A DNA stretch of 64,000 bases from a virus: positions 8,793 through 72,792 of the IMG/VR virus record IMGVR_UViG_3300007346_000025. One strand, 5' to 3'. This document shows positions 1-64,000 of the stretch, piece by piece (within the stretch, counting starts at the first letter, position 1; each line of letters begins with the position of its first letter). The notes under the pieces are model-generated. The model did not search any database. It saw nothing but the letters and a program-made list of their open reading frames with translations, and had not been told where the DNA came from. Made by a program: the position numbers and the translations under genes.

Positions 1-2
1 GA

Positions 3-1163
3 ACTAAGAAAAGAGGTCTTGAGGATGAAAGTCAAATTGCTATAAGACAAGGTGAAGGAGATGTAAGAAGAAGTACAAGAAGAGCAATGCGTCAAGATCC
101 TGATGCTTTTTATGAAGGAGAACCATTAGAAGGTATGGTTACTCCTACATCTATGGAAGACTACATGGCAAAAATAAATGCTGATAATGCATTTAAAGTA
201 TTAGAAGAAAGGTTAAAAGAGAAAAATATAAAAGAGAAAAATGTAAAACCAAAATCTGAATATAAATCTAAAAGAGCAGCACTCAATGCTGCACTAAAGG
301 GGGAATCAAGAAAAGACGTTAAAAATTTAGGTAAAGACTTTATTGGTTATAACCAAATACATAAAAATGTTGAAGAGCAAAAAAGAGTTTTTGATGAAAT
401 GCGTAAAGATAAAACTCCAGAAGGTTTAGAAAAAACTCTTAGATATGGTACTGATATCCTTACACCTAATATGGAGAAAGTTTTAGCTAGAGGAAAATCT
501 ATAGAAGATTATCAAGCTAATACTTCAAAAAAAGATAAAAGAAAAAATTTCAGAGAATTTAAAAAAGAAGCTAGAAATAGAGCAGAGGGTGGTTTTGTTC
601 CAGACTATATGGCTTATGGTGGTACACCTATGTATCCTGATGGTGGATTTGTATATAACAATCCTGTAGATAATAGAGATAATACTGTAATGGGTGAAGA
701 CTTCTTTACTGTAAATACAAATAATAATAATATTCCAGATTATCTTGAATGGCAATCAACACCTCAACAAGAAGTTGATGTAACATATCAGCAAAAAAAT
801 AAACTTAATTTTCAACCTAGAGGTTTAATGCCTTTCCTTGGTAATATTGCAAGGAATACTAGAAATGCATTAGATGCTAGTATGATAGATAAGTTTAATA
901 CTCAAAATATGATGTCTTCTAATGGTAGAGTAGCTCCAACAGAAATGCTTTCTCAAGGTAGATATGATATTAATACTGGTAGAGAAATTGATAAAGGTTT
1001 TGAAGGTATAATTGGAGCTGGACTTACTCAACAAACTTACTCTAAATTTGGTGGACAATTAAACTATGAAGAAGGTGGGGAATATGACCTTACAGAAGAA
1101 GAAATCCAAGCACTCATTGATGCCGGTGTAGATATTACTTTATTAGAAGATTATGAAGATTAG
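3..1163 (+). CDS. virion/cargo structural protein, 5'-truncated by the window
   Basis: Frame is open from position 3, upstream of the Met at 87. Repeated xxGG motifs (AEGG, AYGG, PDGG, KFGG, EEGG) and a C-terminal YEEGGEYDLTEEEIQ segment of the kind seen in crAss-like structural proteins. Confidence 0.6.
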   Translation, partial: TKKRGLEDESQIAIRQGEGDVRRSTRRAMRQDPDAFYEGEPLEGMVTPTSMEDYMAKINADNAFKVLEERLKEKNIKEKNVKPKSEYKSKRAALNAALKGESRKDVKNLGKDFIGYNQIHKNVEEQKRVFDEMRKDKTPEGLEKTLRYGTDILTPNMEKVLARGKSIEDYQANTSKKDKRKNFREFKKEARNRAEGGFVPDYMAYGGTPMYPDGGFVYNNPVDNRDNTVMGEDFFTVNTNNNNIPDYLEWQSTPQQEVDVTYQQKNKLNFQPRGLMPFLGNIARNTRNALDASMIDKFNTQNMMSSNGRVAPTEMLSQGRYDINTGREIDKGFEGIIGAGLTQQTYSKFGGQLNYEEGGEYDLTEEEIQALIDAGVDITLLEDYED

Positions 1164-3441
1164 AATAAATAAATTACCTAAAAAACTTACTAAAGCATTA
1201 GTAGGAAAACAAGTACAAGGATCTCTTGCCATTACTCCATCAGCATGGGGTGGTGGAGATTATAATGATAGTCTTGCTAATAAACAAACTCAAGTTAGAG
1301 ATACTTTACAACCAGTACCAAGAAATCTTGCTAATTTAGAAGCAGAAAGAGGAGAGTATGCATATGGTGGAATCTCTGGTGATAATATTCCAGATAACTT
1401 TAAAATAGGTGGTAAGAGACATTCTAAAGGTGGTACACCATTAGATCTTCCGGAAGGGTCATTTATTTTTTCTGACACAGCATCAATGAAGATTAAAGAT
1501 CCATCTGTATTAAAGATGTTTGATCTTAAACCAAAAAAAGGTGGATATACTCCTGCAGACATTGCAAAAAAGTATGATATTAATTCATACAAAAAATTGC
1601 TTTATGATCCAAATACAGATGAGTTAACAAGAAAAACTGCAACTATCATGATTAAAAATTATATCATGAAGTTAGGATATCTTTCTATAGTTCAAGAAGC
1701 AATGAAAGGATTTCCACAAGGAATGCCTGAAGTAGCAAAACCTGTATTGGAAACTATGGGTTATTCTATGGAGCAATTTGTTCCTGAACCTGTACAACAA
1801 GGTCAACAAGAAATTATGGCTCAAGAGCAATCTGAAAATGAAATGCCAACAGAAATGCCAAATGGAGAACCTATTGCATCAATGGAAACAATGTATGGTG
1901 ATGATGCTAATGCTCAACAAATACCAGTAAACCCTTCTATGCCAATGGCAGAGTATGGAATGACTCTTGGTGGTTATGATATGCCTATGTATCCTAATGG
2001 TGGTATGATAATTCAACCATATGGAAGAGCAAATACACCTGCAGGAAATGAAACACCCACAGCTAAATCAAATACATGGAGTTCTCGTCAGCAACCACTA
2101 CCTGAATTTTTAGCAGGATGGGAACAACATGTTCCAGGAATTTCTCAAATGACAGAAGGTCAAGCTCAAAAAGCAATGTATGAGTGGGCTCTTGAAAATA
2201 ACCCAAGTGTTATTAGAGATATGTGGAAGGAATGGGGATTAACTGCTGCAGGAAGAGATATACCTAGTCTTGAAAGATTAACAATACCCGGTGATGATTA
2301 TAGACATAGTGGTCATACAGGAGTATTTGATGATGCTACATTAGAAGATATTGAAAACTTAAGAGCTTTACAAGAAGGATTTGTTGATAACAAATTTGGT
2401 GCAAGACAGTTGAGTTATGATTATACACCACCTGAAAAGAAAGGATGCCCTTGTGAGGATGGAACTTACTCTGAAGAATGCTGTCCAGATACTCAGAAAA
2501 AGGGCTGTCCTTGTGAAGATGGTACATATTCTGAAGAATGTTGTCCAGATACTAGAAAGAAAAAATGTAAATGTGTAGATCCACAAACTGGTGTAGAAAC
2601 AATAACAGAAATAGCTGAAGGTGAAGAGTGTAACTGTCCAGGAGGATCTTTTGAGCAACAAGGATTTCAAGATACTCCTGTATATTCAGACATAGCTTCT
2701 AGAAATATTCTTACACAAATGACAATGGATCCAACTGTACCAAGAAGTAGTAGTGTGATGCCTAGTTATACTGAAACACCGGGTGCATATAAAGATTATT
2801 TAGCAGATATACAAAATATTGGTAGAGGACAATCTGCTATGATGGATATGATTCAAGGTACAGCAGGTAATGAAGGTAGTGCTTTTGCAAAAGCAATGAC
2901 AACAGCAGCTCAATCTCAAGCTGCAAATCAAGCTGCTGTTAATGCAACACAAACAGATAACATTAATGCTGCTAGACAAGTTGGTCAGTATAATGCTCAA
3001 ACTAAAGCTCTTAATAATGCTCAAAGAGCTGAGATTATGAACCAACAACTTCTTGCAACACAAGGAGAAAAACTTCAAGAAGTAATAAACCGTAATCAAC
3101 TAGATCAGAATAAACAGGCAGCACTTCAAGATGCTGAAAGTGAGTTACAAGGTAGACTACTATCTAATTTTACAAATCAGCAATATGGTACAACATATAG
3201 AAGAGGAGTTCCATATTTTAAACAAGGTAAACCAAATGTTCCTGAAAAATCAACTGATGTTAATGAAAGAGTTAAACAGCTTCAAGCAATATATGGTAAA
3301 GATGCTAAAATAGGAGACTTACTTCAAATTATTAAAATGGAGCAGCAGCAGCAGCAGCCAAAACTTGTTAAAAAAGGTGGGCAAGCAACAGGTGGAGGAT
3401 ATATATTAGGTGAAAATATTTTTCCATTCATGTTTTACTAA
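1153..3441 (+). CDS. crAss-like virion cargo protein with Cys-rich tandem repeat
   Basis: 762 aa. ANLEAERGE...GKRHSKGG resembles the EAExGE...HxxGG motif of crAss-like structural proteins. Q/A-rich coiled coil near the C-terminus. Confidence 0.65.
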   Translation: MKIRINKLPKKLTKALVGKQVQGSLAITPSAWGGGDYNDSLANKQTQVRDTLQPVPRNLANLEAERGEYAYGGISGDNIPDNFKIGGKRHSKGGTPLDLPEGSFIFSDTASMKIKDPSVLKMFDLKPKKGGYTPADIAKKYDINSYKKLLYDPNTDELTRKTATIMIKNYIMKLGYLSIVQEAMKGFPQGMPEVAKPVLETMGYSMEQFVPEPVQQGQQEIMAQEQSENEMPTEMPNGEPIASMETMYGDDANAQQIPVNPSMPMAEYGMTLGGYDMPMYPNGGMIIQPYGRANTPAGNETPTAKSNTWSSRQQPLPEFLAGWEQHVPGISQMTEGQAQKAMYEWALENNPSVIRDMWKEWGLTAAGRDIPSLERLTIPGDDYRHSGHTGVFDDATLEDIENLRALQEGFVDNKFGARQLSYDYTPPEKKGCPCEDGTYSEECCPDTQKKGCPCEDGTYSEECCPDTRKKKCKCVDPQTGVETITEIAEGEECNCPGGSFEQQGFQDTPVYSDIASRNILTQMTMDPTVPRSSSVMPSYTETPGAYKDYLADIQNIGRGQSAMMDMIQGTAGNEGSAFAKAMTTAAQSQAANQAAVNATQTDNINAARQVGQYNAQTKALNNAQRAEIMNQQLLATQGEKLQEVINRNQLDQNKQAALQDAESELQGRLLSNFTNQQYGTTYRRGVPYFKQGKPNVPEKSTDVNERVKQLQAIYGKDAKIGDLLQIIKMEQQQQQPKLVKKGGQATGGGYILGENIFPFMFY
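2437..2556 (+). repeat. 2 x 60-bp in-frame tandem repeat (KKGCPCEDGTYSEECCPDTQ/R)
   Basis: Two near-identical peptide units with synonymous differences. Confidence 0.9.
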
Positions 3442-3443
3442 AC

Positions 3444-3468
3444 TTTATAAGTTTAATAAACTTATAAA
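3444..3468. promoter_or_regulatory. 25-bp palindrome TTTATAAGTTTA-A-TAAACTTATAAA
   Basis: Perfect 12-bp arms, intergenic, directly upstream of a GTATTTTTATA element and ORF 3502. Confidence 0.55.
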
Positions 3469-3501
3469 ATTTTAGTATTTTTATAATGTAAAGAATTTAA
3501 T

Positions 3502-6500
3502 ATGGCAAAGTATCCACAGGGGGTTTCAAGTTTTATTCCACAATATCAACCATACCAGGTTGATTTTAATTATGTGAATAATATGCTTGCAATAAAGCAA
3601 GATCAGTATGATAGAAATTGGAAAGCTATCAATAAAGTATATGGACAGCTTTACTATGCTGATCTTACTAATCCCGCTAATATTCAAAAAAAAGAACAAT
3701 TAGAAAAACAAATTGATTTTAATTTAAAAAGAGTTGCAGGACTTGATTTATCATTAGATCAAAATGCTACTCAAGCTTTACAAATATTTAAACCTTTCTA
3801 TGAAGATAAAAGTCTAATGTATGACATGGCATTTACCAAAAATGCTAAAATGGAAAAACTTACCGGTGAGTCATATAGAACAGCTACTGATGAAAAAATA
3901 AGAGAGCAGGCTTGGTCTGAAGGTATTAAAGCAATAGATTATAGAATTGATGAGTTTAGAAATTCTCCTATAGATGATATATTTTCTATACCTTCTCCTA
4001 AGTATGTCCCTTATCAAAATGTTAGTAAGAAAGCAATGGCTTATGCTAAGGAATTAGGGATTAAAGTAAAAGACTTTGGATTTACACCAGATGGTAGATT
4101 TATTATTGAACAACAAAATGGACAACCATTAGTAGGACCATTATATAAAATGTTTATGTCTGCATTTGGTAATGATGAGTCTATTATGGATGTGTATAGA
4201 ACACAAGCATATGTAAATAGAAAAGATTATATGTATGCTAATAAAGATAAATTAGGTAGTCTTGAAGCAGCAGAAGCTGAGTATTTAAATACAAAATTAC
4301 AAGGATATAAAGCTATTACTCAAGAAAGATATAATTTATTTAAAAATCAAGATAATACTTATACAAAGAATATTCAAAGCTTAGAACGTAGGATTGCTTC
4401 TGGAAATAAAGATCCTAGAGTAGCTGATCAATTAGAAAATATAAGAAAAGCTCAACAGGAAAATCAAGTTTTATTGGCTAAATATCAAAAATCCATAGAA
4501 GTAATGGATGATGGTATATCTAGAACGGCTAATACTCAAGGAGGGGCTCCATCTAAAGATATAAATGATCTAAGATATAAAGTAGATTTTCTTGAACCTA
4601 GTTATATGTTAGAACAAGATCTTAGAGATGCTGCAGAATCATATGCAACTACAACTTCTGAAAGAACTATTAAAACAAATCAATTTAAACTTCAAGAAGA
4701 AAGAGCTGCACAAGCTAGAAGTTTGGCAATACTTAAAGATAAATTAGATACTAATAGACTTATTTTAAAATATAAACTTGACTCTGGAGAATATGATTTA
4801 GTTGAACAAGACAATCAAAAATTTTTAGTACCTAAAAAAGAACTTAATGAAGTTGAACCTATTAAAACTGAAGGAGGAGAGGGATTTACTAAACAATCAA
4901 ATGAGTCACAACAAGAAGCTCAAAAAAAACAAGAGGAAGTAGAAAGAACAAGAAATGAGCAAAGTGTAAAATCTATGTTTAGTACAATTCTTCAACTTCA
5001 TGAATCTGGAGATATGTCTGATGAAGAATTCTTTAGTATAACTCAAGATCTTGGAATGTCTGAAAGATGGAATAGACGGCACCCCACTAAAGAAGCATTT
5101 AATTTTGGTTTTCCATCAAACTCTGATTCTAAAAATGATAGAAGAAGGAAGCTTGAAAACTATTCATCATTAGATATTAATGATATGTCTCCATTCTCTA
5201 TAGCAGAAGTAACAGCTGGATTTAAAAATTGGATTACTAAAAAGAATAAACTTCCAGAATATCAAAATAATGGAAATTTTCAAAATGTAATAAATAACTT
5301 TAATAATATTGAAGATATTGGTGAAGGTCTTATTGCTAAACATGACCTTAAAGTTAAATATGCTGAAGAAACTAGTAGATTATTAAATAAAGAATATAAA
5401 ACTAATCTTGGTAAATATCTATTTGATAGTGATGGTAATATGCGAGATGATATTACTATAACTCAAATGATGGTAAATGATGGATTAGTTGTAGATGCAG
5501 ATGGTAATAAAATTGGTGTTGAGGGTGGTAATGATAATGCATATGGAACACAAAATAGAGCTTGGTTGGGTACACCAAAAGGTTTGGCAGCATGGACGGC
5601 TGCAGGTGCATCATTTGGTCTGATGGGTGGACCATTTGCTGAAGTTACAGTTCCTGCTGGTGCTTTCATTGCTGGTGTTGGTTATCTTGGAAGTAGTTTT
5701 GGAACAGCACTTTATGATAAAATAGTTCAAGGAGATGATCCAAATGTATTAGCTTATGTAAAAGGAGAAAAAGATGGTTGGGAGTATAATAGATCAGTAA
5801 AAGATGCATTAGAATTTGCAAAAGAATCTTTTGGTGATTTACAAGAAAAAAATATGATTAAAACACCATTATATGGTTATTCAAATACAGGAGGTGGAAA
5901 ATTTTTAACAAGCTCTGGTAGAATTACTGTTATGCCTGGTGCTTTTGGTACAGATAATTTTAAAAGATATTCACAATTAAATAATGCATTTAAAAATTTA
6001 TCCTATACAAAAGATGAAACAAGAGCAAGTGTTTCAGGTTATAGTGAAAATGATTGGAATACTGCAACTGATGAAAAATTAAATTCTGTTACTCAAAGTA
6101 TACTTAAAGATCTTTATGAATATTCTAAAAATAAAAAAAATAAAGATAATAAATTTACTTTAGATTTTCATCCAGTTGCAAATGGGTCATTAAATTATTC
6201 AGCTGTTACAATTGATATACCTGAAAAAATTGCTGAAAAATATAAAATGAAATATGAAGGTAAAGAAAATGAATCAGGTTTCTTAAGTTCACAAGTATAT
6301 GATAAGTTAATTACAAATGGTTTAACACTTATTACTAAAAGTTCAAACTTTGCTGGAACAGATCTTTATGATAAGGCATTTATGGATCCTGTAGAAAATA
6401 GGGTAAGGGCACAATATGCAATTGATGGAACAGGAGTAACATATACAAATCCATACTATGATAATTACTCAATTTCTTTTACACAATTACCAAGTGGAGA

Positions 6501-6663
6501 TATAGAATATAAACAAACAATTCCAATGTGGAATCCAAATACAAAGAGTTATGTGGATGTAGGAGCATCTGCTGTATTATCTGGACAAGGTTTACAACTT
6601 CAAAAGTTTAGAAATAATTTCTGGACTCAAGTTGCAGAGATGAATGAAAAAAATAACCCATGA
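3502..6663 (+). CDS. virion ejection/cargo protein with glycine-zipper membrane segment
   Basis: 1053 aa, no Cys. Hydrophobic GLAAWTAAGASFGLMGGPFAEVTVPAGAFIAGVGYLG segment. Lies just before the giant ejection genes. Confidence 0.65.
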   Translation: MAKYPQGVSSFIPQYQPYQVDFNYVNNMLAIKQDQYDRNWKAINKVYGQLYYADLTNPANIQKKEQLEKQIDFNLKRVAGLDLSLDQNATQALQIFKPFYEDKSLMYDMAFTKNAKMEKLTGESYRTATDEKIREQAWSEGIKAIDYRIDEFRNSPIDDIFSIPSPKYVPYQNVSKKAMAYAKELGIKVKDFGFTPDGRFIIEQQNGQPLVGPLYKMFMSAFGNDESIMDVYRTQAYVNRKDYMYANKDKLGSLEAAEAEYLNTKLQGYKAITQERYNLFKNQDNTYTKNIQSLERRIASGNKDPRVADQLENIRKAQQENQVLLAKYQKSIEVMDDGISRTANTQGGAPSKDINDLRYKVDFLEPSYMLEQDLRDAAESYATTTSERTIKTNQFKLQEERAAQARSLAILKDKLDTNRLILKYKLDSGEYDLVEQDNQKFLVPKKELNEVEPIKTEGGEGFTKQSNESQQEAQKKQEEVERTRNEQSVKSMFSTILQLHESGDMSDEEFFSITQDLGMSERWNRRHPTKEAFNFGFPSNSDSKNDRRRKLENYSSLDINDMSPFSIAEVTAGFKNWITKKNKLPEYQNNGNFQNVINNFNNIEDIGEGLIAKHDLKVKYAEETSRLLNKEYKTNLGKYLFDSDGNMRDDITITQMMVNDGLVVDADGNKIGVEGGNDNAYGTQNRAWLGTPKGLAAWTAAGASFGLMGGPFAEVTVPAGAFIAGVGYLGSSFGTALYDKIVQGDDPNVLAYVKGEKDGWEYNRSVKDALEFAKESFGDLQEKNMIKTPLYGYSNTGGGKFLTSSGRITVMPGAFGTDNFKRYSQLNNAFKNLSYTKDETRASVSGYSENDWNTATDEKLNSVTQSILKDLYEYSKNKKNKDNKFTLDFHPVANGSLNYSAVTIDIPEKIAEKYKMKYEGKENESGFLSSQVYDKLITNGLTLITKSSNFAGTDLYDKAFMDPVENRVRAQYAIDGTGVTYTNPYYDNYSISFTQLPSGDIEYKQTIPMWNPNTKSYVDVGASAVLSGQGLQLQKFRNNFWTQVAEMNEKNNP

Positions 6664-9600
6664 TGGAAGAAATGGATTTAAATCAATCATTATCACAAGA
6701 GACTAATGATCTTTATTCTGGTGTAACGGATTTTAATGAATATTTTCCTATAAGTCCTTCTGAACCACCTACTGTTACAAATTTAGGAACACAGAATTAT
6801 ATTACAGGATCTGCTCCAGGAAATCTTCCTTCACAGGTTCCAAAAAATCCAGCATATAATTTTGATGATCATAAAAAAGCTATGCAAAATTATATGTGGA
6901 ATTTTGCTCAGCAAAATGCATATGATCCAAATGCTTATGGTAAAATTCAATCTTATGACTTAGGTCCTACTGGTAATGCATATTATCGTAGATATGCTGC
7001 ATCTGGATTAGATGTTATGGATGAACTAGGTTTTTTTCCAACTAAAGATAATGAACAAACTTGGAATGATAATACATCTTGGACAGATGATTTTTCTAGA
7101 ATGATTACCAATTCTTTTGGTACACTTTTTTATGAAGGTGTGGTTTCTGGACCTAAATCATTGTCAAGATGGTTACAGGGAGCTGATTTTTTTGATGTAG
7201 ATCCAGAAGCAGCCATGAATTATGAAAGAGCTTCTGCTATAGGTTATAGCTCAAGAAAAGGAGCTGGTGCATTTACAAGTAATCTAGTTATGAACTTTGG
7301 TTATACAGCAGGTATAATTTCAGAGATTATGTTAGAGGAACTTGGAGCTGCTGTATTAGCTCCATTTACTGGTGGTGCATCATCAGCTGCTGTAACTGCA
7401 AATGCAGCTAGAAGACTTAATAGACTTAGTCATATTGATATGAGTACATTAAGAGTTGCAAAAGGATTTGATGCATCTATGGATGGAGCTCGTCAATTTG
7501 GTAATGTACTTACTGAGTTAAATGATATAAATAATGCAAGGAAAACTTATGAAGCTGTTAAGACATCTAATAATATGCTTAGAGGTGAGAAGTTTTTCTC
7601 TAATTATTTTGTTAAAACTTTAAATCCTGCTACACAAACAGTATCAGAATTATATGATATATACCGTGCACAAGATAATCTTGCTGGGTTTGCCTCTATG
7701 TCTAGAACTTTAGGAGCTTTTTATAGAGATATTAGAACTATCAATATGGCAAGATCTGAGTCAGCTCTTGAAGCAGGGATGGTTCAAAATAAAGTATTTG
7801 AGGATTTATATAATAAGTACTATGCAGAAAATGGAGAAGTTGCTAGTGATGAAGAAATGCGTAATATGATGAACCAAGCACATGCTGCTGGTATTGAAAC
7901 ATCAATGTATAACTTCCCTCTTATATATGCAACTAATAAAGTTACTTTTTCTAATCTTCTTAGTAAAGGAAAAATTAGTAATTATATAAATCAAAGTATT
8001 AGAGAACTTGGTGAGGTTGAAGCAGGAAGATTTGGAAAACTTGGTAAAGTTGTATATAATCAAAGTACTAAACAATTTGAATTTTGGAAATCAGGTTTAA
8101 AAAGTTGGTGGAAAGGTTGGAGAGCTGATCCTTTTTATAAGTCAGTAGGTAAAACAGTTGGATATTTTAAAGCTAATATTTCAGAAGGTATTCAAGAAAC
8201 ATTCCAAGAAGTAATTGCAGATGCTGCAGAAAAGTATTATGTAGAAACTTATGATAGTGATCTTGTACAAAAACAAATGTATAAAAATGGTCAGCTACCA
8301 TATTTAAATATTACTGGGGAATATTTTGCTAAAGGTTTTGAAAGATTCAACCCCTTTACAACAGCAGAAGGACTTGATATATTTGCATCTGGATTTTTTA
8401 TGGGCTTTTTAGGTGGTGGTATGGATAAAGTCATTAATAATACCTTTATCCGTGCTAATAGAATTGTACAGCCAGAAAAATATAAAGAATATAAAGAAAA
8501 GAAATTAGAAATAACTAGAGACTTAGTTAATAGTTTAAATGGTCAAGGGGTAAGTAACTTCATTAATTCAAGAATGTGGGATGCTGGAGTTCAATCTAAA
8601 GCAGCTGCTGCAAAAAGAAAAGGAAATAAAAAAGAATTAGAAGATGCTGAGAATGAAGCATTTATTGCACATTTTACTGTATTATCTGAAAACGGTGTAT
8701 TAGATCAATATTTAGATGGTTTATTATCCTTAAATAAGTTAGGGGACGAAGAATTTATTGATGCTATGGATAATAGTATTACAGCAGAACAAATACCTCA
8801 AGCTAAACAAAAAATCACAGATATAGTAGATAGAGCTAAAAAATTAGAAAGTAAATACAACTACTACAAAGAAAAATATCCTAGTCCTGTAGACATGAAA
8901 CTGTTTGATCCAGGAGCTAGTGAAGATTATACAGAAGCATATATCATGAATCAAGCATGGGAATATGCAACTAAGCAAGCAGTATTTTATAATGAGTCAT
9001 TTGAAAATACTATGCAAAGAATGAAGGACATCATGGAACTGCAATATAATGAACGTCCTGTTAGTAAAATGACTAAAAGACAATCTGATGTATTATTTGT
9101 ACCAAAATTATTATCAAATGAAATAGGTCTTTTACAAAATGAAATTGATGCTTTATCAGAATTAGATGATCCAGCATCAAAAGAATTATTAAAAACAAAG
9201 AAAAAAGAACTTAACGCACTTATTAAATACAAAGAAAAATTTGATTCATTTGACAGATATTATCATAGAGGTAGATATATTGAGGGTGTAAAAGAAAAAT
9301 TATCTAAAGAAAGAGGTGGTGTTGAAATAACTAATGAAGAAGCTTCTGCATATATTCTTGAAGCATTAGGGGTAGATGAAGCTACTGAAGAAAAAGAACT
9401 TAAATTAATTTCAGAATTAGAGACTGCATATAAAGAATATTTAAGAGGTATTTCTGAAGTAGAAGATGATTATATTTTTACAGATGGTATAGATACTGCA
9501 TTTGAAAGATTACTTGACTATTATAAATTAGACAATGAATCAAGAACTCTTGCAGAAGGTATCAATCTTCTTAATGACCCTATGGGTTATATAAATCTAG

Positions 9601-12600
9601 TTGAAAGAAATAAACAATGGATGACAGATCTTTATTCAAGAAGATCGGAATACTATGAGAAACTTGTAAAAGCTCAACTAGAACAACAGGAAAATAATGC
9701 ATTATTAAATGCACTTGCAGATGAAGGTATTTTTGTTAGTGTGGATGATTTTAAGAAATGGATAGATTTTAGAATCCCACCAAAAGAATTTTATGATCAA
9801 GCTAGAGGTATTGTAATACCAGAAGGCAGCCCAACCTATGATAAATATTATTTTTTATTTGAAAGAGTAGCAAAACTATCTGAAGATACATCCACTGAAA
9901 TAGTAGAAGATACTATGGATACTGCTTTAAAGAATGAGCTAGGTAGACTTGATCTTGAAAAACAAGCCAAAATAGATAGTCTTCCTAAAATGACCGTAAG
10001 AGAAGATTTATCAGAAGTATTACCAAACCGTGGTAAAACAATGGGTATCAGAAGAATTGCTGGTCAAATTCCAATTGGTAATTATGCTGATGCTACATAT
10101 ATGGATCAAGACGTAGAAGAAGTACTTACTTTTTATAAAGATAGTAATGGTAATTTATTCTATGTAGTAGATGGAAATGTAACAAATCAAGTTGAATCTA
10201 ACCTAGCATATAAATTTACAAAAGCTCAAGTATTCAACTTTGCAGAAAAACCAGATCAAGTTGTAGTAGATAATCTTGAAAAAGATTATGAAGAACTTAA
10301 AAATGCAGTAAAAGAAAGATATGCAAAAGCTAAAGAAAATTTAAAACAAGATAAACAAGCTGAAAAAGAAAAAGTCTATACACCAGATACTGATCTAGAT
10401 GAAATGCCTAACAGTCTTAAGAAAGAATTATATGAACTCTTTAAAAAAGAAGAGTTTGATAAACTTCCTGAAGAAGTTAGAGTCAACATGAAATACAATC
10501 AAGAACAAAACTTATTTGTTAAATTTATTCAAAGTAATCTTGCTGCAAAAGAAGTTATTGATAACTATAATAAGAAACAAAAAGCTACAAAAGCTACTGC
10601 TCCAACTGGAGAAAAGAATGACTTTACATTTAAGTTCTTGGGTAAAGAAGTAAATACAAAAGACTTAACTGCTGTAGAATTAAGATCTTATCAGAGAAGA
10701 CTTAAACAAACAATCAGTGGTCTTACTGAAAAACAAAGAGACAATAGTATTACACCAGAAGAAAAGACTGAGTTAGCGAATGCTAAAGTAGTAAGTATTG
10801 ATATTGAAAAATTAATTAAGACAAGATCTAAAAATGAACTTAGTCCTGAATTACAGGAAGCAGTTAAAAAGGTTGAGGATATAGAAGCTAAGCAAGAAAA
10901 TCTTATTACAACTGAACTTGGTGTAGTAGTAGATAACGTAGTGCATAGACCGGTTACACAAGTAACTATTGATAGTACACAAAAAAATGCTGCTAACATA
11001 GATGCTAAGAAAGCTGATGTAGAAAAGTATAAAGGAAAATCTAAATTTTCATATACAATACAAGGAAATAATGTTTATTTGGCTCCAAGTCTATCAGTAG
11101 AAAATAATCATGAGGAATTAAAAAATACAATATTTGATTTTTTAAATATTCTATCTAAAAATAAAGATCTAAAATATTTAGAAGGAGGTATAAAAAGAGT
11201 TATAGAATCCAGTAGAACATGGTACCCATTTAGTGTATTAGGTGATTATTTAGCTGGAAGATATAATACTACTATTGATAAAGTAATTTCACAATTTAAG
11301 TCTGCAGACTTTACTCAAAATGAATTGGATGTACTTAAGTATTCTTTAGAAAATAGAACAAGTCCTTATGCAGAACAAACAACTTTAGAACAATCTTCTA
11401 CAACACCACAATCTACTGCAAATGAAAGTATTAGTTTTATTAATGAACAGTTAGATAATTTATTTACAAAAGACACTAGACCTGTATTTGATGAAACTAA
11501 GATAAGTAGAGAAGCATTTGATAATTTATTTGGGGATAATGGAATCTTTACTACTCTTAAGAAAAGAGAAGAAAATGGAGAGATCTATATTACTAGTAGA
11601 AATCTAAAAGTTTATGACACTGATTTAAAGTTAGCTGGTCAAATTGATTTATTAGTAGCAGACACTAAAAAGAACTTAACTATTGTTAAAGTAGATTTAA
11701 GAACTAAAGAACAGTGGAATGCCTTTGATAAAAAGAATAATGATCAGTTGCTTCCGCAAACACTAAATGCAAATCTGTTACAGAGAATGACTGGTGTAGC
11801 ACCTAAGGTTGCTTTAATGCCAATTGAGATTATAACTGATAAGTCAGGTAAAATTACATCAGCAACTAAACCTTCAAGAGAAAATCTTTTAGATACTGAG
11901 TTCTTAATTACATTAGATAAAAATTTAGTTAAAGACCAAGCTGAAGGAATTGTATCTGCAGTAAAACCAGTTCCTGAGATACAACCTACTGTACAAATGC
12001 CTGCTGATGCTCAAAGTAGTGATGATCAACAGTCTCCAGCAGTTGAATCTGAAGGTGATCCTGTTGATCCTAAAGATGCATATAAATCAGAAAATGAAAG
12101 GATCACTTCAGAAGATATTGCAGAGAAATTAAAATCTGTAACAACAGAGCCTCAATTACTTAAACTTAAAATCCAGGTTAATCTAGATATTGCAGAAGGT
12201 AAAATTTTACCAGAAGACATAGATAAAATTACTGAGATGTTAGATAATAAAGATCTTAGTTTATCAGAAGAAATTGATCCTAAAATTTCTCCAGATAACA
12301 TGATAAAAGGTACACAACTTGTTGCTAAAAGCCTTATATTTACTGACAAAAATCAGACTGAAATCTTTGCAGAAGAAGATGATACTGTAGTAATTACTTC
12401 TACTAATAAAAAAGAAGGAACAGTAACAGTTCAACCTCTTGGTAAGAAAACACGTTTGAAACTTACTAGAGATGAATTAAATAATTTGTTTACTGAAAAA
12501 GAAGCAGTAATGGAAGCAAAAGAAAAACCAACAACTAAACCAGATAAAGAATCTAAAGCAAATGTTGTAGAAACATTAGATGCTGTAGATACATTTGTAG

Positions 12601-12695
12601 CTGATCAAGATGCTCTTTCTGAAATTGAAAAACAAGCAGAAAAGAAATCTTTGAAAGACTTAGATAATGACTTATTAGATGATATAGATTGTTAG
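6660..12695 (+). CDS. giant virion ejection protein with membrane-like segments and a degenerate PD-(D/E)XK-like domain
   Basis: 2011 aa. GAAVLAPFTGGASSAAV and FASGFFMGFLGGG segments; LAGQIDLLVAD motif; syntenic with the vRNAP gene. Confidence 0.7.
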   Translation: MMEEMDLNQSLSQETNDLYSGVTDFNEYFPISPSEPPTVTNLGTQNYITGSAPGNLPSQVPKNPAYNFDDHKKAMQNYMWNFAQQNAYDPNAYGKIQSYDLGPTGNAYYRRYAASGLDVMDELGFFPTKDNEQTWNDNTSWTDDFSRMITNSFGTLFYEGVVSGPKSLSRWLQGADFFDVDPEAAMNYERASAIGYSSRKGAGAFTSNLVMNFGYTAGIISEIMLEELGAAVLAPFTGGASSAAVTANAARRLNRLSHIDMSTLRVAKGFDASMDGARQFGNVLTELNDINNARKTYEAVKTSNNMLRGEKFFSNYFVKTLNPATQTVSELYDIYRAQDNLAGFASMSRTLGAFYRDIRTINMARSESALEAGMVQNKVFEDLYNKYYAENGEVASDEEMRNMMNQAHAAGIETSMYNFPLIYATNKVTFSNLLSKGKISNYINQSIRELGEVEAGRFGKLGKVVYNQSTKQFEFWKSGLKSWWKGWRADPFYKSVGKTVGYFKANISEGIQETFQEVIADAAEKYYVETYDSDLVQKQMYKNGQLPYLNITGEYFAKGFERFNPFTTAEGLDIFASGFFMGFLGGGMDKVINNTFIRANRIVQPEKYKEYKEKKLEITRDLVNSLNGQGVSNFINSRMWDAGVQSKAAAAKRKGNKKELEDAENEAFIAHFTVLSENGVLDQYLDGLLSLNKLGDEEFIDAMDNSITAEQIPQAKQKITDIVDRAKKLESKYNYYKEKYPSPVDMKLFDPGASEDYTEAYIMNQAWEYATKQAVFYNESFENTMQRMKDIMELQYNERPVSKMTKRQSDVLFVPKLLSNEIGLLQNEIDALSELDDPASKELLKTKKKELNALIKYKEKFDSFDRYYHRGRYIEGVKEKLSKERGGVEITNEEASAYILEALGVDEATEEKELKLISELETAYKEYLRGISEVEDDYIFTDGIDTAFERLLDYYKLDNESRTLAEGINLLNDPMGYINLVERNKQWMTDLYSRRSEYYEKLVKAQLEQQENNALLNALADEGIFVSVDDFKKWIDFRIPPKEFYDQARGIVIPEGSPTYDKYYFLFERVAKLSEDTSTEIVEDTMDTALKNELGRLDLEKQAKIDSLPKMTVREDLSEVLPNRGKTMGIRRIAGQIPIGNYADATYMDQDVEEVLTFYKDSNGNLFYVVDGNVTNQVESNLAYKFTKAQVFNFAEKPDQVVVDNLEKDYEELKNAVKERYAKAKENLKQDKQAEKEKVYTPDTDLDEMPNSLKKELYELFKKEEFDKLPEEVRVNMKYNQEQNLFVKFIQSNLAAKEVIDNYNKKQKATKATAPTGEKNDFTFKFLGKEVNTKDLTAVELRSYQRRLKQTISGLTEKQRDNSITPEEKTELANAKVVSIDIEKLIKTRSKNELSPELQEAVKKVEDIEAKQENLITTELGVVVDNVVHRPVTQVTIDSTQKNAANIDAKKADVEKYKGKSKFSYTIQGNNVYLAPSLSVENNHEELKNTIFDFLNILSKNKDLKYLEGGIKRVIESSRTWYPFSVLGDYLAGRYNTTIDKVISQFKSADFTQNELDVLKYSLENRTSPYAEQTTLEQSSTTPQSTANESISFINEQLDNLFTKDTRPVFDETKISREAFDNLFGDNGIFTTLKKREENGEIYITSRNLKVYDTDLKLAGQIDLLVADTKKNLTIVKVDLRTKEQWNAFDKKNNDQLLPQTLNANLLQRMTGVAPKVALMPIEIITDKSGKITSATKPSRENLLDTEFLITLDKNLVKDQAEGIVSAVKPVPEIQPTVQMPADAQSSDDQQSPAVESEGDPVDPKDAYKSENERITSEDIAEKLKSVTTEPQLLKLKIQVNLDIAEGKILPEDIDKITEMLDNKDLSLSEEIDPKISPDNMIKGTQLVAKSLIFTDKNQTEIFAEEDDTVVITSTNKKEGTVTVQPLGKKTRLKLTRDELNNLFTEKEAVMEAKEKPTTKPDKESKANVVETLDAVDTFVADQDALSEIEKQAEKKSLKDLDNDLLDDIDC

Positions 12696-12698
12696 ACT

Positions 12699-15600
12699 AT
12701 GAAAATTACATGTGCATTAAGCCAAAATCAAATTAAGAATCTATACAGTAATGTGTATGGTAACATGCTCAGCTCATTAAAAGAAGATACTCCTTTTGAT
12801 GTTAATACATACATGGCAAGTGTATTTGATAAGATTAGCCAGAAGTCTAGTCCAGAAAATGCTGCTAAGTTTGTACAACAAATACCTAAAATGGTTTCTG
12901 TTGCTGCTAACCGTGAAGATTTATTTGACCTAGAAATTGACCTCAATGCAGTTAGAAAACTTGTAAAAGAGTTTGCTAATGAAGATACGGGAATTGAATC
13001 TGTAATGAAAAGATTTGCTCCTAAAAAATCTTCAAGTACTAAAAAAGAGTTAACAAATAAAAAAGCTAATGAAGCTTTTGATCCTACACAAACAGAGGAT
13101 AAACCTGCAGAAACAAGACCATTATCATTAAAACCTTTCTCAATCTTTAATACAAGTTATCAAGAGTTTGAGGCAATTGATCCTAAAGCAAAAGAAGAAG
13201 GATACCAAGAAGTAGCAGATGAAACTAAAGAATTTATATATACTGCACTTGGTAAAATTGCTGCAGCAAATACTGATCTTGATAATGCTATGGATACCGC
13301 ACAGTATCAAGGTAAAGAACTTAGACTTAAACCTATAGTTTTAGCTTCAGCTCCTGTTGAAATGCTTGATAAGTATTCTACAAGAATTAAAAATGTATCT
13401 ACATTTTTTAGAAACTCTAATAAGAAAAACAATAGAGTAATTCAAGCCACTGAAATTATCTTAATGGCAATTTCAGATGAACAAGGTCAACTACTCTATT
13501 TTGATAATGAAGGTAATATTGTAGATACTCCAGAACAAGGAAGAGTTGTTTATCAATTTTTAAGAAATGTAATTCAAGAGAATGGTAAATATGTAGATGT
13601 AAATATCTATGGTTATTCTAATCAAATTGCATCACCTGAAGAAATATCTAAAGCTACTGGTGTACCAGTAGAAGAAGTTGCTAAAAATCAACAAGCTGAC
13701 TTTAAAGCATTGTATGATTATAAAAAATCTATCTTAGACGGTAATATAGCACTAGCACCATTAACAGGAATTAGTGAAGGAGTTTCTCCTAAACAATCTA
13801 AACAAATTATAACATTAGCTAATATAAATCAATTTCCTTTTGGTAGTGATTCAATATTTAAATCTATTAAACCAGTTAAGACACCAAGAGGTATATTTAA
13901 AGATGGGGATACTACAATTACAATTGAAGGTACTGAATATAAAATTGATAGACCAAATGCTACAGATGACATTATTAATAAAGTAGCTGATGTATTTAGT
14001 AATCCTAATATATCTAATAAACAAAAATACAATTTCTATTTACAGTTTTTTTCAAAAAAAGCATCTCCATATACAAGAAGACATAATGTAGAATATGCTG
14101 AATCAACAGATGAATTAATTTTTACTTATTCTCCCACTACTTATGCTGAAAAATATTCTAAGTTTCAACCAATTGATAATTTAAATACTCCTGAAGCTAA
14201 AGAATTAATTGTTGATATTTTAAAAAATGCTTCTGGTACAAAAGGAAAGTACTTTTCTGCTAAGATGAATTATGATGAGACTAATTTATCTAAAAATGGT
14301 TTTCTAGATTATAACTTAGAAACAAGAACAGTAGATGAAGAATTTAGTAATTATATTGAATTACTAAAAACATTACCAAGAACTACTATATACTTTAGTG
14401 AATCTAGTGATCCTAAGAAGTTCAATGCATATATGAACTTTAGAATCCCAACTGAATTTATTAAAAATGTAGAAAAAGCTAAAGAAAATCCTGCTTTAGT
14501 AGAACCTTCTCCAACAAGAAAACAAAAAAATATTCTTGTTGATTATTTAAAAGGTCAACCTAAAATTACTCAGAATCTTAAATTAAATGTATCTGCTACC
14601 ACTAAAAAGGGAATGGAAAATATATCTAATGAAGATTCTGAAATAAAAAATATAGATGAATCTAAATTTAAGAGACTAACTAATACTAATGAAAGTGAAA
14701 ATGGATTTAGTGTTGAAGATGGTATTCTAAGAATTAGAGTTGGTGGATTAGATGTGTTTGGAAGAACTGGTGGTGCTACTCAAATAAGTTTAAAAGTACC
14801 TGAAGGATTTAATCCAAATCTTTTTGCTGAAAAACTTAAGGACATAAGTCATGAAGGAGGAATTACAACACCAGAAGCTGTAAATCAAGTTATTACTGAT
14901 ATTAAAAATGCTCTTAATCCAAATGTAACTACTGATATATCAAAGCAAGGTGTTGTAAATACTTCTGCTGCAGGCAATGAATTTGGAACTTTTAATATTA
15001 CTTCTCCAGTAACAGGAGAATCACTTGTAGTTGCATTAGATAAAAAGTTTTTTAAAGAAGCTCCTTTATTAACTGTTGGTACACCTGTTTCATTAGCATT
15101 AACAACTTCTGAAACAGAAGATATGTATATCCCAGATATTATTGAAGTTAGAAATTCTGAAGGAAAAACTATTGGTCGTGTAATGGAAACAGACTATGGT
15201 AAAAAAGAAACTCCATTAGATAATTATTATAGAGAGCTTAAGAAACAAAGAAGTAAAACTATTGAGGAAAAAATTGAAGAAAGTACTAATACAAAAGGTA
15301 CTGCTAATCCAAAAGATGGTTTAGCTGGTAAGTTTTTCTTAAGAAGTGGACATTTGCAATATGATGCAACACCTGAGCAGGTTAAAAAAGCAGATAGTTG
15401 GTGGAATACTAGTGATTTAAATAAGTATTTATCTTTTGAACAAGGAGTAGCAATTGTTAACTCAGATGCATTTGCAAGATTTATTGCTTATGGTTCTATT
15501 CTGAATGGTAAGTTAGGGATGATACAAATTGCAAATAAAGGTTCAATGGTAGATATATACCATGAAGCTTGGCATGGTTTCTCTCAGTTATTCTTAACAC

Positions 15601-18600
15601 CTGAAGAAAAAACTCGTCTTTATAAAGAGGTACAAAGAAAGTTAGGTAGAAATAAAAAACTTTCATTTTTTGATATTGAAGAAATTTTAGCAGAAGACTT
15701 TAGAACTTATGCTAAAAATCCAAAGGCTCTTGAAGATAGTCCTGAAAGAAATTCAATCTTTAGAAGAATATTAAATTTCTTAAAAGAGTTATTGGGTATA
15801 GGGTCAGTTACAAATGTAACAGATATTAAAAAAGTAAGAGAACTTTATAATAATCTTTACTTTAATGAAAATCTAAATCAATACACACCAAGTATTGATA
15901 ATGTAATGTTTGATCTTCTCAATAGAAATTCTGGACTTCAAACATTAGCAGATGAAAATATTCAAGCTTTAAATAGACAAGATGCAACCACTGTAAAAAA
16001 TTCAATGGATAGTATCATATCTAAACTTACTGATAATTTATACTCAGAAAGAAAAGAAGATATAGAGCAATTGGGTCAGAACAAATCAGCAACAACTAAA
16101 TTATTAGAAGATCCAAGAAATAGAAATGCATTGTATTCTTATATCTTTGATCAACTTGACACAAGAAGAATTGAATTACAAGATCAACTTGATAACCTTG
16201 AAGATGATACTAAAAACTTTTTAGAAAAACAAAAGTTAGAAAACAATATTAGAATTCTTACTGCTGCATTAGATAACTGGGGTAATCAATCTAATGGTAT
16301 GATTAAATACCATATAGAAAACTCAGACTTTAATCTTCTAAGAGAAAAGTTTGTAGAAATGACACCTGAACAAGAAGATGCTGTAGAAGATGTTGAAGAT
16401 ACTGATACTGAACCAACTGCTGCTGAAGATACTGAAAGAGTAGGTGATAAAAAAATTGGTGATAGATCTTTGCTTGAGTTAGCAGATAAGGAAGTAGTAT
16501 ATATTCTTAAGAGTCTATTTAAAAAAGATAGATCTGGTAAAGTAATCTTAAATGAACTTGGATTTGAAGAACTTGTAGATTTTAGAAGTACTTGGAATAA
16601 TGTTGTTAGAACTATTGGTGGTGAACAAGATCCTATTGAACAATATAAATTATTAAAGGATGCTATCAAAATTCACCCGGAGTTTGAACAGTTGGTAAAT
16701 TTTAAATTAGCAGATCCTAATCCAGACTCTGAAAATGCATCTAATAATTTATATGAAGCTAAAGCTACTACAGCATTTTGGCAAACATTTAGTAAACCAA
16801 GAGTACCACTTTTACAAAGCACTATTTTTACAAATGGTATAACTCAAATTACAGAAGCTTCAATTGAAGCTGTAGATATATTAAGAGGTTTTGAAAATAA
16901 ATTTAAAGCTGATATTAATAATGCATATATTATAAGAAGGAATGAAGATAATGTTCCTATGCTTGCACTCCAAGCATTAGTAGAAGATTTTTCAGATAAA
17001 AATGGTAATCTTGATGATACTAAATACTATGAGTTTGCAAGAAGATTAGGTATATATCTTGATGATATTACTATAATTAAAAGAGCACTTACAAAGAATC
17101 AAAAAGCAGCAGAAGAATATGGTCTTCCTTACATTTTTAAAACAGTAAAAAAAGTTGCTGATTTAGAAGTAAATCCAAATGCCACTGAAAAGCAATTAAA
17201 ATTTGTTGAAGATTTTAAGAAAAATCCTATTTTCTATTTAAGAACACAAATTCCTGCAGGAATAATATCTAATAAAGAAGAAACTCAGAAATATGCACTT
17301 AAAAAATTAGCAGAATTACAATCAAAATATGGATTAGATACTTCTAATTTTGGGGTACTTAATGCAGAAGGTAATACAGTATATGAACTTATTGAAAAGA
17401 GTACAGCAAGTAAAATTGCTTATGCTATAAATAAAGCTGAAAAACTTTCTGATCTATGGAATTCTAGTACTCTTAAATACATGAGTTATTTAAATCCAGC
17501 TATTAATACATTTACAAATAACTCTAGATTTCTTAAAACAATCTTTGACTTTAATGATCCTGAGTTTACTAAAAGATCTGATAAAGAATTAGAATTATTT
17601 CTTTCTTCTGGTACTCAACAAATTGTTAATGAGGAATTCGGAATAAAAGATGGAAATAACACAACTTCATTAGATACAACTAGTAAGTTTCTTCAAGAAA
17701 TGAACTCTATGCTTAAAGCTGGTGTACAAGAATTCATTCGTCATGCATCTAAAAGTTCTGCATTTGGATTAAGAGTTAGCGGTGATATTATTGGTAGACC
17801 TGGTAAACTAGATAGTGATCCTAGACTTTGGATTGATATAGATATGTTTGCTGATAATACTGCTGACTCATATGCATTAAAGACACATATTGTACCTTAT
17901 ATTGCAACTGAAGCCAATAGAATTTATAAGTTTAAACAAAATAGAACTGAATTTGAAAAATATCAAGGATATAATAATGAAACTCCTAGTGGTAAAATGG
18001 CTGGAGAAGTATTTACTGCATTTGATAATGTATTAAGACCTTCAACTAAACAAGCAATATATTCAGCAATTGATAATGCAATACTTAATAAAGAATACTT
18101 TGATTTTATTTCTTTTATTAAAACTGATCAAACAGGATTAGCTGATAAAATTAGAACTGATGTATTAGATTATTTTAATGAACTAACTGAAGAAAACTAT
18201 AATATACTTCAGGAGACCAATTATATTAGTCCTGATATAATCAATAGACTTAAAAAATTTAATTTATCAAAAGAAGAACAAGATAAATTACTTACTAGAG
18301 CTTATACATTTAACTCTTGGATACATAATTTTGAAACTATCAATCTTATGTATGGAGATATGGCACAGTATAATCATATTAAAGAAGAGTTACATAAAAG
18401 AAATACTGGTTTAACTTCAACAGGTAGATCTTTTAGAACAGACATAGCTGCTCAGAATTTAGTTAAAGGAGCACTTAGAAAAAATTCTTATGCTGAGAAA
18501 AAAGGATTTAACTATGTAGAATATGATGGTACACTTAATACAGCTATCATTCAAGATATAGAAAGATCATCTGTTTACTTACCAGTTATTGAAAAAGCTT

Positions 18601-21600
18601 TAATTGAAGATTATACAAATAAGCTTAAAGAAACAATAAAGGATCCTGCTAAACTTACTGAAGCTGTAGAATATAGAGTTAAGAAGGACTTAGATGCCTA
18701 CAAGAAAATGGTAGAAGGTGATGGTCAAGGGTGGGTTACTTTTGATACTTATAGAATTCTTAAGAATCTAGAGAATGCTTGGTCATATGAGCAAGAAGAA
18801 TTATTTACTAAAATAACTGATGGAGAATTTGTCTCTCCTACAGAAATTATTCAAATGTTCCCAGTATATAAAATACAAAACTTTGGCCACTTAGCTAATA
18901 CAGGATTGCCTGTAAATGCTATGCATAAGTTTGCACTTGCTCCATTAATACCATCTATGATTGAAGGATCAGATCTTCAGTCTTTACATGAACAAATGAT
19001 GGCAAATAACATTCAGTATGTTACATTTCAGTCTGGTTCAAAAGTTGGTTCTGTTACTTCAGAAAAAGATTCTAAAGGTAAAGCAGCAGCAGACATCATT
19101 TATAAAGATGATGAAATGAAAAATCTCAATAGAGATATTAATTTTACTCCAAACACTATTTACGTAGATTATCTTAAAAATGTTACAAATGTAAATAGCT
19201 CATATAAAGAAAAAGCAACATTCTCCACACAGTTAAGAAAATTAATCTTGGGGTCAATGTATCGTGAAGGTAAAATCATTAATCCCAATAATGAAGCAAC
19301 TGTAAAAGAATATGAAAAAACTGTTGATGAGTACACTAAACTTTTAAAATTTGAGTTACTTAATGAAATTGGGTATGAAGAAGTAGACGGTAAGTATATT
19401 GGTAATCTTACAAACTTTTTAGATTTAGTTCAAAGAGAGTTAGGTAGAAGAAAATTACCAGAACACCATATTGAATTTGTTGGTCAAAATCTAGATAGCA
19501 CATTAAAGACTGATTTATCATTACACTTAAGAGCTGATGATATAGAAAAAATTCTAGTTAGTCTTATTGAAAAAAGATTTATTAAACAAAAAGTAAAAGG
19601 TGAAGCTTTAGTACAAGTATCCAGTGCTATGACAAATGGAATCTGGTCCACACCAACATTTAAAAAAGCAACAGCTGAAGAAATTAGAAAGTATATTGGC
19701 ACTAATAACTTACCTTTCTATAATCCAAGTAAAGATGGTACTTCAGCAATGAAAGTAGCAATTGCTTTACAGGGAGACTTTATAAAATTATTGAGAAGAA
19801 AAGATGTTGCAGTAATTGACACTGTTGATGGAAAAAGAACTCTTAATAAAAAAGCTAGTCTTGCTAAGTTAAATCAACTTATAAAAGATGAAGCATGGTT
19901 AGAAAATAATAGAGATTTAATTAGAATGTCTGCTGTACGTATTCCAGTACAGGGTCTTAACTCTATGGAGTTCATGGAAGTCTATGAATTCTTAGATCCT
20001 GCAGCAAGTAATATTATTATTACACCAACAGAAATTGTTGCTAAATCAGGATCTGACTTTGACGTTGATAAACTCATCACTTTTATGCCTAATATAGATA
20101 ATAGAGGTATGTTTATTAAATCTGGTATGTCTGAAGAACAATTCCAAGATTTTGTAAAAAGAAATAAAAACAATAAAGATAGAGTAAAAGAAACAATTAA
20201 AACTCAAAAATCTGCTCTTGAAAATAAACTTATTACAACTATTAATAATATTCTTGCATTACCAGATAACTATGCAAATCTTGTAAGGCCTAACTCTACA
20301 TATCTACTTAAAGATATTGCAGATAAACTTCAAGATTTTGTATCTGAGTATGATAGATTTAAAAATAAACTTGGTCAGGAATATGTAACAATAACTGATA
20401 AAGAAGATAAAAAAGTAAAAGTTATTAGTCCTACAAGAACACTTGAAACTGGATACAATCTTCATAAACATGATGTAAACTTAACTGGTAAGAAAGTATT
20501 AGGTATTACAGCTATTGAGAATTCATTAAATCCTATTCTTAATTCTTTGGGTGCAGCAATGCCAAAAACATATAAGCATTCTTATTATGATAATGCTATA
20601 AAGAAATGGGTAGAAACTGATACAACTTATAATACCAACTTGTATTTGCCACATAGAAAAATGGCAGATGGTAGAATTTCTCTTTCACATACTGAAAGCT
20701 TAGATGGAGATTCAATTTCTGATGTTCTATCACAAATGATGAATGGTCTAGTTGACGTAGAAAAAGATGCATGGATATTCTTTATACAGGCTAATTTAGA
20801 AATTGCTCCTACTTTATTGTATTTAATTAAAGCAGGTGTACCAAAAGAACATGCAATCATGTTTGTTTCTAATCCCCTTGTTAGAGATTATGCTAAAAAT
20901 AAAAGGCTTTACAATAGTGCTTATTCTGAATTATCAGGTAGAAAACTTGATGATAAATCTTATGCTCAATACCAAGCTGCTACAGATGTAATCATTAGTC
21001 AACTTCCAACACTTATTGAAGATCAGTTATCTAATATTAGAGATACTGAAACTATATATGTAAGAACAGGACGTTTTAATCCATACTTACAAGAAATGGA
21101 GTATGAAGATATTCCAATGACTAAGTTGCAACTAATTCAAAAAGTAAAAGACAAAAATTTTGCTGAGTCATTTATTAATGTGCGTAAGGATAGTAAGAAA
21201 GGTGGGATTATATTTAATAAACCATCTATAAGTAATAAAAAGTATTACTTAGACACTAAGTTCTATACTCAAGCATATATAAATAAAAATAAAGAGTTTG
21301 ACTTAGATCTTATGAAAAGAGTTATTCTTGATCCAAAGTCTTCAAAATATAGAGGAGCAGCAATGGCTATGTTTATGCACTTTATAGAAATTGAAAAACA
21401 AATCCGTGGTCTCCAAACATTAAAAAGACTTGCTAATCCAGATACTAGAACTTCTAAAACATTAGAAGAAGTAATTAGAAGAGGTGTATCACTTGAAGAA
21501 CTTAAAGAACTTTCTAAAGTAGATCCTGAGTTAGTAAGAAAATTAGTTGAAGAATCAATTCTTGGAAGCTTCTTTGATAATAAACTCATTGGAGAATTAG

Positions 21601-23789
21601 TAAAACCATTGTTTCCACTAAGAAATAATGATAAGGTTACTAATTATGTAATTGCATTGCTTCAAACAAAAGCAGGATCTCTAGTTAAAAAATATGGTAC
21701 TGGTCCTGAAGCAACAAGAGCATTTATTTCAGAATATAAAAACTCTATTGTAAACTATGTCTTCCAAAACTATATGTCAAACTTTATTGACGGTAAAGGA
21801 AACATAGTAAATGTTCCTACAGAGTATAAAGAAATGCCTGTAAAAATTAAAAAAGGAATTAAGAATGGAGCTCAAGTAGTTGATAATGTTGTCTATATAG
21901 ATGAAGCTAGAATTTCTAAAGACTATGCTGAAAAATTATTTGCAGCAGAATCTGAAGCAGAAAATAGCTATAGAGCCCGTGGTCTTAGACCATTTAGAGC
22001 AGCAGAAAATGTTTTTCCAACTGAATCTAGCTTCTTTAAATATGTAGTAGAAAGAGAGTATCAAAGATCTATGATACCTTTAGAAAAAGCATTGGAAAAT
22101 AAAACATTTAAATATCTTAGAAATGTACTTAAATCATCTATTAAAGATGTTAAAACATTAAATGAACAAACTTATGAGGCATTTTTAAATCAAAGAGCTA
22201 TGATCTTTGCATTTAATAGAGAAGCTCTTATGAAAACTATTAACTATTCTTATTCAGATCAGTTAATGGCATTAATTAGAGAATTCTCACAACTCAAAGA
22301 TAAGTACCCAATATTAAATCAACTTACTAAACCTGCACTTAAAACAGGTGAAAAAGTAATCTCATTAAATGACTCCAGAATGTTAAAAGATCCACAGCTT
22401 GCTGAGATCTATTATCAGAACATTAAAGATCTTGGGGATCCTACAGTTAAAAAAGTAGCTTTAGAATCAGACAATGAAAGAATAAGTGAGATGTTTGGTA
22501 TACTTCCATTAGTAGCTGTCTACCAACACGGTATTGGTTATAGCAGATTTGGATTTAATGAAGCACTTCCTTATGATAAATTCTTAGAAGTAATGGATTC
22601 TGCATCAAAGATATTCTTAGAAAAACAACTTAATAATGCTACTCTAGGAAATATCTATTTAAAGCTAATGGATCCTAAGAATAAATTATTTAAAGACTTT
22701 GTGGTTTCTCCAAAAGACTTTAATAATCCTACAGAAGAAACATTAGAACCTGAAGTTACAAATGAAGAGGTTGATGTTGAAGAAGAGGTTATTACTACAC
22801 CATCAACTCAATTAGATTCTGAAAATACAATTAATATCTATGCAGGTACAGGAGAGAATGCTGAGTTAAGTAATTTTGCTGTAAGACCTTTTTCTCCAGT
22901 TATTGATGGAGTAGAATTAGGCCAATTTAACACTGTTGAGGGAGCATTTCAAGCAATGAAAATACTTAACTACTCAAGTGATAGACAAGTACAGACTGAT
23001 AAATATAAAGCATTAAAAACAGCTACTGGTGCAAATGCTAAAGCTATAGGTCAAAAGGTTACTGGTTTAGACAAAAAATCTTGGGATAAAAATTCTTCTA
23101 GAATTATGAAAGAATTATTATTACAATCATTCCAACAAAATCCAGACGTTCTTGCTAAACTTCTTGCTACAGGTAATGCTACTCTCACTCATGTAGGTAC
23201 TGAAAAACCTAATAGATGGACTACAGAGTTTCCTAGATTACTAATGGAAGTAAGAGAAGAACTAGGTGGTACTCAACCTACAGAAATAAATCAAAAAATA
23301 AAAGATATTATTGATAAAAGTAATTTAGAAAAAGATGAATATGAAGTAGTATTAGTTAATGGTGTTCAAACTTTTGTTGATTTAAGATTAATGCCAGAAA
23401 GCATTAAAAAAGGATATGGTGTATACTATTCTTTACAGAAAGATGGTTTACTTAAAAGAGCGGGTAAAAAAATAATAGTTCCTGGATATGAAGATATACA
23501 ACTAATATATGATCAACTTGATGGTTCAATAATAGAATTAAGCACAGGATTGTTAATTCCAACACAAGAAAAAACACAAAGTAAAGTTATAAATGAATTA
23601 CAGGATATGTTTGAATTTAGAAATATTAGACTCGTATTAGAAAAATCTGATAAAATAACTGCTAATGAACCTAATACTGTTATCTCAAGTTTGGAAGGTC
23701 TATCTACTCAACCTACTCAAGAAGAATCTAAGAAAAATGCACCGGAAGGTCTACCTCCAATTGACAGATCTATAGACTCTTGTAGTTAA
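12699..23789 (+). CDS. virion-packaged double-psi beta-barrel RNA polymerase (crAss-like, phi14:2 gp66 type) with zincin and NADAR domains
   Basis: 3696 aa. RIPVQGLNSM (about 19938); catalytic GSDFDVD (DFDVD at 20055-20069); DGQG and HKFA motifs; HEAWH zincin motif (15561-15575); NADAR-like domain at about 22830-23265. Confidence 0.9.
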   Translation: MKITCALSQNQIKNLYSNVYGNMLSSLKEDTPFDVNTYMASVFDKISQKSSPENAAKFVQQIPKMVSVAANREDLFDLEIDLNAVRKLVKEFANEDTGIESVMKRFAPKKSSSTKKELTNKKANEAFDPTQTEDKPAETRPLSLKPFSIFNTSYQEFEAIDPKAKEEGYQEVADETKEFIYTALGKIAAANTDLDNAMDTAQYQGKELRLKPIVLASAPVEMLDKYSTRIKNVSTFFRNSNKKNNRVIQATEIILMAISDEQGQLLYFDNEGNIVDTPEQGRVVYQFLRNVIQENGKYVDVNIYGYSNQIASPEEISKATGVPVEEVAKNQQADFKALYDYKKSILDGNIALAPLTGISEGVSPKQSKQIITLANINQFPFGSDSIFKSIKPVKTPRGIFKDGDTTITIEGTEYKIDRPNATDDIINKVADVFSNPNISNKQKYNFYLQFFSKKASPYTRRHNVEYAESTDELIFTYSPTTYAEKYSKFQPIDNLNTPEAKELIVDILKNASGTKGKYFSAKMNYDETNLSKNGFLDYNLETRTVDEEFSNYIELLKTLPRTTIYFSESSDPKKFNAYMNFRIPTEFIKNVEKAKENPALVEPSPTRKQKNILVDYLKGQPKITQNLKLNVSATTKKGMENISNEDSEIKNIDESKFKRLTNTNESENGFSVEDGILRIRVGGLDVFGRTGGATQISLKVPEGFNPNLFAEKLKDISHEGGITTPEAVNQVITDIKNALNPNVTTDISKQGVVNTSAAGNEFGTFNITSPVTGESLVVALDKKFFKEAPLLTVGTPVSLALTTSETEDMYIPDIIEVRNSEGKTIGRVMETDYGKKETPLDNYYRELKKQRSKTIEEKIEESTNTKGTANPKDGLAGKFFLRSGHLQYDATPEQVKKADSWWNTSDLNKYLSFEQGVAIVNSDAFARFIAYGSILNGKLGMIQIANKGSMVDIYHEAWHGFSQLFLTPEEKTRLYKEVQRKLGRNKKLSFFDIEEILAEDFRTYAKNPKALEDSPERNSIFRRILNFLKELLGIGSVTNVTDIKKVRELYNNLYFNENLNQYTPSIDNVMFDLLNRNSGLQTLADENIQALNRQDATTVKNSMDSIISKLTDNLYSERKEDIEQLGQNKSATTKLLEDPRNRNALYSYIFDQLDTRRIELQDQLDNLEDDTKNFLEKQKLENNIRILTAALDNWGNQSNGMIKYHIENSDFNLLREKFVEMTPEQEDAVEDVEDTDTEPTAAEDTERVGDKKIGDRSLLELADKEVVYILKSLFKKDRSGKVILNELGFEELVDFRSTWNNVVRTIGGEQDPIEQYKLLKDAIKIHPEFEQLVNFKLADPNPDSENASNNLYEAKATTAFWQTFSKPRVPLLQSTIFTNGITQITEASIEAVDILRGFENKFKADINNAYIIRRNEDNVPMLALQALVEDFSDKNGNLDDTKYYEFARRLGIYLDDITIIKRALTKNQKAAEEYGLPYIFKTVKKVADLEVNPNATEKQLKFVEDFKKNPIFYLRTQIPAGIISNKEETQKYALKKLAELQSKYGLDTSNFGVLNAEGNTVYELIEKSTASKIAYAINKAEKLSDLWNSSTLKYMSYLNPAINTFTNNSRFLKTIFDFNDPEFTKRSDKELELFLSSGTQQIVNEEFGIKDGNNTTSLDTTSKFLQEMNSMLKAGVQEFIRHASKSSAFGLRVSGDIIGRPGKLDSDPRLWIDIDMFADNTADSYALKTHIVPYIATEANRIYKFKQNRTEFEKYQGYNNETPSGKMAGEVFTAFDNVLRPSTKQAIYSAIDNAILNKEYFDFISFIKTDQTGLADKIRTDVLDYFNELTEENYNILQETNYISPDIINRLKKFNLSKEEQDKLLTRAYTFNSWIHNFETINLMYGDMAQYNHIKEELHKRNTGLTSTGRSFRTDIAAQNLVKGALRKNSYAEKKGFNYVEYDGTLNTAIIQDIERSSVYLPVIEKALIEDYTNKLKETIKDPAKLTEAVEYRVKKDLDAYKKMVEGDGQGWVTFDTYRILKNLENAWSYEQEELFTKITDGEFVSPTEIIQMFPVYKIQNFGHLANTGLPVNAMHKFALAPLIPSMIEGSDLQSLHEQMMANNIQYVTFQSGSKVGSVTSEKDSKGKAAADIIYKDDEMKNLNRDINFTPNTIYVDYLKNVTNVNSSYKEKATFSTQLRKLILGSMYREGKIINPNNEATVKEYEKTVDEYTKLLKFELLNEIGYEEVDGKYIGNLTNFLDLVQRELGRRKLPEHHIEFVGQNLDSTLKTDLSLHLRADDIEKILVSLIEKRFIKQKVKGEALVQVSSAMTNGIWSTPTFKKATAEEIRKYIGTNNLPFYNPSKDGTSAMKVAIALQGDFIKLLRRKDVAVIDTVDGKRTLNKKASLAKLNQLIKDEAWLENNRDLIRMSAVRIPVQGLNSMEFMEVYEFLDPAASNIIITPTEIVAKSGSDFDVDKLITFMPNIDNRGMFIKSGMSEEQFQDFVKRNKNNKDRVKETIKTQKSALENKLITTINNILALPDNYANLVRPNSTYLLKDIADKLQDFVSEYDRFKNKLGQEYVTITDKEDKKVKVISPTRTLETGYNLHKHDVNLTGKKVLGITAIENSLNPILNSLGAAMPKTYKHSYYDNAIKKWVETDTTYNTNLYLPHRKMADGRISLSHTESLDGDSISDVLSQMMNGLVDVEKDAWIFFIQANLEIAPTLLYLIKAGVPKEHAIMFVSNPLVRDYAKNKRLYNSAYSELSGRKLDDKSYAQYQAATDVIISQLPTLIEDQLSNIRDTETIYVRTGRFNPYLQEMEYEDIPMTKLQLIQKVKDKNFAESFINVRKDSKKGGIIFNKPSISNKKYYLDTKFYTQAYINKNKEFDLDLMKRVILDPKSSKYRGAAMAMFMHFIEIEKQIRGLQTLKRLANPDTRTSKTLEEVIRRGVSLEELKELSKVDPELVRKLVEESILGSFFDNKLIGELVKPLFPLRNNDKVTNYVIALLQTKAGSLVKKYGTGPEATRAFISEYKNSIVNYVFQNYMSNFIDGKGNIVNVPTEYKEMPVKIKKGIKNGAQVVDNVVYIDEARISKDYAEKLFAAESEAENSYRARGLRPFRAAENVFPTESSFFKYVVEREYQRSMIPLEKALENKTFKYLRNVLKSSIKDVKTLNEQTYEAFLNQRAMIFAFNREALMKTINYSYSDQLMALIREFSQLKDKYPILNQLTKPALKTGEKVISLNDSRMLKDPQLAEIYYQNIKDLGDPTVKKVALESDNERISEMFGILPLVAVYQHGIGYSRFGFNEALPYDKFLEVMDSASKIFLEKQLNNATLGNIYLKLMDPKNKLFKDFVVSPKDFNNPTEETLEPEVTNEEVDVEEEVITTPSTQLDSENTINIYAGTGENAELSNFAVRPFSPVIDGVELGQFNTVEGAFQAMKILNYSSDRQVQTDKYKALKTATGANAKAIGQKVTGLDKKSWDKNSSRIMKELLLQSFQQNPDVLAKLLATGNATLTHVGTEKPNRWTTEFPRLLMEVREELGGTQPTEINQKIKDIIDKSNLEKDEYEVVLVNGVQTFVDLRLMPESIKKGYGVYYSLQKDGLLKRAGKKIIVPGYEDIQLIYDQLDGSIIELSTGLLIPTQEKTQSKVINELQDMFEFRNIRLVLEKSDKITANEPNTVISSLEGLSTQPTQEESKKNAPEGLPPIDRSIDSCS

Positions 23790-23794
23790 AAATT

Positions 23795-23807
23795 CGTATA
23801 TTTATAT
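23795..23807 (+). promoter_or_regulatory. putative late promoter GTATATTTATATA
   Basis: A similar motif recurs upstream of + strand genes at about 3475, 47966, 61351, 62000 and 63766. Confidence 0.5.
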
Positions 23808-23819
23808 AAATAAGAAACA

Positions 23820-26800
23820 ATGCCTTGTAAGACTCAAATAAAAAACAAACTAACCGATCAAGTATATGATCTCGCACAACCTGGTTTAGGTATGTCTCAA
23901 GCTAATGCTAATGCACTTGCTGCTGATATAAATAGAAGTTTTGGTACACAGGTGGTTAGATTTAATAGTTATGTTACAGATGATCTTCTTGAAATGGATA
24001 TTAATATCCCGCAAAGTTTAATAGATGTTTACTATGATAATGAACTTATATTAGAAGCAAAAGAACTAGAACAAAGCATTGAAGATGCAAGAAGAGCTCA
24101 ACAAGAAGATGCTGCTCGTTCAGGTGTAGAATATACAGATCAGTATTTATTTGATAATTCTTCTGCGGTAGAGGTAGCACTCTCCAGAGAAGGTATTGAA
24201 AGAAGGAGAGATATACAAATAGCAGAAGCACTTGGTGAGAAATATAGTAAAGCATTTAATATTCCTTATCAAATTATTACTGAGGGTCAAGCTATAGAAA
24301 TTTTATCTGAAAGCCCAACACCATATAAAGGTAATATGTCTTCTTTTTTCTATGGGGACATAGTATACTTTGTTGAAGGTAAGTTTAAAGCCGGTAATGT
24401 AGTGCATGAGTATGCACACCCTTTAGTAAAAGGTATTCAGTTTCAGAACCCAAAGTTATTTGATAACTTATTTAATCAACTTAGTTTAAGTGAAACCGGA
24501 AAAAGAGCTTTACAGATTGTAAAAGAAAGATATCCTGAACTTGGAACAGACACGGTAAGATTTAAAGAAGAAGCCATTGTTACTGGAATAGAATTAGATT
24601 CTAATAAAAAACTGGATGAGACTATCAAAGATGATAATTTATTCCAAAGATTCATTACTAATGTAATGGCAGCTATTAAAAAAGTTTTAAGGGCTTTATC
24701 CACTAAAGTAAATCTTAAATCTTTGGATTCTACCACTACTAGAGATGAATTAGTTGATATGCTATTAGATGAAGACTTTGTAATTGAAGATTTAGAATAT
24801 CAATTGTCTTTACTTCCAGAGTTTAAAAAAGAAGCTGAAAGTTTTCTAAATGATCTAGAAAAAGCTAAGAGTAAGGAACTTCTAACTGTAATTGATAGAT
24901 ACTATGATAATGTTAACTTTCAACTTAATAAATTACGTAAGTCTCCTGATCAAGTAAAAAGTTTATTAGAAGGAAAAGTTGGAGAAGATATTTTAAAAAA
25001 TATTGAATCTTTTCTATCCCCATATATTGTAAGAAGTAAAAACTTAACAGCTGAGGAAGTTGAAGAAATTATCAATGCTATTGAAGAGAGTGAAGAAGAT
25101 ACTAGACTTAGAGCAATTGCATTTGTAAACAGTTTAGCTGAATCACAAGTTTATGCTGAAAGAATTAATAATGCCTTAGAAAAATTAGTTAGTACAAAAA
25201 GACACCTAACACCAGAAGGAATTACCCAGGTAATTTACTATAAAGATATGTTGTCTGGACAATTTGCATTTTTTGAAGAAGCTGTAAAACAGTTAAATAT
25301 TCCAAGAGATAGTTCTATTATTCAAAAAATTCTTTCTGTAAAACAAGTTATCAAAGATGATCTAGAAGAAATAAATGAGATAATGTTTGATTTTTCTAAA
25401 GATTTAATGAATGATGCTACTAAAAATATGCAGGAAAATTTAAATGCAGAATTTAAAGATAGGATAACTCAAATACTTAAAGCAGACGGTTTTAAAGAGG
25501 CTGATATAAATAAATTTTTAAACTCTGTTATTGATCTGATTGATATAAATAATAAAAAAGATTTTAAGGAAAGTGAACTTAATGCTTTACTTCCAAAAGC
25601 TTCTCCAAGAATAAGGTATATATTGAGAGCTGTAAAAAAATATGTAACAAAACATATTACACCAGATGTTATTCAAGATTTTCTTACAGGATATACACAA
25701 GATATTGGTCAAATTGGTTCTAGTTTGGTTCCACTTGGTAATATTGATGATGTATTAGGTGCTGTATTTAACTTTATGAAAGATAGAGCTGCAGATACAG
25801 ATGTAGAATCTCAACGTCAGTTAAATCAAATGGCTGATAGTTTATATCCATTCTTAGAAAAAGTAGGTTGGAATCCAAATAAAACTACTCAGCTTGGTGA
25901 CCTTTTATTATTTAAGGATACTGTTAAATTAGAAAGAAATGGTGAGTTAGTTGAAAAAGAAGTATACTCTTTTATTGATAAGTTTAAAAACTATAGAGCT
26001 GATAAAACCCAATTAGAGTATGATCTTAAAAGAGCTAGAGAATTAAAGGATCAAGAACTTATTGATAGAGCAACTGAAGCTTTATGGGATTTTCATGAAA
26101 AATATATGCATAGAACTTTTACTCCTGAAGTGTATAAAGTTTTAAATATGTTTAAACAAGAAAATACTGTTATACATCCAGAAACAGGTGAAGTTTTAAC
26201 GGTATCTAAAGAACTTTCTATGGAAGCATACCGAGAAAGAAAGAAAGCTTTAGAAACTTTAAATACTCAGAATAAAAGAGACTTTACAGAACTTGATGAT
26301 TTGTTTGATTACAATGAAGCTAGTGTAGCTAAAATACAGTATGAAGAACTATATAGTGTTATTGAACCAACAACCGGTGAATACAAACAAGGTGATGAAT
26401 TAAAAAAAGTATTACTTAGAATTAAGTATAGAAATGATTCTAGAAAATTCTATGACTTTGATGTAAACTATGATAGAGTTCAAAGAGATCTAGATAATTT
26501 TATTAATGTAAGACTTGCAGCTAGAGGTATTACTCTTGATGCTACACCAGAAAGATTTCAAGCAGAGTTAGATAGATATCTACGTAAAAATTTTAGAGTT
26601 GCATACACTGAAGAATATTATAAAGAATTAACAGCAATTTTTAATGAAATAGCTAGAATTAATGCTAAAGCTTCTGAATCAGATGTATCTAAAAAACTTG
26701 CTAGTTTATATGATCAAAGAAAAACATATGTAAATATGGTTACTGATAAAGATGGAGAACCTAATGCTCTTAATCTTGACAGAGTTCAAATTGATCAAGT

Positions 26801-29693
26801 TAAACTTATAGAAGATGAAATTGTTTCATTACAAAGTCAATTTGATAAAGCTTCTGGATTAACTAAAGAAGAAGCTGCTAGGTTACAGTTTTATGAAGTA
26901 AGATATATTTCTAAAGGTAAAACTAATGAGTTATCTGATGAACAAAAATTAGAGTACTATAATCTTTCTAACAAATCAAATAAGTTTGGTTTATCTTCAC
27001 AAGAAATGACCAATTTAAGAAACTTATATAGACGTTTATCTGAACTTACTGATTTAATCCCTACTGATTATTATTTTGAAGCTTTTAACACAGCTGTAAA
27101 TGGTGTTGATATAGAGGAAATAAATTTTGAAAATGCTGATCAATGGATTAATTCTGATAATGTAGTATTAGCAAAAGCAGAAAGTGAAAGATTTGCAGAA
27201 TGGTTTGATAGAAATCATTATCAAAAAATGGTATATAATCCAGAAATAAATAGATATGAGAAAAAATATTTTAGAATTAAAGTATGGAGTGTATCAAGAC
27301 CAACTGACCCAAGATATTACAAAAAAACAGAAGTAATTAATCCTGCAACAAAAGAAAAAATAGAAGTATCTGGTGTTCCAGTTTCTAGATACACTATATC
27401 TAAAATTAAAGATAAATATAGAACAGGATATAATCCACAAACTAAAAAAGTTGAACTTAAAGTTGGAGTTCATATTAACAATAAAGGACAGTTTTTACCA
27501 AGAGAGTACAATCCTAGTTTAGAAAATTCAGCATATGATAATAAGTATATGAATGAAAAGTATTATAAATTAAATACTAATAGTTCTACTTATAAATTAC
27601 TTCAAAAAGTTAAAGAAGAATTTCTAAAAATTCAAGAAGGATCAGGAGAATATGAAAAATTATATTTAGATCTTCCAAGATTTAGAAAAAGAACTAATCT
27701 TGAAAGAATTCAATCTGGTGATATACAAAGAAAGGGGGCTGCTTTTAAAGGAACATTGAAAGATGTTAAAGCCTCATTTAAAGCAGCAGAGGATGATCAA
27801 GACAAAGGTTTTAATGCTAATATTGATCCTTCATTTGTTCCTACGGATATGGATGGAAATCCAATATCAAGAATCCCAGTTCGTGGTCTATTTGCATTAG
27901 ATGTTACTGAAACTTCTACAGATGTGTTAAGAGCACTTGGAGAATATATGTATTCAATAAATAAAACTAATGCACTTAAAAAAGATGAACCATTGTATTT
28001 AGCACTAAGAAATGTTTTATCTGATCCTAAAAATGCTGCTAAAAATATTAATCAAGCAAGTTCTACTCTTAGAAACTCTGGGTTAGGTGTAATGAGACTT
28101 CTACCTAAAAGTGAAAACCGTAAACTTAGACTTTTTAATGAAATACTTGAAAGAGAACTTTATGGTCAAGTAACTGATGATTTTCAACAAAATTTTAAAT
28201 GGTTTGCAAAAGCTAGTGGAAAAATAATGGGTTTAGCAAGTTTATCTTTTTATGCTTTAGATGTTCAATCTGCAATGAAAAACAGATTTGGTATGACTGT
28301 GCAGAAAATGATTCTTGCAGCTGGAGGCAGATTTATTAATACTAAATCATTAGCTACTGGTAAAATAAAAGCAGTTAAAGCTATGACAGAACTTACAACT
28401 TCTGGAGTATATGAAAGAGGAGCTAAAAGTTTAAATATGCAAATGATGGATGCATTTGATTTAATACCTGGTAGAGCTCAATCTGATTTTGCACAATCTC
28501 TTACAAGAACTATCTTATCAGATGCTAGTAATGCAACATTTTTATATGATTTTAGAAGATGGGTTGCAAATGAAGCATCATTAGAAGTTGGATATGCAGT
28601 ACTGGATTACCAAATGATAGAACAAAAAATGCCTAATGGTAAGTCTAGAATGATTCCATATTCAGAAGCTTTTGAAATAGGACCTGATAAATTATTAAAA
28701 CTTAAAGATGGCATTAATCCTGAATATGGTATGACTCAAATTAAACATACTTATGTTGATGGAGAAACCTATGAAGATTTGGCTAAGATGTATAACACAA
28801 CTGTAGAAAATCTTAAGGATTACAATAAAGTAGAAAACTTATCTGAGTTAGACCCTGGTACAGAAATAATAATTTCCAATGCTAAAGAATTTAAAAATAT
28901 ACGTAGAAGATTAGCTGGTATAAATAAAAAACTCAATGGATATATTATAAGTATTGATAATCCGTCATTAAGTAGAAACTTACTATATAAACTATTTACT
29001 TATTCACGTAACTATGCTACGGGAATGTTTTTACAAAGATTTCAATTTGATACAGATAAAGATAATTTCTTTGGAGAAGTATATGACTGGGATTTAGATA
29101 CTACATCTAGAGGTTTTTATATTACAGGAACTATTGCAATTATTAATTTAATTAGAGACTTTCAAAAATATAAAGGAATAATGACTGCTGATGAAGTAGC
29201 AGCTGTTAAACAAATGATATTTGAATTTGCATATTTATTCTTACTTGCTGCTGCTATTTATTTTGTATTTGGGTATGATCCTGGTGATGAAGATAGATGG
29301 GAAAAATTAAAAGGAAGAGAAGAAGAATACGGTAAGGCTGGTTGGATGGCTAATCAAATTCTTTATCAATTAATTATGGTAAAAAGAGAAAATGAAACAT
29401 TTATTCCTATACCAGGAGTAGGTTATGATGAATGGACTGAATATGTATCTACATCAACTATTGCTCTAGGACCTACACTTGAAGTTTATGAAGATCTTGC
29501 AGTAGATTTGTATCGTCTCTTAACAAACAGTGAAAAAGCATACTATAAACAAGATGTTGGTCCATATAAATGGCAAGAAAAAGGTTCTGCAAAAATATGG
29601 AATGATATAGGTAGAGTATTTGGTATTAAAGGTAAAAATGTTTCACCAGTATGGGCAATTAAAAAAGCTGAAATGGCTGAAAATCTTAAATAA
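23820..29693 (+). CDS. giant virion ejection protein with zincin, LysM and C-terminal TM segment
   Basis: 1957 aa. HEYAH (24405-24419) with downstream EE; LysM-like HTYVDGETYEDLAKMYNTTVENLKDYN...LDPGTEIII (about 28746-28877); hydrophobic FAYLFLLAAAIYFVFG. Confidence 0.75.
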   Translation: MPCKTQIKNKLTDQVYDLAQPGLGMSQANANALAADINRSFGTQVVRFNSYVTDDLLEMDINIPQSLIDVYYDNELILEAKELEQSIEDARRAQQEDAARSGVEYTDQYLFDNSSAVEVALSREGIERRRDIQIAEALGEKYSKAFNIPYQIITEGQAIEILSESPTPYKGNMSSFFYGDIVYFVEGKFKAGNVVHEYAHPLVKGIQFQNPKLFDNLFNQLSLSETGKRALQIVKERYPELGTDTVRFKEEAIVTGIELDSNKKLDETIKDDNLFQRFITNVMAAIKKVLRALSTKVNLKSLDSTTTRDELVDMLLDEDFVIEDLEYQLSLLPEFKKEAESFLNDLEKAKSKELLTVIDRYYDNVNFQLNKLRKSPDQVKSLLEGKVGEDILKNIESFLSPYIVRSKNLTAEEVEEIINAIEESEEDTRLRAIAFVNSLAESQVYAERINNALEKLVSTKRHLTPEGITQVIYYKDMLSGQFAFFEEAVKQLNIPRDSSIIQKILSVKQVIKDDLEEINEIMFDFSKDLMNDATKNMQENLNAEFKDRITQILKADGFKEADINKFLNSVIDLIDINNKKDFKESELNALLPKASPRIRYILRAVKKYVTKHITPDVIQDFLTGYTQDIGQIGSSLVPLGNIDDVLGAVFNFMKDRAADTDVESQRQLNQMADSLYPFLEKVGWNPNKTTQLGDLLLFKDTVKLERNGELVEKEVYSFIDKFKNYRADKTQLEYDLKRARELKDQELIDRATEALWDFHEKYMHRTFTPEVYKVLNMFKQENTVIHPETGEVLTVSKELSMEAYRERKKALETLNTQNKRDFTELDDLFDYNEASVAKIQYEELYSVIEPTTGEYKQGDELKKVLLRIKYRNDSRKFYDFDVNYDRVQRDLDNFINVRLAARGITLDATPERFQAELDRYLRKNFRVAYTEEYYKELTAIFNEIARINAKASESDVSKKLASLYDQRKTYVNMVTDKDGEPNALNLDRVQIDQVKLIEDEIVSLQSQFDKASGLTKEEAARLQFYEVRYISKGKTNELSDEQKLEYYNLSNKSNKFGLSSQEMTNLRNLYRRLSELTDLIPTDYYFEAFNTAVNGVDIEEINFENADQWINSDNVVLAKAESERFAEWFDRNHYQKMVYNPEINRYEKKYFRIKVWSVSRPTDPRYYKKTEVINPATKEKIEVSGVPVSRYTISKIKDKYRTGYNPQTKKVELKVGVHINNKGQFLPREYNPSLENSAYDNKYMNEKYYKLNTNSSTYKLLQKVKEEFLKIQEGSGEYEKLYLDLPRFRKRTNLERIQSGDIQRKGAAFKGTLKDVKASFKAAEDDQDKGFNANIDPSFVPTDMDGNPISRIPVRGLFALDVTETSTDVLRALGEYMYSINKTNALKKDEPLYLALRNVLSDPKNAAKNINQASSTLRNSGLGVMRLLPKSENRKLRLFNEILERELYGQVTDDFQQNFKWFAKASGKIMGLASLSFYALDVQSAMKNRFGMTVQKMILAAGGRFINTKSLATGKIKAVKAMTELTTSGVYERGAKSLNMQMMDAFDLIPGRAQSDFAQSLTRTILSDASNATFLYDFRRWVANEASLEVGYAVLDYQMIEQKMPNGKSRMIPYSEAFEIGPDKLLKLKDGINPEYGMTQIKHTYVDGETYEDLAKMYNTTVENLKDYNKVENLSELDPGTEIIISNAKEFKNIRRRLAGINKKLNGYIISIDNPSLSRNLLYKLFTYSRNYATGMFLQRFQFDTDKDNFFGEVYDWDLDTTSRGFYITGTIAIINLIRDFQKYKGIMTADEVAAVKQMIFEFAYLFLLAAAIYFVFGYDPGDEDRWEKLKGREEEYGKAGWMANQILYQLIMVKRENETFIPIPGVGYDEWTEYVSTSTIALGPTLEVYEDLAVDLYRLLTNSEKAYYKQDVGPYKWQEKGSAKIWNDIGRVFGIKGKNVSPVWAIKKAEMAENLK

Positions 29694-29724
29694 AAAAAGG
29701 GGGTCATTAACCCCCTTTTCTTTT
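29692..29724. terminator. bidirectional intrinsic terminator at the convergence of the two gene blocks
   Basis: A-tract, GGGGGT-CATTA-ACCCCC hairpin, T-tract, between convergent genes. Confidence 0.85.
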
Positions 29725-30136
29725 ATGTAGTAGTTGTTGTTTGCTCTATTAAGTTTTTAATTGACCTTCTACCTTTTTCTCCTATTGGAATAGGATTTCC
29801 CTCTTCATCTATATGTACAAATGTAATATTTGTTTTTAAAACTAGAGACTGAACTCCAGTATAAACATTGTGTGCCCTTGCTTCCATATAAAGCATGACA
29901 GAAGTATTACCTACTTTACTAGGTTTACCATATATTTTAAGTAACTGACTCTCTCTTGCAGGTTTTTCAAAGTTACATTTATCAATACTTACTGTGACCA
30001 TTCTAGGTGTATCACATAACTGCATAGCATAACCTGCAGCAGCTGCATCAATCCATGCTAATAATTTACCTCCAAAGAGATTACCGTGGAAGCCAAGATC
30101 TGACTTCTTAATGGGATGAGAATTTAAGAATTCCAT
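29723..30136 (-). CDS. hotdog-fold acyl-CoA thioesterase (YciA-like)
   Basis: HGNLFGGKLLAWID...VTVSID..F..P...VGNTS motifs. Confidence 0.85.
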   Translation of the reverse strand: MEFLNSHPIKKSDLGFHGNLFGGKLLAWIDAAAAGYAMQLCDTPRMVTVSIDKCNFEKPARESQLLKIYGKPSKVGNTSVMLYMEARAHNVYTGVQSLVLKTNITFVHIDEEGNPIPIGEKGRRSIKNLIEQTTTTT

Positions 30137-30741
30137 TGATTAAAAAAGAATATTTGAAACAGTCTTCCTGTTTCTCTGTTGTGACCAAAGTAATCATTAC
30201 CTGAGTGGATTAAACCACCATCAAAAATAACTAGTCTATTGAATACATTACCTACTGTATCCTGTCTCTCAAATGGAGTGGGATCTAGAAATGTATCTTT
30301 AGAAAATGCATTACCATTCTCACCCACTGACCAATCTATCTGAGAATTATGAAACACTTTTGATTTCTTATTTCTGTAGAAACTAGTCCCTGATTGAGGT
30401 GGAGCATCTGGAGTTAGATATATAACAGCAGCCCATTGTTGTGCATCACAGTGGAATACTTGTGGTACACCACCAATGCAACTCTGATATCTACCGTTAA
30501 TACCTACATCATACCATCCATAACCATCATCTGTATGGTCTGCAATCTTTATCTGCATAATCTCTTCAAATCTTTCCTTAAGACCTTCAAATAAAAACTG
30601 CTGACGGGTTCTTTCACCCACAGCCCCTTCTCCTGGAAAGTATGTCTGAGCTAATGCATGTTCTCTTACAGCCATAGGATCTTCATAGAAGTCATCTACT
30701 ACAAAGAATCTCTTACTTTGGTTTGGATTAATATTAAACAT
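30124..30741 (-). CDS. 2OG-Fe(II) oxygenase-like protein (DUF6445-like)
   Basis: VVDDFYEDP, HCD, AAVIYL, GTSFY, NRLVIFD...H, RLFQIFF give the HxD...H...R pattern. Confidence 0.8.
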   Translation of the reverse strand: MFNINPNQSKRFFVVDDFYEDPMAVREHALAQTYFPGEGAVGERTRQQFLFEGLKERFEEIMQIKIADHTDDGYGWYDVGINGRYQSCIGGVPQVFHCDAQQWAAVIYLTPDAPPQSGTSFYRNKKSKVFHNSQIDWSVGENGNAFSKDTFLDPTPFERQDTVGNVFNRLVIFDGGLIHSGNDYFGHNRETGRLFQIFFFNQWNS

Positions 30742-30743
30742 AA

Positions 30744-31130
30744 CTATTTGATTTCTATAAATTTACTAAGATCTGGTCTAAAATAACCAGGTCCCTTCAA
30801 AATTTTTCCATCTTCACGAAGAATGGGTTTACCATCTTCTCCTAACTTACTCATATTACTTGCTTGTATCTCATTAAATACATCTTCTATAACATGTTGC
30901 ATACCATGTTTAAGGATTGTACCACATAGAATATATAACTGATCACCAAGTGCATCAGCTATTTCTACTAATGAGTTCTTATGACATGCTTCTAGATATT
31001 CATCATTCTCTTCTTTCATTAAAGAGTGTCTGAGATTAAATTCATGTTCTTCTAATGGTCTTGGGTACTTACCATTCTCTTGCCCAAAGGCATTGTGGAA
31101 TGTTTCCACAGCTTTCAATTGTTCTCTCAT
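30744..31130 (-). CDS. MazG-like NTP pyrophosphohydrolase
   Basis: EENDEY, EIADALGD, SNMSK, GKILKG. Start reassigned to MREQL (31130) because a separate ORF occupies 31132-31305. Confidence 0.85.
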   Translation of the reverse strand: MREQLKAVETFHNAFGQENGKYPRPLEEHEFNLRHSLMKEENDEYLEACHKNSLVEIADALGDQLYILCGTILKHGMQHVIEDVFNEIQASNMSKLGEDGKPILREDGKILKGPGYFRPDLSKFIEIK

Positions 31131-31131
31131 A

Positions 31132-31305
31132 CTAACTTCCACAATATAAACATCCATCATCATCATCTAATTCTGGATTAGATTCAATCTTAGGATTAAG
31201 TTGTTTCTTAAGTTCATAAATCTGCTGCATAAGCTCTAAGTCCTGGAACATATCACCAGACAGCTTTGCTTTTAATTGTTCTATTTGTTCTTCTAGAGTT
31301 GCCAT
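31132..31305 (-). CDS. 57-aa protein ending DDDDGCLYCGS (not in ORF track)
   Basis: Manual translation MATLEEQIEQLKAKLSGDMFQDLELMQQIYELKKQLNPKIESNPELDDDDGCLYCGS. TAACTTTG lies just upstream. Confidence 0.75.
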   Translation of the reverse strand: MATLEEQIEQLKAKLSGDMFQDLELMQQIYELKKQLNPKIESNPELDDDDGCLYCGS

Positions 31306-31309
31306 AAAA

Positions 31310-31317
31310 CAAAGTTA
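31310..31317 (-). promoter_or_regulatory. Bacteroidota sigma70 -7 element TAACTTTG
   Basis: Exact TAnnTTTG match 4 nt before the ATG at 31305. Confidence 0.6.
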
Positions 31318-31357
31318 AAAAAAAAGGGGATGACTAAAAAGCCACCCCCCTCTCTTT
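31318..31357 (-). terminator. intrinsic terminator
   Basis: G/C-rich imperfect hairpin followed by a T-tract on the - strand, downstream of ORF 31389-32609. Confidence 0.55.
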
Positions 31358-31388
31358 TGTGTATTATTGTTTACCCTTTTACAGGATC

Positions 31389-32609
31389 TTAGAAGAATGC
31401 TGCATCATCATCCTCATCATCTGAGAAATTAAATGCAAAATCATCTTCCATTTCTTTCTCAAATTGTGTATGATTTTCTGGAGTAGGCTCTAAAGATGCA
31501 CTATGTGCATTTTCTCCTGTCCATTCTTGATCTTCAGCAATTTGAAATTCTTCTTTTTCTTGTTCTACATTCTCACTGATATCATCCATCCAGTCTTCAT
31601 CCTCTGGGTCACTGTTGTGAACTTCAGGAATAACAGGAACTTCAAATGTGTTTCCAACTGGATCTGTATAGATAACTGTTTCTTCTATAGCTTCACTAGC
31701 ACTTTCTTCAATTTCAAGGTCCTCAAGGATCTCAAGGTTCTCAAGGTCTGTTTTTGGTTCTAATTCTAATGAAGTTTCCTCAGCTTCTGTTCTCTCAATT
31801 TCAGTCAAAATATTAAGCTGATTTTCTGGTTGACCATAATTTTCAGTTAATGGATCTACCTCAGCTTCTATAACTGGTTGTGGTACTGAAGCTGCAGAAA
31901 AGTTATTAACACTTGATATAAAGTAATGTAATACTCTCTGGTCTTCCATCCAAGTTTTAGGATGTGAAGCCTGGAGTGCTGTAGTTACATAATTATAAAA
32001 AGCCCATAGACTACTTGAGTCTTCAAATACATGTGAAGGTTTACTCATTTCAGATCTTACCATACTAGCCTGCTCAGTAGATAGAATCTGGTATTCAGCA
32101 AATAAGATACCAAGAAGTTGAGCTTGTTTTCTCTTGTTCATCTTGATCTCTTTCATTGCATCTTTATCAGACTTTAACTGATCATAATACATCTGAGCAT
32201 CTTTAAGTTGATCTTTAATTGTTGCTATCGTTTCTTCATCTGCTGTACCAGTATGTTTTCTGGACCAGCTTCCCATATCTCCGTGTACCATGAATGTACC
32301 CGCTTGGTTTACATAAGCACCAACCCCGCATTTAAATCTTACTTGCTTGTTGTAACTATTAGTCCAAGCAAACATCATAGATAACTCAGGGTCAGAATTA
32401 TATTGTAGCACATGGATACCATGTGCAATTTGTCCATCAGCAGTTGCTCTGTATGTTTCAGAGACTACTTTAAAACCTGCATTAGCAAGTTCTGTATATA
32501 CATAATCAATAACAGATTGATGACTAATTACTGTGTAAGTGTCACCATGTGTTGGTAAATCCACAGATACTAACTGTGCTTTTGTCCATTCCGTGATTTT
32601 CTTTGGCAT
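31389..32609 (-). CDS. DUF932/DUF945-like protein with long acidic tail
   Basis: TYTVISH, NSYNKQ..F..G, SRKHTG, SLWAFYNYVT..L motifs. Confidence 0.65.
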   Translation of the reverse strand: MPKKITEWTKAQLVSVDLPTHGDTYTVISHQSVIDYVYTELANAGFKVVSETYRATADGQIAHGIHVLQYNSDPELSMMFAWTNSYNKQVRFKCGVGAYVNQAGTFMVHGDMGSWSRKHTGTADEETIATIKDQLKDAQMYYDQLKSDKDAMKEIKMNKRKQAQLLGILFAEYQILSTEQASMVRSEMSKPSHVFEDSSSLWAFYNYVTTALQASHPKTWMEDQRVLHYFISSVNNFSAASVPQPVIEAEVDPLTENYGQPENQLNILTEIERTEAEETSLELEPKTDLENLEILEDLEIEESASEAIEETVIYTDPVGNTFEVPVIPEVHNSDPEDEDWMDDISENVEQEKEEFQIAEDQEWTGENAHSASLEPTPENHTQFEKEMEDDFAFNFSDDEDDDAAFF

Positions 32610-32610
32610 T

Positions 32611-34509
32611 TTAAAATAAACTTAGTTGGTTATTAATAGGTTCTAAAGACCTTATTTCTTTATAGATATTCTCCAAATAGTATTTGAAGTTAATATCATA
32701 TTCAGAAAAGTCTTTCTCTTCATAGTCAATCATAACAGTTTGCATCCATTTCCCGGCTTCTATCTGAATTTGTCTTCCATCAGAATTATTTTCTTTAATA
32801 ATTTTAGAACCAGAATTAGATACAAAATATCTTATAGTATGTTGTAAAGGAGTAACTGAATGTTCCCCATCAACAATAGCATGTTGATAGAAACTCCAAT
32901 CACCTTTAATCTTTACACCACCACAATAATCAAATATGTTTTGGTTTTGAGCTAGATAACTTTCAGGCTCAATACCATCTACAAAATAAGCATGTATTGC
33001 TTTAGGAATAATTAAGAAACTTTTGTTCTTATGTAGGGCCAGGTTATCATATTCAAACCTACCCTTGCATTTAGACTTACCATCTTCTGTAATAGCAATA
33101 TAATTATTTACATCACCCAGAATGATCTTGCTATACTTATCATGCTCTAATTGAAGACTTGTAATATCTTCCCATCTCTTGCAGATATCCATATACTTAT
33201 CTACATATTCTCTTGGGATCATTGTCTCAAGACCATCTGTATTTTGCATTAGTGGAATTGCATTAGGAATCTCTTCACAAATCATCTCATACAACATAGA
33301 TAAACTTAGCTGACCATTAATAGTAATCCTCATAGTAAATTCAGGATCATACAAGAAACTATTCTCATCATTACTCAAACCATAGGTTGAATTAAGAATA
33401 ATCTTATATACATAATTCTTGGGGTCTTTCTTAGGAATCTTCTTTCTCTCTTCAAAGAACCACTCATACAAGTCACAGAATTCTTCTTGTGGTAAATGTG
33501 CTGGAGCCCACTTATTTCTAATAGCTAAGTTAGGATAGAAACTAGTAACATCAGATGTCATAATTACCATATCATCATTAGCTTCATAGACCTTAGTAGA
33601 TCTAGCACCATGAATACCACCAAGACCATAGTCAGTCTTAACTCCCTTATACTGTACTGAATATTTAAAACCTCCTTTAGTCTCTCCAGGATAGATAACT
33701 ACTTCCTGGAACTTCTTTAGAAGATTTTGAAATGTTGCAGTTTTAAATTCAATATAAGGTAGAATAATATCTTTGACTGTAATCCTAGCTCTATGTGTCC
33801 GTGCTTGTCTGAGATCCCATTTCTTTACCTCAAGTTTCTGACTCAAGAAATGTAAGAATAACTCTTTAGAAATTCTTGGTTCAGATGCAGAATAGAGATT
33901 AATACCATACTCTGCTGTCAAGTTTCTTCTAAGATTAATCTGCTCTTTGCTGAGCTGCATAATCTGTTTAGTAGACTTAACATCATTAATACAATATTTA
34001 ATAATCTCAGGAATCTGTTCTACTGTAATATGTTCAGTGTGACGGATTGGCATGTCAATAATATTTTTCCAATCCATTGTATACTGAATCCATTTGAGTG
34101 AACTCTTCTTAGCATTATTATCCCAGTGGTTTAGTTTGAATACATCTACCTGGTTAATTTGTAGATCTCTTGGACTAAACTCTAAGAACTCTCCTGAATT
34201 ATGTTTCTCAATTACATTCTGTGCTTTACCATAAATCCATTTAGCAATTGTCTCTCCTGTGTTATGAATAACAGAGTCTTTGTTTCTTAGGATATACTCA
34301 GTAATCTGACTGTCAAACCCAAGACCATTAAAACTAACATGCCATTCTTCAGAACTAATATTCTCTTGGAGAAACTCTACTAGTTCTAGGATATCATTCT
34401 GGCTCTCATGAACCACAAAGATCTTCTGCTCTTCAGAATTTACAGCTTCAAATACTGCTATGAAACAATTACTAAGAGTTTCATAGTCCATTACCCAATG
34501 TGTTCTCAT
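32611..34509 (-). CDS. polB: family B DNA polymerase
   Basis: Exo I DYE, FNG..FD, YC.ND; polymerase motifs SDVTSFYP, KIILNSTYG, NTDG; KCKG. Confidence 0.92.
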   Translation of the reverse strand: MRTHWVMDYETLSNCFIAVFEAVNSEEQKIFVVHESQNDILELVEFLQENISSEEWHVSFNGLGFDSQITEYILRNKDSVIHNTGETIAKWIYGKAQNVIEKHNSGEFLEFSPRDLQINQVDVFKLNHWDNNAKKSSLKWIQYTMDWKNIIDMPIRHTEHITVEQIPEIIKYCINDVKSTKQIMQLSKEQINLRRNLTAEYGINLYSASEPRISKELFLHFLSQKLEVKKWDLRQARTHRARITVKDIILPYIEFKTATFQNLLKKFQEVVIYPGETKGGFKYSVQYKGVKTDYGLGGIHGARSTKVYEANDDMVIMTSDVTSFYPNLAIRNKWAPAHLPQEEFCDLYEWFFEERKKIPKKDPKNYVYKIILNSTYGLSNDENSFLYDPEFTMRITINGQLSLSMLYEMICEEIPNAIPLMQNTDGLETMIPREYVDKYMDICKRWEDITSLQLEHDKYSKIILGDVNNYIAITEDGKSKCKGRFEYDNLALHKNKSFLIIPKAIHAYFVDGIEPESYLAQNQNIFDYCGGVKIKGDWSFYQHAIVDGEHSVTPLQHTIRYFVSNSGSKIIKENNSDGRQIQIEAGKWMQTVMIDYEEKDFSEYDINFKYYLENIYKEIRSLEPINNQLSLF

Positions 34510-34600
34510 AAGCTTTATGTTCAGTTAAGCTGTTCCCCCTTCTATCCACAAAAAAAGGCAGCTATTGCTACCCTTTTCTGCTGTTAACCTTTAACATCAA

Positions 34601-34942
34601 TTATGAATTGATAATGCTAAGATAATCAAAATCTGGATTAACTGCAATAAGATTAATAAATTCTTTAATAGAATCTACATTGCTGATATAATATTCTTGA
34701 AATACTTCAAGCTTATGTCTATCTTGTTTCATTCCTTTAGTACCTGTAATAGCTTGACCATACTCATCAAGTTTAGGAAGCATCTGTAATGTATTTCTCT
34801 TTGTTTTAGAAATTACTACAAATACTTTGCTCTCTGGGTCAAAGATACATTCTACATAGGGACAATTTGCCGTCATTGGGATTGTTCTAAAGCTTGGTTT
34901 ACCATTCCATTCTGAGGCAACAAGCATCATATTTTTTTCCAT
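34601..34942 (-). CDS. hypothetical protein
   Basis: 113 aa, co-oriented and tightly packed in the replication block. Confidence 0.7.
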   Translation of the reverse strand: MEKNMMLVASEWNGKPSFRTIPMTANCPYVECIFDPESKVFVVISKTKRNTLQMLPKLDEYGQAITGTKGMKQDRHKLEVFQEYYISNVDSIKEFINLIAVNPDFDYLSIINS

Positions 34943-34963
34943 ACTGGTTTATTTTTACACAAA

Positions 34964-35530
34964 TTAACTTATAATCTTTAAATTTTCCAAATTAGCTACT
35001 TCAATTAATAAAATTTCTTTTTCCATATTTGGTTTACTACATAACTCACCAACTGACTCAAGCATATTAATTGGTACATCTAGTAGTTCAGCATATTTTA
35101 TAAAATATTTTTCAGGAAAAAGATAACTTTCAATATAAAAATAGTTTCCACTATTTTTTGCAAAGTATGTTAAAATTTTATTTTTTCTTTCTAAATTAAT
35201 TTTACTATATTTTCCATTTATAAAATGGAACCAATCTTGTTCTAAATCAGAAAAATCAAAAGTAAATACAGCTGTTTCATCATCTACAATAATATAATCA
35301 CAGAGTCTTGTATGCTTTAATAAAATATTTTTTTCAAATTGTCTATATTCAGCATCTGTTCTTATTTTGTAAACACAAATTAGCTTCATATCCTCAGGAG
35401 TATAAGATGTTCCCCAACCCAAATAGGTTTCTTGAGGAACAGTGCTTACCCCCCTTTTAATATCCAAGAGCGGATATAAAAATATCTTGGACTTTTGAAA
35501 ATATTTCTTATAAATCCCAGTTATTGCCAT
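34964..35530 (-). CDS. hypothetical protein
   Basis: 188 aa, abuts the nuclease gene. Confidence 0.7.
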   Translation of the reverse strand: MAITGIYKKYFQKSKIFLYPLLDIKRGVSTVPQETYLGWGTSYTPEDMKLICVYKIRTDAEYRQFEKNILLKHTRLCDYIIVDDETAVFTFDFSDLEQDWFHFINGKYSKINLERKNKILTYFAKNSGNYFYIESYLFPEKYFIKYAELLDVPINMLESVGELCSKPNMEKEILLIEVANLENLKIIS

Positions 35531-35532
35531 AA

Positions 35533-36552
35533 TTATAGTGTTACATTACCTAAAGCTAATTGATACGGTAAACTATATTCTTTGTTTTCATAGTGGTATC
35601 TTAATACATCTTCTATTTCATCAAATCTAGCTAACCACATCTCCATTGTTTCCATGCTAACTTGGTAAGGATACACTTGATTATACTTGTCAATTACAAT
35701 GAATGTTACCATTATGTTCCATTCTGCTGAATCTTCAAGCTCTCTCAAGAACTCATACCAAGCCATTTTATAGTATATAGACGCTTGAATCCAGTACTTG
35801 TAATACTCTACAGACTCAGGAAAAGATGCAATATCTTTACCTGTTGTCTTTAAGTCATTGATAAACAAGGTCTTAGATGCATAATCTATAACTACATTAT
35901 CTAGAATACCTTTAAAACCATATGGTAAATAATCCAAATCAACCTTGATTTCATGCTCACTAAATGTTTTAATGTGCTTGTCATCATCTGACTTATCTAG
36001 TTGTAAAAGTGTTCTAACTGCTTGATTGGACTTTAGTTCAATAACTGATTCTCTGCAGCCATTCAGAGTAACTTCATCTACTACAGTCTTATCAAGACTT
36101 TCTTTGAGAAAATTAAAATAATTTTTGTTTTCTTCCGTTAGTACTTTATCTAATCTTTGTTGATCAGTTTTAAGACTTTGGTAAAGATTTGCTGTGAGTA
36201 GTTGTGTAAGTATCTCTTGTAAGTAGTCTTCCAAAGATAAAGAATCATTTCCAACTGTACAATGATATTTGAAAATATTATCAATAATTTTTCTTTGGCT
36301 ATCAGTTGGGAACTTACCCTGCATACTGATAAAATACTTGTCATAGTTCTCAGGTTCAAATAAAAGACAGTGTAAGACACGACCTGCTACCAGGTGCGTG
36401 TCTGTACTGTCTTCTCTTTGGTTGAGCACATAATGACTGTAAAACATTCTAGGTGAGAACAACAGCTTATTAATGCTACTGTAACTAAAATAGAATTTGT
36501 TTTTATAAAATAGTTCTAGTTCATCAGAACCAGTCAATGTCGGTAGACTCAT
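35533..36552 (-). CDS. PD-(D/E)XK exonuclease (RecE/ExoVIII-like)
   Basis: SYSS, G...HC, KGILD, INDLKTT, YWIQASIY. Confidence 0.85.
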   Translation of the reverse strand: MSLPTLTGSDELELFYKNKFYFSYSSINKLLFSPRMFYSHYVLNQREDSTDTHLVAGRVLHCLLFEPENYDKYFISMQGKFPTDSQRKIIDNIFKYHCTVGNDSLSLEDYLQEILTQLLTANLYQSLKTDQQRLDKVLTEENKNYFNFLKESLDKTVVDEVTLNGCRESVIELKSNQAVRTLLQLDKSDDDKHIKTFSEHEIKVDLDYLPYGFKGILDNVVIDYASKTLFINDLKTTGKDIASFPESVEYYKYWIQASIYYKMAWYEFLRELEDSAEWNIMVTFIVIDKYNQVYPYQVSMETMEMWLARFDEIEDVLRYHYENKEYSLPYQLALGNVTL

Positions 36553-37765
36553 TTGTTTCTATTTGATGGTTATTTGATACAAGTTCTGGCTCAGTTTCTA
36601 CTACAGATTCAACTGTTTCTGGCTCAATGTTGAGCTCTATTACTGCAGGAGGATCTGGTAACATCTCTTTTTCTTCAGATTCAATTTCTTTTTCTGGAAG
36701 AACATTTAGTTCAGTTACAGTAATAGCTTGATTATTTTCATCATACTCTACAATACCGGAATATGGTTCATTTATAGCAGTTTCAACTGCAGGTGTAGGA
36801 ACAAACTCTCTTACATTAAAAGTTTTACTCCAATAAATATTTCTAATAAACCAATCTATTCTCTCTTGAAGTAGAATATGTGTCCAATCTCTAGTAAGTA
36901 AACTAAGATCTATAAGCTTGCTAGCAACTCTATCTGGATCTAGATTTCCAATTTCTTTAACTGCCATATTAAAATAACTTACCATAGACTTAAAATTTAC
37001 ATGGTTTCTAGTATTGCAGGATGAGATTTTATGTTCAAATCCTTCAAGAAGTAGTAGAAGATACAAGGCACTATCTACATAATTAGAATTTGCCATAATC
37101 TCCATAGCCATGATATGATTATCCTGGTCAGAACTCTCAAACATCTTAACTAGTTGTTGATATACCTCAGCTGTAATAGTAACAGCATCATCACCATTAA
37201 TTAGAGCAAGTAACTCTGATTCATCAAAAATTGGTTTGTTCTGAATACTATCAAGCATACTTCTATATTCATCTTCAACAAAATAAACACCAGAAGAATA
37301 TTGTTCAGATATTTTAAATCCTGAACTAAGCATATGACTTTTTGTACTATACTCAAGGTATATTACATCTGGATTACATGCATCTACAGCGGTCTTATAC
37401 TTATCTGTATAGTACATATCAAGTCCCTTATCGGTCTTTAACCACTCTACATATTTAGTAAACTCTTCAGTTTCAGCATTGTGCAACCAACGGTAACCTG
37501 TAATCTTATTTAAAGTTGCTTTACCTGAAATAATAACATTAGCTCTTTCAGGATCTCTAACTATTTTTACTCCAAGATCTAATGCTAGATCTCTAAGTTT
37601 AACCCTAGGAATATTAACTCCTGGCATTAAGTATATACTATCTCCTTGTGCGGGAACATATCCCTTATCTACTGTATAAATATCACTCCTATTCTTTGGT
37701 ATACCATACAATAGTTCTACATCTAATGTATCATCGTTTTTGTTACAAATTATAATTTGTTCCAT
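36524..37765 (-). CDS. hypothetical protein of the MoxR module, possibly BRCT-like
   Basis: 413 aa. IPRVKL...KIVRDPERANVII is BRCT-like; MFESSDQDNH motif; acidic tail. Confidence 0.6.
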   Translation of the reverse strand: MEQIIICNKNDDTLDVELLYGIPKNRSDIYTVDKGYVPAQGDSIYLMPGVNIPRVKLRDLALDLGVKIVRDPERANVIISGKATLNKITGYRWLHNAETEEFTKYVEWLKTDKGLDMYYTDKYKTAVDACNPDVIYLEYSTKSHMLSSGFKISEQYSSGVYFVEDEYRSMLDSIQNKPIFDESELLALINGDDAVTITAEVYQQLVKMFESSDQDNHIMAMEIMANSNYVDSALYLLLLLEGFEHKISSCNTRNHVNFKSMVSYFNMAVKEIGNLDPDRVASKLIDLSLLTRDWTHILLQERIDWFIRNIYWSKTFNVREFVPTPAVETAINEPYSGIVEYDENNQAITVTELNVLPEKEIESEEKEMLPDPPAVIELNIEPETVESVVETEPELVSNNHQIETNESTDIDWF

Positions 37766-37804
37766 AATATAAAAATATAGGGGGCTGCTACACCCCCTGG
37801 TTAA

Positions 37805-38974
37805 TTATTGAATTGCCATCTTTACTACTGCAGTATCTGCCATTAATGCAGAGAACTTAACTTTGTTACCATTTACAATCTCCTTGACCATATAATATCT
37901 CAAGTCATTTGTAAATCCATCAAACTCAGTAGTAACTTTAGCCAATCTATCAATCATAGCTTTAGGAACTACTCCCTTATCAGCTACAGTAAGTGCATAG
38001 TTAATTACACGTGTTGCAATTACACTAGACAAATCTGCACGGAAATCATCTCCTTCACCAACTGAAGCTAACAAAGCACCTTTTACATATACTTCATCTT
38101 TAGTTAGTAAATCTTCCGGAGAAATCATCTTATCAAGCTTGTTATTGATAAACATAGTAAACATGCTAGAGAAATCTGCACCAACAGAACCCTCACCAAT
38201 CATCTGAACAAGAGGTAACTCATCTTCAAACTTTGGAATAGAACTGATAGCATTAAAGAAAGTAGTAATAGATCTTGGATTCACACGTTGTGTTACAAGT
38301 TCTGGATTCATCAACATAAAGTTGATACATCTACCATCAATACCTGCTTTCTCAGCCCACTTAGCCCATACATTGACATCATATTTCATCTCAACAGAAA
38401 TAAATCTGGTCTTCTGAGCTACGTCAAGACTAGTAACATTATAGTCACCATTGTCTGGATTAGTAGTCAAAATAACATGCCAGTTCTTTGGAAGTTTCCA
38501 AGAGACATATTCTTGTCTATCTAGAATCTCCATAGTAGCTTGCATAAATCTGTGGTCAGCACGAGTATAGTCATCCAAGATTAGGAAACCACCCTCACTT
38601 TTACCCTGAATCCATTCAGGAGCAGCATGAGCCATTCTCTTATCTACAACAGTATAACCTGCTTTAAGAGCACCATTTACTTGAGCTTCAGTAATCCATC
38701 TTTGTTTACCTTCTTGATTCTTTACAAGAAATTCTTTTACAGGAAAACCAACAAGGTCACCTAATTCTTCTATCTGAGATAGATTAAGTTTTACTACATC
38801 CATACCAAGTTCTTTACCCAACTGCAAGATTGCAGAAGTTTTACCAAGACCGGCATCACCTTCAATATTAATTGCAACAGGAACTTTTCCTTCTGCTTGT
38901 ATATGCTGATTATTCTTAACCATGTGACGGATGAAACCTTTCAACTCATCTACGTTCAATTGTACTGTGCTCAT
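37805..38974 (-). CDS. MoxR-like AAA+ ATPase
   Basis: Walker A GDAGLGKT, GDLVGFP, Walker B LILDD, LTTNP, LDVAQKTRF. Confidence 0.85.
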   Translation of the reverse strand: MSTVQLNVDELKGFIRHMVKNNQHIQAEGKVPVAINIEGDAGLGKTSAILQLGKELGMDVVKLNLSQIEELGDLVGFPVKEFLVKNQEGKQRWITEAQVNGALKAGYTVVDKRMAHAAPEWIQGKSEGGFLILDDYTRADHRFMQATMEILDRQEYVSWKLPKNWHVILTTNPDNGDYNVTSLDVAQKTRFISVEMKYDVNVWAKWAEKAGIDGRCINFMLMNPELVTQRVNPRSITTFFNAISSIPKFEDELPLVQMIGEGSVGADFSSMFTMFINNKLDKMISPEDLLTKDEVYVKGALLASVGEGDDFRADLSSVIATRVINYALTVADKGVVPKAMIDRLAKVTTEFDGFTNDLRYYMVKEIVNGNKVKFSALMADTAVVKMAIQ

Positions 38975-38977
38975 AAT

Positions 38978-40159
38978 TTATAATTCTAATTTTATTACTT
39001 GACCTGGTAATTCTTCATTCATGTCTGATCTCTCTGACAAAACCCACAGAACTCTGCTTCTTGGTTTTACAGATGTATAACACTCACCGTCAGTAAAATA
39101 CACCAGGCTAGTATATTTCTTAAGGTTTGCATTGTAATAGTCTAGGACGGGATCAAATTCAGTCCCACCTCTTCCATGTACTTTTAGATCATTTTTACCC
39201 TTATAAGGCTCAATAGACCGGATACTTGTATCACATTGTACTATAGTAATATCAACACCTGCTTTATGGATATGATGTATCTCATTCATAAACTCAGCAA
39301 GTTCATCATTACTTACAGATCCAGAAGTATCAATAGCCAATAACATATGTTGTTTCATCTTGATTTTAAGACCAGGATTCTCTTCATATCTACGGTTCTC
39401 TTTTCTTCTAATCTTCTTTGTAAAGATTTTAGTACTTGTGCCAGTGAATCTTCTAAGATATCCTTTCCAATCAAACTTGGGCTTGGTAAACTCTTCAACA
39501 ACAATAAGTCCTTCAATCTCACCAGGAACATTACCACGTTTCTTAATGGTCTGTTCTTTAGCATCACTTAGAATCTTTTGTACTTGTTTCTCAATGAGTT
39601 TCTTCTCAGCTTCAGAAAGATCATTAAACTCTTCCCATGTAGAATGATCTGGTATGTCTCCATTTGCTATATCATCAAGCAATTGGTCCATACCCTGATT
39701 ACCTGTACTACCTTTCTTTTCTTTCTCATCTTGAAGACGGAGAAGCTGGTCATAGTAATATCTACAACCAGCTTTTTTATCTAGATTGAGTTCTGCATAG
39801 TCATCAATATTGATACCTCCTTCTGGCAGCCAAGAGGCTTCAATATACTGATTAATCTCCATATCCATTGCAACATTTGCAAGTTTTTTGTTACTAAAAG
39901 AACCAAAACTTACAAGGTGTCCAAATGCAATATGAAGTAATTCATGTTTCAGTAAACCCATTTTATGATCATCACTTAGTCCAGTCCAGAATTCTTCATT
40001 AATGGCTAACTGATAATTAATATTGTGCTTACTTACACCTGCAGTAGGGAGATCTTTTCTCCATACTTTATTCAACATAATGAGAAAGAACCCATAATAG
40101 GGCTCTTTCAACATTAGTTCTTTACTTATTTTACTAAGGCTTTGTACTTTGTCCATCAT
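38978..40159 (-). CDS. DUF2201-type metallopeptidase-vWA protein
   Basis: HELLH, NVAMDMEIN; MIDAS DTSGS; GRGGTEF; YFTDG. Confidence 0.85.
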   Translation of the reverse strand: MMDKVQSLSKISKELMLKEPYYGFFLIMLNKVWRKDLPTAGVSKHNINYQLAINEEFWTGLSDDHKMGLLKHELLHIAFGHLVSFGSFSNKKLANVAMDMEINQYIEASWLPEGGINIDDYAELNLDKKAGCRYYYDQLLRLQDEKEKKGSTGNQGMDQLLDDIANGDIPDHSTWEEFNDLSEAEKKLIEKQVQKILSDAKEQTIKKRGNVPGEIEGLIVVEEFTKPKFDWKGYLRRFTGTSTKIFTKKIRRKENRRYEENPGLKIKMKQHMLLAIDTSGSVSNDELAEFMNEIHHIHKAGVDITIVQCDTSIRSIEPYKGKNDLKVHGRGGTEFDPVLDYYNANLKKYTSLVYFTDGECYTSVKPRSRVLWVLSERSDMNEELPGQVIKLEL

Positions 40160-40541
40160 CTTTGATTTTCACATCAATGCTTATTTGATTCATATCATAC
40201 CCTATCTGACCCAACATACTTGTTAGATCTCTGACAAAGTTTTCTATGAACAGCTCAACCAAAAGCTTATCAGCTCCGTGTGTAGTTAATAATCCTAGTA
40301 CTCTTGCACTAGATAGTGCTCCTATTTGTTCAGATATAACTGGCATAAGTACTTTATAAGATTTTGGTGCTTGTTTTTCCCATTCACCATGATCTCTTTT
40401 AGAATACTTATATAATACAATTAACTCCGGTGCAGTTAAACCACTACTTTCTATTGCCTGAAAAGCAATAACATGGTTATCTGCATCTGAAGAGTTAAAC
40501 ATAGAAATCAGATTGTTTAATTCAGCTTTACTAAGTTTCAT
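40134..40541 (-). CDS. hypothetical protein
   Basis: 135 aa. MFNSSDADNH motif shared with ORFs 36524 and 49663. Confidence 0.7.
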   Translation of the reverse strand: MKLSKAELNNLISMFNSSDADNHVIAFQAIESSGLTAPELIVLYKYSKRDHGEWEKQAPKSYKVLMPVISEQIGALSSARVLGLLTTHGADKLLVELFIENFVRDLTSMLGQIGYDMNQISIDVKIKDDGQSTKP

Positions 40542-40882
40542 TAGTCTTCAATTTTAAGTGTTTTAATCATCCATTCTGTGGGTTTGTTTATATTATCTAC
40601 CCACTCTTTTGCACTTGGGATATATCCATTACAGTCTTCTTTTACATGCTGTTCTCCAATATATCTTACGTACACTTTCTTACCATCAGAGTTTTCAATT
40701 ATTTGACCGAAGACTTTCTCACATTCAAATATTCCCTCACTATGGTGACGGAACATTCTATGTTTACTATGACCAATCCATGCTTTTGTAGCATCAAACC
40801 ACTCATGAATCTCTAAATAATCTAACCAAGAACCACCAAACTTTCTAGCTGATGATTTTGCATGTTCTACAGGATGTGACAT
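40541..40882 (-). CDS. His-rich conserved protein (DUF6915-like)
   Basis: HAKSS..KFGG, IHEWFD, HRMFRHH..G, EQHVKED. Confidence 0.7.
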   Translation of the reverse strand: MSHPVEHAKSSARKFGGSWLDYLEIHEWFDATKAWIGHSKHRMFRHHSEGIFECEKVFGQIIENSDGKKVYVRYIGEQHVKEDCNGYIPSAKEWVDNINKPTEWMIKTLKIED

Positions 40883-40884
40883 AA

Positions 40885-41301
40885 TTATAAAGATTGATCA
40901 ATTAAAGAACCATCATGATTAAATGTTTCCACTTCAGTGATTCTAATATTATTTTCTAATTGATACTTACCAGATGGTATTAGAATGCACATTGTACCAT
41001 AGCCACCATCATTGTTCCACCAATCTTCTACATCATTCAAGATCTTTTCTTCAGCAAAATTTGAAATATCAGAACATAAACCTGAGTCAAGAACACTTAG
41101 ATTTTGTGGTCCTGGATCCCATGGATTTAATGATTTAATTTCATCAAATGCATCTTCTTCATTTTCAGGTAGTTTATCTGTTGTATAAAGTACTTCCTCT
41201 ATTGCTCCAGAGTCTCCACCGCCTTCATAACGTACTTGGATACCAGTCACACCAAGGTCAGCCAACTGAATCAGGAGGCTTGTCATCATTGTTTCATTCA
41301 T
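40885..41301 (-). CDS. conserved protein (DUF6878-like)
   Basis: YEGGGDSG and DWWNNDGGYG motifs. Confidence 0.7.
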   Translation of the reverse strand: MNETMMTSLLIQLADLGVTGIQVRYEGGGDSGAIEEVLYTTDKLPENEEDAFDEIKSLNPWDPGPQNLSVLDSGLCSDISNFAEEKILNDVEDWWNNDGGYGTMCILIPSGKYQLENNIRITEVETFNHDGSLIDQSL

Positions 41302-41303
41302 AA

Positions 41304-41729
41304 CTATTTAATTTTGTAAAACCTGCCAAGGATATTGGCATTTAAATATTCTTCTTTTTCTAGTACCTCTCTTGTAAATTGGTACTTAGTCTCATGATAT
41401 GTTAGTTCTGTCTTAGAAAAACAGATTCTTACCATGAACCTTTTAATGGGAATTCCATTCTTATGTGCATCTTGTAGCACTTTATTGCTACTGTAATAAT
41501 TCTGATAGTTAGGTTTTACCTGGATAGTATACTTCTTTGCACGTTTGTCTTCCATATTAGCAACAGCTCTCTTACCAAACTTCTTTTTAGTTGTGGAATA
41601 AAAGTTCTTCTTGCCAACATATCTAACAGACTTACCATCAATGATAGCTTCCATCTCATATATAAACCCAACGGCTCCTTCTGGGATCTTGCTATCATTA
41701 AATACTTCTCCTTTGTATAACCAACTCAT
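41304..41729 (-). CDS. GIY-YIG-like phage protein
   Basis: GFIY...YVGKK...YYSS...E.K.Q...YLN.NI. Confidence 0.6.
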   Translation of the reverse strand: MSWLYKGEVFNDSKIPEGAVGFIYEMEAIIDGKSVRYVGKKNFYSTTKKKFGKRAVANMEDKRAKKYTIQVKPNYQNYYSSNKVLQDAHKNGIPIKRFMVRICFSKTELTYHETKYQFTREVLEKEEYLNANILGRFYKIK

Positions 41730-42709
41730 ACTGCTTGTTTTAGTAAAGATAATAATTTATCTCTAACAGCTTCAACACCATGATCTTTCACAGAATCTGA
41801 TAGATCTTTAGACATGTCAAGATTAATAGATTTAATACCATACTTATCTTGATATCTTTTAGCAGCCTTAAGACCAGGTTCATCATTATCAAACAGTACA
41901 ATTATAGAATTATACCGTTTACTAAGTGATTTGATGATAGACTCACCTATCATAGTATTCTCACTGTCTGGAGCAATGCATTCTATATTACCAATACCAA
42001 GTCTTCTAAAGCTCATAAGGTCTTTAAGAGAAGACACAATCAGTAAATACTTAGAATCATACTTCAGTTGATCCATACCTTGAGTATAGTTCTGGATCTT
42101 AATAAACTTTTTCTCAGGAACCTTTGGCATATAAATTTTATAGAGCTCACCATCTTCACGGAAATAACCATAAACATAGGGTCTAGAAAACTTATAGCTT
42201 GTAATAGAACCATCTGGTTCAGTCTTAGACATTGTAAAGAATTCCAATGGAACTACATTATACTGACTTAAGATACTAGAACCAATTTTAAATTGTGTCC
42301 AATACTTTTGGTCTAATGTATTCCAGTGTCTCATTTCAAAATCTACAACTTTGAACTTATCATAGAACTGTATAGGACCTCTTTCTACAGGTGCATTATG
42401 TTTTAAATACTCCTGATAATCACTTAATATGCGTGAAATAGACTTAATTCTAGTATCATATTGAAATAAATACTTAACAAGTTCTATTTGGTCACCCTGA
42501 AATCCTGAAGAAAAATCCTTGAACTTATACTTACCATTATCTTGATAAACAAACATGCTAGGCACTTTATCTTTAACATTAAATGCAGATAGCATCTTTA
42601 TGTTCTGTCCTGTAAGTTTTTCTCTTAAGTTCAAATAATACTCAAATACCCATTCTTTAGGTACTTCATCTAAATCAGATATAATATTCCTTGTTAAAAT
42701 CATAACCAA
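41726..42709 (-). CDS. DNA primase (TOPRIM), crAss-type
   Basis: SSLKD, APDSE, LFDNDEPG, KDLSD. N-terminal zinc-finger region lacks Cys. Confidence 0.85.
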   Translation of the reverse strand: MVMILTRNIISDLDEVPKEWVFEYYLNLREKLTGQNIKMLSAFNVKDKVPSMFVYQDNGKYKFKDFSSGFQGDQIELVKYLFQYDTRIKSISRILSDYQEYLKHNAPVERGPIQFYDKFKVVDFEMRHWNTLDQKYWTQFKIGSSILSQYNVVPLEFFTMSKTEPDGSITSYKFSRPYVYGYFREDGELYKIYMPKVPEKKFIKIQNYTQGMDQLKYDSKYLLIVSSLKDLMSFRRLGIGNIECIAPDSENTMIGESIIKSLSKRYNSIIVLFDNDEPGLKAAKRYQDKYGIKSINLDMSKDLSDSVKDHGVEAVRDKLLSLLKQAV

Positions 42710-42786
42710 TAAAATATAAAGGGGGAGCCCTTGATTTCAGTTGAAATGTTATTAACTAAAAACTCCCCCTTTAAAAAGAGTAAGTA

Positions 42787-43467
42787 TTAGTCTAAACTAA
42801 AATCAGAAGATGTCTTTGAACTCTGAAAAACATCATCATCCCCAAAAGATTTAACTTCTTTAACTTCTAATTTCTTAAGATGTTTAGTTTCATCATAAGG
42901 AATAACTACACCACCCTCAATAGCACCAAAGGCATATTTCTTACCTTCAGCTTTTGGAAGCCACATGTCATAATTAGTATAACCTGTCTTGCCTTCATAT
43001 TCTTTACCAGCAACACAGAATTCTAAGAACTTACCTCTAAAGTCTGCAGTATCATTGAATGCTTTAACAAAGTCTTCAATTGTTTCATGCTGACCATCTT
43101 GTTCAAGAAACCATGAGTCAAGTTCCATAGCATGAGCCAAAGTCCTTAAGAAAATCAAAATAGATCTATCTCTCTGAATTTTAATACCAGATTTAGTTTC
43201 ACCATCTGCAAATGCATATTGACTTGCTTTAACTCTACCAATCTGACCCTCATATCTTCCTTTGCTTTCATCATCTTTGTCAATAAGAAAACCTTCAAAA
43301 CCTTCAATAGGTTGAGTTTCTACATGTAACATAAGATGATATGCACCATCAATAAATCTAAAATCTTCTAGCTCAATGCTATTAATTTTTAATACATGAT
43401 TACCTGGGGTAATTGTTTTTGGTAGTCCTGAGCCTCCTGTGCCCAAATCAGTTGTGCTTAATGCCAT
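42787..43467 (-). CDS. putative single-stranded DNA-binding protein
   Basis: Between primase and Sak4-like ATPase; acidic/aromatic C-terminal tail (SDFSLD). Confidence 0.55.
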   Translation of the reverse strand: MALSTTDLGTGGSGLPKTITPGNHVLKINSIELEDFRFIDGAYHLMLHVETQPIEGFEGFLIDKDDESKGRYEGQIGRVKASQYAFADGETKSGIKIQRDRSILIFLRTLAHAMELDSWFLEQDGQHETIEDFVKAFNDTADFRGKFLEFCVAGKEYEGKTGYTNYDMWLPKAEGKKYAFGAIEGGVVIPYDETKHLKKLEVKEVKSFGDDDVFQSSKTSSDFSLD

Positions 43468-43486
43468 TTTTCTTAAAATTTAATTG

Positions 43487-44209
43487 TTAAATAAAAACTT
43501 TGTCCCAGTGAAATTCTAACTCACCAGATTCATTCATCTCTGTTACCACTATTTCTTCATTACGTAAGTGTTCAGGTCTTGCACCGCAAGTTACCTCTTC
43601 ACTTGTTTTAAATGACAAAATAGTTTTGTTTCCTTTTCTATACATATAACCTATTGCATCTGCGTTAGCACAGATCAAAGACTTAATCTTACCTGTCAAA
43701 TCAATGTTTGCAGCAAGAACCATCTCACCTTTATCATCTACCTGTTTGTCTTTAATGTGACCAGATAGAATAATATGGGGTGCTAATGTATCAATAAAAT
43801 CTAAAACTTGAAAGAAAGCTTGTCTTAAATATAAATATCCTGCACCATTTGGTAAGGATAAGACATTATCTCCATCATAGTTTTTACCCATGCTTGTAGC
43901 ACGGTAAAGTTTAATTGCAAGAGGCATAACCATATCTTCTAATGCAGTTACAGTATCTATTGTAACATACTTGTATGGATTACCTGCTGCTTTGATTGCT
44001 TTTCCTGCATCTAACAACTCTTGTAAAGAACCAATCTTTACTTTGAGTGCTTCTACATAATCAGCACCATTCTCTAAATCAAGAATTAAATTGTCTTCAA
44101 GACCAGCAAATGCTGTAGTCTTACCAGTCTTTGGCTTTGAATAAATAATTAATCTCTTTGGATTAACTCTCTCAGCTTTGACTTTCTTAGTTGGAAGTAC
44201 TATACTCAT
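43487..44209 (-). CDS. AAA_24/Sak4-like ATPase
   Basis: YSKPKTGKTT, LDLENG, TIDTVT, ILSGH, ADAIGY. Confidence 0.8.
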   Translation of the reverse strand: MSIVLPTKKVKAERVNPKRLIIYSKPKTGKTTAFAGLEDNLILDLENGADYVEALKVKIGSLQELLDAGKAIKAAGNPYKYVTIDTVTALEDMVMPLAIKLYRATSMGKNYDGDNVLSLPNGAGYLYLRQAFFQVLDFIDTLAPHIILSGHIKDKQVDDKGEMVLAANIDLTGKIKSLICANADAIGYMYRKGNKTILSFKTSEEVTCGARPEHLRNEEIVVTEMNESGELEFHWDKVFI

Positions 44210-44210
44210 A

Positions 44211-44798
44211 TCACTTTAATTTTTGTGCTAGTTTTTGAAAGTCTCCAGCTATTCTTAAAAGTATATCAGATGCAGACTCATCAATAGATAAATCTTCTTT
44301 AGTATCTTTAAGTTTTGGAATATACTGTTCTTCAAAATCTGGAAATACTGATAAAGTAACTTGTTCTTTAGGAGCTTCAGCTTTTCTTTTCTCATAAAGA
44401 TTATAAGTAATCTCTTCACCATCAGGCATAATAACCATTAATTCAGATATTGGAACTATATAAGCTTGATATGATTCACCTGCTGTATTTGTACCATCCC
44501 TAACATCATATTCTTCTGAATAATAAGGATTGAATTTACATTTAAAAAGAGGTCTGTCATCATAGGCAGGTTCAATGTTTTTGTCTCTACCAGATTCATC
44601 TCTAACAATATCAATGAATTCAATATAGACATCCTCACCTCTCTTTAATTCACTTTCAAATAACTGAACCTGTTTGCCATACTTACCTTTCTGAAAGAAA
44701 GCAGTTTTTAGGACAAAATAAGGATCAGAAATTTGAGCTTTTCTAAACTTATCAGCTTGATAAGCAAAGAACTCTTTTTCTTTTTCTTTTCTGGTCAT
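44211..44798 (-). CDS. hypothetical protein
   Basis: 195 aa, tightly packed between DnaB and the Sak4-like gene. Confidence 0.7.
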   Translation of the reverse strand: MTRKEKEKEFFAYQADKFRKAQISDPYFVLKTAFFQKGKYGKQVQLFESELKRGEDVYIEFIDIVRDESGRDKNIEPAYDDRPLFKCKFNPYYSEEYDVRDGTNTAGESYQAYIVPISELMVIMPDGEEITYNLYEKRKAEAPKEQVTLSVFPDFEEQYIPKLKDTKEDLSIDESASDILLRIAGDFQKLAQKLK

Positions 44799-44800
44799 AA

Positions 44801-45796
44801 TTATAATTTAATTTTAGTTGCTTGTGGAGGTGTTTCTATTTCAACTATCCTCATGTTTTCTCTATCTAGCTTAAAGAAGCTTAACCTAGTTGTTCCATTC
44901 CTGGATTTTAAGAAGTGAAATGCAAGAAGATCTTCATCATTCACTATAAATCTTTCAGGACCATAGAACCTAATCTTTCTGATAGAAGGTTTATTAATAC
45001 CAAGTACTACATCAGCATGTTGTAATAGAGCATCTGCTCCAAATAAATCAGAATCTAATACATAATTACCATAGTCACCATCTTTGGATCTCTCCGGATT
45101 ATCTATATTTCTATTCAACTGACTCAATATAAGAAATGCCACAGGATAGTGTTTTTTCATATATGTCATGGCTTCACCAAGAGCATATAGTACTTCAAAC
45201 TTATCTCTCTGACCTTTTCCTACTTTAAGTAAAGCTGAGTGGTCAATAGTAACCAGAGCATTTGTGTAGTTACCTGCATCATCCTTATGTGCTTCCATAT
45301 AATAATGTATAGTAGCACACATTTCATCAACAGTACACGGATCATATACTACATCTATGACATCAGTATTTTCTGTTTGTTCATAATACTGCACACACCT
45401 TAGGTATAGATCCTTATCCACAGGTTCACCCTTGCTCATTAATGTATTGTAATCAGAACCTGTATTCAGACTCAGCTTTCTGATACCATTGGTCTCATCA
45501 AGCATTTCAAACTGGAACTTAAGGACTCTAAACTTATGGTCTTTATTCTCTTCAATAATATCAGAAATTAACTGTTCCATAAATAAAGTCTTACCTGTTC
45601 CTGGTCTAGCACCAACTACGGTGATAGTTCTCCATTCCAATCCATCACAGAAGGCATCATTAAACTTGGGCCATGAACTTTTGAGGGATTTGAGTTCACC
45701 AGATCTCCTAGCCTTCATCTTAAGGATAGCTTTTCTTAGAGCATCTCTCTCACTCACAGGCTTCAGAGCCCGGGCACCGTTAAATAATTCTGCCAT
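44801..45796 (-). CDS. dnaB: DnaB-like replicative helicase (C-terminal RecA-like domain)
   Basis: GARPGTGKT, FEM, TIDH, LSQLNR, ADVV, KSRNG. Confidence 0.9.
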   Translation of the reverse strand: MAELFNGARALKPVSERDALRKAILKMKARRSGELKSLKSSWPKFNDAFCDGLEWRTITVVGARPGTGKTLFMEQLISDIIEENKDHKFRVLKFQFEMLDETNGIRKLSLNTGSDYNTLMSKGEPVDKDLYLRCVQYYEQTENTDVIDVVYDPCTVDEMCATIHYYMEAHKDDAGNYTNALVTIDHSALLKVGKGQRDKFEVLYALGEAMTYMKKHYPVAFLILSQLNRNIDNPERSKDGDYGNYVLDSDLFGADALLQHADVVLGINKPSIRKIRFYGPERFIVNDEDLLAFHFLKSRNGTTRLSFFKLDRENMRIVEIETPPQATKIKL

Positions 45797-45807
45797 AATT
45801 AAGGATT

Positions 45808-45978
45808 TTATTCTTGTAGTTTAAGTTTTATGTCATTATATGCATAATGAGAAAAACCTACTATAAACTCAATTGCTAAGAACTGTAGAAAGTTCATATC
45901 AATTAGAGCTGTTTTAACTAGTAGCCAAGATAGAATACTACCTACACATGCTACTATAAACATTTTAAATCTAATCAT
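45808..45978 (-). CDS. 56-aa membrane protein (not in ORF track)
   Basis: Manual translation MIRFKMFIVACVGSILSWLLVKTALIDMNFLQFLAIEFIVGFSHY...; its ATG overlaps the upstream stop. Confidence 0.6.
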   Translation of the reverse strand: MIRFKMFIVACVGSILSWLLVKTALIDMNFLQFLAIEFIVGFSHYAYNDIKLKLQE

Positions 45979-46562
45979 ACTATATTCTCTTTAAAAAATA
46001 CTGTTTGTTGATAATCATCTCTTAAAATCATATCACAATAAGTTGCTAGAGTAGAATCCCAGGTTTTATCTGTATTCTGTTTTCTAATAAAATATTGTGA
46101 GTTTCTCATGTAGTTGTATTTAGTTATAGAATACTCCTCTACATATAACTCAGTAGCTTGAATAACTGTATCCCAAGTATAATCAAATTCCTGAAAGAAC
46201 CATCTAAATGCATTTTCTAAACTCTTTACATTAACTCTTGCATAAACACCACTTGGCAACTTGGTTGCTGGAAATAGTTCATTATAAGTTTTAATGTTCT
46301 CTAGGAAACTATCACCCATAAGGGCTTTAGATGTTTTCTTCTTAGATTTCTTGAAATAGCCTTCAATTTCTTGTATAAATTTAAGGGTATTACCTGATAA
46401 TTCCAAATTTTCTGTAAGGTAATTACCTGATTTTAATCTAGAAACTTCTAGAGAAGCATTAACTGATTTATCAGGTACAACTTTATTATACATACAGTAC
46501 AATACATAAAAAGAATTAGGTGTTAAACCTGCTTTAATTAGTTTATTAAATACTTCTTGCAT
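45975..46562 (-). CDS. putative replication initiator/helicase loader
   Basis: N-terminal HTH-like region, YNELFP and YMRNSQYFI; upstream of DnaB. Confidence 0.45.
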   Translation of the reverse strand: MQEVFNKLIKAGLTPNSFYVLYCMYNKVVPDKSVNASLEVSRLKSGNYLTENLELSGNTLKFIQEIEGYFKKSKKKTSKALMGDSFLENIKTYNELFPATKLPSGVYARVNVKSLENAFRWFFQEFDYTWDTVIQATELYVEEYSITKYNYMRNSQYFIRKQNTDKTWDSTLATYCDMILRDDYQQTVFFKENIV

Positions 46563-47257
46563 TACCAGTGAATTGTGTAATTATACAAATGTTTAACAGT
46601 AGTCTGTACATCTTGAAAGACTCCTTTAGAATCCCATTTACTACCATTATAAGCAGCACTTGCAGGATGTGAGACTATAAATTTAGTACAATTTTCTCCA
46701 CATACCTCTACCCACTCTTGAGATTTTTTACCCATATAAACATAAACTAGTCCAGGACAAAAGTTTTTGAGATAGTCAAATACATATGCAACAAATGGAG
46801 CCCACAGTTCATAATGCTTACCAATCTTACCAACTTCAGTTGTAAGAGCTGTATTAAGCATAAGTATACCCTGTCGGGACCATTTTGATAGATCCAGTGG
46901 TCTTTCATATCCGTCTGGGTATAATTTTTCAACTTCATTAAGAATAAACTTTAAAGAAGGCTGTTCTTTTTGAGACTTACTACAACTAAATGCAATACCA
47001 TCTGCTACACCTAATGTAGGATAAGGATCTTGTCCAACCATTACAACTTTTAAATCATCATAAGGACATTCCTCAAATGCTCTAAATAAGTCTTTAAGCA
47101 CCGGAGTAAATCTTTGCCCACTATTAGACATATTGTATAAATCAGTTAGAATCTTTTCAAATTCTAAACTAAATATAAATGGTTTAAGAACTCTTCCCCA
47201 ACCACTAGGTTCAAGTTTATTAAATATTTTTTGTTTATATTCTTCAATATCAATCAT
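46562..47257 (-). CDS. ung: uracil-DNA glycosylase, family 1
   Basis: GQDPY, ADGIAFS, PSL, QGILMLN..LT, SHPAS. Confidence 0.93.
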   Translation of the reverse strand: MIDIEEYKQKIFNKLEPSGWGRVLKPFIFSLEFEKILTDLYNMSNSGQRFTPVLKDLFRAFEECPYDDLKVVMVGQDPYPTLGVADGIAFSCSKSQKEQPSLKFILNEVEKLYPDGYERPLDLSKWSRQGILMLNTALTTEVGKIGKHYELWAPFVAYVFDYLKNFCPGLVYVYMGKKSQEWVEVCGENCTKFIVSHPASAAYNGSKWDSKGVFQDVQTTVKHLYNYTIHW

Positions 47258-47264
47258 ATTAATG

Positions 47265-47272
47265 TATATTTG
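47265..47272 (+). promoter_or_regulatory. Bacteroidota -7 element TATATTTG
   Basis: Exact TAnnTTTG match 15 nt upstream of the ATG at 47288. Confidence 0.55.
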
Positions 47273-47287
47273 TTAAAAGTAATTACA

Positions 47288-47590
47288 ATGGCCACAGTAA
47301 AAGAATTAAAAGATGATGCATTAGTTGAAATTAAAATCAATAAATCATTTTACTATATGCTTAAAAATACCCTATATAATTTATTTGTAAATATTAAAGG
47401 GGATAAACCAGAAGAAAAAGAAGAATACATAAAAGAAATTATGTCTAAATCTTATTCTGAATTATCTGAAGAGCAAAAATCTTTTTTTACAGTTACTCTT
47501 GCTATTCTTGAAGTTGAAAGAGTAGCTCAAGAACAAAATCTTTTTGAAGAAAAAGAAATTACTCTTCCTAAAGATATTAAGAAAGATTAA
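47288..47590 (+). CDS. hypothetical protein, opposite to the flanking genes
   Basis: Likely start MATVKELK at 47288, after a promoter motif and without overlapping ung. Confidence 0.7.
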   Translation: MATVKELKDDALVEIKINKSFYYMLKNTLYNLFVNIKGDKPEEKEEYIKEIMSKSYSELSEEQKSFFTVTLAILEVERVAQEQNLFEEKEITLPKDIKKD

Positions 47591-47951
47591 TATTAAACTC
47601 CTTACCAATTTCTATACAAGCTTCAATAGCTAGTATTAACTGACTCTTACTACAGTCTCCAAAAGACTTACAGTATTCCATGCCATCATCATCAAAACAG
47701 AGACCGGCATGTTTCTTTACAATTACTTTCATCTCACTAAAAGTATATCCTGATTCCTTTGCCAGTTCACGGATACAAGCATGCACTTTAGCAATCTGTG
47801 CAGCAGATTTATCATTAGAAGAAAGGTCCATAAATACTTCTATTTCCTGTCCTTCAGAAAGTTTATCAAGAAAAATCTGGTAATTTAATTTGGATTTGTC
47901 ATCTGGATAAACTAACTTCCCGGCACGTTTCACTAATTTTGAAGTAAACAT
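47577..47951 (-). CDS. NinB/Orf-like protein
   Basis: SAAQIAKVHACIRELA...K pattern. Confidence 0.5.
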   Translation of the reverse strand: MFTSKLVKRAGKLVYPDDKSKLNYQIFLDKLSEGQEIEVFMDLSSNDKSAAQIAKVHACIRELAKESGYTFSEMKVIVKKHAGLCFDDDGMEYCKSFGDCSKSQLILAIEACIEIGKEFNINLS

Positions 47952-47982
47952 AAGCTGATTTTTTAGTATATTATTAATAGAT

Positions 47983-49008
47983 ATGGCAGTAACAAAAAAC
48001 TCAAGTCATCCACAAAAAGATACTGAAATCATTCTAGAGTATCTAGAAAAATTCCCAGAAGCACCTTCTAAAACTCTTGCTAGAAAAATCTATTCAGAAA
48101 ATACATTTCTTAGGTCTCTTGAGAGTGTCTATAGTAAAGTTAGGTATTACCGTGGACAATGTGGTACAAAACATAGAAAAGATTTAAAGAATAAAAAATT
48201 CCAGAAAGAACTTAAAGTAGAATTTACTATGAAAGAAAAATTCTTACCAGAGTCTTATGCTAACAGGCGTGATACTTTTATATTTCCAACAGGGTGCAAT
48301 ACACTAGGAGTTATTGGAGACCTGCACATACCATATCAAGATAATGATGCTATTGAAGCAGCATTTGCAGAAATGGAAGAACAGAACATTGAATCTCTAT
48401 TCATTAATGGTGACATGTTGGACTTCTATCAGCTCTCATTTCATGAAAAAGATCCAAGAATGGTTCATTTCAAACAAGAAATAGAAGCTGGTAGACAGTT
48501 TCTTGAATACTGTAGATACAGATTCCCAGGAATTCCAATTTACTTTATACCAGGTAACCATGAAAATAGATTTGAAAGATACCTTAGAGTTAAGGCATCT
48601 GAACTATTAGACATGGATGAGTTCAGACTAGATGTACTTCTACATGTAGCTGAATATGGTGTACAGTATATTCCATTTAGATCTAAAGTTGTCTTTGGTG
48701 ACTTCCTTATAGAACATGGAGATAAAATCCCAGGTGCAGGTGGTGTAGTACCAGCCCGCACTGCTCTAATGAGACTAAAAACTAATTGTCTTATAAATCA
48801 CTTTCACAAAACTAGTTCTAGTTCACAAAGAGTTTATGGTCCAGGAGAGTCTACAACTATCCGTGGATATAGTCTTGGATGCTTATGTGAACTAACACCA
48901 GAATATTTAGAAATAAATGAATGGAACCATGGATTTGCTATTCTAAAAAGAAATGGTAACTTAGTACAAGTTAACAATTATAAAATAGAAGGTAATCAAA
49001 TAGTATAA
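47983..49008 (+). CDS. calcineurin-like metallophosphoesterase with N-terminal HTH-like region
   Basis: GDLH, NGDMLD, PGNHE, EHGD, HFH. Confidence 0.88.
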   Translation: MAVTKNSSHPQKDTEIILEYLEKFPEAPSKTLARKIYSENTFLRSLESVYSKVRYYRGQCGTKHRKDLKNKKFQKELKVEFTMKEKFLPESYANRRDTFIFPTGCNTLGVIGDLHIPYQDNDAIEAAFAEMEEQNIESLFINGDMLDFYQLSFHEKDPRMVHFKQEIEAGRQFLEYCRYRFPGIPIYFIPGNHENRFERYLRVKASELLDMDEFRLDVLLHVAEYGVQYIPFRSKVVFGDFLIEHGDKIPGAGGVVPARTALMRLKTNCLINHFHKTSSSSQRVYGPGESTTIRGYSLGCLCELTPEYLEINEWNHGFAILKRNGNLVQVNNYKIEGNQIV

Positions 49009-49319
49009 TGTTTCTACCAATTGAATTTCAAGACTCTGATGGTCCATACTTTGAACACTTAAATGTTGTTCATATAACAAGAATTTCCTTCATTAATCCT
49101 AGAAACCCTGATGCTGGTGCAAGAATACACCTAAGAACAGGTGAAGTCTTATCTACTAAAATGCCTTTTGATCAGCTATCCCAAGCTATTGATGAAGCTT
49201 GGGAATCTGCATCTGCTCTTGTACTAAGTACTCTTCTATCTGAAAAAGCACAACTTATACCCTCTGGTAGCCTACAGTCTGGAGAAAAGAAAGTAATTCT
49301 TGGGGACTCTGAAGTCTAA
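49008..49319 (+). CDS. hypothetical protein
   Basis: 103 aa, coupled to the phosphoesterase through TAATG. Confidence 0.65.
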   Translation: MFLPIEFQDSDGPYFEHLNVVHITRISFINPRNPDAGARIHLRTGEVLSTKMPFDQLSQAIDEAWESASALVLSTLLSEKAQLIPSGSLQSGEKKVILGDSEV

Positions 49320-49509
49320 AATTATCAGGCCAATCTAAGTTCATAACATACCAATTACCATCTTGTACTCTATCACTGTCTACTGAACAAAGGGTTAAAT
49401 TTTCAAATATTTCTAATGTGTAATAGAAATAATCATATCCATTTTGACTCTCTAAGTCATTGACTTCCACTTTGTTAAAGCCAAGATTTGTTAAATCACT
49501 TTCTGTCAT
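49255..49509 (-). CDS. hypothetical protein
   Basis: 84 aa, MTESDLTNLGF start. Confidence 0.6.
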   Translation of the reverse strand: MTESDLTNLGFNKVEVNDLESQNGYDYFYYTLEIFENLTLCSVDSDRVQDGNWYVMNLDWPDNFRLQSPQELLSFLQTVGYQRV

Positions 49510-49663
49510 ATGTTAATTGTTTAGCAATCTTCTTAGCTAAGTAAGGAGTGCATTTATATTTGTACATCACATAACCTGCAATAATCCTAGGATTGTTTAC
49601 TTTAATGTCTGTATACTCTAATCTCATTGCTTTCACTATGTGATCTACTATTACATTTGCCAT
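49496..49663 (-). CDS. 55-aa hypothetical protein (not in ORF track)
   Basis: Manual translation MANVIVDHIVKAMRLEY...; fills the gap with a coupled stop/start. Confidence 0.55.
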   Translation of the reverse strand: MANVIVDHIVKAMRLEYTDIKVNNPRIIAGYVMYKYKCTPYLAKKIAKQLTYDRK

Positions 49664-50076
49664 TATTTAGCTGCCATTGTTTGCATGAATATTTCATGGT
49701 TGAGTATCTCATGTGCATAGTTCTTAGCAACTTTCCAGTATGCTTGGTTTACTTTGCTATACTCACCATGCTCTTCTAATCTGAGTTTTCTAAAGTTCTT
49801 GATGGATAATGTAACCATATGAAGATTATCTTGGTCTTCAGACTCAAGCATATGTATCATATTTTTTATCTCAACATCATTTATATAACCCATGTGTTTT
49901 AGCAACTGCAGTTCTGCCATATATACAAATGGTCGGAACATACCTGCTTTACTACCTTTATGGTACATATACCATAGATAATGTAGATTCTGATCTACAC
50001 CATCTGTAATGTTATAATGCTCTTCTGCAATCTGTGCAGAGAGTGATTCCATTTCTCTTCTAATATCTTTTTCCAT
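49663..50076 (-). CDS. hypothetical protein
   Basis: Probable start MEKDIRR at 50076; the longer ORF overlaps splB. Carries MLESEDQDNLH. Confidence 0.65.
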   Translation of the reverse strand: MEKDIRREMESLSAQIAEEHYNITDGVDQNLHYLWYMYHKGSKAGMFRPFVYMAELQLLKHMGYINDVEIKNMIHMLESEDQDNLHMVTLSIKNFRKLRLEEHGEYSKVNQAYWKVAKNYAHEILNHEIFMQTMAAK

Positions 50077-50077
50077 C

Positions 50078-50947
50078 TTAAAACATGTACCTAATTGTAT
50101 TCCACGGAAGTATTCCAGTGTGAATCTGTCTAAACTGATCAATGTATTGAGCTTTTCTTTTGTGCTCATACCTAACATTACTCCCTCCATATTGGGAAAT
50201 CTTAGCTTCTTGAATCTCAGGAGTCCAAAGAAATTCTTCACCAGGGATTTTATGTTCCACATTGTACTTGTGTTTTGCTTCATTATGTGTTAAAAAAATT
50301 ACCTCAGCTTTAACTCTATCATCAGCCCAACCATTTAATTTTGCTACTCTGTCTATAAGATTAAATAAAGACATGTAGCTCTGTAGCCAATTATCATGTA
50401 CAATGACAGGACTAAAGTTCAAATGAACTTCATATCCTGCATTTAGAAAAAGCTTCACAGCAAAAAGTCTGTCATATATATCTGCAGTATTAGGTTCTAG
50501 TATTCTTTGTAACTCTACAGGCATTATACTAAATCTAATTCTGATTTTACCTTCAGGATTAAAATCTAGTAGATCCTTATTAACACACTTAGTAGCAAAT
50601 GAACCCATAGCAAGTGGATGATCTCTAAAGAACTTAAAGATAGTCTTCCAATCATGATACTTAGCATGCAGAGCAAAGTCTTCATTACAAGAGATATCAT
50701 ATGTAATATACTCTCCTGTCTGATTTGGTTTGTCTACAGTAGCAAAGAATGCATGTGAATTTATTTCTGTCAGGATATCCGTGGTATTTGTTGCCACAGT
50801 TAGTCCTTCCGGTTTATTCCTCTTCATATAACAGTAACTACAGTTATACAAACAGCCATGACCAAAAGACGGAGCAATAAAGTCTGTGCTCCGTCCTGAG
50901 GGTCTAATAATCATACTCTTTCTTACAACCTCTTCTACAACACTCAT
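50078..50947 (-). CDS. splB: spore photoproduct lyase-like radical SAM enzyme
   Basis: GCLYNCSYCY (CxxxCxxC), DISCNED, FATK, RIRFS, HLNFSPVI. Confidence 0.85.
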   Translation of the reverse strand: MSVVEEVVRKSMIIRPSGRSTDFIAPSFGHGCLYNCSYCYMKRNKPEGLTVATNTTDILTEINSHAFFATVDKPNQTGEYITYDISCNEDFALHAKYHDWKTIFKFFRDHPLAMGSFATKCVNKDLLDFNPEGKIRIRFSIMPVELQRILEPNTADIYDRLFAVKLFLNAGYEVHLNFSPVIVHDNWLQSYMSLFNLIDRVAKLNGWADDRVKAEVIFLTHNEAKHKYNVEHKIPGEEFLWTPEIQEAKISQYGGSNVRYEHKRKAQYIDQFRQIHTGILPWNTIRYMF

Positions 50948-50993
50948 AATCTCTTAATCCGTTGCACTTTTCCTAACACTTCTGTAGAAAAGG

Positions 50994-51173
50994 TTATTTT
51001 AGAAAGTTAATATATGCTTGTGCAGATCTTTTTGTAATGTGCACAGAATCACTTCCTGATTTATTCTTTGCAGTTTTCCAGAAGAAACATAATACTCTCT
51101 TCTTCACAACATACCTGGTCTCATAACCATATTGCTCTTCTACAATTTTGTAGTTCTTTTTATTTACACTCAT
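50994..51173 (-). CDS. 59-aa basic hypothetical protein (not in ORF track)
   Basis: Manual translation MSVNKKNYKIVEEQYGYETRYVVKKRVLCFFWK... Confidence 0.55.
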   Translation of the reverse strand: MSVNKKNYKIVEEQYGYETRYVVKKRVLCFFWKTAKNKSGSDSVHITKRSAQAYINFLK

Positions 51174-51397
51174 AACTTAAAATATATAATTAAACAATAT
51201 ATAACCAAAGCCAATTCCGGCTGAAAAGTAAACAAGATTGTTTACCCATTTAGGATAATTTTCCATCATAGATCAAATATAAAGTGTATAATCAGACCCA
51301 ATGATACTACAGTAATTAATATCATTGTGCCTATAGCTGCTAGGTATTCTTTGTCTTTTCTGTCTTTCATTTTATTCTGATTTATCATTTCTATTAA

Positions 51398-51847
51398 CTA
51401 TATGTGGTAATTTTTACCCCTTTTCCTTTTTAGTTCGTGTTTTACTATTTCAAAAACTTTATAGGATTCCTCTTCTGCCCATGTAATTATATCTTCTTCA
51501 TCATCATGCATGTCAAAAGATTGATGCATTAACTCATGCATTATAAGACCAAAGGTTTCTATATCTGTTGTACATCTTGTAAGATTAATGTACACAAATT
51601 TAGGGTCACCTTTTTCATAAATACCATCTTCTTGTGGTGCATAATTACACCACCCTGCTATATAAGCACTATCTGGAGTATTATGGTATGCATTACATTC
51701 TACAAGAGATAGTCCATGCATTTCATCTACATTATAATAAGTAAATACATCACAAGGATTATAACTTAATAAAAGTATATAAGCTCCCCTAATTATTGTT
51801 ATCATTCTTTGAGTCTTTGTAATCAATAATAAAACCAATTGCCACAA
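51398..51847 (-). CDS. small zincin-like protein
   Basis: HELMH motif; true start probably the internal MITII. Confidence 0.55.
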   Translation of the reverse strand: MWQLVLLLITKTQRMITIIRGAYILLLSYNPCDVFTYYNVDEMHGLSLVECNAYHNTPDSAYIAGWCNYAPQEDGIYEKGDPKFVYINLTRCTTDIETFGLIMHELMHQSFDMHDDEEDIITWAEEESYKVFEIVKHELKRKRGKNYHI

Positions 51848-51989
51848 TTATATTCATACCAAAGGACATTATAATCTCATGTATATCTTCATAAACTGTT
51901 GTCATTAGATGTACATGACCTACCATCCAAAAAGGTATGGACAAGTTTTGGCTTATCCATACCACTGTGTATTTAATAAAATGTTTCAT
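51789..51989 (-). CDS. small membrane protein
   Basis: 66 aa with two hydrophobic stretches. Confidence 0.55.
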   Translation of the reverse strand: MKHFIKYTVVWISQNLSIPFWMVGHVHLMTTVYEDIHEIIMSFGMNIIVAIGFIIDYKDSKNDNNN

Positions 51990-52004
51990 TAGTCACCTTC
52001 TTCA

Positions 52005-52271
52005 TTATTCACCCTTAAGAATGATTTTAGTTTCTGCTCTTTTAAATTGGTTGTCCCAATATTCTTTAGTTTGAGCAGCCTTTGTAATCTCTCTTGGGTT
52101 CTCTTGTTTAATCTTGAAAACTCTAATTTTCTCTTGTTCTCTCTCATACTCTTGCCAGTTATAGATTCTTAACTCTTTCATTCTTGCTACATCTGCAATA
52201 GTAAGTTCTTCTGGAATCTTGCCATCATTGGCTTCCATGATTTCCATATAATACTCTTTCATTCTTCCCAT
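52005..52271 (-). CDS. hypothetical protein
   Basis: 88 aa, MGRMKE start common in phages. Confidence 0.65.
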   Translation of the reverse strand: MGRMKEYYMEIMEANDGKIPEELTIADVARMKELRIYNWQEYEREQEKIRVFKIKQENPREITKAAQTKEYWDNQFKRAETKIILKGE

Positions 52272-52714
52272 AACTTCATAGATTTTTTAAGTAAAGTTTT
52301 AATTGTTGTAGATATCTTATCATCTCCCATAACATCACCATATGCTTTTATTTTTTTATATGTCTTGATGTCAAGGGATAAAACTACTGTAGTTCCTCTT
52401 CTTAATTTGTTTGCTGAAGAAGGAAAGTCATAGGGAAACCTTTGAATAAACTCACAAGCATTTGCTGTAAAAGTAATATCATTATAACTTAATAAGTTAT
52501 AAGCATGTGCTTTACTTGCACGTACAGTAGAATCATCTATATTAAATAGATCTGCTATGTACTGTGATCTCTTACCATACTTATAATGTAATAGTCCAAT
52601 TAAATAGTTTCTCTTATCAAGATACCCTCTCTCACGTTTCTTCTTAGATGTTCTATTTTGAGCAGCTAAGATCCGACATTCTTCAAGAATATCTTCTAAT
52701 TTATAATCTTCCAT
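52259..52714 (-). CDS. DnaA domain IV-like HTH DNA-binding protein
   Basis: R...YL....IADLFNIDDSTV resembles the DnaA C-terminal HTH. Confidence 0.55.
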   Translation of the reverse strand: MEDYKLEDILEECRILAAQNRTSKKKRERGYLDKRNYLIGLLHYKYGKRSQYIADLFNIDDSTVRASKAHAYNLLSYNDITFTANACEFIQRFPYDFPSSANKLRRGTTVVLSLDIKTYKKIKAYGDVMGDDKISTTIKTLLKKSMKLWEE

Positions 52715-52719
52715 AATTT

Positions 52720-52995
52720 TTAAATTAAATCTAGATCAGCTTCTAATACTTCTGGTTCTTCTTCTTGTAGTTCATAAACTCTTAGGTCTAATGGAATGAA
52801 CCTATCTGCATCATAGTACTCATAGGGAAAACAATCAGCAGACATTTGTACTTCTTTAAGAAGTACTCCATGTTTACCATTCTGTAATCCCATTTGTACT
52901 ATTTTAATAATAGTATATACTTCACCTTCTTTTATCCACTGTTCTACAGGGACTTTAGCAGGTTTATTAGTACTATCAATGCATATCACCCTCAT
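52720..52995 (-). CDS. hypothetical protein
   Basis: 91 aa, VICID...GEVYT...RF pattern. Confidence 0.65.
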   Translation of the reverse strand: MRVICIDSTNKPAKVPVEQWIKEGEVYTIIKIVQMGLQNGKHGVLLKEVQMSADCFPYEYYDADRFIPLDLRVYELQEEEPEVLEADLDLI

Positions 52996-53230
52996 AAGGT
53001 TCCATTTTAACTTTTAAATCTACTTTCTCAAGGAATTCTCTCATAGTTTCAATTTGTGCCCAACAACCATATTTTATTGTACACTGACCAGCTAGATCAG
53101 CTACAAGTGCACACTGTTCTGCTTGTATTGGTTCATGACCACAGAATTTAATGAGACAAGCTATAACATAATCTATACTATGTTCATCATCATTAAATAG
53201 TATTAACTTATGATCTTCAGGTAGTTCCAT
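52976..53230 (-). CDS. clpS: ClpS N-degron adaptor
   Basis: LILFNDDEHSIDYV..CL...QAEQCA...G.C.IK.G, Bacteroidota type. Confidence 0.85.
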   Translation of the reverse strand: MELPEDHKLILFNDDEHSIDYVIACLIKFCGHEPIQAEQCALVADLAGQCTIKYGCWAQIETMREFLEKVDLKVKMEPYEGDMH

Positions 53231-53240
53231 AACTGCTAAT

Positions 53241-54332
53241 TTACAATTTTACTCCGTAATCTTTCCAAATAATCTTACTCTCATCAAAAGACTCTAGTGC
53301 TTCTTTAACCCATCTTTCATCTACAGTACCCTTATAACATAGTATATGTACAATAGCTTTTTCATCAGGATTAAGTCTCAAAAGTCTTCCAATTCTCTGA
53401 CTTGCTTTTCTTTCATTACCATAAGCATGCATAATAATACCTTGTCTTAATTGAGGAATATTAACACCTTCATTTAACTGTAGTACACATGATAGCTTAT
53501 TAATTCTACCTTCTTTAAATGCAATAAGATTATCTTCAGAATTACTATTACCACTATGATAACTAAATCTGCAAAGTCTGTCAGCCTGTTCTTGAGTATT
53601 AGCAAACACAATACACTTAGTATTAATGCTTTCCATTAATTTTTTAGTGTATTTTTCTTTACTTGGATACTCCATCATGGCCTTCATTCTCATTACTCTT
53701 AGCATCTGAATGGGACCTTGACCCATATCTATTCTACCACCCCAGTACTGATAATTCAATTTTTCTGAAGTAACAAAAGATTTAGTCTTCATATCTACTT
53801 GATAGTTCTTTGCTTCATCTAACTTAAGCTCATGTACAATAATTTGGTAATCATTAATGATTCCATTATCAATTGCATCATCAGCTTTAAAGGTATAGAC
53901 TACAGGACAGAACTGTGCTACCATTATTCCCTTCTCAGAGCTTTTATGTTTAGGTGGTGTACCTGTTAAACCCAGGATCCCACCTTTGTACAGATCAAGA
54001 AAAACTCTATGAGAGTCAAGAAGTGAATGGCACTCATCAAGATAGATATAGTCATACTCATTTGGATCACGTTTAGGTAGACCAATATAGGTAGAAAAAG
54101 TAATTCTTTTTAGCAAATCTTCTTTACCAAATTTTACAGCATCATCAGACCAGGACTGAAAAATAGATTTCTTAGGAGCTACTACTAATACGTTGTGTAG
54201 CTCATTAGTATTATTTTCAATATGTAATAGCCCAACAAGAGTCTTACCAACTCCTGTTCCTAATACTACTGAACACCTTCTTCTTCCTTCAGTTGCCTTT
54301 AATGCTTCTTCTTGAATCTCTTCTCTTGTCAT
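53241..54332 (-). CDS. superfamily 2 DExH helicase
   Basis: GTGVGKT, DECH, GLTGT, EGVNIP, QRIGRLLR. Confidence 0.9.
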   Translation of the reverse strand: MTREEIQEEALKATEGRRRCSVVLGTGVGKTLVGLLHIENNTNELHNVLVVAPKKSIFQSWSDDAVKFGKEDLLKRITFSTYIGLPKRDPNEYDYIYLDECHSLLDSHRVFLDLYKGGILGLTGTPPKHKSSEKGIMVAQFCPVVYTFKADDAIDNGIINDYQIIVHELKLDEAKNYQVDMKTKSFVTSEKLNYQYWGGRIDMGQGPIQMLRVMRMKAMMEYPSKEKYTKKLMESINTKCIVFANTQEQADRLCRFSYHSGNSNSEDNLIAFKEGRINKLSCVLQLNEGVNIPQLRQGIIMHAYGNERKASQRIGRLLRLNPDEKAIVHILCYKGTVDERWVKEALESFDESKIIWKDYGVKL

Positions 54333-54550
54333 TTTTCAAGTGCTTTTTGTTCTGCTCTCATTTTAAGTTTAACATCAGTTGCAATATGATCTTTAACTAT
54401 AAATGATTTTTCATTTAATTTAACTAACCAACTATTTGGTAACCAAATTTGTATTCTAGGTATAATCTCAAATAGAGTTGCTTTATCTGTTTTCTTTACA
54501 ATTCTTTTAAAAGAAAACTTACTATACCCTTGTTCATAATAACGTCTCAT
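54329..54550 (-). CDS. hypothetical protein
   Basis: 73 aa, TDKATL...WLP.S. Confidence 0.6.
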   Translation of the reverse strand: MRRYYEQGYSKFSFKRIVKKTDKATLFEIIPRIQIWLPNSWLVKLNEKSFIVKDHIATDVKLKMRAEQKALEK

Positions 54551-54555
54551 TATAA

Positions 54556-54966
54556 CTATTTTAAATAACCAAGTATTCTAGCCTCTTCAGGATGTTCATG
54601 AACCCAATTGTGACAAACTCTACAAGTAGCTTTCCAGGTAGATTGAACTAAATAGAAAGCATCTCTGTTGGAACCGGCATATGTATGGTGTACATCAGTA
54701 GCACCATTCATACAACCGGCAACAGAGATCTGACATATTGGATTCTCAGTAAGAAACCTTTCTCTTAACTTAAGATACTCAGCATCCTTCTTCTTTCTTT
54801 TAGAAGAAACCTGAGGGACTACAGAACGTTTGGTTGGTTTCTGTGAAATCTCTTTACTATTGTGGCAACTCCAGCAAAGTTTACAGTATCTGAATCCCTC
54901 ATGGTTCTTCCATATTTGTGATAGTTTGCCACAACCATCACATTCTTTTAGTTTAACCTTTATCAT
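54556..54966 (-). CDS. HNH endonuclease with N-terminal zinc ribbon
   Basis: CDGC/CKLC pairs; CQ....C...ATDVHH...CRVCHNWVH. Confidence 0.8.
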   Translation of the reverse strand: MIKVKLKECDGCGKLSQIWKNHEGFRYCKLCWSCHNSKEISQKPTKRSVVPQVSSKRKKKDAEYLKLRERFLTENPICQISVAGCMNGATDVHHTYAGSNRDAFYLVQSTWKATCRVCHNWVHEHPEEARILGYLK

Positions 54967-55468
54967 TTTTAAGTCTTGGTAGTGCTAATGGAGCATCTTT
55001 TAAATCCAAAAAGTTTTTTGGTAAGATTCCTTCAGCAATAAAGATAGTAATAATATCTTTCTTTTCAATACCTAAATCTTTAAAAGTTAAAGTGTTCTTG
55101 AACTTCTCATCTGTCTCATTATCAGCCAATAAGAACTGTGTAATTGGACTTTTTGGAAACAATTTCTCAAAGATTAAGTTAGAATATTTAATGGTTACTT
55201 GCTGTTTAAACTTATTAAGTGTAACTTGAGCACGTTTGTAAACATTAATTATTCTCTGTTTTTTCTTACTACACATTGTAGCAAGTTCTTTCTCTGTAAG
55301 TGCACTCAGACCATAGAGTGCTCTCTTATAGAGGTAATTCTGATAGGCAGTATAACCATCAGATTCATATTGTACATAGGTTTTACCTGCATACAATTGG
55401 TAATCTCTTACCTGTTTTTTAAGCTTTTCCATAATATACATTTTTAAAATCATAAAAAAAGGGGCCAT
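54953..55468 (-). CDS. hypothetical protein
   Basis: About 160 aa; true start probably downstream of the terminator near 55455. Confidence 0.65.
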   Translation of the reverse strand: MAPFFMILKMYIMEKLKKQVRDYQLYAGKTYVQYESDGYTAYQNYLYKRALYGLSALTEKELATMCSKKKQRIINVYKRAQVTLNKFKQQVTIKYSNLIFEKLFPKSPITQFLLADNETDEKFKNTLTFKDLGIEKKDIITIFIAEGILPKNFLDLKDAPLALPRLKNDKG

Positions 55469-55484
55469 TTTTTTGACCCCTTTT
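55454..55484 (-). terminator. intrinsic terminator
   Basis: GGGG/CCCC hairpin flanked by A and T tracts. Confidence 0.65.
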
Positions 55485-55502
55485 ATTAACTAACAAATCT
55501 AA

Positions 55503-55982
55503 TTAAATATCAAATTCTTCTCCTTGTGCAGATTTAACTGCATTAGAATTTGTAACCTTAGAAGCATCATAAGCAGCACGTAATTCATCAACATTATCAT
55601 GTTGAATAAATGTATCTTGTCCGTTAGATGATACAGAATAATAAGTTCTACGGTAAATAGGATTACCTTCAAATTTACATACAATACCTGTGTCACCTGC
55701 TATTTTAAGGTCACGTTCAGGGTTTTTAGAATTAAATGGTTCAAGTGATTCTTTAATTAGAATGTTACCAGGTAATTCTTGACCCATATAAAAGTTCATT
55801 TGCTCTAATTCATCTACAGTACTGTGAATTAATGTGCTAATTACTTTTCTTTTTAAGAAATTATTATCATCAATAATACTTCTTACTTGTTCTAATCTTA
55901 CATAACCGTATTCTGAGTTATCAGAAACAACAATAACAGATTTAGTTGCTGAATCACCAGCAACGGTAACTTTTGAATTCAT
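55503..55982 (-). CDS. hypothetical beta-rich protein, possible ssDNA-binding
   Basis: 159 aa ending EEFDI. Confidence 0.55.
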   Translation of the reverse strand: MNSKVTVAGDSATKSVIVVSDNSEYGYVRLEQVRSIIDDNNFLKRKVISTLIHSTVDELEQMNFYMGQELPGNILIKESLEPFNSKNPERDLKIAGDTGIVCKFEGNPIYRRTYYSVSSNGQDTFIQHDNVDELRAAYDASKVTNSNAVKSAQGEEFDI

Positions 55983-56082
55983 AATTTTAAGTGATTAATA
56001 AGTAAATAATAAATAGATTGTGAGTAGGAAATACTATAAGCTTATCTACTCAAATAAGCTTAAGTTTTATTGCAAAGCAATA

Positions 56083-56349
56083 TTATACATCTAGGTTTTC
56101 TGTTAAATCAATGATGTCATCAAATGAAACACTGTCATCCGGAATGTTATCTAACTCTTCATCTGATGAAACATAATCAAAATCATATTTTTTATTTTGT
56201 TTAGTTTCTACTGCAGATGCAAAAAATGGATCAACTAAATGTTCCCCAAAATCAATAGACATCAAATATTGTATATCTAAATCAGTAAGTTCAAGATATT
56301 GATCAATAGTTATACTAATGACTTTTCCGTTAGGTAATTGATATAACAT
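56083..56349 (-). CDS. acidic hypothetical protein
   Basis: 88 aa, MLYQLPNGKVI. Confidence 0.65.
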   Translation of the reverse strand: MLYQLPNGKVISITIDQYLELTDLDIQYLMSIDFGEHLVDPFFASAVETKQNKKYDFDYVSSDEELDNIPDDSVSFDDIIDLTENLDV

Positions 56350-56432
56350 TATTTACTTTGAGTAAATATACGTTATTATATTACTTAAGTTTGTATAGTT
56401 AAAATAAAAATATTTAACTATATAGCTAAACA

Positions 56433-56466
56433 AGAATAAAGGGGCCCGAAGACCCCTGTTTATTCT
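56433..56466. terminator. hairpin, probable terminator
   Basis: AGAATAAAGGGG-CCCGAAGA-CCCCTGTTTATTCT inverted repeat. Confidence 0.6.
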
Positions 56467-56501
56467 TTGGTCAGGAAAAGCATATCAACAGATATACTAT
56501 C

Positions 56502-56930
56502 TTAAAACTCTTCAATTACTGCTATAATATCTTTATAACTAATGAATCCAGACTCTTCATATTTATTACCATTCTCATCTACATTAGTAAACTTGACGTA
56601 ATAAGTAGTAGAATCATGAAATCCCCTAAATTCTTTGATTACTGCAATACAGTTACCATTTTCATCAAGAAGACCATGTTCTTTCATTAGTTCTTGTCTA
56701 ACTTTATAGGTAATACCAACTGGTGAAACTTTAATAAGTGTACCTTCAGGTAATACTGTAGGTGCTATATCTCCAAGATAGGTCTTAAAGAATATATTAG
56801 ATGCTTCACTAGAGTAACCAATATGATTTGATAGAAATTTAGCTATCTCATCTGCATTTGTATGTTTGATAATACCTTTCAGAGCATTATACAAATCAGT
56901 TTCTGTAAGTTCTAATTGAATCTTAGTCAT
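56502..56930 (-). CDS. hypothetical protein
   Basis: 142 aa, co-oriented, overlapping its neighbour. Confidence 0.65.
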   Translation of the reverse strand: MTKIQLELTETDLYNALKGIIKHTNADEIAKFLSNHIGYSSEASNIFFKTYLGDIAPTVLPEGTLIKVSPVGITYKVRQELMKEHGLLDENGNCIAVIKEFRGFHDSTTYYVKFTNVDENGNKYEESGFISYKDIIAVIEEF

Positions 56931-57135
56931 TTATCCTCCTATAATCTCTAATCTTGTTCAACAATTGGTCATTAAAATTTGTAAACCATTTCTGACCACC
57001 AATTTTTGTTCCCACACTGGGTGTACCTACAATCTCAGAAGAAACTATTTTTGCACCCATTTTTACGGGATTACCATCATTATCTTTAAGGTCAATATCC
57101 ATATTGAACCCTAAAACTGAATCAATAGTTTTCAT
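56923..57135 (-). CDS. hypothetical protein
   Basis: 70 aa, coupled overlaps on both sides. Confidence 0.6.
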   Translation of the reverse strand: MKTIDSVLGFNMDIDLKDNDGNPVKMGAKIVSSEIVGTPSVGTKIGGQKWFTNFNDQLLNKIRDYRRIND

Positions 57136-57451
57136 TATCTAAGTGTCTTCTAAATAATTGATAAATACTATCACCAGTTTGTATTTCTGAATATCTCTCA
57201 AATACAATTGTAGCTACTATAACTTCATTAATGTGTTTACATCTTTCAACAATGTATTGATAAGACTGGTGTTTTTTCTCAGCAATTCTATATGCTTCTT
57301 GACAAAACTTGACAATCTCATTTCTACGTTCATCAATGATACCTAGAGTAGTCCACATATCATCTGTTGTATCATCAATGATGCACAACTTGAGCTCTGA
57401 TGAGCTCTCTAATCTTTTCTTTCTGTTAAATAGTTTTCCTAACCACTTCAT
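57122..57451 (-). CDS. hypothetical protein
   Basis: 109 aa. Confidence 0.6.
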   Translation of the reverse strand: MKWLGKLFNRKKRLESSSELKLCIIDDTTDDMWTTLGIIDERRNEIVKFCQEAYRIAEKKHQSYQYIVERCKHINEVIVATIVFERYSEIQTGDSIYQLFRRHLDNENY

Positions 57452-57482
57452 AATCAGACTTTTAAGTTAATAATAAAATAAT

Positions 57483-57504
57483 AAAAAACCCCTATTTCTA
57501 GGGG
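57483..57504 (-). terminator. intrinsic terminator immediately 3' of the tRNA
   Basis: On the - strand: CCCCTA-GAAA-TAGGGG-TTTTTT. Confidence 0.8.
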
Positions 57505-57507
57505 CTC

Positions 57508-57582
57508 TGGTAGTTCCACCAGGACTCGAACCTGGAATAGAAGCTTAGAAGGCTACTGTTATATCCCTTTAACTATGGAACT
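57508..57582 (-). tRNA. tRNA-Arg(TCT) with encoded CCA
   Basis: AGTTCCA/TGGAACT acceptor stem, GTTA/TAAC D-stem, anticodon loop CT-TCT-AA (one stem mismatch), CCAGG-TTCGAGT-CCTGG T-arm, ACCA end. Confidence 0.92.
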
Positions 57583-57589
57583 ATAACTA

Positions 57590-57853
57590 CTATGATAATA
57601 CCATATAAACAAACATAGCAGTAGCAAATATAATAAATCCTAACAACATCCAACGGAGTGGTAGCATTCTTTCTCTAAACTCTAGTTCTTCAATCTCTCT
57701 ATCAATCATATACTCAGTAAACTGTATATCATTTAAATAGTGAGCCTTTACATCTGGATCCATTTCTGAATGATGTAGTTCTGCTTCTTCCCATTTACAG
57801 CTCTCTTTTTTCTGTAATAATCTCTTGATGTATGCTTTCCTTGACAATAACAT
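57590..57853 (-). CDS. hypothetical protein with C-terminal TM helix
   Basis: WMLLGFIIFATAMFVYMVLS. Confidence 0.65.
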   Translation of the reverse strand: MLLSRKAYIKRLLQKKESCKWEEAELHHSEMDPDVKAHYLNDIQFTEYMIDREIEELEFRERMLPLRWMLLGFIIFATAMFVYMVLS

Positions 57854-57858
57854 AACTA

Positions 57859-58170
57859 CTAAATTAAATCAAGATTAGCAGAACTATTATCTGCAATAAA
57901 TAAATCTAACAAAGCTGCTTTTTGCTCCATTAGTCTTTCTATCTTAGCATCAAGTTTTAGATCATTAAGATCTCTAATAAAAGAGCTCACTTGACCAAGT
58001 TGGATAAAACCTTCAAGAGCTCTACCAAATTTACCATTATCCCAATTAATAACAGTAGGATATTTTGTGTTAAGTTTCAAAGCTTGACTTTGAGATATCT
58101 TAACATTAAGTTTTACAAGGATAACACCACCAAAGGCAGTATATCCAAAAGGAATTACATTTCTAGACAT
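57859..58170 (-). CDS. hypothetical protein
   Basis: 103 aa, early region. Confidence 0.6.
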   Translation of the reverse strand: MSRNVIPFGYTAFGGVILVKLNVKISQSQALKLNTKYPTVINWDNGKFGRALEGFIQLGQVSSFIRDLNDLKLDAKIERLMEQKAALLDLFIADNSSANLDLI

Positions 58171-58203
58171 AATCAGAATAAATTAAATTGTTAAATAAAA
58201 AAT

Positions 58204-58287
58204 GTGACTGTCTAGGCACCACAGACTCTTACCTATTCCCAGGACGACCAGTCACCAGTCGTAAAAGCATACTCATTCTACGTAAGA
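58204..58287 (-). ncRNA. structured RNA candidate with possible pseudoknot
   Basis: TCTTAC/GTAAGA and ACGAC/GTCGT stems, GTCT/AGAC hairpin, GTGACTG/CAGTCAC alternative pairing. Confidence 0.4.
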
Positions 58288-58452
58288 TTATTCCTCTTCA
58301 TCCCAATCATAAAAAGATTCTTGAAGTTGTGAATAACAGTCAAAACATTGAAACCAGTTACCATTTTGTTGGTCTCTTATTTCTATGTAAGACTCTTCAG
58401 TATCTGCTATGTTTATACTACAACTACCGCAGATTAGTTCATTTTCTTTCAT
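58288..58452 (-). CDS. small zinc-ribbon protein
   Basis: MKENELICGSC...CFDC. Start moved to MKENE because the longer ORF runs into the twister-like element. Confidence 0.55.
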   Translation of the reverse strand: MKENELICGSCSINIADTEESYIEIRDQQNGNWFQCFDCYSQLQESFYDWDEEE

Positions 58453-58492
58453 AATAATAGTTTTAGATAGTTTAAAGAATAGTTTAAATAAA

Positions 58493-58600
58493 CCCCTCTG
58501 CACTCAGTTGTAATTTCATAGCTTCCTACGAATTTCACGCATGTTTGAACATTATGATAATTACAACTGCTCACCCTTGGGAAGTGAGAATGGTGCAGAA
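58493..58600 (-). ncRNA. twister ribozyme-like element with degenerate cleavage site and P1
   Basis: TGC-A-CC...CTCAC-TTCCCAAGG-GTGAG, long P5 (CAGTTGTAATT/AATTACAACTG), then GCA-GA-GGG. Confidence 0.55.
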
Positions 58601-58601
58601 A

Positions 58602-58719
58602 AAGACTAAGAGTTGTAGAGAGAATGCATCAATATCTCTACCTTTCCATATATAACAATGCATTTCTTCTAACAACCTCACATGTATCCCTACATGCTAG
58701 AAAGAAAGCCCTTAGTTTT
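58602..58719 (-). ncRNA. multi-stem structured RNA candidate
   Basis: Read on the + strand: outer ACTAAG/CTTAGT stem, long GTTGTAGA...ATGCAT/ATGCAT...TCTAACAAC stem, CATGTA-TCCC-TACATG hairpin. Confidence 0.4.
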
Positions 58720-58734
58720 GGTGGATGGTTTTCA

Positions 58735-58839
58735 GTACTCTCACAAGGTTGCAACCCTTGATCTATATAACTGCTTTCACTGCATTGTTAAATAGCTTCT
58801 ACCATAACGTGAAAGGTAGCCCTGCTTGGATGAGAGTAT
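58735..58839 (-). ncRNA. tRNA-mimic-like structured RNA
   Basis: ACTCTCA/TGAGAGT acceptor-like stem stacked on a CAAGG-7nt-CCTTG T-like arm; internal CTTTCAC/GTGAAAG stem. Confidence 0.5.
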
Positions 58840-58843
58840 ATAG

Positions 58844-59053
58844 TTACAGGTTATCTTTTATTAAGACATCACCTATTTTATCATATGAACATTCTATTGT
58901 ATGCCCATCTGTACCTTCAATTACTACTGAATTAGGTTTAAGTTCAAGGAAATACTCTGTGGTAATATGCTGACCAATACGTCTAATAGACCCCAGAGTA
59001 AATCCTATACCTAAAGCAATAAGAAGATATACTATTCTTAATACTGTTTTCAT
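58844..59053 (-). CDS. small membrane-anchored early protein, paralog of 60699-60941
   Basis: N-terminal TM; EYFLELKP...C...I..VLIKDNL. Confidence 0.7.
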   Translation of the reverse strand: MKTVLRIVYLLIALGIGFTLGSIRRIGQHITTEYFLELKPNSVVIEGTDGHTIECSYDKIGDVLIKDNL

Positions 59054-59055
59054 AA

Positions 59056-59271
59056 TTAATCTTCTAAATCTTCATCATAATTAAACTTACCAGTTTCAAG
59101 ATACTGGATAATCTCTGCTTTGTAAGCATACTCAATTCCCGCAGAAGGTATAGAGTATATAGTTCTACCATCAACATCATCAGTAGGTATAATAATACCT
59201 GAATGTAATTTTAGAACAAACATAAGGTTTGCAATAACTAAGTGCATAAATATATATTTAGGGTTAAACAA
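59056..59271 (-). CDS. hypothetical protein
   Basis: 71 aa, non-ATG start in the track; abuts the next gene. Confidence 0.45.
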   Translation of the reverse strand: MFNPKYIFMHLVIANLMFVLKLHSGIIIPTDDVDGRTIYSIPSAGIEYAYKAEIIQYLETGKFNYDEDLED

Positions 59272-59694
59272 TCAATTCCGGAGTCTTTTACTGTCTTCTC
59301 ATATATAGTAATAAGACTAATATATATAGTAGTAGTATATAAGATAGTATAGTATATGGTATATAGTTAGCCATATAATATATGTATGTATAGGTTGTGT
59401 AATGATTTTATGTTGGTAGATTGTGGTAAATAATGGTAAGAAGTGGTTTTCTCACAAATTATCACAAGCAAACACAAAAAATAATATGCTGATAATCAAC
59501 CAATTAACTTTTTTTGGTCTCATTTCTGTATATATAGAGTATAAGACAAATGATTGCTATCCACTTGTTACTTATTATATAATACAACCTAATATTTTTT
59601 TAATAGTAATTAGTTGTATATAAAGAAACCGTAGGTAAAAAAAATAAAGAAAGAGAACATCCTTGGATATTCCCTTTCCTTATGTGGTTGCAGG

Positions 59695-60036
59695 TTAGAT
59701 TGAGATTTCTTTCTCTTCAACCAAAACATCTTCAAACAATTCTTCAGTAGGAAGAACTGCACCACCACCAATAACCTTGCAATATACTGCAGGATTACCA
59801 TTACGGTCTGTTCCTTTTGTGATTGCAACGGTACATTCTTCATTGAGACGGATACCTTGTGCAACTACAGACTCCCAAATTGTAGCACGGACAACTTTAC
59901 CTTTATACAAGATGGTACAAGGACGGAAAGAAGTGGTTTGTCCTTGAGCATTCTCAAAGGATTTGATGCTACTTTCAGAGCCTAAAGTGTTAAGGACTGC
60001 TGTTACTGTTGGGTCTTTTTGCAAATCATTTGCCAT
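59695..60036 (-). CDS. early protein, possibly OB-fold
   Basis: 113 aa, beta-rich, with its own promoter motif and a downstream hairpin. Confidence 0.65.
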   Translation of the reverse strand: MANDLQKDPTVTAVLNTLGSESSIKSFENAQGQTTSFRPCTILYKGKVVRATIWESVVAQGIRLNEECTVAITKGTDRNGNPAVYCKVIGGGAVLPTEELFEDVLVEEKEISI

Positions 60037-60126
60037 AATCAGAAAATTAAATTAGTTAATAATATATTTTTCTGTAGTAAAAAGTTGTATAAAAAGACAC
60101 CGTAGGTAAAAAATAAAAAAGGGGAA

Positions 60127-60330
60127 CTATTGTCCCCCTAATCTTACTAAACCAACTTCACCATTTCTCCTTGCTCTATCCACGGCCATTTCAAGGTCAT
60201 TAATATGCATAGAACAATAATGTTTCAGTTCTTTTTCATCCAAGCCATTTCCTGTGCTTAAGATAGAAATACCATTTAGTTCTTCAAGTAGGTCTCTTAC
60301 CCTACGGTCTAATACAAATTCAAAAAGCAT
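60127..60330 (-). CDS. early hypothetical protein
   Basis: 67 aa, between a promoter motif and a GGGGA/TCCCC hairpin. Confidence 0.6.
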   Translation of the reverse strand: MLFEFVLDRRVRDLLEELNGISILSTGNGLDEKELKHYCSMHINDLEMAVDRARRNGEVGLVRLGGQ

Positions 60331-60385
60331 AACTGTTGGTTTTAAAGTTAGTAGTAGTAAAAAGTTGTATAAAATAAAAGGGGAA

Positions 60386-60646
60386 TTACTCCCCTGGTAA
60401 GCTCATATCAAGAGTCTGAGCTAAATGATTATCATACTCAAAGCTATGTTTCATGTCCATAAATATACTTGCTAACCTATAGTCACAATGTGTTGGTTCT
60501 TCAGGTCCTTCGTAAACAGTTTCAAATTCTTCTGTTTCTTCATTATAACCTGAAAATTTCATTATATCTATATTATAACTCATATGTAGTTTAATACTTG
60601 CACGAAGTTGCTTTAGCATCTCTAATTGTATTTCTTTTTTCTCCAT
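60386..60646 (-). CDS. early hypothetical protein
   Basis: 86 aa, between a promoter motif and a GGGGA/TCCCC hairpin. Confidence 0.65.
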   Translation of the reverse strand: MEKKEIQLEMLKQLRASIKLHMSYNIDIMKFSGYNEETEEFETVYEGPEEPTHCDYRLASIFMDMKHSFEYDNHLAQTLDMSLPGE

Positions 60647-60698
60647 AATAAATAGTTTATTAATAGTAATAAGTTGTATTAAATAAAAAGATAACCCA

Positions 60699-60941
60699 TT
60701 ACAGGTTATCTCTTATTAATACAGGGGCAATACTATCTATAGGACAAGTATATATATACCCATAACGATCCTCTATTATTGCAGTATTATCAGGCTTTAA
60801 CTCAAGATAATATTCTGCTTTAATATGTTTAATATTTGTTGGTTTAATTCCTTTAACAGGAGCAATAGATCCTATCAACCAACCACCAAATAAACCAAGG
60901 GCAAAATACCCAGCAACAAAGAATAACTTTTTATTTTTCAT
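60699..60941 (-). CDS. small membrane-anchored early protein, paralog of 58844-59053
   Basis: N-terminal TM; EYYLELKP...C...I..VLIRDNL. Confidence 0.7.
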   Translation of the reverse strand: MKNKKLFFVAGYFALGLFGGWLIGSIAPVKGIKPTNIKHIKAEYYLELKPDNTAIIEDRYGYIYTCPIDSIAPVLIRDNL

Positions 60942-60975
60942 AGTATATAATTTATTATTAGTAATAAGTTGTATT

Positions 60976-61340
60976 GGGGTATACTATATATAGTAGACAG
61001 CCTGTGTCAGATAGATCTGAGACCAGCATGATCTCAGCCACCCCCCCCCTACCAAAGATCTAGTACAGTATCACATAGTATATAGGTTATACCGTATAGT
61101 TAGATAACAATAAAACTTTCCCTGGTAGGAATTTTTTTTGATTTTATTTCTAGAAATGGTAATGAGTTGTAAAATTTTATGGGGGGTACCACCCAGTTGC
61201 ACGGACCCCGGGGGGTGTTTCTATGGGAGGCCACCACATCCTACTGTATACTATTTTACCCCTCCCCGTGTCCAGTTATTTCTGAAAAAAACTGGACATA
61301 CCGGGGGGTACAAAGACTAAGTAGATTGCCCGGGGGTAAA
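60976..61340. other. non-coding divergence region with G/C runs; candidate genome terminus or packaging region
   Basis: Strand switch between gene blocks; CCGGGGG(G)T three times; GGGGGGTAC twice; short palindromes. Confidence 0.4.
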
Positions 61341-61363
61341 TTTATATTTTGTATATTTACCCT

Positions 61364-61996
61364 ATGGCTTATATAGAACACAATTTTTTTCCGTTAAAAG
61401 TATTTGTTAGGAATGAATACATGTATCAGCATAAAAAGGGTCACGGAGAGTTTACCCCAGGAGTTATAATGTCAGTAAGATGCATGCCAGGTCAAGCAGC
61501 TCTCTTTCAAGTTCTATTAGAGAATGGAGTTATGAGGGATAAGTTACCTAGTCATGCTTTGTTACATGAACCAAAGACACCGGATCCAGATCTACCATTT
61601 CATTATTTACAGATATGGAATTGCTTTTCTTATAACTTTACTTTATTACATATATCGTATGTATATGATACAAGAGTAGAAGTATTTATGAAAGATCATA
61701 AGTTCTACCCGGGTACTTACTATGCTACCATTAACTGGGGAGCTAATGATCTAAACACAGACCTATCATTAGCTGAAGATCCATTAGAGCATAAGAGTCA
61801 TCATATTATTTTGCTTGATAATGGGCAGATAGCATTACAACCAAATAACAGAATAAAATGGTCTGAGCCAAGTTTTGTTACTAAACCATTCCCAGAGAAA
61901 CCGGATTATCTAGTTAATACAGATTATTATAACTGTGAGGGCTTTGATAAGTGGCATACAGAAGATTCAGATAGGATGTTCTATGATAATGAATAA
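61364..61996 (+). CDS. conserved phage hypothetical protein
   Basis: Probable start MAYIEHNFFP after GTATATTTAC; QIWNCFS, HKSHH, QPNNR motifs. Confidence 0.75.
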   Translation: MAYIEHNFFPLKVFVRNEYMYQHKKGHGEFTPGVIMSVRCMPGQAALFQVLLENGVMRDKLPSHALLHEPKTPDPDLPFHYLQIWNCFSYNFTLLHISYVYDTRVEVFMKDHKFYPGTYYATINWGANDLNTDLSLAEDPLEHKSHHIILLDNGQIALQPNNRIKWSEPSFVTKPFPEKPDYLVNTDYYNCEGFDKWHTEDSDRMFYDNE

Positions 61997-62026
61997 TTTG
62001 TATATTATTAGTATAAATTACTCATA

Positions 62027-62164
62027 ATGGCAAAAGCAAAAGATGGGGCTACTAAGATAGTCCGGATTAAAGTATCTAGACCTGGTGTTCATGCTAAGAC
62101 TAAAACTAGTAAGTTAAAGTCTTCTAAGAAGTACAAGAAGTTATACCGGGGTCAAGGACATTAG
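62027..62164 (+). CDS. 45-aa highly basic protein ending YRGQGH (not in ORF track)
   Basis: Manual translation MAKAKDGATKIVRIKVSRPGVHAKTKTSKLKSSKKYKKLYRGQGH; GTATATTATT motif upstream. Confidence 0.75.
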   Translation: MAKAKDGATKIVRIKVSRPGVHAKTKTSKLKSSKKYKKLYRGQGH

Positions 62165-62214
62165 GTTGAATAATCCGGATTAAAGGTACCTTGATATCTG
62201 GAAAGTTTAATCTA

Positions 62215-62261
62215 CCCCCCAGCAAGTGTGTCTGATCAACAATTACTGCTGGGGTTTTTTT
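62215..62261 (+). terminator. intrinsic terminator
   Basis: CCCCAGCA...TGCTGGGG followed by a T-tract. Confidence 0.7.
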
Positions 62262-62289
62262 ATTTAAAAAATTTTTTTATATTTGTTTC

Positions 62290-62541
62290 ATGGTATATAT
62301 CTATAAGCCAATTATGTGTGAAGTTAAAGCAATCAAATTTAATGGTCGGAACATTAAAGAGATTGAAGAACTTATAGGTAAGGATAATTACTTTTATAGT
62401 AAGGTTGGGATCCTATGGTTGTGGTTACCACATGGTCAAAAGCAGGTACACTTAGATGATTATATACTATTAACGGAGGATGGGTCAATTAAATTGTATG
62501 ATCCAATAGACTTTAAAAAGGATTTTGAGCTAGTGCAATGA
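62290..62541 (+). CDS. conserved phage protein (KP...VKAIKF...DYI...DF...F family)
   Basis: 83 aa; TATATTTG element immediately upstream. Confidence 0.65.
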   Translation: MVYIYKPIMCEVKAIKFNGRNIKEIEELIGKDNYFYSKVGILWLWLPHGQKQVHLDDYILLTEDGSIKLYDPIDFKKDFELVQ

Positions 62542-62885
62542 CACAGCACCAGGCTGATATATGGAAGAGAATGACTGAAGAGTCAGAAACTAATCTTGAA
62601 GCAAGAATTAAATTTGATAAATATATGGAAGAGCAACAACAAATAGGGATGGTAGAAACTAAGTTACCTACATTTGGAGAGTTACTAGTAACTACAGAAT
62701 CTGTAGACCCAGATGTAGTTAGAGTAACAGAATTAGCGGTAGAAATGGCCGAGATATTAAAGAAGAGATATTCAGAAGACCAAAGAGGTCCAGTAAAAAG
62801 TTTACTATTTGACCATGCAGTAGGTGAGTTATTTAGTGCCCATGCTGCAATAGTAAAAGTATTAACAATGAAACCAATACAATAA
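62538..62885 (+). CDS. helical-hairpin protein, possibly Acb2/Tad1-like
   Basis: TFGELLV...LFDHAVGELFSAHAAIVKVLT. Confidence 0.45.
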   Translation: MTQHQADIWKRMTEESETNLEARIKFDKYMEEQQQIGMVETKLPTFGELLVTTESVDPDVVRVTELAVEMAEILKKRYSEDQRGPVKSLLFDHAVGELFSAHAAIVKVLTMKPIQ

Positions 62886-63160
62886 TGAAATTACACGGAA
62901 AGAGAGTTTTAGTAACTAAACCTGAAGTAAAAGAATCAGCATTTGAATTATCTGAAAAAGATAAAGCATTGCTAGAAGCAGAAATGAGAAGCAAGTGGAC
63001 AGCACTTGAAGTATTTGCAATAGGTGATGAAGTAGAAAAGTTTGCAGTTGGGGATAAAGTATATCTTCAAATGAATGCACTTAATACAGCAGAAGTTATA
63101 GATATTGAAGGTGCACTTAAACTTATGGTTAGAGAACATGATATTGCAATAACATGGTAA
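62885..63160 (+). CDS. groES: GroES-like co-chaperonin
   Basis: GKRVLV, EVFAIG.EV....VGDKV, LMVREHDI. Confidence 0.7.
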   Translation: MKLHGKRVLVTKPEVKESAFELSEKDKALLEAEMRSKWTALEVFAIGDEVEKFAVGDKVYLQMNALNTAEVIDIEGALKLMVREHDIAITW

Positions 63161-63471
63161 ACTTTAGTCAAGAATCAGAATCACAGTATGAAAAAGTCAT
63201 CTGTTCTAAAGAGGAGATCACTGGTGCTCCAATTGATGTTTCTAGCCGTATTGTTGTTGTCAATGACTCTACTAGGCCAGATCATTATGGGGGTCAGGGC
63301 TCTGTATACGAAGTATTTAATGTACTAGAAGCTTGGGGAATAGATAAAGATTTCTATCTTGGTAATGTAATTAAGTATATTGCAAGAGCAGGAAAGAAAA
63401 ATAAATCTACTAAAAAAGAGGATTTACAAAAAGCTTTAGTATATTTACAAAGAAGAATTAATTCACTATGA
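63154..63471 (+). CDS. DUF3310 (SaV-like) protein
   Basis: PDHYG, FYLGNVIKYIARAGKK, EDLQKA..YL.R. Confidence 0.85.
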   Translation: MVNFSQESESQYEKVICSKEEITGAPIDVSSRIVVVNDSTRPDHYGGQGSVYEVFNVLEAWGIDKDFYLGNVIKYIARAGKKNKSTKKEDLQKALVYLQRRINSL

Positions 63472-63671
63472 TATTATTAAAAATAATAGCAGGAATGTTT
63501 GCAGTAGGACTTATCTGTTTATTCTGGATAGTTATAAATGCTATGACTAGACCCATCTATAATAAAGAACTTGATATATTAATGGATGATGAGAAAGGCC
63601 GTATTATAGCAAATTGGACAATTGGAGCATTAATATTAGTATCATTTTTACTAGGATATATGATAGGGTAG
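63468..63671 (+). CDS. small two-TM membrane protein
   Basis: Two hydrophobic helices. Confidence 0.65.
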   Translation: MILLKIIAGMFAVGLICLFWIVINAMTRPIYNKELDILMDDEKGRIIANWTIGALILVSFLLGYMIG

Positions 63672-63716
63672 TTTCTCCGCCTAACTCCGTTTTCAATCCT
63701 CTACCCTGTCACACTA

Positions 63717-63744
63717 AGTCCCTAGCATAAGCTAGGGATTTTTT
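63717..63744 (+). terminator. intrinsic terminator
   Basis: TCCCTAGC-ATAA-GCTAGGGA-TTTTT. Confidence 0.8.
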
Positions 63745-63799
63745 GTTTATGTAGAAAATTTTTACTATATTATACTGTATACATTTAATATTTATAACC

Positions 63800-64000
63800 A
63801 TGGACATTTTAAATTTTATTTCTTGGATTAAAGCTGGCAATTATAGAGCCACTCTTCCAACAGACGTTACTAACTTAATTGCAGTAGGTGCAAAAGATCC
63901 TTCTCGTGATGATGGGTATCTTCCACTTTCAGTTAATGCAGATCCACTTTTGTCAGTATATGATAAAGTAGCTGTTACTCAATTAACTAGTATTACTACA
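63800..64000 (+). CDS. late protein, 3'-truncated (MDILNFISWIKAG...)
   Basis: ATG after a CTATATTATA motif; frame open to the window end. Confidence 0.6.
   Translation, partial: MDILNFISWIKAGNYRATLPTDVTNLIAVGAKDPSRDDGYLPLSVNADPLLSVYDKVAVTQLTSITT

What the first reader, a model, noticed from the sequence alone, without database searches (positions are those of the whole stretch)
12690..23828. Possible head-to-tail disulfide chain linking the three giant ejection proteins
Seen: reading the translations by eye, the 2011-, 3696- and 1957-aa proteins (7,664 aa) have only four Cys. These are the last residue of protein A (...DIDC, 12690), residue 5 of the vRNAP (MKITC, 12711), the penultimate residue of the vRNAP (...DSCS, 23781) and residue 3 of protein C (MPC, 23826). 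The outer ends (N-terminus of A, C-terminus of C) and the upstream 1053-aa cargo protein have none. The Cys therefore sit only at the two gene-order junctions. Established: crAss-like cargo proteins, including the vRNAP, are ejected through the tail. Inference: A-S-S-vRNAP-S-S-C forms a redox-reversible covalent train that sets ejection order and stoichiometry and is released in the reducing cytoplasm. Metal bridging or lipidation of these Cys are alternatives.
Basis: partly seen in the sequence, partly recalled or inferred. Interest (0 to 1): 0.88.

Follow-up and report, generated by a model that had tools for sequence, protein, structure and literature searches.

The report
Cysteine-tipped junctions chain crAss cargo proteins
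Three giant proteins that this crAss-like phage packs for injection, with its RNA polymerase in the middle, contain no cysteine except one at each end that faces the next protein; relatives keep this rule wherever the genes are split and drop it where they are fused, which points to untested end-to-end disulfide links.

Summary
Observation confirmed exactly. Proteins A (2011 aa), vRNAP (3696 aa) and C (1957 aa) hold 4 Cys in 7,664 residues, at A-2011, vRNAP-5, vRNAP-3695 and C-3. The window's other ORFs carry 1.05% Cys, so about 80 were expected.

The rule holds across Crassvirales. In the window plus 80 IMG/VR relatives, 75 of 75 complete vRNAP C-termini carry a Cys within 10 residues. 41 of 41 split vRNAPs have an N-terminal Cys, against 0 of 24 without a true split (22 fused with A, 2 frameshift-broken). 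0 of 62 outer C-termini have one. Extra gene splits gain a Cys pair. A break caused by a group I intron has none.

phi14:2, crAss001 and crAss002 follow the rule, and crAss001's A homologue is not even adjacent to its vRNAP.

A solved precedent exists. Cyanophage A4 gp27 Cys1715 and gp26 Cys5, each the protein's only Cys, form a disulfide in the pre-ejectosome.

A complex model docks A's C-terminus on the vRNAP N-terminus (0.76, best control 0.31).

The pairing logic is strongly supported. The disulfide chemistry and the "ejection train" role are untested. This scan has noted the same pattern before on other DNA. I found no paper describing it for crassviruses.

The parts
87..1163 (+). 358-aa ORF with 0 Cys (upstream neighbour, possible cargo or structural protein)
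   Evidence: no Pfam or PHROG match
3502..6663 (+). 1053-aa Cys-free protein upstream of A (position of the small cargo proteins of crAss-like phages); no terminal Cys
   Evidence: no family match
6660..12695 (+). Protein A, 2011 aa, first link of the chain; its sole Cys is the last residue
   Evidence: its N-terminal domain (residues 111-590) recurs at the N-terminus of fused A+vRNAP ORFs and of crAss001 gp47
12540..12692 (+). C-terminal about 50 residues of A (1961-2011), predicted to dock on the vRNAP N-terminus
   Evidence: interface residues 70-120 of the 120-aa piece; in the 27-row alignment A2 the terminal Cys is the only invariant column
12690..12692 (+). TGT codon of A Cys2011 (C-terminal cap)
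12699..23789 (+). Virion RNA polymerase (vRNAP), 3696 aa; Cys only at residues 5 and 3695
   Evidence: tblastn to crAss-like RNAPs including phi14:2 g066; DFDxD core alignment
12711..12713 (+). TGT codon of vRNAP Cys5 (N-terminal cap)
12699..12995 (+). vRNAP residues 1-99, predicted docking surface for the C-terminus of A
   Evidence: interface residues 1-25 and 42-99
15375..15914 (+). 'H domain' (vRNAP residues 893-1072, HEAWH motif at 15561-15575); in crAss001 it lies at the C-terminal end of gp47, so the A|vRNAP break sits at a different homologous position
20055..20069 (+). DFDVD catalytic motif of the two-barrel RNAP
22857..23192 (+). NADAR domain inside the vRNAP C-terminal region (residues 3387-3498)
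   Evidence: PF08719, E 7e-13, above cut-off
23781..23783 (+). TGT codon of vRNAP Cys3695 (C-terminal cap, penultimate residue)
23820..29693 (+). Protein C, 1957 aa, last link; sole Cys at residue 3; HEYAH motif (24405-24419), LysM (28761-28874), one hydrophobic segment (about 29211-29276)
   Evidence: homology to crAss001 gp49 and cr118_1 gp15
23826..23828 (+). TGT codon of C Cys3 (N-terminal cap)

Best explanation
The block A - vRNAP - C is the conserved RNA-polymerase cargo block of crAss-like phages (phi14:2 g067-g066-g065). These proteins are packed in the capsid and ejected into the host. Like other podovirus ejection proteins, they are purged of cysteine.

The only Cys left sit within a few residues of each terminus that faces the next protein. 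I call them a 'C-cap' on the upstream protein and an 'N-cap' on the downstream one.

Most likely, the C-terminal helices of one protein dock on the N-terminal segment of the next. The two caps then form an inter-protein disulfide once the particle is in oxidising surroundings. The separately translated proteins thereby become one unbranched, polyprotein-like chain, A-S-S-vRNAP-S-S-C, equivalent to the single fused polypeptide that other crassviruses encode.

Because the Cys are at the extreme ends and there are no internal Cys, the joint stays thread-like and no wrong cross-link can form. This would suit passage of partly unfolded cargo through the tail channel. In the reducing cytoplasm the links could open.

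Shown here: the sequence rule, its conservation, and its covariation with gene fission and fusion.
Shown elsewhere: an identical signature forms a disulfide in phage A4.
Inferred: that the crassvirus caps form disulfides, when they form, and what the chain is for (co-packaging in fixed proportion, ordered ejection, or release).
For: (1) Window. There are 4 Cys in 7,664 aa, all within 5 residues of the inner termini. About 80 were expected, P(<=4) is 2e-29 and the placement P is 4e-12.

(2) Close relatives at 75-81% identity keep the same four caps and no other Cys.

(3) Named crassviruses at about 22% core identity keep the pattern. In phi14:2, g067 ends ..TIC, g066 is MAC....ECK and g065 is MSC. 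In crAss001, gp47 has its Cys 3 residues from the end although the gene lies on the opposite strand and is not adjacent to gp50; gp50 is MSKRC... with Cys2404 of 2412; gp49 is MAKKC. In crAss002, gp32 has a Cys at 2019 of 2020, and gp33 has M-S-C 32 codons inside its annotated start.

(4) Survey of the window plus 80 IMG/VR loci, which are the best 80 of 454 confirmed relatives at 22-58% core identity. Of 199 boundaries between adjacent + strand ORFs of at least 150 aa, 123 have both caps, 57 have neither and 19 are discordant. In one search, 75 of 75 complete vRNAP C-termini are capped. The next ORF is N-capped in 71 of 75 directly and in 4 of 75 after a small inserted ORF. Of 41 N-capped vRNAPs, 39 have a C-capped upstream protein. 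0 of 62 outer C-termini have a Cys, and 1 of 11 complete outer N-termini of A does (a start miscall).

(5) Fusion. ORFs that carry A's N-terminal domain, the H domain and DFDxD in one chain have no N-cap and no Cys at the former junction. The N-cap is present in 41 of 41 split forms. It is absent in all 24 forms without a true split (22 fused, 2 frameshift-broken).

(6) The break moves and the Cys move with it. DFDxD lies about 1400, 1700 or 2150-2830 residues from the capped N-terminus in different clades. The H domain is in the vRNAP here but in gp47 of crAss001.

(7) New splits gain pairs. Free-standing modules of 170-1167 aa carry Cys at both ends. The same module, when fused to the vRNAP C-terminus (L011, L019) or to the N-terminus of C (L012), has no Cys at the fused side.

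(8) Negative control. In cr108_1 the vRNAP is interrupted inside DFDxD by a group I intron (RF00028, 80 bits), and the two exon ORFs have no caps there. Two frameshift-broken fused genes, L068 and L085, also lack caps.

(9) Selection acts on the amino acid. Both TGT (196) and TGC (33) are used. In A2 the Cys is the only invariant column.

(10) Precedent. The cryo-EM structure of cyanopodophage A4 shows a disulfide between gp27 Cys1715 and gp26 Cys5, with gp27's C-terminal helix inserted in gp26 (PMC12002296, passages read). In the A-4L record these are the sole Cys of a 1717-aa and a 1114-aa protein encoded side by side.

(11) crAss001 virions do contain inter-subunit disulfides, in the tail and in gp57 (PMC10172136, passages read).

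(12) Complex model of A's last 120 aa with the vRNAP's first 330 aa, using my own 27-row alignments. The score is 0.76 and the best of 3 controls is 0.31. That mark was reached by 58 of 80 solved complexes and 2 of 110 mismatched pairs. The runs agree in at least 46% of contacts and the partner's pLDDT is at least 60. The interface includes vRNAP residues 1-18 and A's last four residues. The model supports binding but does not show it.
Against: There is no direct evidence of a disulfide in any crassvirus cargo protein. Neither of the two crassvirus papers searched by term (Bayfield 2023; the Drobysheva 2020 preprint) mentions cargo Cys.

Assembly takes place in a reducing cytoplasm, so the time and place of oxidation are unknown. 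No thioredoxin or Erv1-type oxidase was found in the 72.8-kb record, which is only 61% complete.

The caps look generic. In the window both N-caps are followed by Q-I-K-N and both C-caps have I-D near the Cys. Partner specificity, and hence a fixed order, is therefore not shown. The vRNAP could in principle cyclise or polymerise.

There are exceptions. In L052 the upstream Cys lies 19 residues from the end, and in L050 no capped upstream partner was found. The six named genomes examined (five gut phages and marine phi14:2) carry more internal Cys than the IMG/VR set: cr118_1 gp14 has 4, crAss002 gp33 has 6, cr4_1 gp26 has 6 and cr108_1 gp052 has 4.

The phylogenetically independent test is underpowered. 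It gives 4 of 4 pairs in the predicted direction, sign test p = 0.125.

The complex model does not list Cys5 with Cys2011 among its most confident contacts. If fused polyproteins are cleaved after assembly, as Drobysheva et al. suggested, covalent continuity would not be essential in those phages.
Confidence: 0.68

Rival explanations
1. The caps do form a disulfide, or at least a clasp, but only as a static brace of a packed pre-ejectosome or cargo body inside the capsid, as described for A4 gp27-gp26. They would fix proportion and packing. The proteins would not leave as a covalently linked train, and the link would have no role in ordering ejection.
For: The only solved example, A4, is a ring of alternating gp27 and gp26 in the pre-ejectosome, and its authors describe the bond as stabilising. 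The crAss001 cargo sits in a defined capsid zone. Generic-looking caps argue against a strictly ordered chain.
Against: The caps lie at the extreme termini (36 of 124 C-caps are the very last residue and N-caps lie at residues 3-8). Internal Cys are almost absent (38 in 458,856 residues of capped giant proteins). Both are what an unbranched thread needs and are not required for a static brace. Fused single-chain forms replace the caps, so continuity of the chain seems to be the selected property.
Confidence: 0.2
2. The two facing Cys bind a shared metal ion such as Zn, Cu(I) or Fe, instead of forming a disulfide. The result would be a non-covalent, metal-bridged clasp between consecutive proteins.
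For: Pairing across junctions fits any two-partner link. Metal sites can form in the reducing cytoplasm, where disulfides cannot.
Against: Only one Cys per terminus is conserved. No His, Asp or second Cys is conserved beside it (logo; the sole invariant column). That is too few ligands for a usual Zn site. The A4 structure shows a disulfide for the same signature.
Confidence: 0.07
3. The terminal Cys serve something other than linking neighbours. Possibilities are attachment to another virion part (portal, capsid interior, DNA), acylation, or a processing or ligation signal.
For: Nothing specific. The chemistry is untested, and the similar-looking caps within one phage could be read as recognition by one common partner.
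Against: The numbers of C-caps and N-caps always balance. Outer ends are never capped (0 of 62 outer C-termini and 0 of 24 N-termini of vRNAP ORFs without a true split). A fusion removes both caps at once. No hydrophobic signal segment precedes the N-cap Cys, which lies at residue 3-8. Pfam finds no Hint or intein domain in A, vRNAP or C.
Confidence: 0.04
4. The pattern is a by-product of DNA-level signals at gene junctions (coupling, promoters, recombination sites), or of shared ancestry and chance.
For: All three window genes are in the same frame, and A's stop is one codon from the vRNAP start. Many rows of the survey are related to one another.
Against: crAss001 gp47 keeps its cap although it is on the other strand, away from gp50. 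Caps persist across inserted ORFs (L036, L049, L050, L070). Gene spacing varies from -13 to +68 nt. Both Cys codons are used. The fused/split state changes at least 4-5 times on the tree, and the N-cap follows each time.
Confidence: 0.01

Closest known systems
Cyanopodophage A4 (Anabaena phage A-4L) pre-ejectosome pair gp27-gp26, with a Cys1715-Cys5 disulfide (PNAS 2025, PMC12002296)
   Same: Both are ejection proteins encoded side by side, each otherwise free of Cys. One Cys lies 3 residues from the upstream C-terminus and one at residue 5 of the downstream protein. Cryo-EM shows them disulfide-bonded, with the C-terminal helix of one inserted in the other. The model for the window's A|vRNAP junction also pairs C-terminal helices with the N-terminal segment.
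   Different: No sequence similarity to the crAss block was found with phmmer or my three HMMs. A4 has a single link between two proteins in a pentameric ring. It has no RNA polymerase, no chain of three to five links and no described evolutionary rule. For crassviruses the bond itself is unobserved.
RNA-polymerase cargo block of Crassvirales: phi14:2 g067-g066-g065, crAss001 gp47/gp50/gp49 (Drobysheva 2020 preprint and 2021 paper; Bayfield 2023)
   Same: It has the DFDxD two-barrel vRNAP core, the same gene order, an HExxH protein downstream and Cys-free small cargo genes upstream. The same terminal-Cys pattern is present in the published genomes.
   Different: The window's vRNAP carries about 1000 extra N-terminal residues that lie in the A homologue of crAss001, plus a NADAR domain. 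Neither the Bayfield 2023 text nor the Drobysheva preprint mentions these Cys. The preprint supposes that fused forms are cleaved.
Cysteine suppression in podovirus ejection proteins (Schitoviridae N4 gp50/51/52 and DEV gp71-73; T7 gp15/gp16)
   Same: These are giant ejected proteins, including a vRNAP, with essentially no Cys. N4 gp50, gp51 and gp52 have 0 Cys, and so do T7 gp15 and gp16. The DEV paper reports 0.00075% Cys in gp71 homologues and relates this to passage through the periplasm (PMC11445570, passages read).
   Different: N4-type vRNAP is one polypeptide of a different fold family and has no terminal Cys. There the rule is simply 'no Cys'. Here it is 'no Cys except at facing termini'.
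Polyvalent proteins of phages and conjugative elements (Iyer et al. 2017; recalled, not read here)
   Same: Both are giant multi-domain proteins delivered with the DNA that carry effector-type domains. The window's vRNAP holds NADAR. A capped 328-aa link in L069 holds the Pfam domain 'ART-PolyVal'.
   Different: Polyvalent proteins are single polypeptides. Here the domains are spread over several proteins that appear to be joined end to end after translation.

Membership tests
Crassvirales vRNAP cargo block (phi14:2 g067-g066-g065 type) | Two-barrel RNAP core with DFDxD motif, homologous to phi14:2 gp66 | tested here: met
   DFDVD at vRNAP residue 2453. tblastn hits 73 phage records, all crAss-like, including phi14:2 g066 at E 3e-15. 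blastp to phi14:2 gp66 gives 21% identity over 945 aa at E 8e-24. The core alignment A1 has an invariant D-F-D-x-D.
Crassvirales vRNAP cargo block (phi14:2 g067-g066-g065 type) | Gene order: giant protein A, then vRNAP, then an HExxH-bearing protein C, followed by oppositely oriented replication genes | tested here: met
   ORF map. phi14:2 annotation. W_C matches crAss001 gp49 and cr118_1 gp15. HEYAH at C residue 196. DNA polymerase, nuclease and helicases lie on the minus strand.
Crassvirales vRNAP cargo block (phi14:2 g067-g066-g065 type) | The proteins are present in virions and ejected | not testable with these tools
   Known by MS for phi14:2 and crAss001. Inferred for this uncultured phage by homology.
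A4-type head-to-tail disulfide between consecutive ejection proteins | Sole Cys near the C-terminus of the upstream protein and near the N-terminus of the downstream one; proteins otherwise Cys-free | tested here: met
   for the window; for A-4L gp27 (Cys1715 of 1717) and gp26 (Cys5).
A4-type head-to-tail disulfide between consecutive ejection proteins | The C-terminal helix of one protein docks into the N-terminal part of the next | tested here: inconclusive
   The complex model scores 0.76 against a best control of 0.31. That mark was reached by 58 of 80 solved complexes and 2 of 110 mismatched pairs. Contact agreement is at least 46% and partner pLDDT is at least 60. This is a prediction, made for the A|vRNAP junction only.
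A4-type head-to-tail disulfide between consecutive ejection proteins | A disulfide bond physically present in the virion | not testable with these tools
   Needs non-reducing gels, MS or cryo-EM of a cultured crassvirus.
A4-type head-to-tail disulfide between consecutive ejection proteins | Sequence homology to A4 gp27/gp26 | tested here: not met
   phmmer of A4 gp26-gp29 against 300-odd proteins of the survey, and three HMMs against the A4 proteins, gave no hit at E <= 0.01 to 0.1. The resemblance is therefore of mechanism, not of family.
Cys-suppressed ejection proteins (Schitoviridae/T7 type) | Cys frequency far below the proteome average in proteins that pass the envelope | tested here: met
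   0.05% against 1.05% in the window. Internal Cys are 0.0083% in 191 capped giant proteins. N4 and T7 comparison.
Split inteins / protein trans-splicing | Hint (intein) domain halves at the facing termini | tested here: not met
   No Pfam match other than NADAR/Phage_30_3 (vRNAP) and LysM (C) in A, vRNAP and C. The Cys lie 0-8 residues from the ends, which leaves no room for intein halves.
Bacterial lipoproteins (lipobox Cys) | A signal peptide with a hydrophobic core before the Cys | tested here: not met
   The N-cap Cys is residue 3-8 in 124 of 124 capped junctions. There is no hydrophobic window in A or the vRNAP, and only one, near its C-terminus, in C.

The most novel reading that the evidence does not exclude
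Terminal Cys caps are a general, evolvable coupling device of podophage ejection systems. Any cargo gene can be split, shuffled or newly inserted (for example ADP-ribosyltransferase-like or NADAR modules), provided each new terminus carries a cap. The phage then rebuilds one unbranched, redox-releasable protein thread after translation. That thread is threaded through the tail in a fixed order and falls apart into active enzymes only in the reducing cytoplasm. Crassviruses and cyanophage A4 would have reached this independently.
Probability: 0.35. Interest if true: 0.9.

Novelty: new variant of a known kind. Interest (0 to 1): 0.78.

Why it matters
Crassviruses are the most abundant phages of the human gut, and how they deliver about 0.7 MDa of cargo protein, including the polymerase that starts infection, is an open question. 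Bayfield 2023 and the 2026 N4 paper both say the cargo is unresolved.

A rule that can be read from sequence alone says which proteins are joined, in what order and by which residues. The question then becomes directly testable with non-reducing gels, with re-analysis of existing reduced and non-reduced MS data, and with point mutants.

It also gives annotators a practical marker. The caps identify true starts (crAss002 gp33). They separate real gene splits from introns and frameshifts. They flag small unknown ORFs as ejected cargo.

If the chain is real, it would be a multi-link, redox-switched substitute for a polyprotein.

Tried and rejected
- tblastn of protein C against the phage collection gave no match.
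- PHROGs gave nothing for A, C or the 1053-aa protein.
- Pfam gave nothing for 9 of the 10 capped linker proteins.
- Searches of the window's own 72.8-kb record for thioredoxin (PF00085) and Erv1/Alr (PF04777) found nothing. The Erv1 control rang in no control genome and the record is 61% complete, so this says little.
- The final Nature version of Drobysheva et al. (PMC12127119) is not held. I read passages of the preprint only.
- The independent-pairs test gave 4 of 4 in the predicted direction but cannot reach significance (p = 0.125).
- None of the listed titles concerns terminal Cys of crassvirus cargo. This holds only for the library searched.
- Rejected: intein, lipoprotein, DNA-signal and chance readings (see membership tests and rivals).
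- I did not use the search for homologous proteins, the search of protein representatives, structure prediction, read mapping or the protein atlas.

Rows dropped:
- One search used only + strand ORFs of at least 150 aa and removed ORFs that overlap a longer one by more than 100 nt.
- One search left 20 of 84 rows unlabelled. These are vRNAP ORFs open at the 5' end or without a DFDxD regex hit, plus L068 and L085, which are fused genes broken by a frameshift.
- One search's set of 191 proteins was chosen for having a cap. Its terminal count is therefore circular, and only its internal Cys frequency is informative.
- The 80 loci are the best 80 of 454 confirmed relatives, so they lean towards environmental relatives of the window. 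Gut families are represented only by five named genomes (crAss001, cr118_1, crAss002, cr4_1, cr108_1); the sixth named genome, phi14:2, is marine.

Full report
**What is there**

The + strand of the window carries 358-, 762-, 1053-, 2011-, 3696- and 1957-aa ORFs, followed by oppositely oriented replication genes. The 3696-aa protein is a crAss-like virion RNA polymerase. A 2000-aa piece hits 73 phage records, all crAss-like, at 21-27% identity, including phi14:2 g066. It also carries the DFDVD motif. It has a NADAR domain near its C-terminus as well. The 1957-aa protein has an HExxH motif, a LysM domain and one hydrophobic segment, and it matches crAss001 gp49. The window is part of a 72.8-kb IMG/VR virus record judged 61% complete.

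**The observation**

A has one Cys, its last residue. The vRNAP has two, at residues 5 and 3695 of 3696. C has one, at residue 3. The 1053-aa and 358-aa proteins have none.

The window's other ORFs average 1.045% Cys, so about 80 were expected in the three giants (binomial P of 4 or fewer is 2e-29). The placement of four Cys, one in each inner 5-residue end, has a probability of about 4e-12. TGY triplets number 4 in the coding frame and 84 and 444 in the other two frames. The depletion therefore acts on the protein.

**Conservation**

Relatives at 75-81% identity have the same four caps and nothing else, even though one vRNAP is 410 residues shorter.

At about 22% core identity, the published crassviruses behave the same way.
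- phi14:2: g067 ends in Cys, g066 has Cys3 and a penultimate Cys, and g065 has Cys3. None has any other Cys.
- crAss001: gp47 has Cys2339 of 2341, gp50 has Cys5 and Cys2404 of 2412 plus one internal Cys, and gp49 has Cys5.
- crAss001 gp47 is encoded on the opposite strand, away from gp50. The Cys therefore cannot be a by-product of a junction DNA signal.
- crAss002: gp32 has its only Cys at 2019 of 2020. gp33 has M-S-C 32 codons inside its annotated start, which suggests the annotated start is too early.

**Survey**

An alignment of the DFDxD core retrieved 80 IMG/VR loci, the best 80 of 454 confirmed relatives, at 22-58% identity.

Over the window plus these loci there are 199 boundaries between adjacent + strand ORFs of at least 150 aa. 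Of these, 123 have a Cys in the last 8 residues upstream and in the first 8 downstream, 57 have neither, and 19 are discordant. Most discordant cases are explained by one of the following:
- small inserted ORFs between two capped partners (L036, L049, L050, L070);
- start miscalls (L041, L046, L065);
- a Cys 9 or 19 residues from the end (L069, L052);
- an unrelated Cys-rich gene downstream of C.

With a 10-residue limit:
- 75 of 75 complete vRNAP C-termini are capped;
- 71 of 75 next ORFs are capped directly, and 4 of 75 after an insert;
- 39 of 41 N-capped vRNAPs have a capped upstream protein;
- 0 of 62 outer C-termini have a Cys;
- 1 of 11 complete outer N-termini of A has a Cys (a start miscall).

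In 191 capped proteins of at least 900 aa there are 38 internal Cys in 458,856 residues, or 0.0083%. That set was chosen for having caps, so only the internal figure is informative.

**Fusion, fission and moving breaks**

HMMs for A's N-terminal domain and for an 'H domain' (vRNAP residues 893-1072) show that the 3,750-4,870-aa ORFs of many loci are true A+vRNAP fusions. Among the 65 vRNAP ORFs with a complete N-terminus in the window plus 80 loci, 24 lack an N-cap. Of these, 22 are fused and 2 (L068, L085) are fused genes broken by a frameshift. None has a Cys where other lineages are split. All 41 split forms are capped.

The break lies at different homologous positions in different clades. 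DFDxD is about 1400, about 1700 or 2150-2830 residues from the capped N-terminus. The H domain is inside the vRNAP here but at the end of gp47 in crAss001.

On a FastTree of the core, the fused/split state changes at least 5 times (4 on well-supported branches), and the N-cap follows in 4 of 4 independent pairs. That is too few for the sign test (p = 0.125).

Downstream of the vRNAP, extra links of 170-1167 aa carry a Cys at both ends. The same module has no Cys at the fused side when it is fused to the vRNAP (L011, L019) or to C (L012). One such link has an ART-PolyVal domain.

There is also a natural negative control. In cr108_1 a group I intron (RF00028, 80 bits) interrupts the DFDxD motif, and the two exon ORFs have no caps at that break, while the true junction further on has both.

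Only the Cys is conserved in the caps, and both Cys codons are used.

**What it most likely is**

Cys suppression is known for ejected proteins of N4-like phages and has been linked to passage through the oxidising periplasm (PMC11445570, passages). I confirmed 0 Cys in N4 gp50, gp51 and gp52 and in T7 gp15 and gp16. Against that background, Cys kept only at facing termini implies a function in joining neighbours.

In cyanopodophage A4 the cryo-EM structure shows a disulfide between gp27 Cys1715 and gp26 Cys5, with gp27's C-terminal helix inserted in gp26 (PMC12002296, passages). In the A-4L genome these are the only Cys of two adjacent ejection proteins of 1717 and 1114 aa. I found no sequence homology to the crAss block, so the likeness is one of mechanism.

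crAss001 virions are known to hold inter-subunit disulfides in the tail.

I ran a complex model of A's last 120 residues with the vRNAP's first 330, using my own alignments. It scored 0.76 against a best control of 0.31. That mark was reached by 58 of 80 solved complexes and 2 of 110 mismatched pairs. The runs agree in at least 46% of contacts and the partner's pLDDT is at least 60. Both cap regions lie in the interface. This supports docking but does not show it.

**Mechanism proposed**

Shown here or in print: the rule, its covariation with gene structure, and the A4 bond.

Inferred: consecutive proteins dock tail to head, and the caps oxidise to a disulfide in the particle. The result is an unbranched chain equivalent to the fused polyprotein of other crassviruses. 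Terminal placement and the absence of internal Cys keep it thread-like for passage through the tail. Reduction in the cytoplasm could free the enzymes.

**What speaks against it**

- No bond has been observed in a crassvirus.
- Assembly takes place in a reducing cytoplasm.
- The caps look generic within one phage, so the order of the chain is not proven.
- The named genomes examined (mostly gut phages) tolerate more internal Cys.
- There are two unexplained exceptions, L050 and L052.
- If fused forms are cleaved, as suggested in the preprint, continuity would not be essential.

**Novelty**

The library searches and the passages read in Bayfield 2023, the Drobysheva preprint and the 2026 N4 paper gave no description of terminal Cys in crassvirus cargo. 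The kind of bond is known from A4. The multi-link chain around a vRNAP and its fission/fusion rule appear to be new. This scan has recorded the same pattern before in at least 138 other genomes. I tested the rule independently here.

**Verdict**

Confidence in end-to-end disulfide links is about 0.68. Interest is 0.78.

Noticed in passing
window 1153-3441 (Cys-rich part about 2446-2637): The 762-aa ORF sits between Cys-free proteins and holds 12 Cys. All lie within residues 432-495, in near-repeats of the form G-C-P-C-E-D-G-T-Y-S-E-E-C-C-P-D-T. It has no Pfam or PHROG match. It could be a metal-binding or disulfide-knotted structural insert.
   Followed up: partly
window 22857-23192: A NADAR domain (PF08719, E 7e-13) is embedded near the C-terminus of the vRNAP. 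It is a possible ejected ADP-ribose-processing effector riding on the polymerase.
   Followed up: no
window 15561-15575 and 24405-24419: There are two HExxH motifs in the chain. HEAWH lies in the vRNAP N-terminal 'H domain', which was found in the cargo-block proteins of 63 of the 84 records examined. HEYAH lies in protein C. The role of the first is unknown.
   Followed up: partly
window 6660-29693: A, vRNAP and C are all in the same reading frame. A's TAG stop is separated from the vRNAP ATG by a single codon. The vRNAP-C spacer has an in-frame TAA, so read-through could join A and the vRNAP at most.
   Followed up: no
L093 15787-16105 (cr108_1): A group I intron (RF00028, 80 bits, E 1e-20) splits the vRNAP gene inside the DFDxD motif. 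The record annotates the two exons as separate hypothetical proteins.
   Followed up: yes
L091 11256-11360 (crAss002 gp33): The annotated start lies 32 codons upstream of an ATG that gives M-S-C. The cap rule suggests that the downstream ATG is the true start. gp33 appears to be a vRNAP+C fusion of 4245 aa.
   Followed up: partly
L069 14680-15663: A 328-aa protein capped with Cys at both ends (residues 3 and 325) lies between the vRNAP and C. It carries an ART-PolyVal ADP-ribosyltransferase-like domain (PF18760, E 1e-10), which makes it a candidate ejected effector.
   Followed up: partly
L068 about 7930-8110; L085 about 9533-9573: Fused A+vRNAP genes are broken by a frame change. In L068 the second frame is open across the end of the first. 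L085's core is identical to that of the intact L083. These could be assembly errors or real frameshifts. Neither break has Cys caps.
   Followed up: partly
L092 (cr4_1) 958-23874: The annotated cargo genes contain many in-frame stops under table 11 (38 in gp26, 18 in gp27). This is consistent with the stop-codon reassignment reported for some crassviruses. The caps are still present (..NCKGK and MIC..).
   Followed up: no
window 38978-40159 (- strand): This 393-aa protein has DUF2201 metallopeptidase-like and VWA-like domains (Pfam). PHROGs labels its family 'HNH endonuclease', so the two libraries disagree on the name.
   Followed up: no
L090 5729-6319 (T7 gene 14): T7 gp14 has a single Cys, at residue 2, while gp15 and gp16 have none. 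No capped partner was seen.
   Followed up: no
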